DNA of 64,000 nt, taken from the IMG/VR virus record IMGVR_UViG_3300048930_000898. One strand, given 5' to 3'. Both the position numbers and the translations under genes were made by a program. Position 1 is the first letter of the stretch; the number at the start of each line of letters is the position of its first letter. The notes under the pieces are model-generated. The model did no database searches. It was given only the letters and a program-made list of their open reading frames with translations, and had not been told where the DNA came from. The stretch is from an uncultured virus (IMG/VR IMGVR_UViG_3300048930_000898) (Duplodnaviria > Heunggongvirae > Uroviricota > Caudoviricetes). Shown piece by piece: positions 1-64,000 of the stretch.

Positions 1-270
1 CGAGCTGAGCCGGACACGCGAGCTGAGCCGGACACGTAAGCAGAGCCAACCACGTAAGCTGAGTCAGACACGTAAGCTTCGCCGGACACGCGAGCTGAGC
101 CGGACACGCGAGCAGAGCCAACCACGTAAGCTGAGCCAACCACGACAGCTGAGTCAGACACGCGAGCTTCGCCAGACACGCGAGCTGAGTCAGCCACGTA
201 AGCTGAGTCAGACACGCGAGCTGAGCCGGACACGCGAGCTGAGCCGGACACGCGAGCTTCGCCAGACACG
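1..270. repeat. Degenerate 18-bp tandem repeat (15 units in view), coding
   Basis: Units such as CGAGCTGAGCCGGACACG and TAAGCTGAGTCAGACACG abut with no spacers and encode hexapeptides on the minus strand. Confidence 0.95.
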
Positions 271-455
271 CAAGCCCAAGTAGCTACCCAGCAGGGCCCC
301 TCTTGTGAGAGGTTATTTTCAGATAAAATACGACCGCCTAAATCTCCTTTTTTAACATTAAATTCCGGAATGTCACGCAAAGCTTTTATATACCAAAGAC
401 CCGTATCAATACATTTATGTGAAAGTTTGTATTTTTTTCTCTTTGAATTAATCAT
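1..455 (-). CDS. Hexapeptide-repeat (VSGSAR) phage protein, truncated at the window edge; not in the ORF track
   Basis: ATG at 455 with AAGGAG upstream. Translates MINSKRKKYKL...IKALRDIPEFNVKKGDLGGRILSENNLSQEGPCWV, then about 15 V(S/V)(G/D)(S/E)A(R/Y) repeats, matching the common phage 'KGDLGG..E.NLSQEG.CWV' beta-helix protein. Confidence 0.85.
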   Translation of the reverse strand, partial: MINSKRKKYKLSHKCIDTGLWYIKALRDIPEFNVKKGDLGGRILSENNLSQEGPCWVATWACVSGEARVSGSARVSGSARVSDSAYVADSARVSGEARVSDSAVVVGSAYVVGSARVSGSARVSGEAYVSDSAYVVGSAYVSGSARVSGSA

Positions 456-631
456 TAACTTTCTCCTTTTAACTCTGTTTTAAGTTTATTAATAATTTCA
501 AGTAACTGACGTTCCTCTTCTGTTAATACAACTCTGCTTTTATCTCTAACTTCGCTTCTATCTAAAATTGACTGAAGCAACATGCTCTTTATATTCAAAA
601 GATCATGGATTTTCTCTAATCTAGTTCTCAT
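455..631 (-). CDS. Hypothetical protein (58 aa)
   Basis: MRTRLEKIHDLL...KTELKGES; stop overlaps the next start (TAATG). Confidence 0.65.
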   Translation of the reverse strand: MRTRLEKIHDLLNIKSMLLQSILDRSEVRDKSRVVLTEEERQLLEIINKLKTELKGES

Positions 632-634
632 CTT

Positions 635-835
635 TTATTCCTCAAGTTTAGAATCTTTAAGTATTGCATCCCAATCTGGTTCTAATATTTCGCTGATATA
701 CTGTGCTCTAGATTCAACCTCTTCGTCAGTGGGATCTCTATCCAGTTCACATACAAGCTCTTCAAGAGCTAGTTCATAAACTTCTAACCATGCGTCTTCT
801 CTGTTTGATGGAATTCTAAATCTATCGAAGTTCAT
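635..835 (-). CDS. Hypothetical acidic protein
   Basis: ORF abutting its neighbours in the leftward operon. Confidence 0.7.
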   Translation of the reverse strand: MNFDRFRIPSNREDAWLEVYELALEELVCELDRDPTDEEVESRAQYISEILEPDWDAILKDSKLEE

Positions 836-1140
836 TACTTGGATTCCTTTCTGCAGACTTGCACTCTCACAACACCAGGCATATCAAATGCTTTATTTAC
901 GTTGTTAAACACTTCATCTTTAATTCTATCTTCATTCTGATCAAAGTAAATAGTCATAGAATTGACACTATTATCACAAGAAGCTACAACATAGACGGTC
1001 TTGTTGTATTCAGGGTGGTAAACTTCAAAGGGAATCTGAGGTAGACCAATCTGAATTGTGTTTGTTAACAACAATGTAAACAAAAGTTGCATATATATCC
1101 TTTTATAAGCAAGTATAATAAACACCTTGTGATTCATCAA
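835..1140 (-). CDS. Hypothetical protein, possible signal peptide (start may be ~1092)
   Basis: ORF with hydrophobic N-terminus MQLLFTLLLT. Confidence 0.55.
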   Translation of the reverse strand: MMNHKVFIILAYKRIYMQLLFTLLLTNTIQIGLPQIPFEVYHPEYNKTVYVVASCDNSVNSMTIYFDQNEDRIKDEVFNNVNKAFDMPGVVRVQVCRKESK

Positions 1141-1474
1141 AGGTGTAACCCTTAGATTTTAAAGCAACTTCTTTACTAACCGCTTGGAATTGTCCGATAT
1201 ATTTAGTTCGACCGTCAGTAAAGAGTAACTCTGCGTTACGTGTTGCATCAAGTTTAAGCACGCTTTCTTGATTATACTTGAAAGCTAGAGACTTGATAAG
1301 CGTTTCTTGATTCGTTACAAGCACAAGTGCAGGCTCTTCAACCTTAACTCCATTCTCCATTGTATAAGCTCCTAAGACTTGCTTTGAATCAATATTATAA
1401 GCTTTTAGATCATTCTTTAATAGATCTAGTTCGTTAGCAGATATAAGGTATGTTACAGGATAGATAGGTTTCAT
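1103..1474 (-). CDS. Putative S-adenosylmethionine lyase (T3 SAMase-like)
   Basis: Motif series GAY..EE..QESVL..GQFQAV..YTFDE parallels T3 SAMase GCY..EE..QDCVL..GSFQEV..FTIDE; early-region location. Confidence 0.7.
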   Translation of the reverse strand: MKPIYPVTYLISANELDLLKNDLKAYNIDSKQVLGAYTMENGVKVEEPALVLVTNQETLIKSLAFKYNQESVLKLDATRNAELLFTDGRTKYIGQFQAVSKEVALKSKGYTFDESQGVYYTCL

Positions 1475-1719
1475 TTTACAGCTCCTAGTTTAGGTTTATT
1501 ATACACTAAAATAAAGTCATTGTTTAAGATATCGTAACCCCAAACCTTTACATGATGCCCAACCGGAATATCTTCTTTAATTCGTCTCATAACAGCCTCT
1601 TCATTAGGCTGAGTCGTAAAAGACCAGTTAAGCATGTTATCGTTTCGCAAACCGCTTTCAACTTTAAAGAAGCTACACTGTTGAGAGATAAGGTCAAGTT
1701 TCATATTAACACCTTTCAT
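1471..1719 (-). CDS. Hypothetical protein
   Basis: ORF coupled to the next gene (ATGA overlap). Confidence 0.65.
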   Translation of the reverse strand: MKGVNMKLDLISQQCSFFKVESGLRNDNMLNWSFTTQPNEEAVMRRIKEDIPVGHHVKVWGYDILNNDFILVYNKPKLGAVK

Positions 1720-1722
1720 AGA

Positions 1723-1956
1723 TTAGTTAGAGCTTAAGATGATCAATACAATAAGACCAACCCAAAAACCACCTAAAGCAAAGCCTAAGATAATAGCAGT
1801 TATTTTGAATAGATAGTAACCAATGATGCAAGCTGCTTCAGATAAGTCTTCGAAAGTACTGTTCTTTTTATGTTCAATTTCATCGAGAATAAATTGCTCA
1901 ATACCAGTTTCATGCTTAGAACTGAAGTAGCTTTTAGGCTTAATTAGCTTATTCAT
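1723..1956 (-). CDS. Hypothetical membrane protein
   Basis: ATG 1956 after GGGAG; C-terminal hydrophobic helices. Confidence 0.65.
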   Translation of the reverse strand: MNKLIKPKSYFSSKHETGIEQFILDEIEHKKNSTFEDLSEAACIIGYYLFKITAIILGFALGGFWVGLIVLIILSSN

Positions 1957-1963
1957 AAAAATA

Positions 1964-2140
1964 TTATCTCCCACCTTTTATGAGTTTCAATTCAACTCGT
2001 TTATCTTCAATATGTTCTGAATTAAGGTAAAGACTAGTTAATTCTCTAATATCTTCTTTAAGAGCCTCGATAAGGTCAAGCTTCAACATAATCTCTTTAT
2101 CAAGAGCATCAACTTGTTTAGGTGTTAATTGCTTATTCAT
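1964..2140 (-). CDS. Hypothetical protein (58 aa), first gene of the leftward operon
   Basis: MNKQLTPKQVDALDKE...LKLIKGGR; below the ORF-track cutoff; no SD, start sits just below the sigma54 site. Confidence 0.65.
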   Translation of the reverse strand: MNKQLTPKQVDALDKEIMLKLDLIEALKEDIRELTSLYLNSEHIEDKRVELKLIKGGR

Positions 2141-2153
2141 GTTAATATATCAA

Positions 2154-2169
2154 TGCATAGAGCGTGCCA
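2154..2169 (-). promoter_or_regulatory. Sigma54 (-24/-12) promoter
   Basis: TGGCACGCTCTATGCA, GG-N10-GC, about 14 nt upstream of ATG 2140. Confidence 0.7.
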
Positions 2170-2708
2170 ACACAAACAACACCCTAATAAACCTCTAACT
2201 CCTTGAAATCACGGGCAAACAAAGTTATCAGTGCAAAAGCAGAATAGAGCAAGTAAACAATATTCACCCCTAAAATGGACAATAAGCGACAACCTCAAGC
2301 ATTCCAACCCCTTACACAATACCAAAAGGACAAGAATTGTCACCCTAAAGAACAACACCGAATAAACACTGATAATACACGGATAAGTACGCTAATATAT
2401 AAAGATCTATGGTATAGAACTAGGTATAAGTAATCCTAGCTATAAGCACGCATAGTGTACTCATAAGCATCGTTAAAGCTTACCGCGTGCCTTATACCGC
2501 ATCCTTGTACACTAGGGCACCCAAGTCTCCCTGTAAGCAATACACTACAAACCATAATGGTTAGCATCTTAACCATACTCCGCATACCGTGATCACAATG
2601 CATACTATTATCCGTCAACTGCAATTGGGTTTGGGTCACTGATGATTAATATGCAAATTGTAGTGTGCATTAGATTGCATATGCAACTGTTGCATGCTTG
2701 TATACAGT

Positions 2709-2724
2709 AGGCACGTTTCTTGCA
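2709..2724 (+). promoter_or_regulatory. Second sigma54-like site
   Basis: AGGCACGTTTCTTGCA, GG-N10-GC; lies in a TGCA-rich tract, so it may be a chance match. Confidence 0.4.
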
Positions 2725-3151
2725 TGAGGTATACAGTACACTGTGCAACTGTATGCACACTGTAAACAGGAGGGGGGTACTGGGACCATTGCAAACGTGG
2801 ACGGGTGTATATGGCAATAGGCTAAGAGAGCGCCTGTGTACAATTTTATTATAAAACTATACAGAATGCTCGTATACGCTCACAATAAGCCTATAGCAGC
2901 AGCCTAGCCTACCAGTCAACATCATCACCTTAATCATCAGTATAAGTCGCCTATAAGCCAATATACGCGCTCTAGTATGCAACATTCAAGTCTACCCGTT
3001 GGTCCTTTTACACATGCGACAGTATACATGCTTGCAAATTTTATAAAAATAAGATAGGATAACAGTGTGCGAGTAAATAGAATAGATTTTTTTGATATAA
3101 AATTTAAATAAAACAAACACTTAACTAAAAAATAGAATAGATATTTGAATT

Positions 3152-3478
3152 ATGAAACATAACCACTGGAAACCTACAAGCTTGAAATTGTTCAATAAAG
3201 TGCTTGCTTGCAAGAATTCGGAAACGAATGAACTTGCTTCTGCATCAAAATATGGGGAAATTTACGAGTTTTCTGGTTCGCTAGTGGGTTGTATTGTTCG
3301 CAGCCCAATCGCAGCTAAAAGGGTAGCAAAACTTGCAAATAATGCTAATTTTGAACCAATAAAAGCAGGCGAAGAGGCCCTCTTTAAGCTACCGTTAGAA
3401 AAGCTCGATCAACTAGTTAAAAGTTTAAAAATTAAGAAAAACCGTTCATCGATGGCAAAGGTGTTAAACAACGTATGA
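3152..3478 (+). CDS. Hypothetical basic protein
   Basis: First rightward ORF, coupled to the next gene. Confidence 0.65.
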   Translation: MKHNHWKPTSLKLFNKVLACKNSETNELASASKYGEIYEFSGSLVGCIVRSPIAAKRVAKLANNANFEPIKAGEEALFKLPLEKLDQLVKSLKIKKNRSSMAKVLNNV

Positions 3479-3687
3479 AAGTAACAATCGAATTTAATCT
3501 TCCAACTGAAAGTCAAGAGTATCAACACGCTTTAAACGGTTCTAAGTATCTTGCCGTTTTACAGGAAGTAGATAACCTCTTGCGTGGATATATGAAATAC
3601 GAAGATAAAACCACCATAGATATCAAAGAGGTGCGAGATATGATCTATGATGTCGCTTCTGATAAAAACGTGGTAATCTGGGAATAA
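3475..3687 (+). CDS. Conserved phage hypothetical protein
   Basis: MKVTIEFNLP.E..EY..A.NG motif, familiar from phage small proteins. Confidence 0.75.
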   Translation: MKVTIEFNLPTESQEYQHALNGSKYLAVLQEVDNLLRGYMKYEDKTTIDIKEVRDMIYDVASDKNVVIWE

Positions 3688-3688
3688 C

Positions 3689-3889
3689 ATGACACAAAAA
3701 CGATATAAACTGGTTTATACGCTTTATAGCTACAATTATGAGGAACTCCCCCATGAAATCTCAGTTGTCACTGAAAACCCCTGGGAATACCTTGAGCGCA
3801 TTAAAGCCGACCTTATGATGAATAGACCAGATCTTCAAATAGGTACTTATAGTATTTCTAAGATAACCCATTTGGAAGTAGTTAAATAA
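3689..3889 (+). CDS. Hypothetical protein, paralog of 4473-4655, C-terminal HLEVVK
   Basis: ORF; alignable to 4473-4655 over its full length. Confidence 0.75.
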   Translation: MTQKRYKLVYTLYSYNYEELPHEISVVTENPWEYLERIKADLMMNRPDLQIGTYSISKITHLEVVK

Positions 3890-3892
3890 AAA

Positions 3893-3977
3893 TATACTCC
3901 AAAAGGTATAAACTTGAATTATACCTCAAAAGGTATAAATTTATGAAATATAATAAAAATAATCCCTAAAGGGTATA
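3893..3977. repeat. Three 18-bp imperfect palindromes TATACY-N6-GGTATA
   Basis: Copies at 3893-3910, 3920-3937 and 3960-3977. Confidence 0.7.
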
Positions 3978-3981
3978 CAAT

Positions 3982-4194
3982 ATGAATTTTACTAAAAATG
4001 ACCATAGATTTCAACAACAAACGACAATCTCAATAACTGAACATAGATTCACTACAAGAGATTATATACCCAATTTAGTTCATTTACTCGGAGATGAAAA
4101 CGCTATGTTTGATATGTTTCCTTCAAACAGGATAAATAAAGACTTTAGAGAAAAATTTAATTCATTTGGAGTAATGATAAACTATCATGAATAA
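3982..4194 (+). CDS. Hypothetical protein (MNF...DHRF)
   Basis: ORF; N-terminus resembles 4652-4915. Confidence 0.6.
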   Translation: MNFTKNDHRFQQQTTISITEHRFTTRDYIPNLVHLLGDENAMFDMFPSNRINKDFREKFNSFGVMINYHE

Positions 4195-4305
4195 CCTTAA
4201 TACACTAGCTTTCTGGATTGCGTTATATTTACAAAAAGTAAACAAAAAAATTTTTAATAAAAACGGCTTAAAGGTATATAAGAATCAATTAAAAGGGAAG
4301 TAACT

Positions 4306-4476
4306 ATGTATAAAATTATTGTAATGAAAAATAAAAATACACTGACAATTAGATCCTCTAGAGATGATCAATTTAACTCGTACCAAGAGGAAGATATTGT
4401 TGTAAATAATGAATCTGATATTAATCAAGTTATTGATTCTATTAGGATTATCTTAATTAAAGATTTAAACCTATGA
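4306..4476 (+). CDS. Hypothetical protein (56 aa)
   Basis: MYKIIVMKNKN...KDLNL; ATGA overlap with the next gene. Confidence 0.5.
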   Translation: MYKIIVMKNKNTLTIRSSRDDQFNSYQEEDIVVNNESDINQVIDSIRIILIKDLNL

Positions 4477-4655
4477 ATAAATATATTGTAACATATCGAA
4501 TTTATTCTAAAAATGGTAAATCTGTTAAAGAAAATAAAACAGTTACCAATTTTCCATCAGAATACATGGATGCAATAAAGCGAAATTTAGCTTATAATCA
4601 ATCTCTAGGGGTATATACTATTAAAAAACTAGATCATCTGACGGTGGTAAAATGA
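4473..4655 (+). CDS. Hypothetical protein, paralog of 3689-3889, C-terminal HLTVVK
   Basis: ORF; paralogy. Confidence 0.75.
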   Translation: MNKYIVTYRIYSKNGKSVKENKTVTNFPSEYMDAIKRNLAYNQSLGVYTIKKLDHLTVVK

Positions 4656-4915
4656 ATTTCTTTAAACGATTACATGAACAAAATCAATTTGAATCTATTA
4701 ATCAAAAAGATCACCGATTTAATGACAGCCACAGTGGAATTTGTATTGTAAATGATGAAGATTATTTAGAAATAGTATATTATACGCCCAGTATTAATAA
4801 ACGGTCTAAGGCGTCTATTACTAATTTAATAAAATATTCTTGTAGCCTGGCCGGTTCTATAAACAGATTCGATCATTATGGAGATTATACTTTTTATAAT
4901 GATTACGAAGATTAA
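4652..4915 (+). CDS. Hypothetical protein (MNF...DHRF)
   Basis: ORF with ATGA coupling. Confidence 0.6.
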   Translation: MNFFKRLHEQNQFESINQKDHRFNDSHSGICIVNDEDYLEIVYYTPSINKRSKASITNLIKYSCSLAGSINRFDHYGDYTFYNDYED

Positions 4916-4922
4916 TATCTAC

Positions 4923-4951
4923 TTGACAAAAAAACAATAAACTGTTACTTT
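4923..4951 (+). promoter_or_regulatory. Sigma70-type promoter
   Basis: TTGACA-17 nt-TACTTT with TG extended -10. Confidence 0.65.
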
Positions 4952-5073
4952 ATATAAAAGCTGCAAATTTGCTGGTCCTTTTTTGTAGCTTCCAATACAC
5001 AGCAGGAGGCGTTAGTTTTTCAAAGAACTAACCCTCCTGTTTAAATTGAATTATAAAAAGGAAAAATAATAAA

Positions 5074-5595
5074 ATGAATTTAGAAAAAGAAAATATTGAA
5101 GAACTTGTACAAAAAATTAACGAATATGTTGGTACTCATGCTAAACAGTATGAAAGCAGACTTAATACAAATCATATTAAATATAACAATAGAGATGAAA
5201 ACGGTGCTTTATTAGTACCTAAGCTTACTAAATTTAATATTACAGAACAACCAAAAGGCGCTATGGCTTTTAAATTAGAACCTGCCTCTAAAATTGAATA
5301 CACTCCCGTTTATACTGAAAATTATATTCTAAGAGTAGAATTTACCCTGGATGAATTAAAAGAATTATATTCTAGCCGACTTTTGATGGATTATGTATTA
5401 AAAACCATGGTTGATAATTTAAACCACGTTTTGTTAGAAAAACATGGTATTTCTACTGAAGATACCACCATTGGTGGATTCCGAGGTGTATTTATGGATG
5501 CATCTAGACCGAATCAAAGTCATTATGTAATTAGTAACATTAATGGAACTTTTGAAATTCGATTAATTAGTAGTTGTGCAAAATTTAATTATTAA
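5074..5595 (+). CDS. Hypothetical protein
   Basis: 173-aa ORF with AAGGA upstream. Confidence 0.75.
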   Translation: MNLEKENIEELVQKINEYVGTHAKQYESRLNTNHIKYNNRDENGALLVPKLTKFNITEQPKGAMAFKLEPASKIEYTPVYTENYILRVEFTLDELKELYSSRLLMDYVLKTMVDNLNHVLLEKHGISTEDTTIGGFRGVFMDASRPNQSHYVISNINGTFEIRLISSCAKFNY

Positions 5596-5619
5596 AATCA
5601 TAAAAGAAAAGGAAATTAT

Positions 5620-5904
5620 ATGTTAGGATTAAAAAAAGGCGATGTTGTAACACTTTGGGTTAATCAGGTTATGTATCCTGGTGTAGTAACTTCTGTTGAC
5701 GGTCAATGGTTGGAAATGGACAGTGTTCAGTATAAAGGTTTAAAATATAAAGTTAAACCTGAATCAGTAACTGCGGTTAGTATCGATTCAAACACTGACA
5801 CTCTTGAAAAGTTAGAAGCTCAGAAAAAAGCTTTTGATGAAAAACAAGCTAAAGCTGCAGCCGAAATGCGAGCCGAAGCTGAAGCCATGGCTGGTAATAA
5901 ATAA
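5620..5904 (+). CDS. Hypothetical protein, possible Sm/Hfq-like or SH3-like barrel plus helix
   Basis: VTLWVNQVMYPGVVTSVDGQWLEM..VKPESVTAV pattern. Confidence 0.6.
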   Translation: MLGLKKGDVVTLWVNQVMYPGVVTSVDGQWLEMDSVQYKGLKYKVKPESVTAVSIDSNTDTLEKLEAQKKAFDEKQAKAAAEMRAEAEAMAGNK

Positions 5905-5916
5905 AGGATTAATTAT

Positions 5917-6279
5917 ATGTCAATTAATAAAGTAAAACAAGAATTGTTAAATTATAATCTAGAAGAATTAAAAGATGCAATCTTAACGATTAGTACCTCT
6001 TCGCTGAATAAACAACTAGAAGAAGTTGGCCCACAGTTTGAAGAGGTAAAAAATACACTTTTTTCTTTAACAGATAAATTAATTGCATTAGATAAAAACT
6101 GGAGTCAGTTATCTAAAAAAATTAAAAATGAACTTACTGAAGACGAACAAATACCACATGTTTTTGATTCTATTCGTAATCACAATGATAATTTTACAGA
6201 TCTATTATCAATGGTTCATAGACTTAATAACACCTGGAAAAACAGAGAAGAATATCTTAAAAAAGTTTTAAAGGATTAA
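5917..6279 (+). CDS. Coiled-coil hypothetical protein
   Basis: ORF with SD; heptad character. Confidence 0.7.
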
Positions 6280-6281
6280 TT

Positions 6282-6863
6282 ATGACACCAATCGTCATTG
6301 AGCAAGGAGCAAGAGGAGAACGAGCTTATGATATCTACTCAAGACTTCTTAAAGATCGTATCATTCTTCTTACTGGCCCTATTGATGACGATATTGCTAG
6401 CAGCATCGTTGGTCAGTTATTATTTCTTAATAGTCAAGATCATGAACCTATTCAGCTCTACATTAATTCCCCAGGAGGATCTGTTACTTCTGGATTAGCA
6501 ATTTATGATACTATTCAGCATATAAAAGCCCCGGTTCATACTTTATGCGTAGGCCAAGCTGCCTCAATGGGAGCAATTTTGCTTGCCTCTGGTGAACAAG
6601 GCAAAAGGGCAATTCTTCCAAACGCAAGAGTAATGGTCCACCAACCTAGCGGGTTTGCTGAGGGTAAAGAAACCGACATTAGAATACAAGCTCAACAAAT
6701 CGAGAAGGTTAGAAATAAACTTGCTAAAATTCTTTTAAAACACACTCGCTCTGATGTTGACATTAAACATATTCATGATATGATGGAATGGGATTTCTGG
6801 ATGGAACCAGAAGAAGCTAAAAAGCATAAATTTGTAGATAAAATCTTGAAAGAGAAAATATAA
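6282..6863 (+). CDS. clpP: ATP-dependent Clp protease proteolytic subunit
   Basis: [31 protein letters not shown] (Ser), MVHQP (His), WDFWM (Asp). Confidence 0.97.
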
Positions 6864-7021
6864 TGTTAGAAGCAGTAGCAAGAGATGTTCTTAGACAATA
6901 CTTTAAAGTATTAAAAAAAGATCCTAATATATCTAAGCCCGAAGTTGTAGTGCAAGCTGAGGAAATTTTAGGAGAAGAACTTGTTAATGAAATCAAAGAG
7001 GTAATAAATAATGAACAGTGA
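6863..7021 (+). CDS. Hypothetical protein (52 aa)
   Basis: [14 protein letters not shown]...; TAATG coupling to clpP. Confidence 0.6.
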   Translation: MLEAVARDVLRQYFKVLKKDPNISKPEVVVQAEEILGEELVNEIKEVINNEQ

Positions 7022-7211
7022 ATTTATTGTAATGACTCGACCCGATGGAACTGAACTTCATATGAACAGAGGACAAGTTGTATATGTAACAACAGATCCT
7101 GCAGATGAGACCGGAAATAAAACAGAAGTAGTGACTACCCAGGGTGCTTTTATTATTAAAAAACCTTTAAAGGATGTTCTTCAACTTCTTTCAACCGGAG
7201 GAAAGCTATGA
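7011..7211 (+). CDS. FlbD/SwrD-like small protein
   Basis: FIVMTRPDGTELHMN...TEVVTTQG.FIIKKPLKDVLQLL matches the FlbD-family pattern. Confidence 0.55.
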   Translation: MNSEFIVMTRPDGTELHMNRGQVVYVTTDPADETGNKTEVVTTQGAFIIKKPLKDVLQLLSTGGKL

Positions 7212-7435
7212 TTGAATCATTTGTAGCAGGCTTTTTTGGTGTATTAACTGGTGTTGGTGTAGTCTCTTATTTGTTTTTTGAACTGTATAAAAAAGAACAA
7301 AAGATGGCTAAAGAACTATCAGAGAAATTTCTTTCTGCTCTTCAACAGGATATGGACCCCACTCCGCCTAAAAAGAAAACACCTGTAGATTTTTTATCTT
7401 TAATTAAAACCGATAAAGAACCGCCCATTAATTAA
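7208..7435 (+). CDS. Small membrane-anchored protein
   Basis: N-terminal TM helix. Confidence 0.7.
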   Translation: MIESFVAGFFGVLTGVGVVSYLFFELYKKEQKMAKELSEKFLSALQQDMDPTPPKKKTPVDFLSLIKTDKEPPIN

Positions 7436-7436
7436 T

Positions 7437-7592
7437 ATGTACATTTTTTATACACTGGCAGTTATTTGTTTATTTTTAGTTAGTTTAATTACTTTTAACT
7501 TTTTATTAAACCTTGCTTATAGATTTTTTCAAATGTTTATTATAAGCAGAGACTCTAGAAAGTTAAATGAAACATTGTTTAAAAAATATTAG
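7437..7592 (+). CDS. Small membrane protein (51 aa)
   Basis: MYIFYTLAVICLFLVSLITF... Confidence 0.45.
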   Translation: MYIFYTLAVICLFLVSLITFNFLLNLAYRFFQMFIISRDSRKLNETLFKKY

Positions 7593-7613
7593 TTGCCCTT
7601 GACCCAATAAATA

Positions 7614-7647
7614 ACCCTACCGTAATTGTAAATAGTTGCGGTAGGGT
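7614..7647 (+). terminator. Strong hairpin between the early-type and late blocks
   Basis: ACCCTACCGTAATT/AGTTGCGGTAGGGT stem immediately before the first late motif; U-tract weak. Confidence 0.5.
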
Positions 7648-7650
7648 GAT

Positions 7651-7669
7651 TTAATAAGTAGTATTGTAA
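7651..7669 (+). promoter_or_regulatory. Putative late promoter, copy 1
   Basis: TTAATAAGTAGTATTGTAA. Confidence 0.75.
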
Positions 7670-7810
7670 ACTGGTATACTTAGAACACGCATTCTCAACA
7701 AGTTAGTATGAATCGATGATCGTTCTAGTTTCCTTTTTACATAGCTTTACCAATAAGATAAGCAACTAATATAATATTGTTTATTGTAAACAACTTATAT
7801 AGGAGAACAT

Positions 7811-8089
7811 ATGAAAAACGAAAATAGTCCCGTAATCTTTACTCAAGAAGAACAAGTAGAATTGCGAAATCTTAATTCTAATCTTGAGCTTTTTAATTTA
7901 CTAAAATCACTTCTTACCCAAGGTCAATTTCCAGGCAGTGCCGCTGTGGCCTTGATCCGTTGTCAACAATTTGCTGAAAATATTATTCAACAAACTTCTA
8001 AACAATTGCAAGAAGTAGAACAAAAAGCATCTTCTCGTTCTGAAAAACCCGCTTCTGATAAAAAATCTAAGGAAACTAAAAATGGGTAG
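7811..8089 (+). CDS. Hypothetical protein
   Basis: AGGAG SD, ORF. Confidence 0.75.
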   Translation: MKNENSPVIFTQEEQVELRNLNSNLELFNLLKSLLTQGQFPGSAAVALIRCQQFAENIIQQTSKQLQEVEQKASSRSEKPASDKKSKETKNG

Positions 8090-8342
8090 AAATACTAAAG
8101 AAGAAGCTGAAAAGCTTAAAAAAATGGAACAAGCTATTCTTAAAAAACAACAAGAACAAGCTTCTCCAGTAAGAGTTGCATATGCAATTGAAAAAGAACC
8201 CGGCACCGGCTGGGTTTTTGTTGAATATGAAATTAAGAACGATAAAGTTGTAAATAAAAAAATGAAAGAATGCATGGATAAAGATCATGCTATAGAAGTT
8301 TACAAAATTTCGTTTGTCACAAAATTTATTGAAGGTCGATAA
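8082..8342 (+). CDS. Hypothetical protein
   Basis: Coupled ORF. Confidence 0.75.
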   Translation: MGRNTKEEAEKLKKMEQAILKKQQEQASPVRVAYAIEKEPGTGWVFVEYEIKNDKVVNKKMKECMDKDHAIEVYKISFVTKFIEGR

Positions 8343-8704
8343 TGTTAGCTAAATTAAAACATTTTTTAAACCAAAAGATTGATAATTTGTTAAATTTACT
8401 ATTAAAAACCGGTAGATTTTTTCGTTTAGTAGATGAAAATTTTAATCAAATATCTTTAGTTAATATTGCTCTTTTAGTTATTATTGTAAAAGTAGCACTT
8501 GCTGTTGACCCATCGGTTGCGGATTTAGGCGCACTATTAATTGGTCTTTTAGCTCATTATGGAAAGAGACGCATTAATGTTAAAATGAAAGCTCTTGATG
8601 CCCAACAGAATAAAGAGATTGAAGAAACTAAAGGTAAACTAAAAGACCTTGCTGACAGAGTGGGATCTATTGCTGCAGCAATGGGATTTAAGAATCTTAA
8701 GTAA
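8342..8704 (+). CDS. Membrane protein (2 TM), holin-like candidate
   Basis: Two hydrophobic helices and a charged C-terminus. Confidence 0.55.
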   Translation: MLAKLKHFLNQKIDNLLNLLLKTGRFFRLVDENFNQISLVNIALLVIIVKVALAVDPSVADLGALLIGLLAHYGKRRINVKMKALDAQQNKEIEETKGKLKDLADRVGSIAAAMGFKNLK

Positions 8705-8970
8705 TGAATTATAAAAACGTCAAACATCAACTATATCAAATTATAGTTACTGAGATAGCAAAATACTATCAAAAGTCTATTTCACCTGCCGGTCTGTCAT
8801 TAGAAGACCTCAAGGCACTTGAACTTTTATCTAAAATATCTAATTTTGAAGAAAATATTAAAGTGCCAAATACTGAAACTAAACCTAAATCTGATAAAGA
8901 AATTAAAGATCTTTTAAAGATCGTACAGAGTAGTCCTTATGACCCAGGAACTGGAGGAAGCGAAAGCTAA
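8704..8970 (+). CDS. Hypothetical protein, possible terminase small subunit
   Basis: Small helical protein overlapping the large terminase start; positional inference only. Confidence 0.45.
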   Translation: MNYKNVKHQLYQIIVTEIAKYYQKSISPAGLSLEDLKALELLSKISNFEENIKVPNTETKPKSDKEIKDLLKIVQSSPYDPGTGGSES

Positions 8971-10375
8971 ACTTTGGAAAGCCGGAGTACTTTCGTGGAA
9001 ATTACATAAAACTCAAGTAGAAATCTATGATGCTATAAACAATAGTTCATCTTCTATTTTTGTTATTCTTTGTTCGCGGCAGTTGGGAAAATCATATATG
9101 TTGTGTGCATATGCTATCGAATATGCATTAAAAAACCCCGGCGCTAAAATAGCATATATTGCCCCCCAAGCAAAAATGGTTAAAAAAATTATTGTTCCTC
9201 GTATTCGTCAAATTCTTATTGATTGTCCAAGAGACCTTAAACCTACTTATAAAGTAAACGAACAAGTTTATATTTTTGACAATGGAAGTGAAATACACAT
9301 AGCAGGAACTGATGCTGGTAGAGCAGAAAACCTCAGGGGGCAAGTATTTCATCTTGTATTATGCGACGAAGCGGGCTTTATTGACGATTTAAGCTACCTA
9401 GTTTCTTCAATTCTTGTTCCTATGATTTCAACGACCAGAGGAAGAATTATTCTTTCTTCTACTCCTCCAGTTTCACCAGATCACGCCTTTGTAAAATATG
9501 TTAGACAGGCAGAAGTTAATGGTAATTATATTAAAAAAACAATATATGATAACCCCCTAATTGACTCTAGACAGTTAAAAGATCTAATCGAGGCCTCTGG
9601 AGGAGAAAATAGTGACGCTTGGAGAAGAGAGTACCTCGCGGAATTTATAACTAGCGCAAAAGATGCTGTTGTTCCAGAGGCAACTGAAGAATTAATGAAA
9701 GAATTGGTTCAAGAATGGCCTAGACCAGCATTTTATGATAGTTACACTTCTGCTGACTTAGGGTATGTTGATAATACCGGTATTGTTTTTGCATACTGGG
9801 ATTTTTTAAATGCCAAGCTTATTATAGAAGATGAGGCTATGTTTAGCAAACCGACTAGTAGCAAAATAGCTGAAATTGTTAAAGAAAAAGAGAAATCCTG
9901 CTGGGAATTTAATGGAACAGTAAAACAACCTTATAAAAGAGTTGTAGACGGTAATGATATTACTATAGCTGATTTAAATGCTCCTCCAAACAGTTTAAAA
10001 TTTGTAAAAACTAGAAATGACGACCCTTTGGCTGCTGTTAATGAGCTTAGGGTTATGCTTTATAATAAACAAATTATCATTAATCCTCGTTGTAAGAACC
10101 TAATAGCAGAACTTAAATACGCCGTATGGGATAACAGTGGCAGAAAATTTGCTCGCTCAGATGAAGATAGTAGGGGACACTTTGACGTCCTTATGGCTCT
10201 TATTTATTTAATTCGTAATTTAAACAAACAGAAAAATCCATACCCACCGGGGCTAGGATTAAATATTGATACAATGTACGTTCATCCAAGCAATTATACA
10301 AATAAAAGTTCTAATGCTGAAATAATGAAAAAAGCCCTTTTAGGCGACTTTAACAAGCGTTTTGGTAAAGAATAG
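8939..10375 (+). CDS. terL: Terminase large subunit
   Basis: SRQLGKS Walker A, LRG..LCDEAGF Walker B, LSSTP, REYLAEF, nuclease ADLGYVD. Confidence 0.95.
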   Translation: MTQELEEAKAKLWKAGVLSWKLHKTQVEIYDAINNSSSSIFVILCSRQLGKSYMLCAYAIEYALKNPGAKIAYIAPQAKMVKKIIVPRIRQILIDCPRDLKPTYKVNEQVYIFDNGSEIHIAGTDAGRAENLRGQVFHLVLCDEAGFIDDLSYLVSSILVPMISTTRGRIILSSTPPVSPDHAFVKYVRQAEVNGNYIKKTIYDNPLIDSRQLKDLIEASGGENSDAWRREYLAEFITSAKDAVVPEATEELMKELVQEWPRPAFYDSYTSADLGYVDNTGIVFAYWDFLNAKLIIEDEAMFSKPTSSKIAEIVKEKEKSCWEFNGTVKQPYKRVVDGNDITIADLNAPPNSLKFVKTRNDDPLAAVNELRVMLYNKQIIINPRCKNLIAELKYAVWDNSGRKFARSDEDSRGHFDVLMALIYLIRNLNKQKNPYPPGLGLNIDTMYVHPSNYTNKSSNAEIMKKALLGDFNKRFGKE

Positions 10376-10377
10376 CG

Positions 10378-10396
10378 TTAATAAGTAGTATAGTAA
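10378..10396 (+). promoter_or_regulatory. Putative late promoter, copy 2
   Basis: TTAATAAGTAGTATAGTAA before the portal gene. Confidence 0.75.
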
Positions 10397-10407
10397 GGTT
10401 AGGTGTT

Positions 10408-13400
10408 ATGTCAGATAATAGAGAAGAATATTGGGCACAGCTTGAAAAAACAGAAGTCTGTTCCGAACTCAGAAAAAAAATTGAAGACTGGTATAGTCAT
10501 ATCTCGACAACCGGTATTTTTCGCCGAATGCGAAAATGCTATCTGGCATATTATGGATTTAGTAGTGCAGGCCAAGGTCATACTTCTTCAGAAGTAACAT
10601 ATGGCGGAGCCCAGGGTGAACTTTCTTTAATTAAAGTAAATCAATTACGAAATATTGTGCAACATATGCTAGTTATGACAACTAGCACTCGCCCCTCAAT
10701 GGACGCTCGTGCCACCAATACTGATTATAAATCTCTTTCACAAACTGTACTTGCTAATAGTATTCTTGATTACTACATGCGAGAAAGAAAACTAGAAAGA
10801 TACTTGAGAGATTCTGTAGAAACTTCTCTAATATTTGGTGAGGCCTTTATTCGACTAAGCTGGGATACCAGCCTTGGTGACGAATATATGGTTGATAATG
10901 AAGGTAAAACAGTTTTTACTGGAGATATTAAATTCTCAGTTCATAATCCAATGGACGTAATTCGTGATGTATTTCAACCAGATGCAAATGAACACGACTG
11001 GATGATTGTTAGAAGTTTTAAAAATCGATATGAACTAATGTCAAAATATCCAGAATTAAAAGACGAACTAATGACAATTAGTACAAAAGATCGTCTTGAT
11101 TTTGAATATATGTTTATTAACTTTAATTATACAACATCTTCAGATTTGATTCCCGTATATGAATGGTATCATAGACGAACAGAATCAATGCCTAATGGTC
11201 GATATATTACATTTATTGATAATGATGTTGTGTTTTACGACGGCGATTTACCATATAGAGATATTCCTTTATACAGAATTACTCCTTCAAATCAAATTCA
11301 AACCCCCTTTGGATATACAGCAGCTTTTGATTTATTAGCTCTTCAAGATATTACAGATGCATTACATAGTACAATTGTAACAAACCAAAGTACCTTTGGT
11401 GTACAAAATATTGCAGCACCCCAAGGACATAACTTAACTGTTAGTCAACTTGGTGGCGGCTTAAACTTTATTGAATATGACCCTGCTGCAGGAAAACCAG
11501 AACCACTTAATTTAACCTTTACGCCACCTGAAATTTTTAACTACCTTGGTACAATTGAAAAAACCATGGAAACTATTTCTGGTGTAAACTCAGTCGCCCG
11601 TGGAAATCCAGAAGCAAATCTTCGCTCTGGTAACTCTCTCGCACTTGTTCAATCGATGGCCATTCAGTTTAACAATGGTCTTCAGCAGTCATATGCTCAG
11701 TTAATTGAAGACGTAGGTACGGCTATTATTAAAACATTGAAAGATTTTGCTTCTGTAGAAAGAACCGCAATTCTTACAGGTAAAAATAATAAATCAAATC
11801 TTAAATCATTCAAAGGTGATGATCTTAAAGATATTGATAGAGTTATTGTAGATTTAGGTAACCCTCTTTCTAAATGTCTTAAAAAAGGAACTAAAGTATT
11901 AATGTATGACGGTTCACTTAAAAAAGTAGAAGACATAAAAATTGGTGAACAAGTAATGGGACCAGATAGCAAACTAAGGACAGTTTCTAATGTAAACATT
12001 GGACAAGAAGAAATGTTTGATATTTATCATAAGAAAACAAATCCTAAGCTTTTATATGGCTGCAATAAAAGTCATATTCTTTCTCTTAAATATTGTTCAA
12101 AAGATGGTAGATATGGTTTAAAACAATATGACATTGTTGACGTTTCTGTCGGTGAGTTTTTAACTTGGCCAGCTGGAAAACAACAAAAATTCATGGGATT
12201 TAGAACCGGAGTAGAATTTCAAGATAAAGACACACCAGTTCCTCCTTATCAACTTGGTCTTTGGCTTGGTGACGGACATAAAAATACCCCAGCTATTACC
12301 ACAATGGATGAAGAAATTAAACAAGAATGGTATGAATACGCAAAAGCAGTTGGGCATGATATCAGAGTACAAGATCAACCAAATAATCAATCAAAAGTGT
12401 ATTTTATTACCAGTTCTAAACAAAACGGATCAAATGATCGAAATTGTGCATTAAATGCATTTAAATCTATCGGAGTTATTAATAATAAACATATTCCTGA
12501 TCTTTATAAAATCAATTCAACAAATAAACGATTAGAACTTTTAGCTGGTATTTTAGATACGGACGGAACTCTTATATCAGGAAAAACCTTTGTAATTACA
12601 CAAAAAAATAATGAATTAGCTAAAGATATTATATATTTAGCCAGATCGCTTGGATTTAAAGTTACTAGTAGAAAACGAATATCGTTTTCTCAAAACAAAA
12701 CTAGAGGTATATATAATTCAATCACAATCTCTGGGGATACCTGGAGAATACCCACTAGATTGCCACGAAAAAAAGCTAATAAATCAAAGCATAAATACAA
12801 CCATTTAAACTATGGAATTAGTATAAAATCAACAGGACCTGGAACATATTATGGATTTACTCTTAAAGAAGAACCTCATTTTGTTCTTGGTGATTTTACG
12901 GTAACTCATAATACCACCGCTGGTAAACTCGAAATGGCTAACAATCTCATGCAGATGGGTCTTATTAAATCACCCGATCAATACATGACAGTCATGAAAA
13001 CTGGAAATCTTGATGTAATGCTAGAAGGACCACTTCGAGAACTTACATATATTAAACAAGAAAATGAGTGGCTTGCTGATGGAAAAGAAGCGCCAGTTTT
13101 GATTACAGATAACCATTTGCAACACATCATGGAACATAAATCGGTATTATCAACAATTGAAGCTCGAATGAATCCCGAAGTGATGCGAGCTTGTAGAATT
13201 CATATTGAAGAGCATGTAAATGCTATGAAAAATGCAGACCCAGATGTCCTTTCAATGCTTGGTATTCAACCCCTACAGCCAGGAAGAACCCAAATGGATA
13301 ATCTTGATCCAAACCAAGCGGTATTAAGGCGTGAACAAGAAATGCAAGCTCAAATTGCACAACAGTCCATGATGGGTGGAATGCCTCAATTGCCAGCTGG

Positions 13401-13551
13401 AACCGGACAAGAAACTACATCTACAAATCAGCAAGTTTTACAACAAGGGTTACCAGGTGAGCAGCCGGGCCAAGAAATGCCCCAACAACCAGGAAGTCCT
13501 ACAAATCCACTAAGTGGAGGAAAATGGAACCCACAAACTGGTGGAATGTAA
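10408..13551 (+). CDS. Portal protein (P22-like) containing an intein; ~701 aa after splicing
   Basis: Follows TerL; podovirus portal size and motifs (ISGVNSVARG..SG..LA); Q/P-rich tail. Confidence 0.88.
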   Translation: MSDNREEYWAQLEKTEVCSELRKKIEDWYSHISTTGIFRRMRKCYLAYYGFSSAGQGHTSSEVTYGGAQGELSLIKVNQLRNIVQHMLVMTTSTRPSMDARATNTDYKSLSQTVLANSILDYYMRERKLERYLRDSVETSLIFGEAFIRLSWDTSLGDEYMVDNEGKTVFTGDIKFSVHNPMDVIRDVFQPDANEHDWMIVRSFKNRYELMSKYPELKDELMTISTKDRLDFEYMFINFNYTTSSDLIPVYEWYHRRTESMPNGRYITFIDNDVVFYDGDLPYRDIPLYRITPSNQIQTPFGYTAAFDLLALQDITDALHSTIVTNQSTFGVQNIAAPQGHNLTVSQLGGGLNFIEYDPAAGKPEPLNLTFTPPEIFNYLGTIEKTMETISGVNSVARGNPEANLRSGNSLALVQSMAIQFNNGLQQSYAQLIEDVGTAIIKTLKDFASVERTAILTGKNNKSNLKSFKGDDLKDIDRVIVDLGNPLSKCLKKGTKVLMYDGSLKKVEDIKIGEQVMGPDSKLRTVSNVNIGQEEMFDIYHKKTNPKLLYGCNKSHILSLKYCSKDGRYGLKQYDIVDVSVGEFLTWPAGKQQKFMGFRTGVEFQDKDTPVPPYQLGLWLGDGHKNTPAITTMDEEIKQEWYEYAKAVGHDIRVQDQPNNQSKVYFITSSKQNGSNDRNCALNAFKSIGVINNKHIPDLYKINSTNKRLELLAGILDTDGTLISGKTFVITQKNNELAKDIIYLARSLGFKVTSRKRISFSQNKTRGIYNSITISGDTWRIPTRLPRKKANKSKHKYNHLNYGISIKSTGPGTYYGFTLKEEPHFVLGDFTVTHNTTAGKLEMANNLMQMGLIKSPDQYMTVMKTGNLDVMLEGPLRELTYIKQENEWLADGKEAPVLITDNHLQHIMEHKSVLSTIEARMNPEVMRACRIHIEEHVNAMKNADPDVLSMLGIQPLQPGRTQMDNLDPNQAVLRREQEMQAQIAQQSMMGGMPQLPAGTGQETTSTNQQVLQQGLPGEQPGQEMPQQPGSPTNPLSGGKWNPQTGGM
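11875..12912 (+). mobile_element. Intein with LAGLIDADG endonuclease (346 aa) in portal
   Basis: LSK|CLKKGTKVLMYDG ... LGLWLGDG ... LLAGILDTDG ... FTVTHN|T. Confidence 0.95.
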
Positions 13552-13597
13552 TTATAGTTAAAAAATGTTTACTAATTAGTTAAGGTTACAAATACAA

Positions 13598-13885
13598 ATG
13601 GCTGGAAATATTAACGATAACTACGACTTTCAGCAAATCATAAAAAAGGTTTATGAACAACCAAATGTACCTGATGCTGAAAATCCAAATCTATTAAGAG
13701 TCCGAAACGTCGGGGGAAATCTTGTCCCTGATATTTATGATGAAATTTTTCTTACATATGTAAGTGGTGGACCGGCCGATGGTGAAATTGCCACTGCAAC
13801 TTATTACTTAGATTCAAATCTTATAGCAACATTAAATCTAGAATATTACCCCGATGGTTTATTAAAAAGGGTGACAAGGACTTAA
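13598..13885 (+). CDS. Hypothetical virion-region protein
   Basis: ORF in late block. Confidence 0.75.
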   Translation: MAGNINDNYDFQQIIKKVYEQPNVPDAENPNLLRVRNVGGNLVPDIYDEIFLTYVSGGPADGEIATATYYLDSNLIATLNLEYYPDGLLKRVTRT

Positions 13886-13886
13886 T

Positions 13887-14324
13887 ATGCCAGTTGCTAA
13901 GTATAAAATAACATTTAATCCTTTTACTGGTAATTTTGATTACGTTAGAAGAGATGACGCTGGTGGTAATGTAGTATTAGAAAATGTTCCTTGTGAACCT
14001 GATGCTCTTGTGAGTCATGCAGTCAGAATGAGCGCAGGAATAGCAATTAGAGCAATTGCAAATAATTCTACAAATGGAAATGTTATAGGAATTATTGAAA
14101 ATAAAGTATCATCAACTCTTGCAAATGTTAGAATCCTTGGATTATCTAGTTCAATTTTTACTGGTTTAAGTGAAAATGAAGATTATTATTTAAGTTCTAC
14201 TATAGCAGGAGAATTAACAACAACTCCACCAACAGCACCTGGAAGTGTTGTTATAAGAGTTGGTCAGGCATTTAGTGGAACAGAACTTATTGTATTGAAA
14301 GGCGTAAGATTTAGAAGGTCATAA
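13887..14324 (+). CDS. Putative capsid decoration/cement-like protein
   Basis: G.YYLS...AG.LT...P...G......VG.A motif shared with 14972-15802. Confidence 0.6.
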   Translation: MPVAKYKITFNPFTGNFDYVRRDDAGGNVVLENVPCEPDALVSHAVRMSAGIAIRAIANNSTNGNVIGIIENKVSSTLANVRILGLSSSIFTGLSENEDYYLSSTIAGELTTTPPTAPGSVVIRVGQAFSGTELIVLKGVRFRRS

Positions 14325-14325
14325 T

Positions 14326-14535
14326 ATGAAAGCAACTACAGACATTTGGTTTACTTCATTCTTAATGTTTAAAGACGTTAAAATGTCAAAGTATGAGAAA
14401 ATTGGAATAAAAAAAGGTAAATACTACTTTGATTTAACAGACGAACAGTGGAATGCTTATAAATTAGAATTTAACAATAGTGATATTGTTAAATTTAAAG
14501 GTTTAACTGAACAAGTAAAAGATTTAGTACACTAA
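14326..14535 (+). CDS. Small hypothetical protein (DUF5659-like)
   Basis: TTDIWFTSFL...YYFD pattern. Confidence 0.55.
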   Translation: MKATTDIWFTSFLMFKDVKMSKYEKIGIKKGKYYFDLTDEQWNAYKLEFNNSDIVKFKGLTEQVKDLVH

Positions 14536-14547
14536 GGAGAATCCACC

Positions 14548-14871
14548 ATGGGAGAAGACTTAAAACAAATAGGCAAGTTTAAACCAGAAGAATACTGGGA
14601 GTGGAGAACTAGCGTTAGCGAATGGAAAAAAGCGGAAGAAGAGTTAAAAATACGTCAATTACAGTACATCCTCATGGAAAAAGAAATTGAAATTAGTCGT
14701 TTAAAGATGCAACTATATAAAATTAATACGGAAGATTATAAAGCCACTGTAACTAGATTAAAAACCGAATATGATGATTTTAAACAAAAAATGGAGAAAA
14801 AACATAAAATTTCTCTTAATGACTGCATTATCGGTGACGATTTAACTATCTCTAGAATTGTAAAGGAATAA
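14548..14871 (+). CDS. Coiled-coil hypothetical protein
   Basis: AAGGAG SD, ORF. Confidence 0.75.
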   Translation: MGEDLKQIGKFKPEEYWEWRTSVSEWKKAEEELKIRQLQYILMEKEIEISRLKMQLYKINTEDYKATVTRLKTEYDDFKQKMEKKHKISLNDCIIGDDLTISRIVKE

Positions 14872-14873
14872 CT

Positions 14874-14892
14874 TTAATAAGTAGTATGGTAA
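14874..14892 (+). promoter_or_regulatory. Putative late promoter, copy 3
   Basis: TTAATAAGTAGTATGGTAA. Confidence 0.75.
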
Positions 14893-14971
14893 GGTAACTC
14901 CTGCAGGTTACGGTTATCTATGTTATCTGTTGTTATTCTAAGTAAGCTTATTTATTGGAGAAATTTAAAAT

Positions 14972-15802
14972 ATGGCACAAATTAAACTATTAAAAATCGA
15001 TGCAGATGGTGTTCCAGTTGAAATGAACACCGCAGCAGACGATATCACCTTAAATTCATTCACAGTTCAAGGTGGTGGTCCTGTTCTTTCCGGTACTGGA
15101 CTCGATATGAACAATCTTGACGTTTCTGACATTCAAGATCTTGTTTTTAACGATCCTACAACTGGAACTATTAACCAAACAGCCGGCAATCTTTTGATTG
15201 ATGACATCATGGCAAAAGACCGAGCAAATGTAATGGCAACCACTGGGGATGTAACGTTTCCTGTAATTACAGACGTTGCTGGAGAAGTTGATGCATTTCG
15301 TCTTCCTGCTCTTGCTGGTGCACCAACCGCTTCGCCCACATCCGGTGGAGAAGGACACATGGTTTGGGATAGCTCAAACAATCGTCTTTATATCTGGGAT
15401 GGCGCAGCATGGGACGATCAATCTACAGTTACTTCTGCTGCAAATCTTGATAATCTTTTTACTGCAGAAGTTAGTATTTCTGCACGAGATGTTGTCTACA
15501 TTTCATCCGCTGACAATGTAAGCCCTGCAGTAGCATCCGCAGGTGGGGCACCTTCGCGAGCGATTGGTTTTGCAACGGCAGCAGCAACTGCAACTAATCC
15601 AGTTGAAGTTCGTTCAGCTGGACAGCTTGCAGGTTTTGCAGGTTTAACAGCAGGTGATAGATACTATTTATCAGCAGCAACTGCCGGTGCGGTTGTGAAT
15701 TCTGTTCCTACGGGAGCTGGAAATACAATTGTTCAAGTAGGGTATGCACGAAGCGCATCTGAATTGTTTATTGATATTCAACAATTAGGCCGTCGTTCTT
15801 AA
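14972..15802 (+). CDS. Virion decoration/fibre protein with cement-like C-terminal domain
   Basis: A/G/T-rich; RLYIWDGAAW motif; GLTAGDRYYLS domain. Confidence 0.65.
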   Translation: MAQIKLLKIDADGVPVEMNTAADDITLNSFTVQGGGPVLSGTGLDMNNLDVSDIQDLVFNDPTTGTINQTAGNLLIDDIMAKDRANVMATTGDVTFPVITDVAGEVDAFRLPALAGAPTASPTSGGEGHMVWDSSNNRLYIWDGAAWDDQSTVTSAANLDNLFTAEVSISARDVVYISSADNVSPAVASAGGAPSRAIGFATAAATATNPVEVRSAGQLAGFAGLTAGDRYYLSAATAGAVVNSVPTGAGNTIVQVGYARSASELFIDIQQLGRRS

Positions 15803-15809
15803 TAAATAT

Positions 15810-15833
15810 GGCGGGATTATTCCCGCCTATTTT
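15810..15833 (+). terminator. Intrinsic terminator
   Basis: GGCGGGA-ttat-TCCCGCC followed by TATTTT. Confidence 0.65.
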
Positions 15834-15847
15834 CAAAAGTTATAGTT

Positions 15848-16930
15848 ATGGCAGTAGATAAAGTAAAACCTCTAGGATTAGAAGAGATTGATGATGGAAA
15901 TCAAACTGTTCCTATTCCTACCGAAATGAATCCAACAGAGGATTATGCTGCTGTAAAAGGTGTAGCTTTTGAAAATAGTGATAACACTTTAATTGATTCT
16001 GAGTCCGGTAATATAAAAATTACTACAAATGGTATAGAACGTTCTAGATATTTATTAAGTGGAGAATTAGGATTAAACACTACAACTCCAAATACGATCT
16101 TGGATGTAAATGGAGATTTTGCAACCAGGCAATCTGTTAGTGCTGCAAGTGGCACTATTAACAATTTGTCAACAGATAATATTTCTTTTTTACATTTTAC
16201 AAATAACTCTGGGCCTATAATTTCAGGTTTTGCAAATGGTTCAGATGGAAAACATTTAATAATTTTATACACAGGCACTGGTTATTTATCTTTATTAAAT
16301 CAAAGTTTATCATCTTCTGTTAATAATCGATTATCTTTAAATAATAATTTAAATCTATTTCAAAATCAATCAATTCATTTGATATACAATACAACTCTAA
16401 ATCGTTGGGTTTTTGCACAAAAACAACAAAGAACCTTTCCTGTACAATTTCAATTTGTTGGACAAATGAATTTTAATCAATATTTATATTCTTGGCAACA
16501 CGATGGTAGCGGTTCTAGAAGATCTAGTGAACCTTCTAATGGATGGCAATTTTCAAACAGTTCGCCTATTTTATGTCCTTTTAACGGTACAATTAGAAAA
16601 GTAATGTTTAGAAATAGAGGAATTGCCCAATCGACTGGAACTCCTGCTGCAAATATGACATTAAGATATGAACTATGGAATGTGGGCGTTGCCGGCGGTC
16701 AAGGTACAAAACTAGGAGATGTTAACATAACATTTGCAACTGCAAGTTTGACAATTGGTAATTTTGGAAATAGCGCTGTAAATACAAATTTTACAGGAAC
16801 TATTGAAAATTTAGGAATTCAAGTTACAGCTGGACAATTACTAGCTTTAAAATTTATAACACAAACTGGAAACTCAAATGTAGTTTCTGTACACAACGCT
16901 TTAATTTCTTTAGAAATAGAAGGATATTAA
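15848..16930 (+). CDS. Fibre-like virion protein
   Basis: GLNTTTPNTILDVNG fibre repeat; beta-rich C-terminus. Confidence 0.6.
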   Translation: MAVDKVKPLGLEEIDDGNQTVPIPTEMNPTEDYAAVKGVAFENSDNTLIDSESGNIKITTNGIERSRYLLSGELGLNTTTPNTILDVNGDFATRQSVSAASGTINNLSTDNISFLHFTNNSGPIISGFANGSDGKHLIILYTGTGYLSLLNQSLSSSVNNRLSLNNNLNLFQNQSIHLIYNTTLNRWVFAQKQQRTFPVQFQFVGQMNFNQYLYSWQHDGSGSRRSSEPSNGWQFSNSSPILCPFNGTIRKVMFRNRGIAQSTGTPAANMTLRYELWNVGVAGGQGTKLGDVNITFATASLTIGNFGNSAVNTNFTGTIENLGIQVTAGQLLALKFITQTGNSNVVSVHNALISLEIEGY

Positions 16931-16931
16931 T

Positions 16932-17705
16932 ATGCTTCAAATAAAAAATATTACTGAAGAAGATATAATTGTAAATTATATTAAAATTGATGCCGGTCAA
17001 ACTTATGATGTTCCATTTAACGATGAACTCAGCTGGGCAAATAATAATGAAGTTATTCAATATATTTCTAATAACAGTTTAAAAATTATAAAAAATGGTA
17101 CAGAATATAACACAATTGTTGAACAACTTTCAGCTTTACAAGGAACCCTAGTAAAATTAGATGAAAGTCGAGATAGTGACGGAGTTCCACTTCAACGTCT
17201 TAAAATTGCAGCAAATGGTGCTAAATTTAAAACTCACCATATTTATTTTAAGACTTCAGATTTAGATAGCTTAAAAGAACGTAAAGAAGATGGAACTTCT
17301 TATGATTATTCCACTCTTAAATTATTTGATATAAACGGAATAGAAATTACAGATTCGGCAAATGAAGGTGATGCGGTTAAAACTGTCGTAGAGTTTGAGC
17401 CACCTTTTACGTATGAAATCATTGGGGGCGGAATATATCAAGCCTCTGTTCCTGCTTCTTCATTAATAGTACATGCAATTTTTGCACCAACAATTCCAGA
17501 AGCATATGGCGGACAAATTCACTTTATAAATGAAGGTCATTTAGAAATGATGGGGACTGGAAAAGTTGTTGATATTGATGGATATGTACCTAAAAAAATT
17601 AATTATGATAGCGTAAATCATTCAGGTCGATTTAATTTTGTATTTCACCACGCTGCAGGTTTACAACATGAGCTTTTGATGTTTATTAAGATATTTGTGC
17701 CATAA
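16932..17705 (+). CDS. Hypothetical virion-region protein
   Basis: 257-aa ORF. Confidence 0.7.
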   Translation: MLQIKNITEEDIIVNYIKIDAGQTYDVPFNDELSWANNNEVIQYISNNSLKIIKNGTEYNTIVEQLSALQGTLVKLDESRDSDGVPLQRLKIAANGAKFKTHHIYFKTSDLDSLKERKEDGTSYDYSTLKLFDINGIEITDSANEGDAVKTVVEFEPPFTYEIIGGGIYQASVPASSLIVHAIFAPTIPEAYGGQIHFINEGHLEMMGTGKVVDIDGYVPKKINYDSVNHSGRFNFVFHHAAGLQHELLMFIKIFVP

Positions 17706-18180
17706 TATGAAAATTGTATTTACACAATCTGATCGTTGGGGTGCAAAGCTAATTCGATGGTTTACAAAGTCTGAATGGAGCCATTGTTTAATAGCACTAG
17801 ACGACGATTTAGAGGGTGAAAATCTTGTATTTGAGTCTACACTATCAGGAGGGGTAAAATTAAGCCTCTGGAGCCGTAGAAATGATAAAAAAAGGGCTAT
17901 TTATAACATTAAAGGGCAGCCTTCAATCAAACCTTTATATCCCTATCTAGGTAAAAATTACGGTTATTTACAAATCCTAGGATACCCCATTGCAAAGCTT
18001 TTTAAATTAAAATACAACCCCTTTAAAAAAGACTACGTTTGTTCGGAAATAGTTTTAAGATTCTTATTAGAAAATAATTACAAAGAGTTTAATTGTCTAG
18101 ATCTTAACACAGCAACCCCAGAAGATATTTATAAAATTTTAAGTAAAAGTCCAAATTTTACATTGTTAAATGTTAATTAA
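17695..18180 (+). CDS. Permuted papain-like (YiiX/YebB NlpC/P60) protein
   Basis: IRWFTKSEWSH (His) ... LGKNY ... YVCSEIV (Cys). Confidence 0.8.
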   Translation: MCHNMKIVFTQSDRWGAKLIRWFTKSEWSHCLIALDDDLEGENLVFESTLSGGVKLSLWSRRNDKKRAIYNIKGQPSIKPLYPYLGKNYGYLQILGYPIAKLFKLKYNPFKKDYVCSEIVLRFLLENNYKEFNCLDLNTATPEDIYKILSKSPNFTLLNVN

Positions 18181-18195
18181 TAAGTAGTATTGTAA
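18177..18195 (+). promoter_or_regulatory. Putative late promoter, copy 4
   Basis: TTAATAAGTAGTATTGTAA before the scaffold gene. Confidence 0.75.
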
Positions 18196-18259
18196 GAGCC
18201 TAACCAAGGGCGGCTCTAAACCATAAACTACCCAGAAATGGGCGTACTAAGGAGAACAT

Positions 18260-19276
18260 ATGTCAGAAAGTCAATCTGCTGGAGCGGACGCTTCGGTATC
18301 AACACAACCCACCGCTTCTGAAAGCGTTGTAAACGAAAATAACTTACCAGGTGAGCACACCATTGAACAAGGCGTAGATGAAGCCGTTGAAATGGCAGAA
18401 ACTGCTGCAACCGAACAAAAAGAACAAGAAGCTGCTGCTAAAAAATCTGCAGAAGAAATTGTAGAAGATGCTCTTGAAGACTTTGCAGAACTCTGGAAAA
18501 CTAAAAAGGGTAAAGAAATTCTAAAGGTAAATGGTAAAAAACGAGAAATTCAAGACTACAATGACATGGTGCGCTTGGCACAGTTAGGTCTTGCTGCAAA
18601 TGAAAAATTTCAACAAGCTAGTGATAAAATTCGTCAAGCTGAAGCAATTGTTGAACTTCTTCAAACCAATCCCGAAAAGGCACTTCAGCGCCTAGGATTT
18701 GATGTTCGTCAAATGGCCGAAGAATATCTTCGCGCTGAACTTCAAAAGGAAGTTCTTACTGATGAACAACGCAAAATCATGGAAATGGAACAAAAATTAG
18801 CAGAATACGAAGAACAAAAGAAAAAGAAAGAAGACGAAGAAAAAGCAAATCGTATTTCTGAACTTCAGCGTCACTATGAAGCTGAACTTTCTGATAAAAT
18901 TATTAAAGCAATTGAAACGTATAAACTTCCTCGTAATGAGCGTACAATTAGCCGTATTGCAGAAAAACTTTATGTTGCTCTTGAAAACGGTTATGAAATT
19001 GACCCATTGGATGTCGCTCCTCTTGTTAAACAGGAAGTTGAAGAAGAACTGCGCGGAATGTATGGAACTCTTGATGTAGATTCTATGCTCCAGCTCCTGG
19101 GTGAAGATAACCTTAAGAAAATTCGTGAACATGAATTGAGAAAAGTAAAAGACAAGGCACCTAAGAATCCTGTTAAAACAACTCCTGTTGCAACCCCTAG
19201 ACAGGAATCGGAAACAGGATCTAAAAAGATCAAAGCTGCTGATTTCTTTAAGAACCTTGAAGAAAAATATAAGTAA
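18260..19276 (+). CDS. Capsid scaffolding protein
   Basis: Acidic coiled coil with LKVNGKKREI motif, directly upstream of the capsid gene. Confidence 0.8.
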   Translation: MSESQSAGADASVSTQPTASESVVNENNLPGEHTIEQGVDEAVEMAETAATEQKEQEAAAKKSAEEIVEDALEDFAELWKTKKGKEILKVNGKKREIQDYNDMVRLAQLGLAANEKFQQASDKIRQAEAIVELLQTNPEKALQRLGFDVRQMAEEYLRAELQKEVLTDEQRKIMEMEQKLAEYEEQKKKKEDEEKANRISELQRHYEAELSDKIIKAIETYKLPRNERTISRIAEKLYVALENGYEIDPLDVAPLVKQEVEEELRGMYGTLDVDSMLQLLGEDNLKKIREHELRKVKDKAPKNPVKTTPVATPRQESETGSKKIKAADFFKNLEEKYK

Positions 19277-19318
19277 ATCAATAAGTTAGTAATTCTTATT
19301 ATTAATTAACTTTACATT

Positions 19319-19348
19319 AGACCACCTTCGGGTGGTCTTTTGTTTTTT
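19319..19348 (+). terminator. Intrinsic terminator
   Basis: AGACCACC-TTCG-GGTGGTCT followed by a T-tract. Confidence 0.9.
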
Positions 19349-19370
19349 ATATACAACTCGTTGTAATTGT

Positions 19371-19389
19371 TTAATAAGTAGTAATGTAA
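19371..19389 (+). promoter_or_regulatory. Putative late promoter, copy 5
   Basis: TTAATAAGTAGTAATGTAA before the capsid gene. Confidence 0.75.
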
Positions 19390-19575
19390 GCCTAGTAAAA
19401 CCCAACTTTCTATTACATTGGGACGCATCTGCTATCCCTTAAATAATAAGCTTGTTGGTATTTGAATGCACTTACGCCTATATTTCAATTCCTACCCTTA
19501 ATAGGGCGGTAGATGAAAAAAGTAACGTTAATATATCAAATAACAACAAATATTTAATTAAGGAGATATTGTAAA

Positions 19576-22032
19576 ATGTCTGGATCAAACACAGTATCGA
19601 CACTTAATGGTAACTTTAAATTCCTTGAAGTTGTGAGGTAAAGTTGTTAACCCCTCCTAGACAAACAATAGTTTGCTAGAAAAGTACGTGAATTGCTGGA
19701 ACTCCTGAAAAGGACAATCAGCAGCCAAGCCGTAGAGATACGGAAGGTTCAGAGACTACATATAGTAATTATCCTTAGCCGTATGGCGTTGGAGATAAAT
19801 AAAATGCTCAATAAAGATAAACGAAGCATGGTACTATCTTTAGTATTAGGAGATGGTTGTCTGCATTATATTAAAAATAATGGCAGAATCTTCGGTGGTT
19901 TAACAATAGATCATGGAATTAAACAGGCTGACTATCAAAGCTGGAAAGCAAGTTTACTTTCAACTATTTTTAATAAAAACATCAAAGTAAGAACCGGACA
20001 CAAAGGTAAATCAGTTCAACTAAGTCTATGTACAAAAAGATTTAGAGCCTGGAGAAAATTTTGTTATCCTAATAATAAAAAAGATATAGCTAAAATTCTT
20101 CCGTTTATTAATAATCCCGCATTTGCATTAGCAATTTGGCTTGCAGACGATGGTTATGCAGAAGTCGGTAAAAATATTAAATCTCCTAATAGTATATCTA
20201 GTAGATTAAGAATTTTTACTTGTGATCAAAGTATACCTACTCAAGAAGTCATCATTAAATGGTTTAAAACGCAATTTAATGTCAATGCAAAGATTAAATA
20301 TGCTCATAGTAAACAACAAAATAAGTCTTATCCTTATATAAAGTTTACACAAGAAGATAGCTTAAAACTATGGGGAATTATTAGAGATTTTATATTGCAA
20401 TTTAAAAGTATGCAGTATAAATTTAGACATATAGAGCAAGTTTATCAATTACGAATATTACAGCGCGTACCAGATCGTAGGTTTAAATCTACTAAATCTG
20501 ATGATATAGTCCAACCTCCTAGTAATAGTGAGATAAAGTAAAGCGAAGGAAGTATATTCCAACGAAATCAAGAACTTGATTCCGGATGGCGTTAAATTTC
20601 TTAAACTAGTTAACTATGTAGAGTCGAGCAAAGAACTTGGAAATTTTTATCACCAGCCTTAAGAACAGGGCCTCTAATTAGAAATAATTAGATAAACAGT
20701 TCCTGAATTGCTGGAAACTCCCAAATAGGGACAATCAGCAGCGAAGCCTCATAAGAGGAACGTTCAACGACTAGACCGAAAGGTCGTACTGCCAAGCGGC
20801 GGGAAGCGGGAACCATCCTTAATCGGATGAAGATATAGTCTAATCTTACAGGTAACTGTAAGCAGCGAAAGCGGATAAAGAGTAGCGATCTTTATTGAAT
20901 ACAAATGGTTCAACTTTCACACGAACACGGCGTAACTTATTCTGCCGCTAACCCCTCTTTGGGTGCATTTGCACTTCAAGATGCAGTAGCTGCCGTATTC
21001 AAGGACGCTCAAGTTGAAGGTTCTCAAATGCTTATTCGTGCTTCGATGAGCTATGAGGCAGCGGCTCGTGCTTCTAACGATAAAAAAGCTTTCGTAAAAG
21101 CCACTTCACTCATGGTGAAGAACATGGTAAACTCGATGGCTAAACGGCTTGAAGTTTCTAACCTCTATGGACGTAGAAACCTTGCTAAAATTGATTCGCA
21201 AACTGGTGCTGGTACTTCCCGTACATATACCATCTTGGCAGCCGATTGGGCTTCTGGTATCTGGGCAGGTTCCGAAGGTATGCGTCTCGATGTAATCGAC
21301 ACTGCAACACACACTGGCCCTACGGTTCTTTTGAACTCCACAGCCGCTGTTATCGTTGCTGCTGTTGACTTGACAGCTCGTCAAATTTCTGTTACTGGAA
21401 ACGGTGCAGATTTGACTGCAATCGACGCTGCTATCGCCACTGGAGCCTATATGATTCCTCGTGGTGCTCTTAACAACGACATCTTTGGTTTGGATCGTAT
21501 TGTATCGAACACCGGTTCGCTCTACAATATCGATGCCGCTTCCTATGCCCTCTGGCGTGGAAACGTTATTGATAACCTGGGTGTTGCTCTTTCTTTCAGC
21601 AAGATTCTTAACGCTCTTTCACGAGCCGTTGAGCGTGGTCTTGATGAAGATGTAGTTTGCATGATTTCTCCGAAAACATGGGCAAACATTTCTTCTGACC
21701 AAGCGGCTCTTCGTCGTTACGATGATAGCTACAAAGGAAGCAAACTTGAAAACGGATCAGTTGAGTACTCATTCTTTGGACAAAACGGTCGAATTGACAT
21801 TGTTTCTTCGATCTATGTTAAAGAAGGAGAAGCCTTCTTGTTCCCACCTAAGCTTTTGAAGCGTATCGGCGCTATGGACATTTCGTTCAAAATGCCTGGA
21901 CGTCCTCAAGAGGAGTTCTTCCTGGAACTCACAAACAACGCTGGTTATGAACTTCGCGCATACACGGATCAGACCCTGTTTTGCGAAGCTCCTGCGAAGC
22001 TTGTCAAAATCTTTAACATTGTGAATAGCTAA
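19576..22032 (+). CDS. Major capsid protein, spliced: join(19576..19617, 20546..20659, 20908..22032), 426 aa
   Basis: AAGGAG SD; exons join in frame as MSGSNTVSTLNGNF|KEVYSNEIKNLIPDG...FYHQP|VQLSHEHGVTY...; follows the scaffold; highly biased codons. Confidence 0.88.
19618..20545 (+). ncRNA. Group I intron 1 in the capsid gene (928 nt, carries a homing endonuclease)
   Basis: P AATTGCTGGAA, Q AATCAGCAG, R GTTCAGAGACTA, S GATATAGTCC; P1 AACTTT/GAAGTT with U-G; P10 TTCCTT/AAGGAA; terminal G. Confidence 0.93.
19804..20541 (+). CDS. Intron-encoded LAGLIDADG homing endonuclease
   Basis: SLVLGDG and LAIWLADDG motifs; ATG 19804 after GGAG. Confidence 0.88.
   Translation: MLNKDKRSMVLSLVLGDGCLHYIKNNGRIFGGLTIDHGIKQADYQSWKASLLSTIFNKNIKVRTGHKGKSVQLSLCTKRFRAWRKFCYPNNKKDIAKILPFINNPAFALAIWLADDGYAEVGKNIKSPNSISSRLRIFTCDQSIPTQEVIIKWFKTQFNVNAKIKYAHSKQQNKSYPYIKFTQEDSLKLWGIIRDFILQFKSMQYKFRHIEQVYQLRILQRVPDRRFKSTKSDDIVQPPSNSEIK
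20660..20907 (+). ncRNA. Group I intron 2 in the capsid gene (248 nt, no ORF)
   Basis: P AATTGCTGGAAA, Q AATCAGCAG, R GTTCAACGACTA, S AAGATATAGTC; P1 GCCT/GGGC; P10 GAAC/GTTC; terminal G 20907. Confidence 0.93.
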
Positions 22033-22067
22033 AGCTATTAAAAAGACTAGTTAAATCAAGTCTTTAT

Positions 22068-22097
22068 GAGGCTCCCTAACCGGAGCCTCTTTTTTTA
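22068..22097 (+). terminator. Intrinsic terminator after the capsid gene
   Basis: GAGGCTCC-N6-GGAGCCTC followed by a T-tract. Confidence 0.9.
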
Positions 22098-22138
22098 TGT
22101 AAATAATAAAGATTGATTAGTATAAACTCTAAAACTTC

Positions 22139-22166
22139 TTGATTTAATGTAAAATAGTGATATACT
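22139..22166 (+). promoter_or_regulatory. Sigma70-like promoter, probably leaderless
   Basis: TTGATT-16 nt-TATACT with TG extension; ATG 6 nt after the -10; no SD. Confidence 0.55.
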
Positions 22167-22172
22167 AGTACA

Positions 22173-23027
22173 ATGTCTTACGGTATTATTTATAAAATTA
22201 CAAATCTGTTAAATAATAAAATATACATCGGTCAAACTACTACTAGTATAAATAAACGATGGAATCTACATAAAACCGCATCTAAACTCCAGGGTTTAAA
22301 TTCTAAGACTAAATCTATTTTACATAAAGCAATTCTAAAATATGGTCCATCCAATTTTTCAATAGAAGTTATATATAATTGTTCAAATAAAGAAGAATTA
22401 GATAAACAAGAAGATCTGTTAATTACTGAATATAATTCATTAGCTCCACATGGATATAACATGAAAAGGGGTGGCGGAAATGGAACATGGACACAAAGTT
22501 CTAAAATTAGACAGTCTAACAGGTTAAAATTATTGTACAAAAATAATCCTACTTTAAAAAATAAACTTTCTAAAACCTGGCATACCTTCTGGGATAACCT
22601 ATCGGAAGAAGAACACGAATTTTACGTTTCTAGATGGTCTAAAAAAAGCAAACAATACTGGACTGAAGATAATAAAGCTAAAAAGTCTAAAATTGAGAAA
22701 AAAAGATGGAAAAATCTCGATATTGAACAAAAAAAGAAAAGAATAAAGGGATTTCGAGAATATTGGACAGGCGATAAACTAAAAGAACATGGTGAATATA
22801 TTAAAAGTCTATCCCTTTGGAAAAAAAGCGGCTGTTTAAAAAAAGCTATGGATATATCAAGCAAAAAGGTTAAAGTTATTGAAATAAAAACAGGAAAATG
22901 TGTTATATATGAAAGTCAATCTGCCGTTGTTCGTCATCTTAAAATAGCTCAAAATACTATTGTTGATATAATGAAAAATAGAAGATCTAATGAATATAAA
23001 GGTTATAAGTTTGAAAAAGTCAATTAA
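22173..23027 (+). CDS. Free-standing GIY-YIG homing endonuclease
   Basis: GIIYKITN..NNKIYIGQT..R..H; GYN; NUMOD1-like C-terminus. Confidence 0.9.
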   Translation: MSYGIIYKITNLLNNKIYIGQTTTSINKRWNLHKTASKLQGLNSKTKSILHKAILKYGPSNFSIEVIYNCSNKEELDKQEDLLITEYNSLAPHGYNMKRGGGNGTWTQSSKIRQSNRLKLLYKNNPTLKNKLSKTWHTFWDNLSEEEHEFYVSRWSKKSKQYWTEDNKAKKSKIEKKRWKNLDIEQKKKRIKGFREYWTGDKLKEHGEYIKSLSLWKKSGCLKKAMDISSKKVKVIEIKTGKCVIYESQSAVVRHLKIAQNTIVDIMKNRRSNEYKGYKFEKVN

Positions 23028-23634
23028 AGATCTTTATAGAATAGAGCCCATTTCGTATACAAAGGCTCAAGAATTAGTTAAAAAGAATCATTATTTACAT
23101 GCAAAGGCTCCTTATAAAATAGCCTTCGGTTTAATTTCTAATGATACAAATGAGATAGAAGGAGTTATAATTTATGGTCGAGGTCCATCTGGAAGCGTAT
23201 TTAATAGCATATGTGGCAAAGAAGAGGCTAAAAATGTAATTGAGCTTACTCGTTTATGGGTAAAAGACGGTCTTCCAAAAAACTGCGAAAGCTACCTCAT
23301 TGGTAATACATTACATAAAACCGGTTATGATATTATAGTGTCCTTTGCAGACAGTTCTCAAAATCACATAGGAACGGTATATCAAGCTACTAATTGGATA
23401 TATCTAGGTCTAACGAAGGCCGTTTTAGAATATAAACTAAAGGGAGTTGTGACACATCAATATAAATGGTTTAAGGGATATAGTATAAAAGAGTTAAAAG
23501 AATTCTATGGAGATGACCTATACTTAGCTCCTAGATCTAGAAAGCATAGATATGTTTATTTTACCTCAAGAAGGCGTTATTTACTTAAAAAGTTGAAATT
23601 TCCTATTTTAACGTATCCTAAGAAAAAAGCCTAA
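22990..23634 (+). CDS. Mom-family adenine-modification (GNAT-fold) enzyme
   Basis: NHYLH, ELTRLW...KNCESYLI, IVSFAD..QNHIGTVYQATNWIYLG, KHRYVY. Confidence 0.85.
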   Translation: MNIKVISLKKSIKDLYRIEPISYTKAQELVKKNHYLHAKAPYKIAFGLISNDTNEIEGVIIYGRGPSGSVFNSICGKEEAKNVIELTRLWVKDGLPKNCESYLIGNTLHKTGYDIIVSFADSSQNHIGTVYQATNWIYLGLTKAVLEYKLKGVVTHQYKWFKGYSIKELKEFYGDDLYLAPRSRKHRYVYFTSRRRYLLKKLKFPILTYPKKKA

Positions 23635-23639
23635 AAACT

Positions 23640-23658
23640 TTAATAAGTAGTATTGTAA
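23640..23658 (+). promoter_or_regulatory. Putative late promoter, copy 6
   Basis: TTAATAAGTAGTATTGTAA. Confidence 0.75.
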
Positions 23659-23751
23659 ACACTGTTACATATGGACACGTCGGAATTGGTCGGACTGCTG
23701 GAAGACTAAGTTAGTGTCTTGCTATTGTTAACAATTGCGAGGGAGATTAAT

Positions 23752-24621
23752 TTGCCAATTCCATTAAGCCTAAATGGCGTAACATATCAATACCCCAGGC
23801 TCGGTGATGAAAACTGGGGTCAAGATGCAACAAACTGGGCTGTAGGTATAACACAGCTAGTAAATAGCATCGACACTTTAATTAACAATACAATCGCTTC
23901 TGGAATCTATGAACTTGCAAATGGTAGTGCTGCAACCCCATCTCTACGATTTCAATCTAGCTTAACCACTGGTATATATAGATCAGCAGCAGACACTCTT
24001 GGTTTCACTTCAGCTGGAGTTCAATCCGGTCAAATTTCATCTACAGGTCAACTTCAATGGATTTCTGGAACGGCAGCTGCACCTTCTTTTACATTTATAA
24101 ATGACCCAGATACTGGTATTTATAATGGTACACCAAATCAGCTCAGTTTTACTACAAATGGAGCAGCAGCTGGTAATATAGATTCAACTGGTCTATGGAC
24201 TTTAAATGCTCTATCAGTAACTGGTACAGCAACTCTACCAACTGCGAATGTAACTACTTTAAATGTTACTACTGCAAACGTTGATCAAATTAACGCCAAT
24301 GGGTATATTTTAGACGAGCAAACTACAGTTACGCTCTTAAATTTCTCAACTGGTAATGTTTTTACTTTTCCTGTAGCATCTAACAAAAACTTTATTGTGG
24401 ATTATTCTCTTGTTAGAGCAACTGGAAAAGAAACTGGGCAACTTATTATATCATCAGACGGAACGACAGTACAGGTGGCAGGTAATGCCTCGACAGTGGT
24501 TGATTGCGGCGTCAGTTTTGAAGGTGATGTAAACTCTGGTAACGTCAGACTTCGGTATTCTACAACGAATACTGGAACTGACGTTACCATGAGATATGTT
24601 GTAAAACGGTGGAATGACTAA
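23752..24621 (+). CDS. Virion fibre/structural protein
   Basis: TTG start after GAGGGAG; GSAA.PS..F..D.DTGIY fibre repeats. Confidence 0.7.
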   Translation: MPIPLSLNGVTYQYPRLGDENWGQDATNWAVGITQLVNSIDTLINNTIASGIYELANGSAATPSLRFQSSLTTGIYRSAADTLGFTSAGVQSGQISSTGQLQWISGTAAAPSFTFINDPDTGIYNGTPNQLSFTTNGAAAGNIDSTGLWTLNALSVTGTATLPTANVTTLNVTTANVDQINANGYILDEQTTVTLLNFSTGNVFTFPVASNKNFIVDYSLVRATGKETGQLIISSDGTTVQVAGNASTVVDCGVSFEGDVNSGNVRLRYSTTNTGTDVTMRYVVKRWND

Positions 24622-24953
24622 TGGGTGAAAATATCTTCAATTATAATATCGTAACCAATGGAGACATGTCGTCTAACATTGAATCTGATATTGTAGATTT
24701 ATCAAGAGCTGACGGATTTTCTATTGTAGCAGTCATTACAGGCTCCCCCGTTGGTACATTTTCTGTTAAAATGGGCAACACCGATGCTGATTTAACTGTA
24801 GATCCAGATAGCGTTGTTGCTGTATCTGGCGTAGATAAAATTGCATATTCACGAGATATTAACACTTTCGATAAAGTCCAGTGTTTTTATACTGCAACCT
24901 CTGGAAGTGGCACACTAACAGTGCGCATTAACGCAAAGGGTGATCCAAGGTAA
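24621..24953 (+). CDS. Small beta-rich virion protein
   Basis: Coupled ORF. Confidence 0.7.
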   Translation: MGENIFNYNIVTNGDMSSNIESDIVDLSRADGFSIVAVITGSPVGTFSVKMGNTDADLTVDPDSVVAVSGVDKIAYSRDINTFDKVQCFYTATSGSGTLTVRINAKGDPR

Positions 24954-25567
24954 TGGCTGATGTTTTTATTAAACTTGGACAAGGTGGAGCTGTCAACTAT
25001 AAATCAAGTGTTGACTCTCTTGCCTCTTTACCCGCAGTAGGTAATGTCCAAGGTGACGTTAGAGTTGTAAAGGATACATCCAGCCTGTACATATGGGATG
25101 GATCCTCTTGGCAACTAGCAACCGGTGGTAGTGGCAGCCCCGGAGGAACAACTGGAACTATTCAATTCAATAACTCTGGTAATTTTTCTGGAGAAGCTGA
25201 ATTAAAATGGGACAGCAGTGGAAAGTTTTTAAATTTAAATGGACTTGCTATAACAGCTTTAAGCAGTAGCACCAGTCTTGTTAATAATACACTATCTCCA
25301 ACAACGGCATTTAGTTATAGTGCTACTGATTATAATTATGCAATTGTTGAATATAGTTTAACAAGAAGTACATCTAAACAAGTTGGAAGAATGTTAGTTG
25401 TTAATGACTCAGTAAATGTGTCTTTAAATAATGATTTTAGTAATCTTAATGATACCGGAGTTGTATTTAGCGCAACAGTATCTGCAGGAAACGTACTAAT
25501 TCAATATACGACAACTGATACGGGATTTAATGCATTTTTAAAATATTCTATTAGACAGTGGATATAA
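24953..25567 (+). CDS. Virion fibre-associated protein
   Basis: LYIWDGSSW and IQFNNSGNFSG motifs. Confidence 0.7.
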   Translation: MADVFIKLGQGGAVNYKSSVDSLASLPAVGNVQGDVRVVKDTSSLYIWDGSSWQLATGGSGSPGGTTGTIQFNNSGNFSGEAELKWDSSGKFLNLNGLAITALSSSTSLVNNTLSPTTAFSYSATDYNYAIVEYSLTRSTSKQVGRMLVVNDSVNVSLNNDFSNLNDTGVVFSATVSAGNVLIQYTTTDTGFNAFLKYSIRQWI

Positions 25568-25579
25568 GAGGAGAAATAA

Positions 25580-28216
25580 ATGGGAAATAATCAACTAAAA
25601 CTATCAGGAGGTCTCCGTTTAGGTAATGCTAACGCAGATCTATCAACACCTTCATCAGGTCTTGTATACTTTAATACAGGATCAAGTCAACTTCGACTAT
25701 ATGACGGTTCAACCTGGGTAAGCTTGGCTGTTGCTTCTAACGAATTTAACGATAACGTATTTCGTATTCGTGATAGTGCCGATATTACTAAGAAATTAGC
25801 ATTTGAAGTTGACGGTGTTACTACCGGAACAACTCGCACAATTACAATGCCAGATGCTGATGTTGATCTTGGTAATCTCACCAATTCAAATATTTCAGCT
25901 TCTGCTGCGATTGCTTATTCTAAACTTAACTTAACAGGAAGTGTCGTAAATGCGGATATTAGTGCCTCTGCTGCTATCGCTTATAGTAAACTTAACCTTT
26001 CTGGCAGCATTGTTAACGCTGATGTCTCTGCTTCTGCGGCAATTGCCTACAGCAAATTAAGCTTAACAAACAGCATTGTTAATGCGGACATTAGCTCTTC
26101 GGCTGCAATCGACTATAGCAAACTTAACCTTGCTAATAGCATTGTTAATGCCGACGTTGCTGCTGGTGCTGCTATTGCTAGAACAAAACTAGCTTCAGGT
26201 TCTGCACACCGATTGGTTGTAAACGATGCTTCTGGCGTAATGGCAGATGCTGCTGCAATTACAGCAGATCGCGCTCTTGTGTCGGATGCAAATGGCATTC
26301 CTACGCATTCTGCAGTAACTGCCACTGAACTTGGCTATGTCTCTGGAGTTACAAGCAGCATTCAAACCCAGCTTAATGCAAAAGCAAATGATGCTGATGT
26401 TATTAAAAAAGATGGATCGGTTGCTTTTACTGGCGATCAGTCCATGGGTGGAAATCAGCTTACAAACCTAGGAGCACCAATTGCTGCTAGTGATGCTGCT
26501 ACAAAATCATATGTAGATAGCGTTGCCGAAGGTCTTAAGCCTAAAGCTGCAGCTCGTCTTGCTTCAACGGCAAACTTGTCTCTAAGTGGTCTTGCCGACA
26601 TTGATGGTGTAACTCCTGCTGCTGGTGATCGTATTCTTGTTAAAGATCAAACCGCTGCAGAAGATAATGGTATCTATGTTGCAGCAGCTGGCGCATGGTC
26701 ACGTTCTACGGACTTTGATAGTCTTTCTCCTATTGATGAAATCAACGGAGCGATGGTTGCAGTTCAAGAAGGTACGTTAAACGCTGGAAAGGTGTTCGTA
26801 CAAAGTGGAACTGTTACTACAATTGGAACAGATCCTATTGAATTTGTATTTTTTAACTCTTCTGCTTCACTTACTGGTGGAGACGGTATTACAGTATCTG
26901 GTAGCAACATTAGTGTTGATCATGATGGCGAAGGTCTCACTTTTGTATCAACACAATTAGCGCTAGAACTTGATGGTGCAACTCTTAGCAAATCTGTAAC
27001 TGGTCTTAAAGTTGCTGACGCCGGTGTAACAGAAACACAATTAGCTTCTTCCGTAGCAGGATCTGGTCTTGCGGGTGGCGCTGGTACGCCTCTGTCTGTA
27101 AATGTTGATGGACAAGGTATTGAAATCTCAGCCGACCAACTTACTCTGGAACTAGATGGATCTACTCTTAGTAAATCTGCCTCTGGTTTAAAAGTTGCGA
27201 CCGGCGGTATTACTAATACAGAAGTAAACGCCTCTGCAGCAATTGATTACAGCAAGCTTAACCTTGTTGGAAGTATCGTAAACGCTGACGTTTCTGCATC
27301 AGCTGCCATCGCATATAGCAAACTTGCTTTGTCGAACAGCATCGTAAACGCAGACATTTCGGCTTCAGCAGCAATTGCTTATAGTAAGCTGGCTTTGTCA
27401 AACAGCATTGTAAACGCAGATATCTCAGCTTCGGCAGCAATTGCCTACAGCAAACTTGATCTATCTGCAAGCATCGTAAACGCAGATATTTCAGCTTCTG
27501 CTGCGATTGCTTATAGCAAACTTGCTTTGTCGAACAGCATCGTAAACGCCGATATTGCTACGGGCGCTGCGATTGCTCTAGATAAACTTGCATCTTTAAC
27601 GGCAGATAGAGCCCTGGTTTCCAATGGTTCTGGCGTAGTTAGCGTTTCTGCTGTAACTGCAACTGAATTAGGATATCTTGCTGGGGTTACAAGCAGCGTT
27701 CAAACTCAACTTGATGATAAAGTTGAAGGACCTCTTTCTTCAACAGACGAAGCTATTGCACGCTTTGATGGTACTACAGGTAAACTTATCCAGAATACCA
27801 CAAATGCAACCTTGAGTGATTCCGGTAGCTTAACTATTGCTGACACGTTTAAACGTGGCGATAGCAGCATGTCAAACGTTGTAGAAGAAGAATATGTCCA
27901 TAGTGCATCTTTAACTGCATCTACTACGGCTGTTCTTAGTTCTTTAACCTATGACAGTAAGGCCTTTAAAGGCGTTCAAGTGGAATATGTTGCCAGAAAT
28001 GGTAATGCTGTAAGAACTGGCAAAATCCTCATTGTTAATGACAATGCGCTTTCTGTTGCTTCTTCTGATGTATCTCTTTTTGACAGTTCAACTGAAACTG
28101 CGGAAATTAACCTTTCCTTTTCAGCCGCTTTAAACGGAGATAACGTAGAAGTAAGCTATACGACCAGCTCAGGTACATACAGCATTAGCATGGACGTAAA
28201 ACGGCTTAAAGTCTAA
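25580..28216 (+). CDS. Long fibre protein with 20-aa repeats
   Basis: SIVNADISASAAIAYSKL repeats; DAATKSYVD; RILVKDQT...NGIY tail-fibre motif. Confidence 0.8.
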   Translation: MGNNQLKLSGGLRLGNANADLSTPSSGLVYFNTGSSQLRLYDGSTWVSLAVASNEFNDNVFRIRDSADITKKLAFEVDGVTTGTTRTITMPDADVDLGNLTNSNISASAAIAYSKLNLTGSVVNADISASAAIAYSKLNLSGSIVNADVSASAAIAYSKLSLTNSIVNADISSSAAIDYSKLNLANSIVNADVAAGAAIARTKLASGSAHRLVVNDASGVMADAAAITADRALVSDANGIPTHSAVTATELGYVSGVTSSIQTQLNAKANDADVIKKDGSVAFTGDQSMGGNQLTNLGAPIAASDAATKSYVDSVAEGLKPKAAARLASTANLSLSGLADIDGVTPAAGDRILVKDQTAAEDNGIYVAAAGAWSRSTDFDSLSPIDEINGAMVAVQEGTLNAGKVFVQSGTVTTIGTDPIEFVFFNSSASLTGGDGITVSGSNISVDHDGEGLTFVSTQLALELDGATLSKSVTGLKVADAGVTETQLASSVAGSGLAGGAGTPLSVNVDGQGIEISADQLTLELDGSTLSKSASGLKVATGGITNTEVNASAAIDYSKLNLVGSIVNADVSASAAIAYSKLALSNSIVNADISASAAIAYSKLALSNSIVNADISASAAIAYSKLDLSASIVNADISASAAIAYSKLALSNSIVNADIATGAAIALDKLASLTADRALVSNGSGVVSVSAVTATELGYLAGVTSSVQTQLDDKVEGPLSSTDEAIARFDGTTGKLIQNTTNATLSDSGSLTIADTFKRGDSSMSNVVEEEYVHSASLTASTTAVLSSLTYDSKAFKGVQVEYVARNGNAVRTGKILIVNDNALSVASSDVSLFDSSTETAEINLSFSAALNGDNVEVSYTTSSGTYSISMDVKRLKV

Positions 28217-28217
28217 A

Positions 28218-28235
28218 TTAATAAGTAGTATTAAG
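28218..28235 (+). promoter_or_regulatory. Putative late promoter, copy 7
   Basis: TTAATAAGTAGTATTAAG. Confidence 0.7.
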
Positions 28236-28303
28236 AGATTAACCGGACCACACTGGTCCGGTTAACTTATTATTGCCAAAAATGAGGACTGAGGGAATTA
28301 TAA

Positions 28304-30799
28304 ATGGCTAAAGACTTTCTAAAGATTTTTAAAGGTATTAATTTTGCAGGCCAAGCGTCTGCGCCTTCATCACCAGCAAACGGTGATGTATACTACGACA
28401 CTACATTACAAAAACTTCGTTGTTATCAAAACGGAGTCTGGGTAGATCTTTCTGACTCAGATGGTACTGTTCTTCTTGCTGATGGTAGTGCAGCAAATCC
28501 CAGTTTATCATTTACTAATAGCCCAACAACTGGTCTATTTCGTAAAGCTGCAGATAGTTTAGGTTTTTCTGCAGCCGGCGTAGAAGTTGGTAGTTATTCA
28601 TCTACTGGAGCTTTTACTATTGGTCGAGTTGCTACTGGGGTCCAGCAAACATTAAATACTGAAAACGGTCCTATTCTTGCTTCGTTTACTGCAGCTTTTA
28701 ACAGTAGTCGTCTTTTTTACACTGACTCCACTACAGGGGCCATTGGACTTGCCGGTGGAACCGGAGGATCAAGCGGATCTAATATATACGTATTTGGCTC
28801 TTCTCATTCAACAAACGCTAATCAAATTTTATTTAGACTAGACACTTCAACAATTGGATCAGTAAACTCTAGTGGAGCCTGGACGCTAGGAGCCAGCGGC
28901 GGGACTCAGACTCATACGTTTAACGGAGCTAGGGTTGATCTTACCGGCAGTTCTTCAAATTTTAATCAAATTGTTTCTGATCCCGGCGCCGCTGGTACAT
29001 TTCAACTTCGCTTAAATAATAATACATCCCAAGTTAATATTAGAGGTGGAAGCGGTTCAACATCTGCTGGATTGACAGCATACGGCAGCTCTCATGCAAC
29101 TCGCGCAAACCAGCTTTCTTTTCATGGAGCATCTGGGACTGAATATATGTCCATGGCGGCAACAGGGGACTTAACACTTTCTACATCTACTGCTGGTGGA
29201 ATTAGATCGCTTGTTATTGAAAATACTTCTACTGCAGTTGACATTCAACGAGCAGATCTTCTTCTTAAAGTTGATGATAATTCAACCGGATCTGCTAGAA
29301 TTAGATTTCAAACTGGACCATCTAGTACTCAATATACAACAATTGGAAACGATGCTGCAGATTCTGATTCCTTTATAATTGCAAAAGGAAATGGCCTTGG
29401 ATCTCAAATAAATTTTAAAGTATCATCTAATAGTATTATTACACTAGGCGTTGTAGGAAACGTTGACACACATAATTTAAATGGTAGTTATCAGGTTTCC
29501 AGAGGAATGGTTTTAACAGGCTCAACTTTAACTACAACTAGAGTATTTGATACAGGAGCAGGATCTGGTCATGTTACAAATACTACTCAGATCGGTATTG
29601 ATAGTCGATTTACAGCAACTTCTAATGCAACCGCTGGTGTTGAAGGTATAAGATCAAATCCAACAACAGTAAACGCTGTTTATACAGTACCATATCTGTC
29701 AGCATTTTATGCAAACAATTCAGCAAAAGGCGCATCGTCTACAATTACTCGTCATTTAATGTATGGAGGTACAACTCCAAATCAAGGTACTAATAATGCT
29801 TTTATTTCAGATAACGTTTCATTCACTGGTAACTGGTTCATCAACAGCACGAGCACGAACCCATCACGCATCGGCGGAAACCTCGGAATCGGAACAGATC
29901 CAAGCAATGATATAGCTTTACGCTTACAAAGAACAATTCCAGGATCAGCCACTACAAAGTACTCGCTCTGGAATACGCCGGTATTTAGCAGTACCACAAC
30001 TTCTGCTGGCCAGGGTGTATTTTCTCGTGTTGAACTTGAGAACGCTTCCTTCACAATGGCCAACGCCTATAATTTTATTGCCGGTACTCCTATTAAAGGC
30101 GCTTCGGCAACTCTTACGCGCTATCACGCATTTTACAGCTCCACATGGACGGGCGTTGCAACAAACGCTGCAATGATAAGTGACAACACCAGTTTCACAG
30201 GGGACTGGGTTATTAATAGTACAAATACTAATCCTAGTCTATTAAGCGGACAAATCGCACTTGCTGGGACTTTAATTAATTCAAGTGCTTTAGTGCAAGT
30301 TGGTAGACAAGGATCAAATCAAACATTGTTATCAGGCGTAAACCAGCGCGGGTTAGAAGTTGATATTATTGGTAACACATCTGCAACAACTAACATCATT
30401 GGTATTAACTCGGTTACAAGAAGTCAAGCAAGTTCATTTACTTCTACATTATTACGAGGATATAATTCAGAAATTGTAATTGGAGCTTCATCTACTGTAA
30501 CTAGGGCTGTTAATTATTACATTTCAACATTAACAGTTAGTGGAACTTTGAATAATCGCGCCTCTATTGCAGATAACGTTTCTTTCACAGGCAACTGGTT
30601 TATCAACTCGACTTCTACAAATCCTAGCCTATTTAGTGGAACTTTAGAAGTCAATACAACAACCGGCGTATTTAAACCGCCCAGGATGACAACGGCACAA
30701 AGAGACTTATTAACTCCAGCTGCTGGCGATGTTATCTATAACACAACTACTAATAAACACCAGGGACATGACGGAACTAACTGGAACGATTTCTATTAA
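28304..30799 (+). CDS. Tail fibre / receptor-binding protein
   Basis: S/T/G-rich; C-terminal PPRMTTAQRD...IYNTT motif; internal repeated modules. Confidence 0.75.
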   Translation: MAKDFLKIFKGINFAGQASAPSSPANGDVYYDTTLQKLRCYQNGVWVDLSDSDGTVLLADGSAANPSLSFTNSPTTGLFRKAADSLGFSAAGVEVGSYSSTGAFTIGRVATGVQQTLNTENGPILASFTAAFNSSRLFYTDSTTGAIGLAGGTGGSSGSNIYVFGSSHSTNANQILFRLDTSTIGSVNSSGAWTLGASGGTQTHTFNGARVDLTGSSSNFNQIVSDPGAAGTFQLRLNNNTSQVNIRGGSGSTSAGLTAYGSSHATRANQLSFHGASGTEYMSMAATGDLTLSTSTAGGIRSLVIENTSTAVDIQRADLLLKVDDNSTGSARIRFQTGPSSTQYTTIGNDAADSDSFIIAKGNGLGSQINFKVSSNSIITLGVVGNVDTHNLNGSYQVSRGMVLTGSTLTTTRVFDTGAGSGHVTNTTQIGIDSRFTATSNATAGVEGIRSNPTTVNAVYTVPYLSAFYANNSAKGASSTITRHLMYGGTTPNQGTNNAFISDNVSFTGNWFINSTSTNPSRIGGNLGIGTDPSNDIALRLQRTIPGSATTKYSLWNTPVFSSTTTSAGQGVFSRVELENASFTMANAYNFIAGTPIKGASATLTRYHAFYSSTWTGVATNAAMISDNTSFTGDWVINSTNTNPSLLSGQIALAGTLINSSALVQVGRQGSNQTLLSGVNQRGLEVDIIGNTSATTNIIGINSVTRSQASSFTSTLLRGYNSEIVIGASSTVTRAVNYYISTLTVSGTLNNRASIADNVSFTGNWFINSTSTNPSLFSGTLEVNTTTGVFKPPRMTTAQRDLLTPAAGDVIYNTTTNKHQGHDGTNWNDFY

Positions 30800-30817
30800 T
30801 TTAAAGGAGACCAATAT

Positions 30818-31183
30818 ATGATGAAACCAATCGATGACGAGGGAAGATCAGCTAAGCTTGATAGTCTTAAAGAACTTCTTAAGGCTTTCAAAGAAAGCTC
30901 CCTTCAAAAACTACCTAAAGGAAAAGGCGTATCTATGATGTCTGTTTCCGTTTCTAAGCCTAAGAAAGAAGATATGGAAATGGAAGATGAAGATCTTTCA
31001 GAAGAAATGTCTCCTGAAGCAGAAGAAACAATGGAAGAAGACATGATGCCCGAAGCCGAAGGTGACATGGACGAAGAAATGGAAGAAGATGAAGACGAAT
31101 ATGAACTTCCTGAGCCTTCTGTTCCTAGTGATCTTATGGACCTCGTAAAAGAAATGCTGATGCGTAAAAAAGAAGAAAAATAA
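30818..31183 (+). CDS. Acidic low-complexity protein
   Basis: AAGGAG SD; E/D/M-rich. Confidence 0.75.
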   Translation: MMKPIDDEGRSAKLDSLKELLKAFKESSLQKLPKGKGVSMMSVSVSKPKKEDMEMEDEDLSEEMSPEAEETMEEDMMPEAEGDMDEEMEEDEDEYELPEPSVPSDLMDLVKEMLMRKKEEK

Positions 31184-31393
31184 ATGAAGGATCATAAACT
31201 AAAGGCGCTTCGTAAGCTTTTAGATCTTATGAAGACCCGACAAACTAAGAAGTTGTCTCCTTACTCTGAAGGAGCCAAGCTATCTGGAATGGCAGGATAT
31301 CTTCCTGATATGAAAGATGGCGGTAATATGGAACTTCAACGGAAGAAACTTCAAAAAGCAAAACCTTACGATCGCATTGAAAAGGATAAATAA
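31184..31393 (+). CDS. Small basic protein
   Basis: Coupled ORF. Confidence 0.65.
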   Translation: MKDHKLKALRKLLDLMKTRQTKKLSPYSEGAKLSGMAGYLPDMKDGGNMELQRKKLQKAKPYDRIEKDK

Positions 31394-31587
31394 TGGAAGC
31401 TGATAGCAAAAAAATGAAGCTAGATATGCTTAAGAAGCTGAAAGATAGTATGAAAAAAGTTTCATATAAAAAACTCGGCATTAAGCAACAACCTGGCGCA
31501 TCTTTAAAAAGCATGACAGATGGAAGTGGCGTTTCTAGCGTCAACCCCTCTTACCCTGGATTTAAAGATCCTTTTAAAAAGAAATAA
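31393..31587 (+). CDS. Small basic protein
   Basis: Coupled ORF. Confidence 0.65.
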   Translation: MEADSKKMKLDMLKKLKDSMKKVSYKKLGIKQQPGASLKSMTDGSGVSSVNPSYPGFKDPFKKK

Positions 31588-31599
31588 GGATAGTAACAA

Positions 31600-32574
31600 A
31601 TGGGATTTGACTACACTTCAGATGCTCTAATTAAAGACATTAAACGAAGAACATTTATGCCTATTAGTCAGATCACATATGATGATTCTGACATTCTTGA
31701 TTTTGCAGATGAAGAAACCCAAGTTGGCATTGTTCCTCTTTTAATGTCTGTAAGAGAAGACTATCTTGTAACCTATAAAGAAGATGCAATTCAAGCGGAC
31801 ACTGTTGCATATAATATGCATAAACGTGCTATTGTACAAAAACTTAAAGATGTCACTGTAATTGAGTCTAATTCAAATCCTGCAAATCCTATTGAAATTA
31901 GTATTCCTAGAATTCAATCTGATCAAGCCCCAAGTGGTCTCCTTAATAACTACCCAGGGTTTTATGTCAGAAATAATAAAGTAATTCTACAAAATCCTGA
32001 AGCTTTCACAGGTCAAAAACTTCGACAGTACTATTTTCTTAGACCAAGCAAACTGGTTACAACTATTAACGCTTGTAAGATTACTCGTGTTGGTCCAGAT
32101 TCTAGTCTTTCTCCTGTTCTTCAAGCAAATCAAATTGAAGTAAGTTTAATTCCAACAGAATTTGGAACTACTGCAACTTTTAATCAAACAGTAGATATCG
32201 TAAAAGGTAATCCCGGATTTGAAATCCTCTCAATGGATGTAGAGGCTACTTTTAATATTAATACCCTTATTATCACATTTTCTAGTTTAACGGAATTACC
32301 TGAAGAACTAGAAGTAAATGACTGGGTATGCTTAGCTGGTGAAACTGTAGTTCCCCAAATACCGGTTGAAATGCATCCGATTTTAGCTCAAAGAGCTGCA
32401 ATTAAAGTTTTAGAAGGAATGGGCGATAGCACTAACCTTCAACTTGCACAAGGAAAACTCAAAGAAATGGAAAAGGCTATTTTAGGTCTTTTAAGCAACC
32501 GGATTGAAGGAGAACCACAGAAGGTTATTAATCCGTATTCCCCACTTCGCGTTTATCCTTGGAGAAGATTTTAA
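31600..32574 (+). CDS. Head-to-tail adaptor (tail tubular A-like)
   Basis: LI..IKRR...D..IL...DEE N-terminus, PQIPVEMHPIL C-terminus; position before the nozzle. Confidence 0.65.
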   Translation: MGFDYTSDALIKDIKRRTFMPISQITYDDSDILDFADEETQVGIVPLLMSVREDYLVTYKEDAIQADTVAYNMHKRAIVQKLKDVTVIESNSNPANPIEISIPRIQSDQAPSGLLNNYPGFYVRNNKVILQNPEAFTGQKLRQYYFLRPSKLVTTINACKITRVGPDSSLSPVLQANQIEVSLIPTEFGTTATFNQTVDIVKGNPGFEILSMDVEATFNINTLIITFSSLTELPEELEVNDWVCLAGETVVPQIPVEMHPILAQRAAIKVLEGMGDSTNLQLAQGKLKEMEKAILGLLSNRIEGEPQKVINPYSPLRVYPWRRF

Positions 32575-32597
32575 TAATTTAAAAAAGGCTGTTTAAT

Positions 32598-35500
32598 ATG
32601 CCACAAAGTATTTTACTAAAAGCTAAAGGTCTCCACACGTACCCAAATCCTTTAAGCGCAATCCCAGATGGCGCGTTAGAAGTAGCTAAAAATCTTGTAA
32701 TAGATAGAGAAGATACTGCAGAACCAAGGCGTGGATTCAGTGAGATTGAATATCCACTCGGATTATCAAGTGATAATAGACCCGACCAATTAATTGTTTA
32801 TGGCGATGATGAGTTGATTGCTCATTATGGATTAGGAACAGATCCAACTAGACTTGCTTTTTTCATGTTTGAACAAGAGTTTAGTGCTGTTATTTCTTCG
32901 GGATCAAATGTTGTTTCTGACATATTGAGCACCAATGGTTACTATTCAAGTGCTGTTGTAAAAGCTGTAGTCATTGAAACCATCTTTTCTGGTGACCAAA
33001 CCCTTGGATCTAATACTTTAACAAATGTACTAACCACTCAAGGTTTATATGTTGGTCTACAAGTTGGAGGCAGAGGTATACCACCTGGCACCACGATAAC
33101 AGCAATCTCTGGTACCGGCCCATATACTGTTACTATTTCTAATAATGCACTTTTTACTGCGGTTGGTAATACTATTACAGCAAGTAATGAGAATTTAATT
33201 AACCTTCCAACAGATACAAGAGCAGTGGTTATAAATAACAATAACCTGGTTTTAGATCAAAATAGCTCATATACAAGCAGAACGTTGAATTTTGATCCTA
33301 CAGATGTCAACACAACGACCGATCTAATAACAATACCAAACCATGGATTATTAGACGGACAAACAGTTCAGTTTACTTCTAGTGGGACACTACCGGCACC
33401 ATTAGCAACTTCTACTTTATACTATATTGTTCAATCAAATAATGACACCTTTAGGTTGTCTACTGTTGCCAACGGTTCCGGTATCAATTTAACCAGCCAG
33501 GGTACGGGCGTTCATACAATGACAGTCCGTGATTTATTTACTATTGGCGGCTGGATTGATTATCCTGGGGTATTCGAAAAACCTGAAGGTAATATCAAAA
33601 TTAGATTTGCTGAACAAAACAATTCTCTTTTCTTAACAACAAAAGATGGAATACGTAAACTTGATAATATTGAAGGAATACGTTTAAAAGCCACCGTCAC
33701 CGATGGTTCTAACATTATTACAAATGTAGATGTTTTAGATATACATCCAGGTGAGTTAGTTTCAGGACCAGGAATCCCAGATGGGTCTATTGTAACAGAT
33801 CTATTAAGTGACACAAGTTTTGAAATTGACAACAACGTTTCATTACCCACAGGGGTAGTAAGTGCAAGTGATCAGCTTATCTTTGTACAACCAAGGCTTG
33901 CTGGTATTTCCTATGCACTTGATGGAGAAGCGGTATTAACTACTGATTTCAGTGGATTTTTACCTAATGACAGGGCAGTTCAATATTTTATTGTATGGGG
34001 GTATAAAGATGCAAATAACCGTATTGCTAGAGGTGCTCCATCTTCTGTCCTGGGGATTGTTGTTTCTAATAATACTGGTGAATCTAAAAACGTCCAAATA
34101 AAGGCTACAATTCCTAATGATATCACACCCGCTCATTTCTATCAAGTATATAGAAGCGGATTTTCTGCAAATGCAGCAAGTATACCTCCTTCTGAGTCTC
34201 GTTTAATTTATGAGGCCAATCCCACCTTTACTGATATTATTAATGGTATTATCACATTTAATGATAACGTTCCAGAAGAACTAAGAACAGGTGAGATATT
34301 ATATACATCTGAATCACAAGAGGGTATTCTACTTGGAAACTTTCCTCCCCCCTTTGGAACGGACATTGCTTCTTTTAAAAATAGTCTATTTATTAGTAAC
34401 ATTAAAACCAAGCACACCCTTGGTCTAACGATATTATCGGTAAGCGGCAACTTTAGTATACTTGGTAATACAGACAATAGTACACCCTTTAAAGCTTTAA
34501 CGATTTCTAATCCAGTTTTGAATATCACTGGAGATGTAACATCTGGTTCCCCTTTAATTGCAAATATTTCACCAACAGATATGGGTTCCATTGCAATTGG
34601 AATGACAATTACAGGAACTGGCATCCCTGAAGGTACAAAAGTTGCATCTTACGATTCTCCTTCAAGCATTAGAATAACCAAGAATGCAACTGCAACAAAC
34701 TTGGCAGTTTCTTTATCTTTGAGTATTACCGGTGTATCTCAAGGCCAATTGGTTTTTGGAACGCCCATTGGATCTGGTGCAAAATTAGTAGACACTTTTA
34801 ATGAGTTTATTATAACATCAAATACAGTTAACGCTAGTCCAATGTTGTTTAATCTATCAACAACAGCCGGTTTAAAAGAAGGTCAACCCGTTTCTGCTGC
34901 TTCTGGAATCCCAGCTGGCACACTTATTGAAAAAGTTTATGCAGGAAAATCTATATCATTTGTTGAAAATAACACAGATGATATTACTGATACATTTACT
35001 CTAAATGGTCATGGTCTAGAAAATGGAAATGTTGTAACGTTTGAGGGAAGTTCTTTACCTACCGGCATTTCCACAGGTACATTCTACTACATTATATCTG
35101 CATCTGCAAACACCTTTCAAATTTCCACCACTTTTGGTGGAAGTGCTTTAAACTTTACCACCACAGGTGCCGGTTCAATAGTACTTTCACCACAGGTTAG
35201 AATGACCGACAACGCTTCCGCTAGCGTTAGTGGCCTCGTGGTAACCTTTGGAGCGGGCTTTAAATTAGATACGCCTTCTACTGCCACCACCACAGGCGCA
35301 ACAATTACTTTTAAAAATGGAACGGGTGGAATTGAAGTTAATGATACTCTTACTGTAGCTGGAGTTACATATACGGCTGGCGCATATGAGGACTATACTG
35401 GCGTAAATCGACAGTTTCGAGTATATTCTCATGGAACCCCAGCTCAAAATATCACAAATACCGCCCTATCCCTGATTAGGGTTGTAAATAGACAAGGTTC

Positions 35501-37091
35501 CGCAATTGGTTCAACAGATGTTTATGCTAGATACACTTCTAGTATTAATTCTTTGCCAGGTGAGATTGTATTTGAGGCAACAGACTTCCTTGGTGGTATT
35601 TTTTATGCAACAGCAAATAATGTTGCCTCTGGATTAGCATATACTCCAGCATTGCCTGCTGCGGGCGGCACTACAGTATTTTCTGAAAATAATGAATTAG
35701 GTAATGGACTGGCATATAGTAAATTTGATTTACCAGAAGCTTTTCCACTGGGATATGTTCAACAAATTGGAAATGAAAAATCTCAAACTATTAGAATTAT
35801 TCCGCTTAGAGACAGTTTATTCAATCTTAAAGAAGACGGCGTGTTTAGGGTAGCGGGAGAAGATCCAGAAAGTTTTTCTAATTCTCTTTTTGACAACACT
35901 ATTACACTTGCTGCCCCAGAATCAGTAGCAAAGCTTTCAAATATTATATTTGCTCTTTCTACGGAGGGCGTGGTTGCAATTACCGACTCAAACGCAGAAA
36001 CTGTTTCAAGACCTATTGAAAACTTAATATTAGATATTTTTGAACAAGATACAACTAAAGTTAGAACATTAAGTTTTGCATATGCTTATGAGTCTGAGAA
36101 AAAATATATTCTTTTTACAATTAAACAATTTTCTGATTCATATGCAACTCAAGCTTTTGTTTACAATACATTTACAAACAGTTGGACCACCTGGGAATTA
36201 ACAAGAACCTGTGGAATTGTATTACCTTTTGATGATCTTGCTTATTTAGGTAATCATGATAGCAACACCGTAAAGGTTGAAAGAAAAAGTAGAAACTATA
36301 CTGATTATATCGACGATTCAATTGACGTTTCAATTGAATTTGTAACCGGGGTTTTAACGGCTGGATCTAACCAAATAACTTTAATTTTACCCGACACGAC
36401 GCACCTTTCACTGGGTCAAACGGTATCTGGCACAGGCATCCCTGATGGTGCTAAAATTTCTAATATTAATAATAATTTTACTATAACTTTAAACAAAGCT
36501 GCAACAATCTCCGGTACGGTAGATTTACAATTTGAAAATGGTAGTTTAATTAGGCTTGCAAACACATTATCAACAGCTGCCGGCGATGTTATTTATCAGA
36601 ACGATGGTCGATTTAGTATCATTTTAGAAGTTAATTCTGACAAGAGTACCATCCTTACTAGAAATCCAATTAACAGCTGGACTGCTGGAGATGCAAACGT
36701 CCTTAAGGCTATCGATAGTGAACTTAGGTATGCACCTCAAACATGTGGAAATCCTTCTTCAATAAAACAAGTTACAGAATTTATTGCAATGTTTCAAACT
36801 CCTTTCTTTGACAAAGTTGACATTTCATTTGAAAGTGATATATCTGGAGGAAAAGAAACCGTTGAATTAGAAGGTCAGATTGGCGGGGTACTCTGGGGCC
36901 TATATCCATGGGGCGAGGTGGTTTGGGGTGGAGTTGTTAGAGCAGTTCCACTTAGAACCTATGTACCAAGGGATAAGCAAAGAAACACTCAATTAAATAT
37001 TACAATTTCACATCGAGAGGCTTATGCTTTTTATCGATTATCTGGAATACAGTTATATTTTAACACCGGCAATCAGAGAGTGAGAAGATAA
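32598..37091 (+). CDS. Tail nozzle/hub protein (P22 gp10 / tubular B-like) with inserted repeat domains
   Basis: GL....NP...PDGAL..A.N.V...PRRG N-terminus; AFVYN..T.SWT.W; WG..PWG..WG C-terminus. Confidence 0.7.
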   Translation: MPQSILLKAKGLHTYPNPLSAIPDGALEVAKNLVIDREDTAEPRRGFSEIEYPLGLSSDNRPDQLIVYGDDELIAHYGLGTDPTRLAFFMFEQEFSAVISSGSNVVSDILSTNGYYSSAVVKAVVIETIFSGDQTLGSNTLTNVLTTQGLYVGLQVGGRGIPPGTTITAISGTGPYTVTISNNALFTAVGNTITASNENLINLPTDTRAVVINNNNLVLDQNSSYTSRTLNFDPTDVNTTTDLITIPNHGLLDGQTVQFTSSGTLPAPLATSTLYYIVQSNNDTFRLSTVANGSGINLTSQGTGVHTMTVRDLFTIGGWIDYPGVFEKPEGNIKIRFAEQNNSLFLTTKDGIRKLDNIEGIRLKATVTDGSNIITNVDVLDIHPGELVSGPGIPDGSIVTDLLSDTSFEIDNNVSLPTGVVSASDQLIFVQPRLAGISYALDGEAVLTTDFSGFLPNDRAVQYFIVWGYKDANNRIARGAPSSVLGIVVSNNTGESKNVQIKATIPNDITPAHFYQVYRSGFSANAASIPPSESRLIYEANPTFTDIINGIITFNDNVPEELRTGEILYTSESQEGILLGNFPPPFGTDIASFKNSLFISNIKTKHTLGLTILSVSGNFSILGNTDNSTPFKALTISNPVLNITGDVTSGSPLIANISPTDMGSIAIGMTITGTGIPEGTKVASYDSPSSIRITKNATATNLAVSLSLSITGVSQGQLVFGTPIGSGAKLVDTFNEFIITSNTVNASPMLFNLSTTAGLKEGQPVSAASGIPAGTLIEKVYAGKSISFVENNTDDITDTFTLNGHGLENGNVVTFEGSSLPTGISTGTFYYIISASANTFQISTTFGGSALNFTTTGAGSIVLSPQVRMTDNASASVSGLVVTFGAGFKLDTPSTATTTGATITFKNGTGGIEVNDTLTVAGVTYTAGAYEDYTGVNRQFRVYSHGTPAQNITNTALSLIRVVNRQGSAIGSTDVYARYTSSINSLPGEIVFEATDFLGGIFYATANNVASGLAYTPALPAAGGTTVFSENNELGNGLAYSKFDLPEAFPLGYVQQIGNEKSQTIRIIPLRDSLFNLKEDGVFRVAGEDPESFSNSLFDNTITLAAPESVAKLSNIIFALSTEGVVAITDSNAETVSRPIENLILDIFEQDTTKVRTLSFAYAYESEKKYILFTIKQFSDSYATQAFVYNTFTNSWTTWELTRTCGIVLPFDDLAYLGNHDSNTVKVERKSRNYTDYIDDSIDVSIEFVTGVLTAGSNQITLILPDTTHLSLGQTVSGTGIPDGAKISNINNNFTITLNKAATISGTVDLQFENGSLIRLANTLSTAAGDVIYQNDGRFSIILEVNSDKSTILTRNPINSWTAGDANVLKAIDSELRYAPQTCGNPSSIKQVTEFIAMFQTPFFDKVDISFESDISGGKETVELEGQIGGVLWGLYPWGEVVWGGVVRAVPLRTYVPRDKQRNTQLNITISHREAYAFYRLSGIQLYFNTGNQRVRR

Positions 37092-37092
37092 C

Positions 37093-37341
37093 ATGGATAA
37101 GAGATTTGAAAAACTTGTCACTTATGTAAAAGATGGCAAGAAAAGAACAAAAACTGTAAAATATGGTCAAGCTGGCAAAGCAAAAGATGGCGGAGATAGA
37201 ATTCGACCCGGCACTTCTAAAGGTGACGCATATTGCGCTAGAAGTAACGCAATAAAAGGAAACTGGAGAAGTGATCCTAATAGCCCAAATAATTTATCCC
37301 GTAAAAAATGGCGCTGCCGTGGCGACAAGAGCATGAGGTGA
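37093..37341 (+). CDS. Small basic conserved phage protein (DUF6321-like)
   Basis: YCARS...DPNSPNNLSRKKWRC. Confidence 0.75.
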   Translation: MDKRFEKLVTYVKDGKKRTKTVKYGQAGKAKDGGDRIRPGTSKGDAYCARSNAIKGNWRSDPNSPNNLSRKKWRCRGDKSMR

Positions 37342-37345
37342 TAAT

Positions 37346-37525
37346 ATGAAACCCGGATTATATGCAAACATTCACGCAAAAAGAAAGCGAATAAGGGCAG
37401 GTAGCGGAGAAAAAATGCGAACCCCCGGCACAAAGGGTGCTCCCACTGCAAAAAACTTTAAGGAAGCTCAAAAAACAGCTAAAAAGCCACAAAAATTTAG
37501 TAAATTAAAAGACTATTTAAAATGA
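37346..37525 (+). CDS. Small basic conserved phage protein (59 aa); not in the ORF track
   Basis: MKPGLYANIHAKRKRIRAGSGEKMRTPGTKGAPTAKNFK, a familiar phage peptide; GAGG SD. Confidence 0.8.
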   Translation: MKPGLYANIHAKRKRIRAGSGEKMRTPGTKGAPTAKNFKEAQKTAKKPQKFSKLKDYLK

Positions 37526-38139
37526 AACCTAGGTATATTAAGAGAATTATCAAAGATGACTTTCCGCAGGAGGTCCGCACTTGGATTGATACTCTTTTGT
37601 ACCCATTAAATGCTAGTATTGAGCAAAATAGTCAAATTTTACAAAAAAACATTAGTCTTATTGATAACTTAGCTGCAGAAGTTAGAACTTTACAAATCGT
37701 AGGTAGCAGTTTAATAACAGGAAACAGCACAGAAGGATCAAATATTATAACAGATTCTGTGTATTATCAAGCAGTTATAGATGGTGTAAACTATGGTGTA
37801 CAGCCTGGACAACCTGTTGCTGGATTAGGTCTACCACCAGGCACAACGGTAGTGTCAGTAAGTGGTTCTACTATAACTCTATCGCAAAATAGTAATATTA
37901 CTCAGAAAAATGCCAAATACCAGGCTGGTGGTTTCTTCCCACTCAGGTTATCTTATAATTTATCATTTAGACCAACTAGTGTTTTTGTTAGCAATATTGC
38001 TGATTTACAAGGAAATCCTACTTATATCTCAGAAGGCGTCACTCCGCAATGGAGAATTGAAGGCAGAGATATCGTCATTGACGGAATCAGCGGATTAGAA
38101 GCTGGTCGTTCTTATAATATAACATTTGTCATACTATAA
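37522..38139 (+). CDS. Tail-associated protein
   Basis: Carries the same GQPV.G.G(L/I)P.GT module as the nozzle. Confidence 0.65.
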   Translation: MKPRYIKRIIKDDFPQEVRTWIDTLLYPLNASIEQNSQILQKNISLIDNLAAEVRTLQIVGSSLITGNSTEGSNIITDSVYYQAVIDGVNYGVQPGQPVAGLGLPPGTTVVSVSGSTITLSQNSNITQKNAKYQAGGFFPLRLSYNLSFRPTSVFVSNIADLQGNPTYISEGVTPQWRIEGRDIVIDGISGLEAGRSYNITFVIL

Positions 38140-38156
38140 ACTTTAGTTACTACAAA

Positions 38157-38175
38157 TTAATAAGTAGTATTGTAG
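38157..38175 (+). promoter_or_regulatory. Putative late promoter, copy 8
   Basis: TTAATAAGTAGTATTGTAG. Confidence 0.75.
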
Positions 38176-38199
38176 GGTTAGGTTGTACCCTGGAGTTTT

Positions 38200-40125
38200 G
38201 TGATGATAAAAAATCCTTTTAGATCAGATGATGATCAAACATTTTCTAAATTACAAGAGTACGTAGCTGGTCCTACTACTCAACCTGCTGCACAAACTCA
38301 GCAACCTGTGCAGTATGCGCAAGCTGCAACATTAAATCAACCAGCTGCACAACCAAAGCAAACAACTCCACAACAACAACCTGCAACTCCTGCTGCGATG
38401 CCCGCACCAGTTACACCTGTAGTGCCGCCAGTTGTCACTCCGACACAAGCAGCACAACCTGTTGCACAACAATTTGGACAGCCGCAACAACCACAACCTG
38501 TACAACCTCGTCAAACATTGATGACACAAAACACGGCTGCTCAACGCTATGCTCAGATGTTACAACAAAGTGCACCACAAGCACAAGCTGCATCATCTGG
38601 CATAGCACAAGTTATTCAAGATCCTGTTACTGAAGCAAAAAGAAAATTAGATTTAGCACAAGCTGAATTTAAGCAAAAAGTAGCAGAATCTGGCCTTACA
38701 AGAGACCAAAGTAGAACATCAGATATTATAAATAAAGCTGCAAACTTAAAAGCCGGAGAAACTTTAACTCCAGAAGAATTTGCAGAATTAGAAAGTATCT
38801 CTAACACAAGAAGTGCATTTGGAGAAGGCGTTAGAGATACTGATTTTGCAGCTTTACAAAACTATGTTCAAGCTCTAGGTAAAGCTGATGTTGCAAAACA
38901 GATGGCAGGTTTAACCGATACAGCTGGAAACAGACAAGAATTAATTTCCAAGCTCGTGGGAGACAGTGCTAGATATAATCAGGGGCAATCTCTGTATGAT
39001 GCACTTCTAGCTGGAGGCACTTCTCAGTCTGCACAGCAATTAGCAGATTTAAGACGCGAGCTTTTAACAGAAGACTCACTTGGTAAACTTGCTGAACAGA
39101 GTGAAGCTGGTGCACTTGCCTCTAGAGACTTAGAGCGTCAAGAAATTGAAAGTGCATATCAAGATATACAAGACCTTCTTGATGGAAAAGAAGGATCTGG
39201 TAAACTTGCTGAACTTGAGCAAAATATTAGAGATAGAGTTGTATCTGAAAATCAAAAAGTAGAAGAAACAAACGCACTTATTGACGAAGTAATGCCTAAC
39301 ATCGGAAATACTTTTGGTGATACAGAAAAAGAACGTCGATTAATGGATCTTTTAAATATTGAACCCGGTTCAAAATTAATCAGATACATTGAAGAAGGTT
39401 CAAAAGATCCTGCCACCATCGGTAGATTAAAAGAGCTTAATGAACAAACTGCCACCACTAAGGATGAACTTGCTCGTTTAAATGAACTCTACAGAATTGG
39501 AGCATTAACCGGAAGACAAGGTGATAAAATTGTTGCACAAGATGATGAAACCCTTGGAACTGGACTTGATCAGCAACTAGATATTGATGCCGATAAATTA
39601 AAAAGCGGATTTGATCAAAAACGAAAAGTTGTTCAAGATAAAGTAAATAACCTTGTTGAAAACTATTCACTTACTCCCATAAAAGATTACTCCTTTGGTA
39701 AAGGTCTTACTGCAAAGAATGTTACACAAGACATTTATAATCGTTTAAGAACCGGCAGAGTTGCCGACGGTGATATTAATGAAGCAAATAAAGTCTTATC
39801 AAAAGCTAGAGAATTAGTAAATCAGATTAATAAGACTTATGTTGATAATAATTATAAATTAACATCATTTGATGGTAAAAGAAGACAAGTTCCAAAAATT
39901 AGTATAACACCAACGCAAGCTGAAGTTAATTCTCAACTGCTTGATATTTTTAAGACGACGATGCCTAGGGTAAATGTTATTAGCAAAGACCAAATTAAAG
40001 ATCCAGCGGTTGAATTGCAGAAGTTAAAAAAATCCAATCCTGCGCGATATAATCAACTTCTTAGACACGCAAAAACTGCAGCAGAAGTTAAACGGGCAGC
40101 TGGATTATTTAAGTTATCTATATAA
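38200..40125 (+). CDS. Putative internal virion/ejection protein
   Basis: Q/P/A-rich N-terminus, helical; position. Confidence 0.6.
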   Translation: MMIKNPFRSDDDQTFSKLQEYVAGPTTQPAAQTQQPVQYAQAATLNQPAAQPKQTTPQQQPATPAAMPAPVTPVVPPVVTPTQAAQPVAQQFGQPQQPQPVQPRQTLMTQNTAAQRYAQMLQQSAPQAQAASSGIAQVIQDPVTEAKRKLDLAQAEFKQKVAESGLTRDQSRTSDIINKAANLKAGETLTPEEFAELESISNTRSAFGEGVRDTDFAALQNYVQALGKADVAKQMAGLTDTAGNRQELISKLVGDSARYNQGQSLYDALLAGGTSQSAQQLADLRRELLTEDSLGKLAEQSEAGALASRDLERQEIESAYQDIQDLLDGKEGSGKLAELEQNIRDRVVSENQKVEETNALIDEVMPNIGNTFGDTEKERRLMDLLNIEPGSKLIRYIEEGSKDPATIGRLKELNEQTATTKDELARLNELYRIGALTGRQGDKIVAQDDETLGTGLDQQLDIDADKLKSGFDQKRKVVQDKVNNLVENYSLTPIKDYSFGKGLTAKNVTQDIYNRLRTGRVADGDINEANKVLSKARELVNQINKTYVDNNYKLTSFDGKRRQVPKISITPTQAEVNSQLLDIFKTTMPRVNVISKDQIKDPAVELQKLKKSNPARYNQLLRHAKTAAEVKRAAGLFKLSI

Positions 40126-40133
40126 GATTTTTT

Positions 40134-40526
40134 ATGAAATATATGAATTTATATATAAAAGAGCGATATCCACAGTTTGAAGATTCAAATAAGACTGCTT
40201 TTGAATATTTAACATATTTAAAAAAGAACAATTTTCAGTTTTTAAATGAAAAAGAAGGATTTATCGTATATAAATTCGAAGGCGACGCTTGTATAATTAA
40301 TGATATTTATATCTGTAATGAATATCGTAAAACTAAATCTGCTTGGAAATTGTTTAATAACTTAAGGAACTTGACATTGACAAACAAAAACTGTAAAGTA
40401 TTAATTGGTTTCTCAGAACATAACGGAAATAATCATCAAAGCGGAATTGGAGCAATGACCGCAGCTGGTTTTGTAAAAACTGGTCAAGATGATATTAAAG
40501 ACATCTATATAAGAGGTAACTGGTAA
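40134..40526 (+). CDS. GNAT-fold acetyltransferase-like protein
   Basis: GFIVY...INDIYI..EYRK...AGF; sits before ejection genes as in P22/T7-like phages. Confidence 0.7.
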   Translation: MKYMNLYIKERYPQFEDSNKTAFEYLTYLKKNNFQFLNEKEGFIVYKFEGDACIINDIYICNEYRKTKSAWKLFNNLRNLTLTNKNCKVLIGFSEHNGNNHQSGIGAMTAAGFVKTGQDDIKDIYIRGNW

Positions 40527-41767
40527 TGGGCGGAGTAGTAAGTGGCGTTGGTAAATTAGTAGGCGGCGGTGGCGGCGGAAAACAACGTAGTCAAGCTGAA
40601 CAAGTTCAAGCTGATGCTTTTGATTACATTAATAACATTAGACTCCCTGCACTTGAAGACTTGCAGATTAACCCTAGTGATATTACCTATTATCAGGTAA
40701 CTGGCAAACTAACTCCAGCATTATATGAAGCCGTCCAAATGGATAAAACCCTGCTGGAAGACCTTGAATATAATCCTGATATCATTAAAGATCAGATGGC
40801 TGGTATTCAAGCTAAAAAAGAAAGAATTGCTGAAGGTGGTCTATCAATCGAAGATCGCGCTCGATTAAACGAAGTTCTCCAGGAATCTGGAAGACAAAAT
40901 AAAGCTCAACAGGAGACAATTGCAGCTAGATTACGCGAAAGAGGCGCAGCAGGCGGAGCCGTAGAGGCTATGAAACGTTTGCAAGGACAAAGCCAGGCCG
41001 CTGATACTACTGCTGATAATGCATTTAAAACTGCCGCTCTTGCTGCAACTTCTAAACTTCAAGAAGAAGACAAGCTTCAGGATCTACTTGGAAGACTTGC
41101 CACTCAGGATATTGGAGTTAAAGGAACAAGAGCACAGGCTGAAGCTGAACGTCAAAAGATGAACACTTCTCTTTTAAATCAACAAGCGCTCTCTAATGTA
41201 AATATTCAAAATGCCGCACAAATGGCAAATTTACAAAACCAGCAAAGAGTTTCAGATGCTAACGTTGGTCTTGCAAACCAAGGGATGCTTGCTAATAAAC
41301 AAGCCATTCAACAGAACCTAGCCAATCAGTTTGCTAAAGGAAATGCACTTTCTGGTGCAAGCAAGACTTACAGTGAAAATCTAATGGATCAAGGTGCAAG
41401 ACGCGATGCTGAAAAGGCCGGTAAATGGGATAGCATCGGTGGATTTGTTGATAAAGGAATTGGCCTTGGTACTGCCATTTTCTCAGATGAAAACTTAAAG
41501 ACTGAAATCAATGAAGCCGACAATGAAATTGACGAAATGTTAGAAAAACTTTCTCCTGTATCCTTTAAGTATAAAGATCAAAATGACGGTGAAGGAAAGC
41601 ACACCGGAATCATGGCACAAGACCTTGAAAAGTCAAAAGCTGGTAAAGATTTAGTGGTTGAAACCGAAAAAGGAAAGGCTGTTGATGTCAAGAAAGCTCT
41701 TAGTGCTATTATGGCATCACAAGCTCGTCTTGCAAAGCGTTTGAAAGATATTGAGAAAAAAGGATAA
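40526..41767 (+). CDS. Ejection/pilot-type protein with C-terminal peptidase S74 chaperone domain
   Basis: G-rich start, A/Q-rich helices; FSDENLKTEI...FKYK...GIMAQDLEK. Confidence 0.75.
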   Translation: MGGVVSGVGKLVGGGGGGKQRSQAEQVQADAFDYINNIRLPALEDLQINPSDITYYQVTGKLTPALYEAVQMDKTLLEDLEYNPDIIKDQMAGIQAKKERIAEGGLSIEDRARLNEVLQESGRQNKAQQETIAARLRERGAAGGAVEAMKRLQGQSQAADTTADNAFKTAALAATSKLQEEDKLQDLLGRLATQDIGVKGTRAQAEAERQKMNTSLLNQQALSNVNIQNAAQMANLQNQQRVSDANVGLANQGMLANKQAIQQNLANQFAKGNALSGASKTYSENLMDQGARRDAEKAGKWDSIGGFVDKGIGLGTAIFSDENLKTEINEADNEIDEMLEKLSPVSFKYKDQNDGEGKHTGIMAQDLEKSKAGKDLVVETEKGKAVDVKKALSAIMASQARLAKRLKDIEKKG

Positions 41768-41772
41768 AAACA

Positions 41773-43344
41773 ATGGACGATTCTTTTAGAAAAAACCTAA
41801 CAGGTGGTATTAATCCTTTTGCTGATGATTCTCTTAGCTTTGATGAGCAACTAAGAAGAAAAGCTCAACAATTAGGTATTGAACCATCTGACAGCATGGT
41901 TTCTGAAGTTATTGAAGAAAAAGCTAAAGAACAGTTCCCTGGTGAAGAAGCTCCAGTTGAACCTCAGCCAATAAAGCAGATGGCAGATCAGCAGCCTGAT
42001 GAACAGGATTTATTGCAAAAACAAGAGCAAGCTTTAAAAGAATCAACTCCGGAAGATAAGCAGCCTGTTTCTGAAGTTGCTGCCCCTCAGGATGACGTTA
42101 GTCTTAAAACCGATCCTATTGCTTATCTTAGAAATAAATACGGTCTTGCTGCTCCCACCCAAGTAGAAGAAATGAAAAAAGATACAGATTATTCTACTCT
42201 AAAAGACACACAAAGACGCGGTAGTATATTAAATGCTTTGTCTGAGTTTGATAAAAGCGCCGGTCAACTTGGATCGAGTGCACTTCTTGAAGGTAGAAAA
42301 GCCGGATATACCGGATCTTATACTGGTGGAGCTTTAAAATCTGTAGCAGATAGAGAAGCTAAAGATCTAGAAGAACGTAAAAAGTTTAGAGATGAAGATC
42401 TTAAAAATATTCAAACGGGTTTAACTGTAGAATCTGCTGCCGATACGTTTAAAAATAAACTTATAGAGGCAGAAAAAAAATTAGAAGACGAAAAAGAATT
42501 AGCAAAGATGGAAGGTCCTCTTTACGAAATGACCAAAGATTTATATAAGACAGCCTTTGGTAAAGATCTTCCAGAGGGCATTAGTCCTAAAGTTCTTTTT
42601 AAAGTTCAGCCTGAATTCAAGGATGTTATTAAACAAAGAATGGTAAATGAGGCCACTGCTGAACAAAGTCGTCTTAATAGAGAAAATCAATTAGAATTAA
42701 AAGAGATGGAAGTCGGCAAGAAAGATCAGACTGCTCAAGATAAAGCCACCTTAGAGATGGGTAAAGAACAGTTAAAACAACTAAAAGAAATTAGACAAGG
42801 CGAACTTTCAACTGATAATCAACTAACTCAGTTAAACGACACTATTAATCAATATGTTGATTATGTACAAAAATCTAAATTCGGTGGAACTGGTCCTATT
42901 GCAAACATGCTTGGATTAAAATCAGTAGTCGACACTCCTACTCAAAAAATTAAACAAAGGTTTAATCAGATTGCTTTAGATAAACTAGTTCAACAGTTCT
43001 CTGGCATGTCAAAAGCGATTGATAGTAACGCTGAGCGTGCGTTTTTTGAATCAACACAGCCGGGAACCGATAAAGACGAAGATGTAAATTTTCAAGTATT
43101 ATTTGGTATGAAATCGGTAATGTTGAAAGATAAAGCCGAAAAAGAAGCCCAAAGGCGATGGATACAAAGCGGAAAAGATATGGTGGACTACGAGAGTCCA
43201 ATCGTAGGAAAAACTGCTACTGTTGTAGATACTACAGGAAAAATGCATATTATTCCTAAAGGTCAACTTCCTGATGCTTTGAAAAATGGCTATACAACGG
43301 TAGATGGATACGTAGACAGGGTAGTTAAAAAGAAGAGGTTATAA
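41773..43344 (+). CDS. Putative internal virion/ejection protein
   Basis: Helical, charged; position. Confidence 0.6.
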   Translation: MDDSFRKNLTGGINPFADDSLSFDEQLRRKAQQLGIEPSDSMVSEVIEEKAKEQFPGEEAPVEPQPIKQMADQQPDEQDLLQKQEQALKESTPEDKQPVSEVAAPQDDVSLKTDPIAYLRNKYGLAAPTQVEEMKKDTDYSTLKDTQRRGSILNALSEFDKSAGQLGSSALLEGRKAGYTGSYTGGALKSVADREAKDLEERKKFRDEDLKNIQTGLTVESAADTFKNKLIEAEKKLEDEKELAKMEGPLYEMTKDLYKTAFGKDLPEGISPKVLFKVQPEFKDVIKQRMVNEATAEQSRLNRENQLELKEMEVGKKDQTAQDKATLEMGKEQLKQLKEIRQGELSTDNQLTQLNDTINQYVDYVQKSKFGGTGPIANMLGLKSVVDTPTQKIKQRFNQIALDKLVQQFSGMSKAIDSNAERAFFESTQPGTDKDEDVNFQVLFGMKSVMLKDKAEKEAQRRWIQSGKDMVDYESPIVGKTATVVDTTGKMHIIPKGQLPDALKNGYTTVDGYVDRVVKKKRL

Positions 43345-46241
43345 TGGAAACTAAAAAACCATTTACATTAACACCTTTATTCTCTGAAGATCAGGGGTTT
43401 AATGTGCCCAGTGTGGAAGATACTTCTGAACTTAATCTTCCAGAAGCTACAGATGAACAAGCAATGGAAACATCTGAAAGTGCTGCCCAACAAGCAATTA
43501 CACCTATTTTCTCTGAAGACGCTGGATTTGATGTAAAACCTCTTGAAATTGAAGAAAGTTCTCCAATTAATACGGATGAAATAGAACAAAGTGAATCTTT
43601 AGCAAAGAAAGCATATAGACTGGCCGACGTTGCTGGAGAAGGTCTACTTAGAGGATGGAAATCTGAAATTCAATCCGGTATTGAAAACGTTGTACTTCCT
43701 GAATACCTCGGAAGAGAATTTGATTATAAAGATGTCCTTCCTTTTCTTAAGTCAGAAGAAGAAAAAGCAGATGATTTAGCTGCTCAGCGTGAAGGTTTTG
43801 AAAGATATCAACCTTCTAAAGAGAAATACGAACAGTTTACAGAGCAGACTAAAGAGATGATGCCTAGAGCAGCATATGTAACTGAACTTGGTGGAGCATT
43901 ATTACCATATGCTCTGGTCGGACCCGGAGCTGGCGTTGCTGCAAATGCTGCCCTCGGTGGAGTAGAAGGTGCTGTAACGGCCGCTGGTAAATCTGAAGCA
44001 GATATTGGTAGTGATGACTTTTTAAAAGACACTGCAACCGGGGCTGCAATCGGAACCGCTCTTGGTGGTGCCGGTTCAAAATTAATGAAAGTTTCACCTA
44101 GATTAGCAACCGCAGGGTTAATGGGAGCGGCTGCTACTCCAGTATTAACAGGAGAAGTAGACCCTTCGCAAATGGCCGCAGGTGGAACCGCTGCCCTTCT
44201 TGCTGCGCTAGCCACAAGGGGTAGATCTGCAGCAACAGCAACTCCTCCCACAACGTTGGTCGGTAAAGCTTATCAATATGCAAAAGAAGGTCTTGATTTA
44301 ACAAGTCCGGAAGCAATTGAAGTTGCTAAAGATAAAGTTGTAAAAAATGCAGTTGAAGTTGCTGAATCAGTAAAAAAGAATTCTGAAATTGCAGGCAAAC
44401 AAGCAACTGATACCATATTTAGCTTTTTTGATGATCAAGTACAACAATTAGGAAACTTAATATCAAAGGGCTCTGAAAATAAAGATGCTATATTAAAGTC
44501 TCTTAAAACCAAAGTCTGGAAAGACCTCGAAACTCATATTCAAAAGTTTAAAGCCGCACACCCTGGCAAAGAAGTCGAAATTGGTGATGTATTTGAAACT
44601 GCAGCAAGTGCTTTGAGAAAGGGCGCTAAAGAAGCCCTTACTGATCCTGCTGAGATTCAAGCAGCAAATAAGACTATTGACATTATTAACAATGTTGGTA
44701 AGATTAAAGATAACAATATAGCTGTTGCTATTAAAGAAATCTATTCACCTTTAAGCAAAACTCCTCAAGTTACTAAAACTATTGAGGGCGTTACAGATCC
44801 TGTTGAAAGACGGGTATTAGAAAGCTTAACTCCAGATGAATTGCAACAAGCTGGATTTCAACAAACCACTAGGCCTTTTAAAACAATAGAAAAACCTGAA
44901 ACAATTACAAGGACAGCTGGAACTTCCGTTGGAGATGAAAGTTTAACAGTTCGAACCGCTGGAGATACTCCAGTTCAAACAGATAGAACTGTTTTTGGTC
45001 GAGAAACTCCAGAGGCATTACAACAAAGACTAGAGACCCCATTTGCTTCTCAGACAGATGACGCTTTACCTTCTTCTTTTGTTTCTGAAAGCACAAAGCC
45101 CGCTCAGGTTGTTACTGCTACAAATAGGGTATTTGAAAGAATGTTCCCTGGTAGATCTGATTTAAAAGCAGTATCTTTAGATGAAATACTAGATGCAAAC
45201 ATCAAGCTTAATGAAATTATTGGTTCCTCTAAGTCTGACTATACTAAACGAGTTCTTTTAAACGCTAAAGATCAGCTTGCTAAAAGAGAACAAAGCTTAA
45301 CCGCTGGTACTGAGTTTAAAGATGTTGTGTCTAGAAGAGAACTTTACGGTGCATTGAAAGATGCTGAAAGTCTTTTAAATACAGATAATTCTGCTCAATT
45401 GTTTAAATTAGTAGACGACATGCTTGCTGCTCAAAAAGAAGGTCGATTTACTGATTATGCAAAAGCTTTTAATTCTATTAAAAATGTAAACCCAGAATAT
45501 GCGCGCAACTTAGAGAATATTCTCTTAGAAAAAGGCGGAACCTGGAGGAATTTGATTGCTCAACAAAAAGCAAATCCCTTACAAAAAGTAGAAACTCTTG
45601 CTGCTGAAGGTATTGAATTACCAAAGCAAGTTCAAAGTGCTTCTCAGATATTACAAGAAATGGAAGCTCTTAAAAAGTCAGCAGGAACTGTTTCACCAGT
45701 AACTGGTCGCCCTACGGCAGAAGCATTTAAATTTGCAGAGAACCTTGGAGAATTACAAGGCGGAAGAGCATATGATCCAAAGCTTGCTGCTGAATTAAAA
45801 TCTTCTATTAACATCATTAAAGACTATGATCCTGATCTTGCACAAAAGCTTTTAACAGAAGGCGCAAAAGATGCCGATGTACTTAGAATTATTAAGATTT
45901 TAAGAGGAGAATCAGACCTTGGATTCATCCCTTCTACTTTTCAAGGAGCCCTTGTAAAAACCTTGCAAGTACTCGGGGTTCCTAGACTTGCATATGCAGC
46001 AGGAAAAACTGTTGGTAAAGTGCAAAGTACTGTTGGCAGCGCAACACAAAAGATATATAACCCTATTAAAAAGGTACAAGACGCCCTACAAAGCGAAGTA
46101 AACGTGTTTGGTAGATTTGATACCCCACTTAAAAACGCAATGAACAGAGGAGAAGGTTCTCTTAGAGCAACAGTATACATGCTTTCTCAACAATTTCCAG
46201 AGTTTAGAGAAATGTTGAACGAGTTTGAAAAAGAAGAGTAA
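43344..46241 (+). CDS. Large internal virion/ejection protein
   Basis: 965 aa with G/A-rich hydrophobic segments typical of DNA-transfer proteins. Confidence 0.65.
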   Translation: METKKPFTLTPLFSEDQGFNVPSVEDTSELNLPEATDEQAMETSESAAQQAITPIFSEDAGFDVKPLEIEESSPINTDEIEQSESLAKKAYRLADVAGEGLLRGWKSEIQSGIENVVLPEYLGREFDYKDVLPFLKSEEEKADDLAAQREGFERYQPSKEKYEQFTEQTKEMMPRAAYVTELGGALLPYALVGPGAGVAANAALGGVEGAVTAAGKSEADIGSDDFLKDTATGAAIGTALGGAGSKLMKVSPRLATAGLMGAAATPVLTGEVDPSQMAAGGTAALLAALATRGRSAATATPPTTLVGKAYQYAKEGLDLTSPEAIEVAKDKVVKNAVEVAESVKKNSEIAGKQATDTIFSFFDDQVQQLGNLISKGSENKDAILKSLKTKVWKDLETHIQKFKAAHPGKEVEIGDVFETAASALRKGAKEALTDPAEIQAANKTIDIINNVGKIKDNNIAVAIKEIYSPLSKTPQVTKTIEGVTDPVERRVLESLTPDELQQAGFQQTTRPFKTIEKPETITRTAGTSVGDESLTVRTAGDTPVQTDRTVFGRETPEALQQRLETPFASQTDDALPSSFVSESTKPAQVVTATNRVFERMFPGRSDLKAVSLDEILDANIKLNEIIGSSKSDYTKRVLLNAKDQLAKREQSLTAGTEFKDVVSRRELYGALKDAESLLNTDNSAQLFKLVDDMLAAQKEGRFTDYAKAFNSIKNVNPEYARNLENILLEKGGTWRNLIAQQKANPLQKVETLAAEGIELPKQVQSASQILQEMEALKKSAGTVSPVTGRPTAEAFKFAENLGELQGGRAYDPKLAAELKSSINIIKDYDPDLAQKLLTEGAKDADVLRIIKILRGESDLGFIPSTFQGALVKTLQVLGVPRLAYAAGKTVGKVQSTVGSATQKIYNPIKKVQDALQSEVNVFGRFDTPLKNAMNRGEGSLRATVYMLSQQFPEFREMLNEFEKEE

Positions 46242-46253
46242 TTAGAGGTAGTT

Positions 46254-46529
46254 ATGGATAATAATAAGTTATTTGATTTGTTAGAGAAAATTGATAATAA
46301 AGTTGATATTCTTGCAATTGAACAAGGTAAACAAGAAATTATTAACTTGTCAAATCATGAAGAATTGCGTAAAATAAGAGAAGATGTAAATTATCATATC
46401 AAACGAACTAATCTTCTTGAAGAACAAGTAACAAAGATTCGAGGATTTGTTTTTTATGTTAGTTTAACAATTGGCGCAATAGGTGCAGTAACTACTATTC
46501 TTTCAAACGTGTGGTCTGTTTTTAGATAA
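46254..46529 (+). CDS. Coiled-coil protein with C-terminal TM helix (holin/XhlA-like)
   Basis: Coiled coil followed by FVFYVSLTIGAIGAVTTIL. Confidence 0.6.
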   Translation: MDNNKLFDLLEKIDNKVDILAIEQGKQEIINLSNHEELRKIREDVNYHIKRTNLLEEQVTKIRGFVFYVSLTIGAIGAVTTILSNVWSVFR

Positions 46530-46541
46530 AGGAATGACTGG

Positions 46542-46853
46542 ATGTATAAATTACCCGAAGATGAGTTATTAAACCAGGCTGCTGCTTCCGAAGGGGCTCT
46601 AAATCAAGAAGAAAAACTTGACGGTATTAAAAATGTCATCAAAAATCTAATCGGAACTAAAACGTCGACACAGCCCGATTCGCCTGTAACGGTTCAACAA
46701 GAAAATATGCCTAAAAGACCGGTAGATGTTCCTTCAAACATTGAAGCTCCTAAGGCCATGGACTATGGTAATTTTGAAACAGCAGAACCTGTTAATATTG
46801 ATTTTGAAAACAAGCTTGCTATTTTAAGAAAAATGACAGGAATGAAGGAGTAA
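46542..46853 (+). CDS. Hypothetical protein
   Basis: ORF with SD. Confidence 0.7.
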   Translation: MYKLPEDELLNQAAASEGALNQEEKLDGIKNVIKNLIGTKTSTQPDSPVTVQQENMPKRPVDVPSNIEAPKAMDYGNFETAEPVNIDFENKLAILRKMTGMKE

Positions 46854-46857
46854 TAAA

Positions 46858-47175
46858 ATGAAACCATCTATCAGACTTCCTGTAGTTTTTGAATTAAATA
46901 CTCTTACTGTAAATTGTTTAAAACTAAGCGGCATAGGTTCTACTAAAGAAGAGGCATTTCAAGACATCCTGTCAAACAATCCAGATTTTTATTCTATGTT
47001 AAAAGACGGAAGTTTTGACTACATTGGAGACCACCTGGGTGTTATTGTTGTAAAAACTGATAAACTATATGATAAGCTTCTTGAGATTGAACCCCTTCCA
47101 GTTGAAGTTAAAAAACCTAAGAATAAGAATTTAAAAGATGTATCTCCGGAGGACGTAGTAAAATACGGTTATTAA
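46858..47175 (+). CDS. Hypothetical protein
   Basis: ORF with AAGGAG. Confidence 0.7.
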   Translation: MKPSIRLPVVFELNTLTVNCLKLSGIGSTKEEAFQDILSNNPDFYSMLKDGSFDYIGDHLGVIVVKTDKLYDKLLEIEPLPVEVKKPKNKNLKDVSPEDVVKYGY

Positions 47176-47177
47176 CA

Positions 47178-48821
47178 ATGGCAACACCATTTGATCTTTT
47201 TCAACAAATGGCTCCGGATATCAATTCTTTAGATAGATTTGATCAAGAAGCCTATCGTCAGCAACAACAAAGAATGTTTGCTGATACTTTTAAAGATCAA
47301 CTTCTTAATCTAAAAAATCAATACGAAGTTTCTCAAATGGCAGCCGAAGATGAGGCCGCTTTAAATGAGGCAACAAACACTTTAAATATTTTAAATCAAC
47401 AAACTCCAGTTTTACAAAATTCATTTAAACAAGCAGAATCTTCTTTTTTAACTCAGCAAAATAATGTTCTTAAAGAACAAAATTTGATGAATTCTATAAA
47501 TACTGAATATAGAAGTTTAAAAAATCTAGAAAGCTCTTTAACTCAACAAGCTAGAAATGAGCAAGCAAAAGCCGATGCTATCTTTCAAAAAACGCTTAGT
47601 GCCATACCTGTTAGTACAAGCACTACGGCAAGAATGAGAGAAAATGAAGCAAGAAAAAGATTAGCAAATAATAGAATTTACCAACAACATCTTAGAAACG
47701 TTAATAATAATTATACACAAGCAAAAGCTGCGTCAACTAAAGCAAATGTTTTATCATCGCAGTCCATTGCACAACAAGCAAAACTAGCAACTGCTCAAAA
47801 AAATCTACAACAAGCACAACAACAGTTTCAAGTTGTAAATCAACAACTTAATCAACATAAACAACAAGTTCAAACGCTAGGAAATGAAGTTCAGAATTTT
47901 AATCAAACAATGGGTAACGCTTCTGCAGCTGCAAATGAAGCTGTAGCAAAGGCCAATGAAATACAGCAAAAAATTCAATCTTTTCAAGCAAATAGTGAAC
48001 CTTTGAAAGAGCTTCAGACAAAGATAGAAGGCGACTACGAAACTTCCGCTAAAGCTTCTGCAGAAGAACTTAAAAAACTTGCTGAAAATAAATTTGATGT
48101 TGTTACTCAAAGAAACTTACAAAATTTATTAGATCAAAGAGCAGAACAGCTGGCTCAAACCTTTGGTAAAAACTCCGAAGATGTCAAAAAGGAACTTTCT
48201 AACACACTTCAAGAACCATTGGAAAATCAATTTACAAGGGAACAGTTTAATCAATTTATGGGAATTGAAGCTGCGACCCAAGCTCAGCAACCTAGGCTTC
48301 AAGAAACTGCCGATTTAAGACAAGACGTTGAACCTATAGCGCCTGTAGTTCAGTCTCAACAACCCGAGGCTTTGCAAACTGAAACTCCGCCAGTGGTTCA
48401 AAGTCAACCTGTACAACCGCAACCTGTGGCCCCTCAAGTTCAACAGGCAGCACAAACTCAACAAAGTGGAATGCCGACCATGCCTCAGGCTCCAGCTCCG
48501 GTACAAAACACAGCTCAGCCGCAGCAAACAGGAATGCCAGCTACTCCATTCGGGTCAATTTCTGACCCGATTAAACAGGGTTTTCAAAGGCAAATTCAAA
48601 AAGGATTTCAAAGCGCCATGAAAATAAAGTCAACTCCTGCACCTAAGGTTGATAATAGAAATGCTGTAATTCAGCAATCTTTAGGAATGCAGACTAGTGG
48701 TCCAAAACCTGTTAGCCAGTCAAAACCCAGGGTGGCTTCTGAAGATAAAGGTTCAAATATTTCAACAGTCCAATCACAAAACACTTTAACTAAAAACGTC
48801 GGAAGGCGAATGATAAAATAA
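47178..48821 (+). CDS. Gln-rich coiled-coil protein
   Basis: 547-aa ORF, Q/A-rich with P/Q tail. Confidence 0.75.
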   Translation: MATPFDLFQQMAPDINSLDRFDQEAYRQQQQRMFADTFKDQLLNLKNQYEVSQMAAEDEAALNEATNTLNILNQQTPVLQNSFKQAESSFLTQQNNVLKEQNLMNSINTEYRSLKNLESSLTQQARNEQAKADAIFQKTLSAIPVSTSTTARMRENEARKRLANNRIYQQHLRNVNNNYTQAKAASTKANVLSSQSIAQQAKLATAQKNLQQAQQQFQVVNQQLNQHKQQVQTLGNEVQNFNQTMGNASAAANEAVAKANEIQQKIQSFQANSEPLKELQTKIEGDYETSAKASAEELKKLAENKFDVVTQRNLQNLLDQRAEQLAQTFGKNSEDVKKELSNTLQEPLENQFTREQFNQFMGIEAATQAQQPRLQETADLRQDVEPIAPVVQSQQPEALQTETPPVVQSQPVQPQPVAPQVQQAAQTQQSGMPTMPQAPAPVQNTAQPQQTGMPATPFGSISDPIKQGFQRQIQKGFQSAMKIKSTPAPKVDNRNAVIQQSLGMQTSGPKPVSQSKPRVASEDKGSNISTVQSQNTLTKNVGRRMIK

Positions 48822-48826
48822 GGAAA

Positions 48827-49318
48827 ATGAAGATGAAAAACGAAATGGATCTAAAAAAAGCACTAGAAGCATTAAAGTCTACTCGTCCAGGTATGTCTAG
48901 AGCAGTTGACAGTGAAGCTGAACGTGAGATGTTAAAGTCTACTCGTCCAGGTATGTCTAGAGCAATTGACAGTGAAGGTGAAACTGACATGCAGACTAAG
49001 GCTTTGCGAAGTGCATTAGAATCTTTGAAAAATATGCCCGAGGGATCTTTGTTCACACCTAGAACTGTTGAAGAGACAAGAATGGCACAAAGCGGTCCGA
49101 TTACAAATGAAGAAGCAGACGATGCAATTCAACGACTATATCAATCTGAAGGATTAACTGACGATACGCCTGCAATGCCTCCTCTTAAATCCAAGGCACC
49201 AATGATGGAAGAAGAGACTCCAGTTGAAAACGAAGGAATTTATGGAAGACTATTTGGTGGAAAGTCTACAAGACAAAAACAGCTTGATGAGCTTGAAAAG
49301 AAAGCTCGCGGTGAGTAA
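48827..49318 (+). CDS. Low-complexity protein with a 60-bp internal duplication
   Basis: LKSTRPGMSRA(V/I)DSE twice (48872-48991). Confidence 0.75.
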   Translation: MKMKNEMDLKKALEALKSTRPGMSRAVDSEAEREMLKSTRPGMSRAIDSEGETDMQTKALRSALESLKNMPEGSLFTPRTVEETRMAQSGPITNEEADDAIQRLYQSEGLTDDTPAMPPLKSKAPMMEEETPVENEGIYGRLFGGKSTRQKQLDELEKKARGE

Positions 49319-50145
49319 TGAAAAAGTTAAAAGCTAAGCTTAAAAAACAATTAAAAAACTTAAAATTAAAAAGTAAACTTCAAAGTGTAAAAGAACCTGC
49401 TTTGCATGCCGCAAGGAATGTTACAGTGTTTGTATTATGCTTAGTTACAGCATTATCTTCTGCATTGGTTGCAGATAGAGGACATAAAGAATATCTAGAA
49501 CATGTAATTGGTGATCAGGTATTATATGTAGAAAGTATGCCCGATAGCAAACTAAAAGGTTCAGCAACCGGGTTTCACGTAAAAGCAAAATCGGGTAATG
49601 TTGTATTTATCACAAATGCTCACGTTTGTGAATTAGGTAACGATAAAGGTATGATTATGGTCCGTGATAAACTTAACAGTGGTCGAGGTGTTCCTCGTCG
49701 TATTCTAGAAGTATACGAACATAATGATCTTTGCGCAGTAGAACCACTCCCAGGGTATAAAGGTTTAACAGTAGCCAGCGATCTAGATGTTGGAGAACCT
49801 GTATGGGCAATAGGATATCCATTAGGTGAGAGTTTAAATATTTCCAATGGTCGAGTAAAAGACTTTGGAACTACTACTCTTTCTGTTAATATCCCGATGG
49901 ATCAGTGTGTCGGTCCTAATCTTCAAAAAGGACAGGTTCAATTCTGGTTTTTTATTGTTGATGTGTGTTTGATAACATATAAATTAGTTCAAACTGATAT
50001 CGTTATTTATGGCGGAAATAGTGGAAGCCCAATGCTTAATATCTTCGGTAATGTAACCGGTGTAGTATTTGCTGCTAACACTAGAACGAACTGGGGCCGA
50101 TCCGTACCTTTAGAGCATTTAAACGATTTGCTTAGTGCATATTAA
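49318..50145 (+). CDS. Trypsin-like (S1) serine protease with N-terminal membrane anchor
   Basis: TNAHV, DL, GNSGSP catalytic motifs. Confidence 0.92.
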   Translation: MKKLKAKLKKQLKNLKLKSKLQSVKEPALHAARNVTVFVLCLVTALSSALVADRGHKEYLEHVIGDQVLYVESMPDSKLKGSATGFHVKAKSGNVVFITNAHVCELGNDKGMIMVRDKLNSGRGVPRRILEVYEHNDLCAVEPLPGYKGLTVASDLDVGEPVWAIGYPLGESLNISNGRVKDFGTTTLSVNIPMDQCVGPNLQKGQVQFWFFIVDVCLITYKLVQTDIVIYGGNSGSPMLNIFGNVTGVVFAANTRTNWGRSVPLEHLNDLLSAY

Positions 50146-50162
50146 TCTTTAAGGAGATAATA

Positions 50163-50519
50163 ATGTCAGATCAAAACTGGGAAAGAATTCAAAGAGAAAA
50201 ACTTGAACGTCTTAAGCGGATTCAAGAAGAAAATAGCCGTCGCCAACGAGCTATGCAACTTGAAGAGCAAGAAGAATCAATGAATGATGAACTTAAGAAA
50301 AAAGCTCTTGAACATCTTTCAAAAGGCGGAAAATCGGAAGATCTTTTCTATAAAGAGAAACCCAAGCTGGTTATTGGTGTGCCTCGCGGTGAAGGTGAAA
50401 CTGAAGTAAATCAAAAGCTTAAAGACACTGCAAAATCTGTAAGAAAAGGATTTAGAACAAAACAAGATGATGAAGATGCTCCCCTAATGGATAAAATTAG
50501 AAAAAAACTAGGGTTTTAA
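50163..50519 (+). CDS. Charged hypothetical protein
   Basis: AAGGAG SD, ORF. Confidence 0.7.
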   Translation: MSDQNWERIQREKLERLKRIQEENSRRQRAMQLEEQEESMNDELKKKALEHLSKGGKSEDLFYKEKPKLVIGVPRGEGETEVNQKLKDTAKSVRKGFRTKQDDEDAPLMDKIRKKLGF

Positions 50520-50575
50520 TATGGATAATCAGCCTCCCAGTACTTTAAACATTAGACCCCTTTTAAAGGAGCGCT

Positions 50576-51112
50576 ATGCAGGTAAGACTAAAGGATCTTC
50601 TGAATCTTATACTGACCGCTATTTTAGGCTCAAAAAATACCTCTATTCATCAAAAAAACCCCCAAAAGACCAGCGAAAATAAGAAAGTCGAGGCTAAGCC
50701 GGTGGCAATTGAAATTTCAGCTTATTTTAGCGATCCTAAGAGCGGAAACGATAGGCGTTTACAGTATCCTGATGATTATACTAATGAAATTCTAGCAAAC
50801 GCTAAAATAACACTAGAAAAGGTAAACTCGTTACTAGAAGAGCTTGGTATGCTTAGCTGCCAGGTTAGCTCAGGATGGAGACCCCCTTCTGTTAATAAAG
50901 CAATAGGTGGGGCTAAACGGTCTTTACATACTCAAGGAAAAGCAATCGACATTCGCGACGGCGATGGTAGTATTGCTAAAACAATTGAAGATAGACCAGA
51001 TTTACTTAAAAAATACGATCTATGGCTTGAAGACCCATCTTTTACTAAGGGATGGTGTCATTTAGACTGGGGTACTAGAACAGATCGTCCCAGCAGGATG
51101 TTTAAACCTTAA
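50576..51112 (+). CDS. Peptidase M15A family endolysin
   Basis: SSGWR...N..IGGA.RSLH..GKAID...WCHLD. Confidence 0.88.
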   Translation: MQVRLKDLLNLILTAILGSKNTSIHQKNPQKTSENKKVEAKPVAIEISAYFSDPKSGNDRRLQYPDDYTNEILANAKITLEKVNSLLEELGMLSCQVSSGWRPPSVNKAIGGAKRSLHTQGKAIDIRDGDGSIAKTIEDRPDLLKKYDLWLEDPSFTKGWCHLDWGTRTDRPSRMFKP

Positions 51113-51743
51113 AAGTAATAATTGATTCAGTAACAAGAGAGTATTCGTTAGTTAATACTGATCCATTGTAACATTTAATACCTTCAAATTCTGCCTCACC
51201 GCGACCACTGTGAATGTGTCCGCACACAAAATACTTAGGTTTTTTTAAAATCAAAGCATTCCTTAAATCATTACATCCTGGTTTTTCAAGATTTCCTGGA
51301 ATGTTATCTAAAACACCATTAGGTGGACTATGACAAATTACAATATCCATGCCTTCGGGGATAGCCTGTCTTAATCTCATCATTCTATCAGTATGACGAT
51401 CTACCATGAAAGCCCACAGTCCGAAAGTGGGAGACCAGGGAGTGCCGTATATCTTAAGACCATCAACTACATATTCTTCGTCTTCCAGGTAAGTACAATT
51501 AGATAGAGTTTCTTTTGCCCATCGTTTACCGTGATGTTGAATACATTGATCATGATTACCAGCGACAACAATGATCTTTTCTTTAGGCAAATGTAGAGTA
51601 CCACACCATTCATTAAAAGAGGAAAGTTCGCCCTCATTTCCGTGAATTGTTATATCCCCAGCATGAATAAGAAGATCTATATCATTAGGTATAACCAGTT
51701 GTTTATGTTTATTATGAGTATCTGAAATTAAACCTATTAGCAT
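51102..51743 (-). CDS. Calcineurin-like metallophosphoesterase
   Basis: SDTH, HAGD, AGNHD, HSPP, GHIH. Confidence 0.92.
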   Translation of the reverse strand: MLIGLISDTHNKHKQLVIPNDIDLLIHAGDITIHGNEGELSSFNEWCGTLHLPKEKIIVVAGNHDQCIQHHGKRWAKETLSNCTYLEDEEYVVDGLKIYGTPWSPTFGLWAFMVDRHTDRMMRLRQAIPEGMDIVICHSPPNGVLDNIPGNLEKPGCNDLRNALILKKPKYFVCGHIHSGRGEAEFEGIKCYNGSVLTNEYSLVTESIITFKV

Positions 51744-51753
51744 ATCTCACCTT

Positions 51754-52302
51754 TTATATTTTAGGAGCCAGTTCTTTAATTAAAAAACAAAACATTCTAA
51801 ATGTATTATAAGCATCATCTTCTGATTTGTGTTTTTTTCCTTGAAAAGCCAGCCCTACCTTGGTCATACTTCTTGCAAGCCCGCTGTATGGTTTTAACTT
51901 ACGAGCAAGTTGTCTAGTAATAAAAATAGTCTTAACATCTAGATGTCTTCTTCCAAAGCACCATTTTTCTCCATCTGGGAGTTGACTTTGTTCAAATAAC
52001 AACTGAGAATCACCACCGCCCCATGTTACTGGGTTTATAAAACTGTTATACTTTAAGTGCTCGGCAGCTAAGATTCTATATCCATCTAGAACTGAATCGT
52101 GGCCTATTGTTTCTAGCGTATTATCGGTAATTCCTGTTAATTTGATAATCTCTGGATTAAGTTTAACAGGTGATTTAATATAAATGTCACCCCTTGATAG
52201 AACCTCTTCTGTGTATATATTCCCAATACAATAGCCAATGGAAATAATCCTATTACTAGGTTGATCCATTTCAAGGTCTAATGATGTATAAATTTCACTC
52301 AT
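51754..52302 (-). CDS. DEDDh 3'-5' exonuclease
   Basis: DLE, LTGI, WGGGD, H....DA.NT. Confidence 0.85.
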   Translation of the reverse strand: MSEIYTSLDLEMDQPSNRIISIGYCIGNIYTEEVLSRGDIYIKSPVKLNPEIIKLTGITDNTLETIGHDSVLDGYRILAAEHLKYNSFINPVTWGGGDSQLLFEQSQLPDGEKWCFGRRHLDVKTIFITRQLARKLKPYSGLARSMTKVGLAFQGKKHKSEDDAYNTFRMFCFLIKELAPKI

Positions 52303-52499
52303 AGTTTTACATAGTTAGAATGTACAAGTAAAAGTCCAAAAATAAATAAGCTGATTAAAAATATAATTCTTCCCATCCTCAGTGCTTTTTTCAGTATAAT
52401 TGGTCTTTCTTCTATAAGATATGCCGACAATAATACACCTAAGGTCATAGGACCAGATATTAAAACAAGACAAAGAGAAATTAATGCAATGTATCGCAT
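52299..52499 (-). CDS. Small membrane protein
   Basis: Two TM helices. Confidence 0.6.
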   Translation of the reverse strand: MRYIALISLCLVLISGPMTLGVLLSAYLIEERPIILKKALRMGRIIFLISLFIFGLLLVHSNYVKL

Positions 52500-52697
52500 T
52501 TAAATAATTCCTCGTTTTCTTAATGCTTTGTATAATATCTCATGATAATAGTAAAGAACACTGGAAAGAATGCTATAAATAACAGTTAATTCAATGGCAA
52601 TTGAAAACTGGCCAGTATAAAGATATGTAATTGTAAATCCCATGGTCATGGACAATAATCGCCACGTTATTGTTTTATATAAACTTTTCTTACTCAT
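52500..52697 (-). CDS. DUF2061-like membrane protein
   Basis: KSL.KTITWR...YY.HE. Confidence 0.75.
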   Translation of the reverse strand: MSKKSLYKTITWRLLSMTMGFTITYLYTGQFSIAIELTVIYSILSSVLYYYHEILYKALRKRGII

Positions 52698-53296
52698 TTC
52701 TCTTCTTCTGATCTATAGAGATAATCGTCTGTTTCGCCAACAGACCAATTCGTTTCATCCACAAGATATTCAGTAGTATTGATCTTGTATCCCATAGCAG
52801 CTGCGTTACCTTTAACAAGACTGCTGTCATTGAAGACAACACGATTATTTGGATACGCAACCAAGTGACCGCTATCCAGTTCGATAATGTGAGCACATTT
52901 ATGTTCGTTCGGAGTGTCTGAAAGATCACCTTGACCTTCGTAGTCAATCGTGAAACGATAGATACCTTTTTCAGTTTTACCGTTTCTGAGTCTAACGCTA
53001 CAGGCCATGCGCCGAAGAAATTTGAACTCTGTGACTGATACATTGGTAGAAATGTTTGACCATAACTGCGCGTCAGATAAAGATAACCATCCGTCTTCTT
53101 CGGTTGTTTTAAGCGCAGAGATAGGGAGTCCCCAGTAACTTGCTCCGCTTTCAAGGAGGACGTGGAACTGGAGTGCCTTGTGGTGCGGCGCTTTCGCCGC
53201 GTAGAGCCAGCCTCTTTCACTGCCTTCTTTTTTTTTGCCATCCGTCACTGCCCATCTTGCTACGTAAACTTCCATATATGGTAGATTAATATTCAT
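52694..53296 (-). CDS. Conserved phage hypothetical protein
   Basis: FHVLLESGA....LPISA...FTID...EHKC...ELD.G....PNNR. Confidence 0.8.
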   Translation of the reverse strand: MNINLPYMEVYVARWAVTDGKKKEGSERGWLYAAKAPHHKALQFHVLLESGASYWGLPISALKTTEEDGWLSLSDAQLWSNISTNVSVTEFKFLRRMACSVRLRNGKTEKGIYRFTIDYEGQGDLSDTPNEHKCAHIIELDSGHLVAYPNNRVVFNDSSLVKGNAAAMGYKINTTEYLVDETNWSVGETDDYLYRSEEEK

Positions 53297-53781
53297 TTTG
53301 TATATAATTCCATAAAAGCGGCATTTCTTGCATCTTCTATATTCATACCCTGGTTTATATACTTTTCAATCGCTCTTTTATAATCCAGGTATTCGATATT
53401 AGCGTCTTCAATTATATTATAATCTAGTCTTCTAATAACGTCAAAAATGTTGTCCCAGTTTTGATTTTCTGTCTTAACATTTTTTATAGTTTCATTTATT
53501 TTATAAAATCTTGTCTGTATATCACGATTTCTAGCATTAGTTAGATCGTATATGACTTTTCTCTTAGCTTTACTTCTTTTTGTCTTTTTTGTTAACTTAT
53601 TGCTATAGTATTCTTCATTGAATACAGAAAGCCATTCTTTATCTTTTTGACTTAATTCTTTATGATAATCTTGATCAACTAAATAACGTGAGCCTCTGCT
53701 AAACGTTCTAGGCTCTAGACCCCAAAGTTTTTTAGTTTTTTGCCTCTTGACCGTCTTCTTTTTCTTTTTTTGACGGCTCAT
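53293..53781 (-). CDS. Basic hypothetical protein
   Basis: ORF; WL..FNEEYY...NARNRD. Confidence 0.7.
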   Translation of the reverse strand: MSRQKKKKKTVKRQKTKKLWGLEPRTFSRGSRYLVDQDYHKELSQKDKEWLSVFNEEYYSNKLTKKTKRSKAKRKVIYDLTNARNRDIQTRFYKINETIKNVKTENQNWDNIFDVIRRLDYNIIEDANIEYLDYKRAIEKYINQGMNIEDARNAAFMELYTK

Positions 53782-54106
53782 ACTTCACTTTCTTGTTAAC
53801 GTAAAATATTACGTTTCTTTGATTTATTTTATAATTTAACATTTCTTTCATAACTACATTGAAAGTTTTACATTTTGCAATGTCTTTTTTTTCAATATTA
53901 TTATCGTTACACCACGATTTATAGTCAGAGTGAAGAACAAACGCTTTAATTGCATTAGTTCCTTTATCAATATTACATGATTTAATCCATTTGTCAATAC
54001 TAACATACGGATTAAATTCGTTTTTTATCTTATCTCCAGTATAAGATTGGTGCTTTCTAACGAAAGATAGCAGTTTAGCTATTTCACTCTTGTCCTGATT
54101 CATCAT
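53732..54106 (-). CDS. Hypothetical protein, possible D5-primase-type C-terminal winged helix
   Basis: L..DYKSWC..N.......KTF...M pattern. Confidence 0.5.
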   Translation of the reverse strand: MMNQDKSEIAKLLSFVRKHQSYTGDKIKNEFNPYVSIDKWIKSCNIDKGTNAIKAFVLHSDYKSWCNDNNIEKKDIAKCKTFNVVMKEMLNYKINQRNVIFYVNKKVKYEPSKKEKEDGQEAKN

Positions 54107-54881
54107 TAAGCTTCTTTAGCTCATTTTCAGTATTATCGTATTCTTTGATATCTTCATGTTTATCTTCAATAAAATGAAGCTTCACTTCGGATAATATAGG
54201 CATTTTAGTTCTTTCAGAAAACTTCTTCATAAGTCTACCAATTCGTGAGTGATCAGAAGAAGTGGGTTTCTTTCTAGATCTAAACTTTGACCTTCCAGGG
54301 GTGTGTACGATTTTATCAACTAAACCAACCGACAAAGCTTCATCTGCAGTTAAATATAAATCTCGTCTCACAATACTATCCCAGAATGTCTTATCTAACC
54401 ATGAATTATTGGCATAGATTTCATTATATGCATCTTGAACACGTTCAGCTTCTTTTACATAAATCTGCATATCAGTGGTTTTGCCTTCAAATCCATCACT
54501 ACCATCGTGAAGCATAATTGTAGAATTCCTGGATACATAACGTTCATCGCAAACCGCCATAATCACAGTGGCAGCACTCATAATTGCGCCTCTACCATAA
54601 AACACAAATTTACATGGGCTTTCAAGAATCTTATCTACGAGAGCCAGCGAATGGTATGGACTACCACCATAGCTACAGCAATGAATCTCAATTGGTTCCT
54701 TATTAGTAAGGTCCAAAAGCTTATCGATACCGCGCACGGCTAAGGCGATAGATTCAAAGCCGATATCATCATCTCCAGCGCCATCTAGATAGCCCAGGTA
54801 GACCCTTCTATGAAATAGGTCTACACCGTAGCTTAAATAGGTTTGGAGAATACTAGGATCTTTACTCCGCTTCCCCGACAC
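54084..54881 (-). CDS. Second, divergent ClpP-family protease
   Basis: GTG 54881 after AAGGAG; RRVYL, SYGGS, MSAAT (Ser), MLHD (His), RDLYLTADEAL..GLVD (Asp); C-terminal extension. Confidence 0.88.
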   Translation of the reverse strand: MSGKRSKDPSILQTYLSYGVDLFHRRVYLGYLDGAGDDDIGFESIALAVRGIDKLLDLTNKEPIEIHCCSYGGSPYHSLALVDKILESPCKFVFYGRGAIMSAATVIMAVCDERYVSRNSTIMLHDGSDGFEGKTTDMQIYVKEAERVQDAYNEIYANNSWLDKTFWDSIVRRDLYLTADEALSVGLVDKIVHTPGRSKFRSRKKPTSSDHSRIGRLMKKFSERTKMPILSEVKLHFIEDKHEDIKEYDNTENELKKLNDESGQE

Positions 54882-55404
54882 GCTTTTTCTCCTTATAAAC
54901 ACGATCAACAGCAATTGTGACAACGTAGTTAGATTTTAAAGCGTCGCTATGGAGTGTAACCTTTTTAACATCACCAGGAACGGTTCCGGTAAGAGCATCA
55001 ATAATTTCCTTGGGGAGCTGATCATTATCAGAATTTCCAAGGACAATATAAGATTCTTGAGTTGGTACGCCTTCTGTTTCTTGCCCTTCAACTTCTTCTT
55101 TAACACGAAAACGAATAGCATTACCAAGAGCGGCGGGAGTTTCTGCTAATTCTAGTCCATATAGTTTTTCTTGTACAGACCAGACTGCTTCATTAATCTC
55201 TTCTTCTTTAACACCAAGCTTAGTTACAAGCAAAGTTTCAAGAGCGTCCATTTTTTGCTTAATGGCAATAAGACTCTTCTTAGTTTCATTTGTTAAAACT
55301 GTAGCAGCTTCGTAAACTTCAGCTTTAATATCGTCTTTTGTTTGAGCACGAGCAGCCATCAATACTGCTTGTTGAAAACTCATATTAGATTTAGGACTAG
55401 CCAT
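54862..55404 (-). CDS. Protein with a degenerate trigger-factor-like FKBP domain
   Basis: AALGNAIRF....VEGQETEG......IVLG....LPKEIIDALTG..PGDVKKVTL resembles the TF PPIase domain. Confidence 0.6.
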   Translation of the reverse strand: MASPKSNMSFQQAVLMAARAQTKDDIKAEVYEAATVLTNETKKSLIAIKQKMDALETLLVTKLGVKEEEINEAVWSVQEKLYGLELAETPAALGNAIRFRVKEEVEGQETEGVPTQESYIVLGNSDNDQLPKEIIDALTGTVPGDVKKVTLHSDALKSNYVVTIAVDRVYKEKKRVGEAE

Positions 55405-55700
55405 TATTTATTCTCCTTTTTTTGGTCACATTTTAAACAAAATTCATAGCGTTCATTTAAACCAGTATAACATCTCCACTGATGAGCGCAAGACGTATTC
55501 GTAGGTTTATTTACAGGCATGTTTTCAAGTTCCTGTTCAGCTTCAAAATCCCATGGAAAGTAAGTTTTTTTAACTGGAGGTTTTTTAGAACTATCATCGT
55601 CATCATCCCAGTTTTGAAAGAAAGCGGCAATACTTTGTTTAGATGAAACGTCTAAACTTTTAATCATTTGATGAATATATTTAAAGTTTAATTCTTCCAT
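55404..55700 (-). CDS. Hypothetical protein with C-terminal CxH...CxxC zinc-binding motif
   Basis: CAHQWR.Y.GL...YEFCLKC. Confidence 0.65.
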   Translation of the reverse strand: MEELNFKYIHQMIKSLDVSSKQSIAAFFQNWDDDDDSSKKPPVKKTYFPWDFEAEQELENMPVNKPTNTSCAHQWRCYTGLNERYEFCLKCDQKKENK

Positions 55701-56244
55701 GTTTTCTTGCTTTCATCAACTTTTTATTCCACATGTTCATTTTCATTGTACTTACTTTTGTACAGATTGGCTTTCCAAGCATATGCTCAATCTCATGCTG
55801 GATACATTCAGCTTCTACTCCAGTAAGAATGGCGGTTTTATCTTGCCAGTTCATGTCTTTATATCTTACCGTAACTTCTGTATGTCTGTCAATTGGCTCT
55901 TGAAATAAAGGCAAAGAAAGACAACCCTCTTGCATTTGTACAAGTTCACCTTCAGTTTCAATAATAACTGGATTAATCATTTCAACAACTTGTCTTTTTG
56001 AGGGATTGACAGGATCTATTGAATTAGTGTATAATACACAAAATTTCTTATGTACACCAATTTGAACTGCAGCTAGACCAACTCCTCGATATTCTTCCAT
56101 GATTTTAATCATTGGTTTTACCATTTTCTGAAGCTCTGGAAGATCTTCTTGTACACAGTCTTCTGATGGCTTTAAAAGCCTCGAATCGGGCCAAGTAACT
56201 AGTTGATAAATACCCTTTGGTAGTACATCAGGAAGTTGTAACAT
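55681..56244 (-). CDS. def: Peptide deformylase
   Basis: GVGLAAVQIG, EGCLS, QHEIEH. Confidence 0.93.
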   Translation of the reverse strand: MLQLPDVLPKGIYQLVTWPDSRLLKPSEDCVQEDLPELQKMVKPMIKIMEEYRGVGLAAVQIGVHKKFCVLYTNSIDPVNPSKRQVVEMINPVIIETEGELVQMQEGCLSLPLFQEPIDRHTEVTVRYKDMNWQDKTAILTGVEAECIQHEIEHMLGKPICTKVSTMKMNMWNKKLMKARKHGRIKL

Positions 56245-56245
56245 A

Positions 56246-56521
56246 TTATTTACCCCTTTTATCTGAAGGAATTAACCATAGTTTTATTTCAAACTCTTCC
56301 ATCTTTCTGTCTACTTTTACTTCACAATTACTATAACTAGTGATCATTCTATAATGCTCTTTATTAGCAGATTTAACAATAACATGACCGGTTACTATGC
56401 AGCTATCGCCCCTTAAATTGGTAATATCCTGATCTTGTTCTTTTAAAAAAAGAGTTGTATTCTTACTCGCAGCACAGCCTGCTAGAATAATATTAAAAGT
56501 TAAAAATATAAGTAATTTCAT
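56246..56521 (-). CDS. Lipoprotein
   Basis: MKLLIFLTFNIILAGC lipobox. Confidence 0.7.
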   Translation of the reverse strand: MKLLIFLTFNIILAGCAASKNTTLFLKEQDQDITNLRGDSCIVTGHVIVKSANKEHYRMITSYSNCEVKVDRKMEEFEIKLWLIPSDKRGK

Positions 56522-56975
56522 TATTATTTTCTTTCTGTATTTCAAATCCGAGTTTTTGATGTAAATATTTTGAAGCCTCGTTGTCTTTTTTTACAATACC
56601 CCGTAGTTTAGTATATCCTTTATTTCTCGCCCAATCAATAGCTAAGTCTAACATAATTTCAGACCAACCCTTACCTCTGTGAGCTTCTGCAATAAAAAAA
56701 GCCCATTCTTTTGTATTTTGATCATCATCTTTCATATCATTTCTAAATTCAACATAACCGATGATTTCATTAGAAGACCCAGTTTTAAAGACTAATTTTG
56801 GATAGTTAGTATATTTATATACAGCTTCAAATTCTTCCCAGCTTACAGGCATATTACTGTCAGAAAATCTCACCACCTCTGGGTCATTTCTCATTAACCA
56901 AACCTGTTTTAAGTCACCCTCTTCCATTTGTTTGATTAATTGCAAAAAACTTCTGTTTTCGACATTATTTGACAT
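56493..56975 (-). CDS. GNAT acetyltransferase (RimJ/RimL/PseH-like)
   Basis: RNDPEV, HRGKGW, N.AS..LHQKLGF. Confidence 0.88.
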   Translation of the reverse strand: MSNNVENRSFLQLIKQMEEGDLKQVWLMRNDPEVVRFSDSNMPVSWEEFEAVYKYTNYPKLVFKTGSSNEIIGYVEFRNDMKDDDQNTKEWAFFIAEAHRGKGWSEIMLDLAIDWARNKGYTKLRGIVKKDNEASKYLHQKLGFEIQKENNNEITYIFNF

Positions 56976-57129
56976 TTTTTAAATACCTTAATGTTTTATT
57001 ATGTTCCTGTTTTATCGCAATGCTGCCAGTTATAAACCCTATTTTATAACCTAGGCAGAGGAAGAGAAAAAACATAACCCAAATGGGTGTAGGAAATGGA
57101 TTATATTTATTTATCTTTTTTACAAACAT
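56965..57129 (-). CDS. Small membrane protein (54 aa)
   Basis: MFVKKINKYNPFPTPIWVMFFLFLCLG...; fills the gap between neighbours. Confidence 0.45.
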   Translation of the reverse strand: MFVKKINKYNPFPTPIWVMFFLFLCLGYKIGFITGSIAIKQEHNKTLRYLKNVK

Positions 57130-57307
57130 CGTATTCGTCCCTATATGGTCTAATCATATCTCTATACCATTCGAAGGTGCACTCATTGGACATCCCCGTG
57201 TCTATATAGAACTCCTGGTATTCTCGCCAAGCATCCATATCCTCTGGTAGATTGCCAGTGATAATGTCAGTATAAGTTAAACCCGGAGTAGTTTCTTTAT
57301 TTTTCAT
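57107..57307 (-). CDS. Hypothetical protein
   Basis: ATG 57307 after AAGGAG. Confidence 0.6.
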   Translation of the reverse strand: MKNKETTPGLTYTDIITGNLPEDMDAWREYQEFYIDTGMSNECTFEWYRDMIRPYRDEYDVCKKDK

Positions 57308-57965
57308 TACTTTTCTCCTTTTTGACAACTTTACCGCCATCTGTAGTTCCATCGCAAATTGGTGCGCCTAAAAAATAAGCTGTTGCCAACAGTATGGCAG
57401 CTGCTGCATCTTCGTCTTCTCTTTTTAAGTTGAGATTATACCGTTCATTTGCGGCTCTAATATAAGCGTCATGTTTTGTTACTTTTCTAACTTTTTCTTC
57501 ACCAATCTTACGGATCGATTTTTTCCCAGTTTTCTTTTTATGCCTTTGAATGCGGGCATTATTACGTTTTTCCTCCAGGCTGAGACGCGCTGAGGCGAAA
57601 CTTTTCCACTGGCCGTCCCTAATGTATAAAACATTAGAATTGCCAGTTTTCGTACTATTTTCCAGCTCTTTAAGAACGGCAAAGTGAATGAACTCCAAAG
57701 CCTTTTGAGAATAATTATTTCTCGACGAGGTTGTTTCTTCAATGATAATTTTATCAATTTTCCCATTATATTTATTTATAACCTGTACTAGATCTAAAGC
57801 TACCTTTTCAGCAAACTCTACGTAAGAATAAGGATAGGTTTTTTTATCTGTAATCTTTTTATCTTGTTTTAAAGTCCCATATTCAAGTAAAGTAATATTA
57901 TTACCGGACATGCTTAAAAAAGCATATCCGGGTTTTGTAGATAAGTCAAGTCCAACAATTACCAT
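57297..57965 (-). CDS. RuvC-like Holliday junction resolvase
   Basis: IVGLDLST..G, IIIEE, WK, EDAAAAI. Confidence 0.75.
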   Translation of the reverse strand: MVIVGLDLSTKPGYAFLSMSGNNITLLEYGTLKQDKKITDKKTYPYSYVEFAEKVALDLVQVINKYNGKIDKIIIEETTSSRNNYSQKALEFIHFAVLKELENSTKTGNSNVLYIRDGQWKSFASARLSLEEKRNNARIQRHKKKTGKKSIRKIGEEKVRKVTKHDAYIRAANERYNLNLKREDEDAAAAILLATAYFLGAPICDGTTDGGKVVKKEKSNEK

Positions 57966-57973
57966 GATGTGTG

Positions 57974-59968
57974 TTAATCTTCAAATAGAGCAAATCCGCT
58001 GCCTTTTTTGGGTTTAGCAAAATCAAGCTTAAACCTAGTGGCATGATCTAGAAGCTCTTTAACAACCAGTGAGATTGATTTACTATGCAATCTACTTCGA
58101 ATTACAATCTCTTGCAAATGCGCAATAGAAAATGAATTTACACCGGGATTGTTCTTTTCATCAAGAGCATCCTTCTCTTCTTTTGTTAGCTTTCTTTTAG
58201 CAATAAATTCAACCAGTGAGAGTCGTTCTTTCTGAGAAGGTGGCTCAATTTCAAGCATCATATCAAAACGGCCAGGCCTTTGGGCCAAGGAAGCCATGAG
58301 GTTCTCAGGGTGATTGGTTGTAGAAATAATCATAGTTGGAATTTTAAACACGTTATTAATACCATCGAGGAGGTTTAAAAGACTACTAGAAACTTCATCT
58401 CTTCGGCTATATCCCTCGTGACTACTTCCACCAATGTCTTCAATTACTAGAATAAGCTTAGTTGCTTCTGGTGTATATTCACTATATTTAGTAAAGAATT
58501 TAAATACAGTAGACGCGTCAATTTCAGAAGTTGGCCAGTTAATAACAACAGTACCAGGATCTTTATCTTTAATATCCTTTGCCGCTTGCATGATACTACA
58601 TGTTTTACCGCAGTTATGAGTAACAGTAAAATCTTCCATTAAATATAAATGATCTTTGTCTACTGTAAATCCGTAATAATCATCCTCTGGCAACAATTCT
58701 AATTTAAATCCATTACGTAAAACATTTTTAATTTGTTTTCTTTTTTCTGCTTTCTTTCGCTTTAATCTAGAGGGGATCATGTCAATGTCACCTAAAATGG
58801 CAACTCTCCAATAAGTACCTTCAGTACCATTTTGACTTTTTTTCTTACAACTTTTAATATATGCAGCAAGTCCTAATGATCTTGATAAATATACAACGTC
58901 ATTTGCTAATTGTTTATTTACTGAAACGTAGTCAAATCTTCCTTTGTTTAAATTTCCATCGGTGTCTATAATTCCTGCCAAGAGTTCAAGTCTTTGTTGT
59001 CTAGAGCTTCTTAGATATTTAACAGGAATATGTTTGTTTTTAATAAGATTCAATGCTTTTAGTGCATTAAATGCGCGATTTTTTCCGACCTTGGGACCAC
59101 CATTACGAGCCGTTATAGTATATGTTGAAGATTTATTATTAAGCTGAGTTTGTACTCTTACATCATGACCAACAACATTAGCATAATCATACCATTCTTG
59201 TTTGATTTCGTTATCCATAGTTGTTATGGCAGCCAAATTAGAACTACCATCTCCAAGCCACAGTCCAAGAACATAGGGATTAATTTCTAAATTTTGTTCT
59301 TTAAATTCTACTCCGACTTTATAAAGTTTTAATTTTTCATCATGCTTTGAAATGATATTATTTATTTCTATATTAAAAATTTGATTTTTTACAGAATGAA
59401 CTAAACTTAAAATATGACCTTTATTTACAATAAAAGAATCACCCTTGGTTGGTATAACTTTTACCATTTCTTGGCGACCTCTAACAAGTTTTAAAACCTC
59501 TCTGGGTTGACTGTCTGGTCCCATGAGTTTATCACCAACTACAATATCTTGAACAAGTTTAATTGAACCGTCATGCATTAAAATCCCTTGATTTTTTGCG
59601 TGACATCCAGGAAGGCCATATAACAATACGCCTCTCTTTTTTGGTTGACCTAGCTCTTCATATACAGATAAATTGTTAAAAAACATATCAGCTTCATTTA
59701 AAATCATGGCCGTATTTGTAACAGTTGTAAGAAGCTCTCTTTCAACAAATTCCATGGGGGCAAGTTCAACTGCCGTGCTGGTTTTATTTAAATTATAACT
59801 ACCGGGTTTGATTACAATAGGCTTTTGTTCTTTTTCTTCTTTTACATAATCAAACTGTAATACGTAACCCTGGTCCTGTAGAGCAAGGTCGGACTCCGGA
59901 ATAGTGTCAACCTTTCCTTCGTAAATATCTTTTAAAGTTGTTTTGTTTTTTAATTTAAAATTACCCAT
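57974..59968 (-). CDS. AAA+ ATPase containing an intein (~333 aa after splicing)
   Basis: KRGVLLYGLPG|CGKT, VIEDI, LLNLLDG, TTNHPE, RPGRFD. Confidence 0.92.
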   Translation of the reverse strand: MGNFKLKNKTTLKDIYEGKVDTIPESDLALQDQGYVLQFDYVKEEKEQKPIVIKPGSYNLNKTSTAVELAPMEFVERELLTTVTNTAMILNEADMFFNNLSVYEELGQPKKRGVLLYGLPGCHAKNQGILMHDGSIKLVQDIVVGDKLMGPDSQPREVLKLVRGRQEMVKVIPTKGDSFIVNKGHILSLVHSVKNQIFNIEINNIISKHDEKLKLYKVGVEFKEQNLEINPYVLGLWLGDGSSNLAAITTMDNEIKQEWYDYANVVGHDVRVQTQLNNKSSTYTITARNGGPKVGKNRAFNALKALNLIKNKHIPVKYLRSSRQQRLELLAGIIDTDGNLNKGRFDYVSVNKQLANDVVYLSRSLGLAAYIKSCKKKSQNGTEGTYWRVAILGDIDMIPSRLKRKKAEKRKQIKNVLRNGFKLELLPEDDYYGFTVDKDHLYLMEDFTVTHNCGKTCSIMQAAKDIKDKDPGTVVINWPTSEIDASTVFKFFTKYSEYTPEATKLILVIEDIGGSSHEGYSRRDEVSSSLLNLLDGINNVFKIPTMIISTTNHPENLMASLAQRPGRFDMMLEIEPPSQKERLSLVEFIAKRKLTKEEKDALDEKNNPGVNSFSIAHLQEIVIRSRLHSKSISLVVKELLDHATRFKLDFAKPKKGSGFALFED
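58613..59605 (-). mobile_element. Intein with LAGLIDADG endonuclease (331 aa) in the Walker A motif
   Basis: PG|CHAKNQGILMHDG ... LLAGIIDTDG ... FTVTHN|C. Confidence 0.95.
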
Positions 59969-60182
59969 TTTTGCTCCATGATTTCATTATGTTAATAAAA
60001 GTTTTAGCAACACTGCGAATCGAAACACTTCCAGTTATAACGTTTATATATGAATTATAATTAAACTGCTTATTGGTTTCATGACTAAATCTATTAAGAT
60101 GAACACTAGAAGTTCCATTAAAATTAGAACTCTGTCTATTAGTTCTCACACTTGTTTTATTAGTTTGTTTAACAATATTCAT
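59961..60182 (-). CDS. Hypothetical protein
   Basis: ORF overlapping both neighbours by a few nt. Confidence 0.45.
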   Translation of the reverse strand: MNIVKQTNKTSVRTNRQSSNFNGTSSVHLNRFSHETNKQFNYNSYINVITGSVSIRSVAKTFINIMKSWSKNG

Positions 60183-61993
60183 GATTTATAAAACGACTCA
60201 CCATTTTTGTACTCTATTTCAACAACATTTGTAGCAAGAGTGTTTATTAAACTATTATGTTCTACCATTATTACACTTCCTGTAATTTTTGTCAACAGTT
60301 TACAAATTTTATCCATTGATTGGTCGGATAGATCTTTAAAATACTCATCTAAAATCAATAGTTTATCAGTTTTACCAAGGCGGGAATGAATTAAATCACT
60401 TATAGCAAGGTCAACAGCAAGCATTATTCTTCGGGTTTGACCGCCGCTAAAAAGACCTAGTTGTCGTTTTTCTTGATTAATTATCAAATCTGTCTGAATC
60501 TTAGATACTTCACCATCTTCGCTTAAATTAATGAATTTAATGTGTATGTCTTGCTCAAAAAGCTCAGAAAGATAGTAATTAGTTCTGCTATTCAATTCAT
60601 TTAAAGCTTCCTGAAAGGCTAGAGATTTAACTTCTTTAAAGCCTTCTTTTATGGTTTCGTACATATGTTTTTTAGTTAACATATCTTTTAGTACAATAGA
60701 TAAATCGTCTCTGCTTTTTTGATGTTCGAATAATGAATTCTGCAAAAGTTCTATTCTTTTGTCAATATCTGGATATTCTTTAGTTTTTTGTAATTGCAAC
60801 TCTTCTTCTACTTTCTGATATTGTTCAGAAAGCATATATGACTTTTCTTTTAGATGTTTAGCCTCAAGCTCAATTGTTTCAATTTGCTTTAAATCTTCTT
60901 CTAAGTTTTTTAAATTAGTATAATAGAACTCATATTCCTCTTGCAGCTTTTGAGTGGGAATAAACTGTAAAGACTGTAGCTCTTTTGTCTTCTTTTGTAT
61001 ATACTCTTTTTTAGAAGCAATATACTTGTCTTTTGCTTCTAAGTGAAGTATCGATCCACAGGCATCACAGGATGTTGTATCTTTATCTTTTTGAAGATTT
61101 TCTATTTCATTTTTTGATTCTCTTATTTCTTTTTCAAGAGAATTCTTTCTCATTTGTTTTTCTGCCTGTTGAGAGAGTTCACCTTTTAATCTAAAGGCCG
61201 TTTCTCTATAGTTATCGGCAGTAGTTTTTAGTTCTTTTAGATTTTTATAATATTCTGCCGAAAGAATGGGAATATATCCAACGTTTTCAACTTGTCGTTT
61301 TAAATCTTCTTTTTTTAACTCAAGCTGGGCAATAGTTTTAATTCTTTCGCCTTCGAATTTTATTCTAATATCTCTTAGTGAGTTAATTTGATCAGAAACA
61401 AGCTTAATCGTATGACTTAACTCATTTAATCGATTCTGTTCAACAGTTAATTTTATTGAACATTCTCTTGCTACCTCATGGGCTTTCTTGCGAGCATTAT
61501 CAAAAGCCTCAACATTTGCAATTTGAGAAAGGATTTTACCTTTACCATCTTCATTTAGTAGAATAAACTTTATTAAGCTATTTTGTGCAAAATATACAGA
61601 TTGCAAAAATGTTTCATATGTAAACCCAATTTTGCTTTCTATTAGTTTTTGTGTGTCTCTAGAATCTTTACCTCTAATTGGAGATCTTGATTCTGATGAT
61701 AACATATAAAGATCATTAGGTTTTCTTTTTCTTTCAATAATAGTTCCATCAAATAATTCTACAGAAACTTGACAAGACTTTTCGCCTTGTTTTATGACGT
61801 CATCAATTTTTGTATCCTTCGGAATCTCACCGAATAAACACCAGCAAATTGAATTAAGTATAGATGATTTACCACTGCCTTCTGCCGTATTGTCGTCATA
61901 GTTATAACCCTTTAATAAGGTAATACCACTTTGTATATTAAATTCAAGGTCAGACCAAGACTGGAAATTTTTAACTTTAATAGATTTAATCAT
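60179..61993 (-). CDS. SbcC/Rad50-like (gp46-like) ATPase
   Basis: NFQS, GSGKSS, CDAC zinc hook, FSGGQ, ILDE, VEH. Confidence 0.92.
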   Translation of the reverse strand: MIKSIKVKNFQSWSDLEFNIQSGITLLKGYNYDDNTAEGSGKSSILNSICWCLFGEIPKDTKIDDVIKQGEKSCQVSVELFDGTIIERKRKPNDLYMLSSESRSPIRGKDSRDTQKLIESKIGFTYETFLQSVYFAQNSLIKFILLNEDGKGKILSQIANVEAFDNARKKAHEVARECSIKLTVEQNRLNELSHTIKLVSDQINSLRDIRIKFEGERIKTIAQLELKKEDLKRQVENVGYIPILSAEYYKNLKELKTTADNYRETAFRLKGELSQQAEKQMRKNSLEKEIRESKNEIENLQKDKDTTSCDACGSILHLEAKDKYIASKKEYIQKKTKELQSLQFIPTQKLQEEYEFYYTNLKNLEEDLKQIETIELEAKHLKEKSYMLSEQYQKVEEELQLQKTKEYPDIDKRIELLQNSLFEHQKSRDDLSIVLKDMLTKKHMYETIKEGFKEVKSLAFQEALNELNSRTNYYLSELFEQDIHIKFINLSEDGEVSKIQTDLIINQEKRQLGLFSGGQTRRIMLAVDLAISDLIHSRLGKTDKLLILDEYFKDLSDQSMDKICKLLTKITGSVIMVEHNSLINTLATNVVEIEYKNGESFYKS

Positions 61994-62948
61994 TTAACAA
62001 TTCCAAACCTGCATTTAGATGTAAATCATCTAATTGTTTAATCTCTTTAGCCCATTTTATCCATTTTTGCTGGTTTGTCAATGTTTCTGATATTTCAACT
62101 CTTTTATTGTCAGTTGTTATATAAATATACTTAGTACCATCGTTATTCCTAGGCATTTTTTTAAAAGATTCAACTTTTTCTTCTGATCCCTTAACAATAA
62201 TCCTATTAATGTTATTTGGATCGCACGCTACGGGATGAAAATTTTCATCTAAATTAAGCTCATATGTCATGTGTCTTCGAAATAGTGTAGGAATATACTC
62301 AATCGTTGATGATTTTGTATCAAGAACGCCTAGTCTTTTTTCTTCATTACTTTCACCAAAGCTGTGACTAAAGGGACTTCCAAGGTAGATAACATTTGAC
62401 ATTTGCTTTGGAGTGTGATAATGTCCAGCAATCACTAAGCCGAGGTCGGCAACATCTTTGAGTTCAATTGCTTCTTCTTCAGTGTATCCAGAGCCAATAG
62501 TAAATTCTTTAATACCTTGATGACAAAGTAAGATGGGGGTCTTGGGTAAACGAGGAATCCAGGTGTTTAAATCTTCAAGGAATTTTTTAGGATTTCTATA
62601 ATAAGGCATTATAAGAACATTGCCTATTTGCCCCGGTTTATCATACAAATTAACATTGGGTAGAGCTTTTAATGGTTCAAGTGCAGTTGTAGAAGAATGA
62701 ACGCTTAAAAGATCGTGATTACCAACGATTATATTATGTTTAAGATTTGAAGAAGAAAAATACTTAAAAAGAGAATTAAGACAATCTGCTTCAATTAGAC
62801 CCTTACGGTCTAACATGTCTCCAAGCCAAATTACTGTATTAAGATTTCTTTCCTTTGCGAGGTTTTCTACTTCTGCGAACAGAGACTCGCACACTGGTAG
62901 ATTTTCGCGCTTCATTTGTAAATCGCCTACTATTAAGTAATCGCTCAT
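61986..62948 (-). CDS. SbcD/Mre11-like (gp47-like) nuclease
   Basis: GDLQ, LGD, GNHD, GHYH, YLGSP...FGE. Confidence 0.9.
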   Translation of the reverse strand: MSDYLIVGDLQMKRENLPVCESLFAEVENLAKERNLNTVIWLGDMLDRKGLIEADCLNSLFKYFSSSNLKHNIIVGNHDLLSVHSSTTALEPLKALPNVNLYDKPGQIGNVLIMPYYRNPKKFLEDLNTWIPRLPKTPILLCHQGIKEFTIGSGYTEEEAIELKDVADLGLVIAGHYHTPKQMSNVIYLGSPFSHSFGESNEEKRLGVLDTKSSTIEYIPTLFRRHMTYELNLDENFHPVACDPNNINRIIVKGSEEKVESFKKMPRNNDGTKYIYITTDNKRVEISETLTNQQKWIKWAKEIKQLDDLHLNAGLELLND

Positions 62949-63099
62949 AATTCAAAAACTCCTTAAGCGCCTTAATTAACATCTTACCAAGTTTAGTCAT
63001 AAATGTCAATCTTTCTTTTACAACAATTGTTGATTTATTAACTTTAACAACCTCATAAACCGGTCCACTTTTAAAATTGCTTATTTTATTCCATGTCAT
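62839..63099 (-). CDS. Hypothetical protein (3' end overlaps the nuclease gene)
   Basis: ORF between the RecA-like and SbcD-like genes. Confidence 0.4.
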   Translation of the reverse strand: MTWNKISNFKSGPVYEVVKVNKSTIVVKERLTFMTKLGKMLIKALKEFLNYERLLNSRRFTNEARKSTSVRVSVRRSRKPRKGKKS

Positions 63100-63105
63100 A
63101 ATTTT

Positions 63106-64000
63106 TTACTCTTCTGATTCACCGGATGGCTCGCCAACTAATTTCATGCCGTCTTTTGTAATATCTATCTGAATTTTTTTATGTAAATTTGCCCCGTCAA
63201 ATAAATGTGATTTGTAGAGCGTCCACTGTACACGAGCACCAATTCTTACCTGTTCACCTTTAACAGTCTTTTCAAGCCACTTGAAGCGACTAGTTTGAAA
63301 AGTAAGCGCACTGAAGAAGTCTACGGCATTGCCGCCTGCGTTTGTGCGACCCGGCGACCCCATGTTGGCATAGGTCTGGTTAATAACCAGGATGTGAATT
63401 TTATCTTTGTTTAGCTTAGGAACAAGTCTACGAAAACCTCTCTTGTTTACCTTAGCGGCAAGACCCATCTGCAGACTGTCGTCAACGTCAGTATCAGCCT
63501 CCGCCCTGGCTGGAGTATTACCGAGGCTATCAAAAACAACTAGAATTCGACCATCTGGGTCTGCTTCTTTAATGTATTCAATATACTTATCAATACCATC
63601 ATAAGCATCTTCCAGATAGTCGGGTCTGATAAGAGCAATTTGTTCAGGATCTACACCGCGAGAAGTAAGCCGTGCCCCAGTGGTCTTTTTCTCTGTATCT
63701 ACCAAAATAACATGCACCCCTTGGGCTTGGGCATTCTTAATAGCTTCAATAGCAAAAGATGTATTATGGGTAACTGTAAAGTCTCCTAAGAGGAAAAGAG
63801 GGTCTTCTACTAAGGTAAACCCGTAATAGTCTCCTACCCCCAATGATTCAATCTTAAAGCCTGTAGTTAATGGATTTCGGTTACCATTGAAAGGAAGTGC
63901 TTTCTTTCTTTGCACACGACATGGAATTACATTTGTGTTTCCAGAGATTGAAATTCGATAATACTTTCCAGAAAAGCCGGTGGATTTAATAGTGCCGATT
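63106..64000 (-). CDS. RecA/UvsX-like recombinase with intein, 5' end outside the window
   Basis: Frame open to 64000; VDTEK, VVFDSL, MGLAAK, INQ, GGNAVDF. Confidence 0.9.
   Translation of the reverse strand, partial: IGTIKSTGFSGKYYRISISGNTNVIPCRVQRKKALPFNGNRNPLTTGFKIESLGVGDYYGFTLVEDPLFLLGDFTVTHNTSFAIEAIKNAQAQGVHVILVDTEKKTTGARLTSRGVDPEQIALIRPDYLEDAYDGIDKYIEYIKEADPDGRILVVFDSLGNTPARAEADTDVDDSLQMGLAAKVNKRGFRRLVPKLNKDKIHILVINQTYANMGSPGRTNAGGNAVDFFSALTFQTSRFKWLEKTVKGEQVRIGARVQWTLYKSHLFDGANLHKKIQIDITKDGMKLVGEPSGESEE
63763..64000 (-). mobile_element. Intein C-terminal part in the RecA-like gene
   Basis: YYGFTL...LGDFTVTHN|TSFA; the +1 Thr fits the Walker A GK-T. Confidence 0.9.

Follow-up and report, generated by a model that had tools for sequence, protein, structure and literature searches.

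Two probable group I introns of IA type in the gene for the major capsid protein of an uncultured tailed phage

The td, nrdB and nrdD introns of phage T4, all of subgroup IA2, lie in nucleotide-metabolism genes and are associated with GIY-YIG or HNH-type enzymes. Additional hairpins separate P7 from P3′ in these introns, the endonuclease genes protrude from the ribozyme core as loops, and in-frame stop codons occur early. The same traits recur at the locus described here, which differs from the T4 cases in that the interrupted gene encodes a capsid protein and the enzyme is of the LAGLIDADG type.

Introns in phage structural genes have precedents. The earlier note on this DNA had regarded phage group I introns as less often found in such genes; those in capsid genes turn out to be better documented than this implied (PMC3706429, PMC7886860), having been described in LittleE, in Tuc2009 and in Delta-group crAss-like phages, and Twort offers structural genes with multiple introns. 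Mycobacteriophage LittleE has an intron in its major capsid gene, and RT-PCR together with N-terminal sequencing established that it is spliced (Pope et al. 2013, PMC3706429). As in our locus, the intron bears an endonuclease gene, follows an exon-final U and has G as its last base; unlike in our locus, it is single, its endonuclease gene lies on the opposite strand and its type is given as "most likely group I" (PMC3706429). The window (the whole 64-kb stretch of DNA analysed) has two introns with RF00028 matches and a first exon of 42 nt; splicing, like its efficiency and intron homing, is here deduced from the sequence alone. Staphylococcus phage Twort, according to PMC10136302 and PMC11878797, carries three group I introns in orf142, two similar ones of subgroup IA2 flanking a 23-nt exon. 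The likeness consists in several related IA-type introns crowded into a single late structural gene whose internal exons are short; the differences are that orf142 encodes the tail tube protein (PMC11878797), that exon skipping was shown there, and that relatives of the window have even shorter inferred exons (20, 13 and 8 nt). Group I introns in tailed-phage major capsid genes are likewise described for Delta-group crAss-like phages (Yutin et al. 2021, PMC7886860) and lactococcal phage Tuc2009 (cited in PMC3706429), with recognition in metagenome genomes by way of endonuclease domains. Those belong to other phage lineages; for the window, splice sites, P1 and P10 pairings and covariation could be resolved.

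In the window, a gene for an HK97-fold capsid protein is, very probably, split into segments of 42, 114 and 1125 nt by two IA-type group I introns and spliced to give a protein of 426 aa. The features of the locus are as follows.

18260 to 19276: scaffold-like ORF, upstream of the first hairpin
19319 to 19338, plus strand: terminator-like hairpin ahead of the capsid transcription unit (8-bp stem with 5 G-C pairs, then a T run)
19560 to 19565, plus strand: Shine-Dalgarno-like AAGGAG, 10 nt 5′ of the exon 1 ATG (read from the sequence)
19576 to 19617, plus strand: capsid exon 1 (42 nt, codons 1-14; ATG at 19576, final U)
19618 to 20545, plus strand: intron 1, group I (928 nt, endonuclease gene inside, terminal G)
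19804 to 20541, plus strand: predicted LAGLIDADG homing endonuclease gene within intron 1 (245 aa, GGAGA ahead)
20546 to 20659, plus strand: capsid exon 2 (114 nt, codons 15-52; final U)
20660 to 20907, plus strand: intron 2, group I (248 nt, without an ORF, terminal G)
20908 to 22032, plus strand: capsid exon 3 (1125 nt, codons 53-426 plus stop)
22068 to 22089, plus strand: terminator-like hairpin 3′ of the capsid gene (8-bp stem with 6 G-C pairs, then seven T)

Removal of 19618-20545 and 20660-20907 had been said to leave one continuous frame of 426 aa. A scripted join bears this out: the exon coordinates of the earlier note are exact, and the joined exons (1281 nt) encode 426 aa plus a stop with zero internal stops. 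It had also been noticed, correctly, that the ORF list lacks the first 52 aa. The sole frame listed for the capsid, of 375 aa (20905-22032), starts at an ATG made of the last three bases of intron 2, which is why these residues are missing. The gene probably forms one transcription unit between the two terminators, with an inferred pre-mRNA of about 2.7 kb. An identical locus occurs in a separately catalogued viral contig (L001/L004). In the nearest virus record, G001, neither DNA nor protein searches matched the locus; as that record is a 71%-complete fragment, the result carries no weight for or against. The phage is an uncultured, tailed one of roughly 85 kb.

The identity of the capsid protein rests on several comparisons. 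It matches PHROG 14242, "major head protein" (E 2e-13), and has no match in Pfam. A Foldseek search with the AlphaFold model of P0002, the best-matching uninterrupted homolog, returned 121 PDB matches at E<=0.001 (best E 2.3e-7), and among the matches listed most are phage capsids and encapsulins; the model is of moderate confidence (mean pLDDT 72, with values below 50 at residues 43-90), and comparison with solved capsids gives low TM-scores of 0.2-0.45. By tblastn, P0002 matches a protein of Microbacterium phage Shocker that is annotated as major capsid protein; P0002's best match in the phage genome collection shows no more than 25% identity. The gene order runs from terminase, portal and scaffold-like genes through the capsid gene to tail genes. 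On the strength of the PHROG match, the Foldseek matches and the position in the head module, we assign the protein as an HK97-fold major capsid protein.

Alignment to intron-less homologs, a check proposed beforehand, was gap-free over all 426 aa with P0002, P0005, P0009 and P0011. P0002 is identical at 387 of 426 residues, including 49 of the first 52. The translation of exon 1 corresponds to residues 1-14 of P0002 and P0009, and exon 2 is 95% identical to residues 15-52 of P0002 (tblastn). Uninterrupted homologs measure 424-428 aa, and entries are full length for 22 of 49 close and 60 of 71 distant homologs. Within positions 1-52, 11 residues are invariant in 28 homologs. The pN/pS ratio of codons 1-52 is 0.15-0.21 (against L083, L006, L003 and L009; the comparison leaves out L002 and L084). 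The small exons are under purifying selection.

The ribozyme core is most easily read in intron 2. The Rfam group I model RF00028, whose gathering score is 50 bits, aligns along its full length (positions 1-253 of 253) to 20650-20862 with 109.6 bits (whole-window E 1.4e-27). P1 pairs 20656-20660 with 20667-20671 and includes the wobble U20659.G20668 (read from the sequence); P10 pairs 20663-20666 with 20908-20911 (4 bp), and the terminal base is G20907. The minimum-energy fold contains P1, P2, P3, P4, P5, P6, P6a, P7.1, P7.2, P8 and P9. Intron 2 with its flanks folds with a z of -5.17, and 0 of 200 shuffles fold as well. Subgroup IA is recognized by extra helices, P7.1 and P7.2, between P7 and P3′. 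Two hairpins lie between the P7 5′ strand and the P3 3′ strand of the intron 2 fold, as in IA introns, and cmscan placed a 31-nt insertion at this position. A contig from DNA run X2 matches from 20908 on, with the codons of the end of exon 2 directly before, and represents a natural allele without intron 2. Three DNA runs contributed small shares, and mapping them recovered for the most part the conserved cores of introns from other organisms; the X2 contig was the one informative match.

In intron 1 the core was scored in two parts because the 738-nt endonuclease ORF splits it. RF00028 matches the 5′ part (19608-19884) with 45.7 bits (whole-window E 2e-8), below the gathering score, and the 3′ part (20385-20530) with 17.5 bits (E 0.15 in a 1.7-kb search), a match weak if taken alone. 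In the Infernal search proposed beforehand, intron 2 exceeds the gathering score and the two parts of intron 1 each stay below 50. At E<=0.01 the 64-kb window has two RF00028 matches only, 20650-20862 and 19608-19884, and motif scans of the window revealed no further intron cores. P1 of intron 1 pairs 19611-19619 with 19625-19633 and includes the wobble U19617.G19627; P10 joins 19621-19626 to 20546-20551 (6 bp), and the intron ends in G20545. P3 is formed by 19684-19688 and 20466-20470, P7 by 19754-19758 and 20507-20511. Moving the boundaries of intron 1 by 1 or 2 nt leaves the spliced mRNA unchanged, but the rules of a final exon U and a final intron G are then broken. Aligned to intron 2, intron 1 shows counterparts of the two P7-P3′ hairpins. 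Its 5′ core is identical to intron 2 at 56 of 75 positions and to the L006 homolog at 72 of 77. Megablast against phage genomes gave a sole match, a 42-nt stretch of conserved core in one Bacillus phage.

Changes in relatives preserve these pairings. In the codon-14 intron, P1 and the exon vary in concert: UAACUUU/GAAGUUG in the window stands against UCUUUUU/GAAAAGG in L083, so that both partners differ in three pairs. The window's P3, GUACG/CGUAC, is replaced by GUAUG/CAUAC in L006 and L083. RNAalifold applied to four 5′ halves recovered P4, P5, P6 and P6a, with 6 of 27 predicted pairs changed on both sides. The P/Q/R/S elements, the U-G pairing in P1, P10 and the terminal G, which the earlier note had ascribed to both introns, were all found again. 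The covariance model, the boundary rules and the compensatory changes in relatives support its reading of both intervening sequences as group I introns, and from sequence and predicted fold we classify them as related introns of IA type.

The product of the ORF in intron 1 (19804-20541) matches the Pfam family LAGLIDADG_2 (PF03161) over profile positions 1-167 of 168, with 62.6 bits against a cut-off of 25 (E 5.7e-17), and also PHROG 11023. Two LAGLIDADG-type motifs (LGDG and ADDG segments) align within the one chain. The protein is 58% identical to the L006 endonuclease encoded at the same site, and L083 has an intact homolog as well. The 3′ end of the gene spans the P3′-P8-P7′-P9 segments of the ribozyme, and its translation could hinder folding of the intron 1 3′ core.

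Taken together, the data suggest the following course. Each intron would fold as a ribozyme whose guide sequence pairs with the end of the upstream exon (P1, with U.G at the cut) and with the start of the downstream exon (P10). Free guanosine would then start two transesterifications, releasing the intron and joining the exons, so that the 426-aa protein would be encoded once both introns are removed, and not before. Stop codons located at the intron 5′ ends or shortly after them (in-frame TAA at 19639-19641 in intron 1; TAA at 20660-20662, immediately 3′ of exon 2) may release ribosomes reading unspliced RNA. During co-infection, capsid alleles that lack the intron are presumably cleaved by the LAGLIDADG enzyme at the junction of codons 14 and 15, and the intron would be copied in.

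Besides normal splicing, the two introns together might sometimes skip exon 2. Since exon 2 is 114 nt long, a multiple of 3, skipping would keep the frame and yield a 388-aa isoform without residues 15-52. The similarity of the two cores would favor such an event, and there is a precedent in the two similar IA2 introns of Twort orf142 (PMC10136302, PMC11878797). However, P10 of intron 1 fits the start of exon 2 and not that of exon 3, residues 15-52 include invariant positions, and the exons reported to be skipped in PMC10136302, of 23 nt and 34 nt, are far shorter than exon 2. We therefore consider a skipped isoform unlikely.

There is still less to recommend the idea that the introns are real but that one or both splice poorly, the capsid gene being a defective copy in a dying or assembly-chimeric genome. 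It is true that intron 1 scores below the Rfam gathering threshold and that imperfect copies exist in the clade, the codon-14 intron of L083 having A, not G, as its last base. In the window, however, all boundary and pairing rules are satisfied, exons 1 and 2 are free of stops and frameshifts and bear the mark of purifying selection, and the endonuclease ORF is intact. The same locus is found, unchanged, in the separate contig, and the 64-kb window contains no second capsid gene, P0002 matching this locus only. Such a defect is accordingly very improbable.

That the capsid is the 375-aa frame from the ATG at 20905, with exons 1 and 2 as remnants or separate small genes, is barely credible: the ORF list and the gene callers of many database entries do give 372-377 aa, but uninterrupted homologs have 424-428 aa including the residues of exons 1 and 2, the truncated entries are interrupted genes wherever their DNA was examined, and no Shine-Dalgarno-like sequence could be read ahead of 20905. 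Homologs starting at MVQLSHEHG had been named in advance as evidence against a split gene; the short homologs (375-377 aa) prove to be interrupted genes wherever their DNA could be inspected, an outcome that favors the split gene.

Returning to the split gene, gene callers give 375 aa for this capsid, and 27 of 49 close homologs in the protein database are N-terminally truncated entries. Capsid phylogenies and structure predictions for the lineage are therefore built on incorrect proteins. Two ribozyme reactions would be needed to make the late protein with the highest expression. Nothing here alters the principles already known for group I splicing and homing; what the locus adds is the crowded landing site of its relatives in the same short stretch of the capsid gene.

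Relatives carry one to three introns. Their intervening sequences are inserted at seven different points in codons 14-58, six lying in a stretch of 33 nt, and fall into three sequence families with a LAGLIDADG, GIY-YIG or HNH endonuclease or none. The inferred internal exons are as short as 20 nt (L006), 13 nt (L009) and 8 nt (L084); the last is below the known short cases of 23 nt (Twort) and 34 nt (Coxiella) given in PMC10136302. If all these genes are expressed, the 8-nt exon would have to pair in P10 with the preceding ribozyme and in P1 with the following one. RF00028 gave 0 matches at E<=0.001 in L002, L003, L005-L007 and L009, and in L083-L086 matched the L083 codon-14 intron only; the 218-nt element of L084 reached 13.3 bits (E 0.4 in a 265-nt search), and the 336-nt element of L006 had no group I match at E<=10. 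We read these other elements as putative group I introns from boundaries and pairings seen by eye and, for the third family, from boundaries only.

It is possible, although we put it forward tentatively, that the first ~58 codons are a battleground of competing mobile introns, with interference competition between co-infecting phages over the capsid gene. If so, each insertion would destroy the recognition sites of neighboring endonucleases. In the literature searched, neither this phage lineage nor the intron cluster in its capsid gene was described. The series of one to three introns in relatives could be used to study splice-site choice by tandem group I ribozymes, as well as competition of homing endonucleases over one conserved target. 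A further site before residue 93, considered on account of 334-336-aa entries starting MLIRS, was rejected: the exon of L084-L086 is continuous from residue 54, and the MLIRS entries therefore merely begin where the last exon has its first ATG.

The capsid gene is split into three exons and lies between two terminator-like hairpins:

19319-19338, terminator-like hairpin
19576-19617, exon 1, 42 nt (14 codons) from the ATG at 19576, with an AAGGAG box upstream
19618-20545, intron 1
20546-20659, exon 2, in frame, encoding 38 residues
20660-20907, intron 2
20908-22032, exon 3, a long frame from 20908 to the stop codon at 22030-22032
22068-22089, terminator-like hairpin

Joining the three exons by script yielded 1281 nt, corresponding to 426 codons plus the stop, with no internal stops. 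The continuous 426-aa frame and the 42-nt first exon proposed in the earlier note are thus borne out, as is its remark that the ORF track misses the first 52 aa: the ORF list for the locus includes only a 375-aa ORF (20905-22032), which takes its ATG from the final three bases of intron 2.

Both intervening sequences were compared with RF00028, the Rfam group I intron model (gathering score, 50 bits). Intron 2 matches the full model at 20650-20862 with 109.6 bits (E 1.4e-27 in the 64-kb window). The match to intron 1 is divided between a 5' part (19608-19884; 45.7 bits, E 2e-8 in the window) and a 3' part (20385-20530; 17.5 bits, E 0.15 in a 1.7-kb search), separated by an ORF with a conserved ATG at 19804 and a GGAGA box upstream. 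The 245-aa product of this ORF matches LAGLIDADG_2 (Pfam, 62.6 bits; cut-off, 25) and PHROG 11023, and its frame extends across the ribozyme's 3' core. The U-G P1 pairings, P10 pairings and terminal Gs noted previously can be read in both introns. P1 of intron 1 (guide with 5' exon) joins 19611-19619 to 19625-19633, with the splice-site U19617 facing G19627; P10 (guide with 3' exon) joins 19621-19626 to 20546-20551 at the start of exon 2, and the final base is G20545. P1 of intron 2, read from the sequence, joins 20656-20660 to 20667-20671 and includes the wobble U20659.G20668; P10 joins 20663-20666 to 20908-20911 at the start of exon 3, and the final base is G20907. The minimum-energy fold of intron 2 and its flanks reproduces P1, P2, P3, P4, P5, P6, P6a, P8 and P9 (z = -5.17; none of 200 shuffles folded equally well). 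It also contains two hairpins between P7 and P3'; two extra hairpins at this place are a mark of subgroup IA. The two introns are mutually related, with 56 of 75 core positions identical. RF00028 gave no other group I hit in the window at E<=0.01, and motif scans of the window found no further core elements.

Homologous proteins support the spliced frame. Among 610 relatives found with the exon 3 protein, the four closest full-length ones (P0002, P0005, P0009 and P0011, all uninterrupted and 426 aa long) align with the spliced product without a single gap, so that the alignment to intron-less homologs suggested in the earlier note is collinear throughout. Identity to P0002 is 387/426 residues overall and 49/52 in the first 52 aa. 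Across 28 aligned full-length homologs, eleven positions of residues 1-52 are invariant. For codons 1-52, pN/pS ranges from 0.15 to 0.21 (window against the related loci L083, L006, L003 and L009); the comparisons with L002 and L084 were out of register and left out. Homologs of intron 1, with intact homologous endonuclease genes, occupy the junction of codons 14 and 15 in L006 and L083. At this site, the P1 exon side reads UAACUUU in the window versus UCUUUUU in L083 and the guide GAAGUUG versus GAAAAGG, three pairs being altered on both sides; P3 reads GUACG/CGUAC in the window versus GUAUG/CAUAC in both relatives. RNAalifold applied to four 5' halves recovered P4, P5, P6 and P6a, with 6 of 27 predicted pairs changed on both sides; the pairs predicted outside these four helices are artefacts of half-intron folding. 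Further evidence comes from a 346-nt contig in a public DNA sequencing run (X2, a wastewater metagenome). It carries a near-identical exon 3 (window 20908-21169) directly abutted by the final codons of exon 2, upstream of which lies the 3' end of an intervening sequence of a different family (the third, below). On this evidence the contig represents a naturally occurring allele that has no intron 2 but carries another element within a few bases upstream. Since this allele joins the end of exon 2 to 20908, the 3' boundary of intron 2 is fixed at the nucleotide level.

When P0002 was used as a probe, 74 of 82 viral loci (L003 and L010-L082) showed an uninterrupted gene, some ending at contig ends, and eight gave split matches. 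Four of eight metagenome loci were split. Among loci with at least 70% identity, L003 is the sole uninterrupted one. Splits were resolved by reading the sequence, followed by in-silico joining. All reconstructed relatives encode 425-428 aa without stops, and none has more than one gap within the first 62 columns of the alignment. These capsid genes contain between one and three intervening sequences each (L006, 1163-4619; L009, 1593-4622; L084, 2103-4481; L083, 476-2944; L002, 2036-4122).

Insertion sites in the capsid gene (P0002 codon numbering; endonuclease families assigned by Pfam)
Site A, codons 14/15: window, L006, L083; LAGLIDADG gene
Site B1, codons 46/47: L006 and near-copies L005, L007; 336 nt, no ORF
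Site B2, inside codon 49: L009; GIY-YIG gene
Site C, codons 50/51: L002/L008, GIY-YIG gene; L084, L086, 218 nt without ORF
Site D, codons 52/53: window only; 248 nt, no ORF
Site E, inside codon 53: L005-L007, L009, L084, L086; HNH gene
Site F, codons 57/58: L083; 239 nt, no ORF

Apart from the shared codon-14 site, the sites fall in codons 46-58; six of the seven lie inside 33 nt. The intervening sequences form three families. Sites A and D hold the window's family. In the second (sites C, E and F), P1, P10, P3, P7 and P8 are readable, but RF00028 reaches only 13.3 bits (E 0.4). The third occupies B1 and B2, 7 nt apart (L006 2252-2587 and L009 1738-2601), with a GIY-YIG gene at one of them; a search with the Rfam group I model gave no hit up to E 10, and only its boundaries (T before it, G as last base) and a pairing resembling P1 are secure. 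Every intron in the reconstructions is preceded by T and, except for the site-A intron of L083 (518-1463), ends in G. The latter ends in A under its sole in-frame parse, with good P1 and P10; the A could be a sequencing variant, could mark a compromised intron, or the true end could be a nearby G adding one codon. N-terminally truncated database proteins make up 27 of 49 at 63% identity or more versus 11 of 71 more distant homologs; contig ends may explain some of them.

Published work describes capsid-gene introns in mycobacteriophage LittleE, where splicing was shown by RT-PCR, and, by citation, in lactococcal phage Tuc2009 (PMC3706429). In jumbo gut phages, essential genes contain group I introns at a mean of 18.5 per genome (PMC12880540). 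As such introns are already documented, the window's gene adds a well-supported case to a known type. The newer aspect is the clade-wide hot spot, more than the window's own two introns. Internal exons inferred in the relatives measure 20 nt in L005-L007, 13 nt in L009 and 8 nt in L084 and L086, which are distinct metagenome contigs. Known short exons measure 23 nt in Twort orf142, a structural gene with several introns and exon skipping, and 34 nt in Coxiella 23S rRNA (PMC10136302); the orf142 product is described as a tail tube protein (PMC11878797). The literature searched yielded no description of this phage lineage, no comparably dense site cluster in a capsid gene and no 8-13-nt exons between phage group I introns.

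Both intervening sequences are very probably spliced out of the capsid pre-mRNA. The capsid unit would probably be transcribed as a single pre-mRNA, in which each ribozyme would fold and then excise itself in the usual two steps, initiated by guanosine; the message would encode the 426-aa protein only once both introns had been removed. Ribosomes translating unspliced RNA would halt at an in-frame TAA seven codons into intron 1 (19639-19641) or at the TAA that is the first codon of intron 2 (20660-20662). Early stops likewise await ribosomes on unspliced RNA in phage T4 introns. Presumably, the LAGLIDADG enzyme promotes homing into alleles that lack the intron. Past folding capacity and frame joining, we infer every step from sequence.

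That the gene encodes the major capsid protein, as first proposed, is supported by several observations. Pfam gave no match to the protein, which matches PHROG 14242 'major head protein' (E 2e-13). A tblastn search with P0002 found a Microbacterium phage Shocker protein annotated as major capsid protein, with 24.7% identity across 82% of P0002. The structure predicted for P0002 by AlphaFold (28-sequence alignment, mean pLDDT 72) gave 121 PDB matches at E<=0.001 (best E 2.3e-7) with modest TM-scores of 0.2-0.45; those listed are mostly phage capsids and encapsulins. Gene position agrees, with tail and fibre genes downstream and, upstream:

8939-10375, large terminase
10408-13551, portal
18260-19276, acidic scaffold-like ORF

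Residues 75-473 of the portal ORF (1047 aa) match portal PHROG 156, and residues 482-837 match PHROGs 19299 and 36964, labelled 'terminase large subunit'. A 664-aa ORF (57974-59968, minus strand) matches these same families and a helicase family. The labels of the two PHROGs look unreliable, and the portal ORF may be a fusion. Directly 3' of the capsid terminator lies a free-standing GIY-YIG homing endonuclease gene (22173-23027; Pfam E 1e-8, PHROG 314 E 4e-35), which shares 38 nt with the beginning of a gene of the Mom family (22990-23634; Pfam E 1.1e-39). Other genes in the window include:

6282-6863, plus strand, ClpP-like 'head maturation protease' homolog (PHROG 94, E 4e-45)
52694-53296, match to PHROG 3704 'ferredoxin'
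54084-54923, minus strand, second such protease homolog (PHROG 94, E 3e-27)
55681-56244, peptide deformylase
60179-62948, SbcCD-like nuclease genes

Follow-up and report, generated by a model that had tools for sequence, protein, structure and literature searches.

A recurring phage gene pair, encoding a trigger-factor-derived protein and a ClpP-family protease, suggests a possible viral system for folding and degrading proteins

Results

A 64,000-nucleotide stretch of DNA from an uncultured virus (IMG/VR IMGVR_UViG_3300048930_000898; hereafter the window) carries a gene for a small protein, here called X, directly upstream of a gene for a divergent ClpP-family protease (ClpP2). The linkage between X and ClpP genes recurs in distant phages, yet it is not obligate. 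The recurrence of this chaperone-protease pair points to a virus-run kit for protein folding and degradation. Our favoured reading, which we hold with about equal measures of belief and doubt, is that the surrounding operon is a phage protein-biogenesis and proteolysis cassette in which X acts as a holdase or adaptor that cooperates with the downstream protease.

A six-gene operon

The original prediction placed a four-gene module comprising a GNAT acetyltransferase, a peptide deformylase (PDF), a trigger-factor-like protein and a ClpP at 54084..56975. All four do lie on the minus strand at these locations, but the list was incomplete, as two further conserved genes (56246-56545 and 55404-55700) occupy the same interval. 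The minus strand from 56975 to 54084 is thus a run of six overlapping genes rather than four, in the order GNAT, lipoprotein-like gene, PDF, Cys/His protein, X and ClpP2. Because the junctions abut or overlap by 1-29 nt, the earlier description of the operon as tightly packed is correct. The interval belongs to a genuine phage operon, situated in the replication/recombination arm. The capsid gene lies ~32 kb away from the X-ClpP2 pair, which is on the opposite strand and surrounded by recombination genes. The relevant features are as follows.

56493..56975, minus strand: GNAT acetyltransferase, 160 aa (PF00583 8.6e-15, PF13302 1.7e-14, phrog_1249 5e-19)
56246..56545, minus strand: small lipoprotein-like gene with LAGC lipobox (from translation)
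55681..56244, minus strand: PDF, 187 aa, with basic C-terminal helix (PF01327 133 bits)
55404..55700, minus strand: 98-aa Cys/His protein, putative zinc ribbon (from translation)
54862..55404, minus strand: X, 180 aa (AF2 model with pLDDT 77.3; Foldseek; VIA; TIGR00115)
54889..54894, minus strand: AAGGAG Shine-Dalgarno sequence of ClpP2, within the last codons of X (read from sequence)
54084..54881, minus strand: ClpP2, 265 aa from GTG, divergent ClpP-family serine protease (PF00574 79.2 bits)
6282..6863, plus strand: ClpP1, canonical ClpP elsewhere in the phage (NF001368 273.5 bits, cut-off 249)

X carries a trigger-factor-derived FKBP domain

X is unnamed in Pfam and PHROG. It has a basic N-terminus and a conserved SF motif, followed in the AF2 model by helices at residues 10-62 and 67-81 and an FKBP domain at ~87-176. 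A Foldseek search with this model (54862-55404) recovered an FKBP fold, and the five top matches are all trigger factor (1.7e-5 to 8e-4). VIA comparisons likewise rank the PPIase domain of trigger factor highest, with two matches to the T. maritima protein (Z 10.1, rmsd 4.7, 94 aligned; Z 9.9, rmsd 3.0, 84 aligned), both in the trigger-factor region spanning residues 137-231, ahead of SlyD (Z 8.8-8.2) and FKBP12 (Z about 7). A Z of at least 5 was reached by 296 of 990 aligned chains, and each of the 50 listed entries has an FKBP domain (trigger factor, SlyD, SlpA and FKBPs).

The same relationship appears at the sequence level. The NCBIfam tig model (TIGR00115) matches residues 61-154 of X at 3.6e-7, covering profile positions 118-211, with a score of 29.4 bits that is far under the family cut-off of 180.2. 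Reciprocally, an HMM of the X family (65 sequences) matched residues 119-244 of E. coli trigger factor (TF) as the sole non-family match among all ORFs searched, so that residues ~60-176 of X are tied to the trigger-factor linker and PPIase domain by both profiles. PF00254 did not match X at E <= 0.01, and hhalign gave a probability of just 1.7%, a weak result, when the close X family was compared with E. coli TF. The ESM Atlas neighbours of X, which fall in trigger-factor/FKBP clusters (scores 0.78-0.82), serve as leads only. The predicted trigger-factor FKBP pattern in the C-terminal half of X is borne out by the structure searches and the tig match, and we conclude that the X family descends from the linker and PPIase (FKBP) domain of trigger factor, to which a basic tail and a long helix have been joined.

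The other two trigger-factor domains are missing. Trigger_N was not matched (Pfam, E <= 0.01) and residues 10-62 are modelled as a single long helix, while X ends 4-9 residues past the FKBP domain and has no C-terminal arm domain. At the positions that we take to form the aromatic PPIase pocket of E. coli TF (F177, F185 and F198), weak alignments place T110, S118 and I134 in X and the consensus F, variable and L in the family, with the Phe198 position aliphatic (Ile or Leu). X probably lacks prolyl isomerase activity. The family comprises 118 unannotated clusters, found so far only in viral or metagenomic contigs, and is apparently previously unnamed and phage-restricted.

ClpP2 is a divergent ClpP with an intact triad

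The PF00574 score of ClpP2 well exceeds the gathering score of 20.2, and 105 PDB ClpP sequences match it at E <= 0.001 (best 1.4e-13). Its Ser-His-Asp triad (S111, H136 and D185 in E. coli precursor numbering) is invariant in eight of eight aligned sequences, including E. coli ClpP, and by this measure ClpP2 is catalytically intact. The placement of Ser agrees between the 8-sequence alignment and phmmer against 7m1l, whereas a 5-sequence alignment puts it two positions off. The C-terminal tail of ~70 aa is conserved in two related contigs, L004 and L005 (57% identical in L005). The full triad and long tail described earlier are therefore both confirmed. The reported overlap with X also exists (20 nt). 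The start is most likely the GTG at 54881-54879 rather than the TTG at 54923; AAGGAG precedes this GTG with a 7-nt spacer.

ClpP2 scores only 50.2 bits against TIGR00493 (cut-off 308.6), and in a tree it falls outside the canonical clade, within a phage-specific ClpP clade. In contrast, ClpP1 is 51% identical to E. coli ClpP and groups with it (98*). The two genes are 48 kb apart and both products carry the triad, and ClpP1 is conceivably a second ring partner of ClpP2.

X is linked to proteases and other protein-biogenesis genes across phages

Linkage was assessed in a set of 12 contigs that were located by way of X (the window, L003-L006, L008-L013 and L091, where L003 is a fragment). Contigs within a lineage are related phages, and therefore the independent comparisons amount to approximately two lineages plus a protease swap. 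A ClpP2-clade protease is encoded directly downstream of X, or one small gene further, in seven of the 12 contigs (the window, L004, L005 and L010-L013), and a Wss1-like HExxH zincin is found there in two others (L006 and L091). X has no ClpP neighbour in L006, L008, L009, L091 and the fragment L003; ClpP2 itself is missing from L006, L008 and L091. A GroES-like gene follows X in L009-L013 (5/12), and is found also in L019 and L041. Upstream, a PDF gene is located within ~1.1 kb of X in half of the contigs (6/12), and PDF, zinc-ribbon protein and X occur together in six contigs, down to ~25-30% identity of X. The expectation that synteny would be conserved in related phages thus holds.

The second lineage, L009-L013, is distant from the first. 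None of its ORFs match the window besides the ClpP genes (BLASTP, 1e-4), and its X resembles window X only at the profile level. Its X-adjacent ClpP is closer to ClpP2 (1e-17 to 1e-24) than to ClpP1 (1e-10 to 1e-13). Of the nine ClpPs linked to X, eight group together in a clade distinct from canonical ClpP, and the presence of X requires four changes on the ClpP tree compared with a mean of 8.7 after shuffling (0 of 500 shuffles were as low). When ClpP2-like loci were surveyed, X was located within 4 kb in only seven of 77, always on the same strand and directly upstream. In relatives, a second paralog resembling ClpP is encoded a few genes further downstream.

The less familiar neighbours were assigned by profile or fold. 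A profile of six GroES-like sequences has seven PDB matches, all GroES (best 3.5e-6), and PF00166 (Cpn10, gathering score 21.1) matches L012 with 22.3 bits and L011 with 19.8 bits, leaving the other four of six unmatched. No GroES-like gene was found in the window (best E 0.022). The zincin model (pLDDT 89.2) aligns to Wss1 (Z 9.7, rmsd 3.3, 108 aligned; Foldseek 6.1e-3) and its H88-E89-x-x-H92 motif is invariant in 21 sequences. A sequence search against the PDB gave no match, and therefore we call the protein Wss1-like by fold only and do not place it in the Wss1 family itself.

PDF, GNAT and two small genes

The PDF is intact as predicted, with a TIGR00079 score (114.9 bits) above the equivalog cut-off of 103.95 and all three catalytic motifs (GxGxAAxQ, EGCLS and HExxH) invariant in an alignment with E. 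coli Def (G46-L47-A48..Q51, E89-G90-C91-L92 and H133-E134..H137). This alignment also reveals that the Def C-terminal helix region is retained. In E. coli Def this helix mediates ribosome binding, and it is reported to be missing from at least 52 of 70 marine viral PDFs (PMC3660681), so that the window PDF differs from most of these auxiliary enzymes.

Assignment of the GNAT as a RimJ/L-type N-terminal acetylase is not supported. PF13302 fits it no better than the generic PF00583, no NCBIfam model scored above its own cut-off, RimJ and RimL models are absent among the 15 NCBIfam families listed at E <= 0.001, and rimI reaches 24.3 bits against a cut-off of 86.4. We therefore describe it as a generic GNAT. 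A homolog (41% identical) occupies the equivalent relative position in L091, and a GNAT of this type is near X in only two of the 12 X-bearing contigs.

Both small genes are conserved. The lipoprotein-like ORF, for which a Pfam search found no family, is 99 aa counted from TTG, although its start is probably the ATG at 56521, giving the product MKLLIFLTFNIILAGC. It is kept just upstream of PDF in L004, L005, L008 and L091 (BLASTP 1e-17 to 1e-23). The 98-aa protein is acidic in its middle part and carries a C-terminal C-x-H...C-x-x-C motif, and neither a Pfam nor a PHROG family was found for it. Homologs reside between PDF and X in L004, L005 and L006, and directly after PDF in L091.

Discussion

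A model for the cassette

All recurrent neighbours of X are genes of protein folding, maturation or degradation. Since these include PDF, GroES-like, ClpP-like and Wss1-like zincin genes, a chaperone and degradation module is supported. In bacteria, tig adjoins clpPX, and trigger factor is a ClpXP adaptor that acts through its PPIase and N domains, without need of its isomerase activity, and speeds the degradation of selected substrates (PMC7804408). In our reading, X would be a small holdase or adaptor that binds unfolded or newly made polypeptides and works with whichever protease is encoded directly downstream. We infer that in the window this partner is ClpP2, whose translation would be coupled to that of X, and in close relatives the Wss1-like zinc protease. 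The task of PDF would be N-terminal processing as phage proteins are made in a burst, and possible targets of the GNAT are substrates or the protease. The unfoldase that feeds ClpP2 might be host ClpX or ClpA, perhaps acting on a mixed ClpP1/ClpP2 complex.

A bolder version, which we regard as improbable, is that X mimics the contact between trigger factor and ClpX, using its trigger-factor-type domain to recruit a host unfoldase, or clients directly, to a ClpP2 or ClpP1/ClpP2 ring. Together with a ribosome-docking PDF, this would permit virus-run co-translational triage, in which new chains are first deformylated and held, and then pass either to GroEL/ES-type folding or to degradation. Such a dedicated chaperone-protease relay would, if real, be the first of its kind in viruses, and X would define a new family of minimal trigger-factor-derived chaperones with an interchangeable protease (ClpP-type or Wss1-type).

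Alternative explanations

The strongest competitor, though still clearly less probable than the cassette model, is a role in head assembly. X and the GroES-like protein would be capsid folding helpers, the ClpP2-clade enzyme a prohead/maturation or virion-packaged protease, and the pair would have moved to the early arm in the window's lineage. Folding of capsid proteins is the function of phage GroES homologs, T4 gp31 among them. The top PHROGs for ClpP2 are annotated 'head maturation protease' (phrog_94 3e-27) and its top NCBIfam model is NF045542, a ClpP-related head maturation protease, although the 75 bits obtained fall below the cut-off of 120. The cassette is downstream of the portal gene in L009-L013, L019 and L041 (and of terminase where the locus includes it) and upstream of a phrog_1028 protease in five of these seven, and a related ClpP pair is just upstream of terminase in L015, L017 and L018. 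The labels and the position between portal and prohead protease in the second lineage therefore make a morphogenetic role possible. However, this lineage already has a separate prohead protease and carries a Cas4-like exonuclease in the same stretch, and the window pair is distant from the capsid gene. In addition, the zincin that replaces ClpP in L006 and L091 is no known prohead protease type, and a PDF beside X is ill-suited to a purely structural role. Still less expected is that the genes are separately useful auxiliaries in a plastic region and lie next to each other through common ancestry alone. Around X, homing endonucleases and gene swaps are indeed frequent (L003, L091, L006 and L008), including an HNH gene after X in L003 and a metallophosphoesterase gene between PDF and X in L091, and few ClpP2-like loci contain X. 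Against this stand the occurrence of the pair in two lineages that otherwise share no BLAST-detectable ORF there, its invariant strand and order, the overlap of the ClpP2 start with X, the replacement of a lost ClpP by another type of protease in two contigs, and the common theme of the recurrent neighbours.

It is similarly unlikely, in our estimation, that a ClpP2-clade protease and an upstream specificity partner (X here, GNAT elsewhere) redirect proteolysis to host or defence proteins rather than phage nascent chains. A GNAT gene is directly upstream in 15 of 17 ClpP2-clade members without X, and one is present within the window's own operon, whose X-ClpP2 pair is in the early/replication arm. 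Rac, a GNAT from a phage, causes the alpha subunit of host RNA polymerase to be cleaved, a process in which ClpX and HslU are implicated (PMC7552054), and the effect of trigger factor on ClpXP provides a further precedent (PMC7804408). However, the ClpP-adjacent GNATs of other phages have no BLAST similarity to the window GNAT, and the GroES-like and PDF neighbours suggest folding and maturation over host attack. We consider it more doubtful again that the full pathway first proposed operates, with GNAT, PDF and X acting together at the ribosome exit on nascent chains, and an AAA+ ATPase (57974-59968) feeding the failures to ClpP2 for degradation. The helix retained by PDF and the grouping of PDF, zinc-ribbon protein and X agree with this proposal, as does the AAA clade, which includes protein unfoldases. 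The ATPase is a classic-clade AAA protein split by an intein, with Cdc48/AFG2/p97 as nearest PDB matches and PAN and FtsH as best NCBIfam matches. Every NCBIfam match is far below its cut-off, however, and no aromatic-hydrophobic-Gly pore loop was spotted by eye between Walker A and Walker B. Moreover, the gene is flanked by SbcC and a RuvC-like gene, among recombination genes, and the second-lineage loci did not show it close to their X-ClpP pair, leaving a partnership with ClpP2 unsupported. Action of X at the ribosome exit is also unsupported, given the missing N domain and a tig match that begins at profile position 118, and among the cassette proteins only PDF has a ribosome-binding-type helix. 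What survives of the phage-owned pathway is thus the cassette with its proteostasis neighbours, without the ribosome action, the RimJ/L-type GNAT or the AAA+ partner.

Relation to known systems

X shares with trigger factor the FKBP/PPIase-type domain and its preceding linker, in fold and at a weak sequence level, and precedes a clpP-family gene directly, as does tig in the tig-clpP-clpX arrangement of E. coli. At 180 aa against 432 aa, X is much shorter than trigger factor. Instead of the ribosome-binding N domain and the C-terminal arm domain it carries a basic tail and a helix of ~50 residues, and no clpX adjoins its gene. SlyD has the FKBP fold in common with X, but X is without the insert-in-flap domain and its model aligns through residues 89-176 to the FKBP part of SlyD only. 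FkpA and Mip also have a long N-terminal helix followed by a C-terminal FKBP domain (FkpA 1q6u, Foldseek 3.7e-3); however, FkpA is periplasmic whereas X carries no signal peptide. Trigger factor ranks above all three in both structure searches, and the only sequence match is to tig.

Two-paralog ClpP1/ClpP2 systems occur in actinobacteria, Listeria and Chlamydia. The phage resembles these in having a canonical ClpP1 and a divergent ClpP2, and 7m1l is among the best PDB matches to ClpP2, with the catalytic Ser aligned and a 2-residue loop gap. It differs in the separation of the two genes, and a phage hetero-oligomer would be purely conjectural. The ClpP2 tail was not seen in the cellular enzymes aligned.

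Auxiliary PDF, ClpP and GroES genes are individually known in phages: PDFs are present in 132 phage records, ClpP-like genes in 462, phage GroES-like genes are represented by phrog_3188, and a cyanophage PDF has been characterised (PMC3660681). Here, in contrast, such genes are gathered in one cassette around an unannotated trigger-factor-like gene, and the ClpP2 clade is phage-specific with X or GNAT directly upstream.

A predicted relative of trigger factor in a phage operon

The window is phage DNA. Its plus-strand arm carries tail-like genes in addition to the following:

8939-10375 (+): terminase
10408-13551 (+): portal, 1047 aa
20905-22032 (+): major head protein

Judged from sequence comparison, this phage has no close cultured relative, and its terminase shares at most 30% identity with any of the phage records compared. 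One IMG/VR contig represents the same phage, with 100% identity across the genes for X, a 180-aa protein with an FKBP domain, and ClpP2, a divergent ClpP. The minus-strand arm (~64000 to ~51100) encodes UvsX/RecA-like, SbcD and SbcC proteins, an AAA ATPase and a RuvC-like protein, and then reaches the interval 56975-54084, whose DNA matches none of 50,697 phage records. Six minus-strand genes overlap or abut one another in this interval:

56493-56975 (-): GNAT acetyltransferase (PF00583, 8.6e-15; PF13302, 1.7e-14)
56246-56545 (-): lipoprotein-like protein, 99 aa, with a lipoprotein-type signal (…IILAGC)
55681-56244 (-): peptide deformylase, PDF (PF01327, 133 bits; TIGR00079, 114.9 bits against a cut-off of 103.95)
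55404-55700 (-): putative zinc-ribbon protein, 98 aa, with an acidic centre and a C-terminal C-x-H...C-x-x-C
54862-55404 (-): X
54084-54881 (-): ClpP2, starting at GTG 54881 (PF00574, 79.2 bits)

PDF has all three catalytic motifs, and its alignment with E. coli Def extends through the basic C-terminal helix of the latter. Frank et al. (PMC3660681) cite this helix as a ribosome-docking element and report that the PDF of cyanophage S-SSM7 and at least 52 of 70 marine viral PDFs do not have it. The GNAT had been taken in the original prediction for a RimJ/L-type enzyme, a claim not borne out by what is a generic GNAT.

X belongs to no Pfam or PHROG family, has no significant match among PDB sequences (best E 0.92), and is matched by none of the 50,697 phage records in DNA and protein searches. 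P0045, a distant member of its family, is likewise without a match among the phage records, and PF00254 gave no match to the nearest virus record. An AlphaFold2 model of X built with 15 relatives (pLDDT 77.3) consists of two helices (10-62 and 67-81) and a beta-rich domain (95-171). The best five Foldseek matches of this model in the PDB are all trigger factors (TF; 1.7e-5 to 8e-4), with SlyD, FKBPs and FkpA ranking below them and GreA lower still. VIA-align superimposed the model on the PPIase domain of T. maritima TF (137-231) with a Z of 10.1 (rmsd 4.7, 94 aligned) and, in a second match, 9.9 (rmsd 3.0, 84 aligned), compared with 8.8 for SlyD and about 7 for FKBP12. At the sequence level, residues 61-154 align with positions 118-211 of the NCBIfam tig profile (3.6e-7), at 29.4 bits and thus far under the cut-off of 180.2. 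Among the ORFs assembled for this analysis, the sole non-family match of a 65-member family HMM was E. coli TF 119-244 (22.2 bits). The ESM Atlas neighbours of X are trigger-factor/FKBP clusters, with scores at lead level only, and hhalign gave a weak match between the close family and E. coli TF, covering 41 columns at a probability of 1.7%.

Together, the structure matches, the tig profile, the family HMM and the ESM neighbours indicate that X is homologous to the linker and PPIase domain of TF. Unlike TF, X lacks both the N domain that binds the ribosome and the C-terminal arm domain, and by family criteria it is therefore not a trigger factor. Because the N domain is missing, the proposal that X acts at the ribosome exit finds no support. 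Phe198 of TF matters for isomerase activity; where E. coli TF has this residue, weak alignments show that X has Ile and that the family consensus has Leu. These alignments agree with the earlier suggestion that X is missing the PPIase aromatic residues, but do not by themselves prove it. A GreA/GreB-like reading of X (coiled coil plus FKBP-like C domain) was rejected because TF, SlyD and FKBPs rank higher and because tig alone was matched by sequence; GreA (2pn0) ranked 17 in Foldseek (7.1e-3, rmsd 15).

X represents a large unnamed family

A profile search of the full library, clustered at 50% identity, recovered 118 cluster representatives at E <= 0.001, 20 of them at <= 1e-10. Family members are 115 to 254 aa in length, the majority align across nearly the whole profile, and they have in common a basic N-terminus, an S-F-x-x-x-V motif, a long helix and the FKBP domain. 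Among 40 members scanned against PHROG, 38 had no PHROG and two had weak matches of unknown function, and none of 10 clusters checked for names carried one. The family may be viral, on limited evidence: the pattern of subgroup A4 produced 37 pattern matches and no relatives in the bacterial and archaeal genomes of 185,579 species, and absence from cellular genomes refers to this one subgroup, since the A4 pattern alone was scanned. No viral locus was found for subgroup A12.

Gene neighbourhoods of X in two phage lineages

Fourteen X-bearing contigs were examined. Twelve were reached via X (the window, L003-L006, L008-L013 and L091), and two (L019 and L041) were reached via ClpP2 and were counted separately because of ascertainment bias. 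Neighbourhoods were read from IMG/VR and JGI contigs, and most members of the X family stem from other assemblies.

Lineage A comprises window-like contigs that have many genes in common. PDF, the zinc-ribbon protein and X occur together in the window, L004, L005, L006, L008 and L091, a grouping that persists down to ~25-30% X identity, even with a phosphoesterase or as many as three small genes inserted. The gene after X encodes ClpP2 in the window, L004 and L005, and in L006 and L091 a protein of about 130-155 aa with an invariant HExxH:

L006, 1237-1641: Wss1-like zincin, replacing ClpP2 directly after X
L091, 5476-5940: Wss1-like zincin, in the same position

Wss1 metalloproteases are the nearest structural matches to the zincin model (pLDDT 89.2; Z 9.7, with 108 aligned at rmsd 3.3; 6.1e-3 in Foldseek). 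None of the 24 zincin homologs has a Pfam domain, and nothing significant was matched among PDB sequences (best E 0.33). X is followed in L008 by small genes of unknown function and in L003, a 1.6-kb fragment, by an HNH gene. No ClpP remnants were found after X in L006, L008, L009 or L091.

Two smaller genes of this region also recur. The lipoprotein-like gene is kept directly upstream of PDF in L004, L005, L008 and L091. The zinc-ribbon gene, whose fuller C-terminal motif reads C-x-H-x-W...Y-T-G-L-N-E...F-C-x-K-C, lies between PDF and X in four lineage A contigs and directly after PDF in L091; its product could be a partner of PDF or X.

Lineage B consists of L009-L013 together with L019 and L041. 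Here X lies downstream of the portal gene, with the terminase upstream where the locus extends that far. Directly after X, all seven loci carry a GroES/Cpn10-like gene encoding 88-110 aa (for example, L011:6599-6865). Pfam Cpn10 scores above its gathering threshold in one of six of these, and the profile of the group has seven PDB matches, all to GroES (best 3.5e-6). A ClpP-like gene comes next, except in L009. Further downstream are a Cas4-like exonuclease (none seen in L041), a second ClpP-like paralog in four loci, and a phrog_1028 protease in L009, L011-L013 and L041. Neither a GroES-like nor a Wss1-like gene was found in the window, and BLASTP at 1e-4 of the L009-L013 ORFs against the window gave no match besides ClpP genes, X being alike at profile level only. 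The X-adjacent ClpPs of L009-L013 are more similar to ClpP2 (1e-17 to 1e-24) than to the canonical ClpP of the window, ClpP1 (1e-10 to 1e-13).

Among the 12 contigs found via X, a ClpP2-clade gene lies no more than one gene after X in seven, a zincin follows X in two and a GroES-like gene does so in five; PDF is located at most ~1.1 kb upstream in six, and the window-type GNAT is present in two. Because contigs inside a lineage come from related phages, they amount in essence to two independent lineages, with the protease replacement as additional evidence.

ClpP2 and a phage-specific ClpP clade

The annotated TTG start of ClpP2 is unlikely, given that GTG 54881 sits 7 nt behind AAGGAG and agrees with the start of the L005 ortholog. 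Read from this GTG, ClpP2 has 265 aa, and the first 20 nt of its gene are shared with the end of X. An eight-sequence alignment that includes E. coli ClpP shows no variation in the catalytic Ser, His and Asp. A smaller alignment displaces the Ser by two positions, and a phmmer comparison with PDB chain 7m1l backs the eight-sequence placement, with a 2-residue loop deletion. The 70-aa tail is kept in L004 and L005 (57% identity in L005); it showed no relatedness to the small genes that separate X from ClpP in other phages, and the idea of such a link was discarded.

ClpP1 (6282-6863, +) is 51% identical to E. coli ClpP and scores 273.5 bits with NF001368 (cut-off 249), which identifies it by sequence as a bona fide ClpP. 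It lies ~2 kb upstream of the terminase, a position that recalls the ClpP...terminase order of L015, L017 and L018.

A scan for the ClpP2-clade motif located 77 viral loci, only seven of which have an X-family gene within 4 kb; in those seven, X is always on the same strand and directly upstream of the ClpP2-like gene. We placed 83 ClpP-like sequences in a quick maximum-likelihood tree, which has long branches. Eight of nine X-linked ClpPs group together there in a 25-row clade (SH-aLRT 87), separate from the canonical clade that holds E. coli ClpP and ClpP1 (98*). The ninth, the long-branched L011 ClpP, falls outside. The X label requires four changes on this tree, compared with a shuffled mean of 8.7, and none of 500 shuffles was as low. 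An inner 22-row clade includes 17 rows that lack X. In 15 of these, the gene directly upstream encodes a GNAT, and one of the other two rows is truncated by the locus end. These GNATs have no BLAST similarity to the window GNAT. In this phage-specific clade, the upstream neighbour is thus almost always X (with or without GroES) or a GNAT, and the window operon has both with ClpP2.

A recurrent order, GNAT followed by a ClpP2-clade protease, a small gene and either a second ClpP-like paralog or a trypsin-like protease, was seen in L015, L017, L018, L020, L032, L034, L036-L040, L042, L043, L045, L047 and L048. Its GNAT is of another sequence type than that of the window. In the three of these loci annotated further (L015, L017 and L018), the terminase comes after the GNAT/ClpP array.

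Possible functions of X

The reading that fits best is that X is a small chaperone or adaptor that would cooperate with the protease encoded downstream, within a phage proteostasis cassette. Its basis is that X recurs next to genes for a nascent-chain enzyme (PDF), for a co-chaperonin and for two unrelated classes of protease, that X derives from TF and that ClpP2 starts within the X gene. The X-ClpP arrangement resembles the bacterial tig-clpP order, whose functional meaning was reportedly demonstrated only in 2021. According to PMC7804408, tig widely adjoins clpPX in bacteria, and TF makes ClpXP degrade selected substrates, as well as a fraction of freshly synthesised proteins, faster; the TF PPIase and N domains touch the ClpX AAA+ ring, and isomerase activity is dispensable for this role.

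The identity, fold, catalytic residues and linkage of the cassette genes are established here, with structural models that give folds and not activities. From these data, we infer that X may bind clients and contact ClpP2, that an unfoldase such as host ClpX or ClpA would feed ClpP2, and that ClpP2 might form a mixed complex with ClpP1. One ATPase had been proposed as the ClpP2 partner:

57974-59968 (-): AAA ATPase with an intein (Hint plus LAGLIDADG) inside the P-loop, GLPG/C...THN/C-GKT

Nothing was found that ties this protein to ClpP2. It is a classic-clade AAA protein (best PDB match Cdc48, 8e-20) whose NCBIfam matches to PAN, FtsH and CDC48 are all far under cut-off. Its gene sits between those for SbcC and the RuvC-like protein, and none was seen in lineage B loci.

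A function of the cassette in head assembly is a less likely alternative, and a scaffold-protein role for X, also considered, is retained solely as part of it. The top PHROG and NCBIfam labels of ClpP2 do read 'head maturation protease', and the lineage B cassette lies between the portal and the prohead protease. However, the window cassette is in the recombination arm and includes PDF, lineage B has a separate prohead protease, and ClpP can be swapped for a zincin. A further, less likely reading is a part in host takeover. It is suggested by the pairing of GNAT with ClpP in other phages and by the phage GNAT Rac, which according to PMC7552054 causes the alpha subunit of RNA polymerase to be cleaved, a process in which ClpX and HslU are implicated. 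That these genes are neighbours by pure coincidence is less likely, considering their recurrence in two lineages, the constant gene order and strand, and the overlap of the ClpP2 start with X.

Phages carry single proteostasis genes such as those for PDF, GroES and ClpP, each known separately, and are generally thought to depend on host chaperones for the remaining functions. No description of a phage TF-like protein or of a linked PDF/TF-like/ClpP set was found among the papers listed by full-text searches, in which subscription journals are mostly not included. What we describe is a predicted cut-down, phage-borne TF derivative in a gene order like that of tig-clpP, with a protease that is interchangeable. 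A family of 118 clusters that lacks a PHROG or Pfam name can now be recognised as a putative cut-down trigger factor. Its genes keep a conserved order with those for proteases and for a co-chaperonin, and they do so in no fewer than two phage lineages that are deeply diverged. Names can also be given to other 'hypothetical' phage families, namely the GroES-like gene, the Wss1-like zincin and the ClpP2 clade. If X steers the protease, the cassette would offer a compact, testable model of client transfer from a chaperone domain to a degradation machine. It could also help to explain why ClpP paralogs, routinely tagged 'head maturation protease' without evidence, are so common in phages.

Other features of the window

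A 161-aa protein of the ClpP/crotonase superfamily (17695-18180, +; phrog_1128, 'enoyl-CoA hydratase-like', 1.4e-22) is encoded inside the head module, with the portal gene on one side and the capsid gene on the other. It has no match in Pfam or NCBIfam or to ClpP HMMs, and is a candidate for the real prohead protease. Facing the operon is a conserved pair of genes, for a trypsin-like serine protease (49318-50145, +) and an M15-type peptidase/endolysin (50576-51112, +), with orthologs of both in L004, L005 and L008 and of the protease only in L006. Trypsin-like genes also occur near X in L009 and near ClpP in L018. The 200-aa product of 52694-53296 (-) has no match in Pfam or NCBIfam; it matches phrog_3704 (labelled 'ferredoxin', 2.1e-43) and is 74% identical in L004 and L005.

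Inteins appear to be present in three essential-type genes, those for the AAA ATPase, the portal and the UvsX/RecA-like protein. The middle part of the portal (482-837) matches the same 'intein-like' PHROGs as the AAA ATPase intein, and the UvsX/RecA-like gene at the window edge (63106-63999, -) has the same junction, ...DFTVTHN. In L005, neither the AAA nor the RecA ortholog has an intein. The capsid gene is flanked by LAGLIDADG and GIY-YIG homing endonucleases, after which comes a Mom-like DNA modification gene (phrog_1384, 1.6e-48); these genes occupy 19693-20541, 22173-23027 and 22990-23634 (all +).
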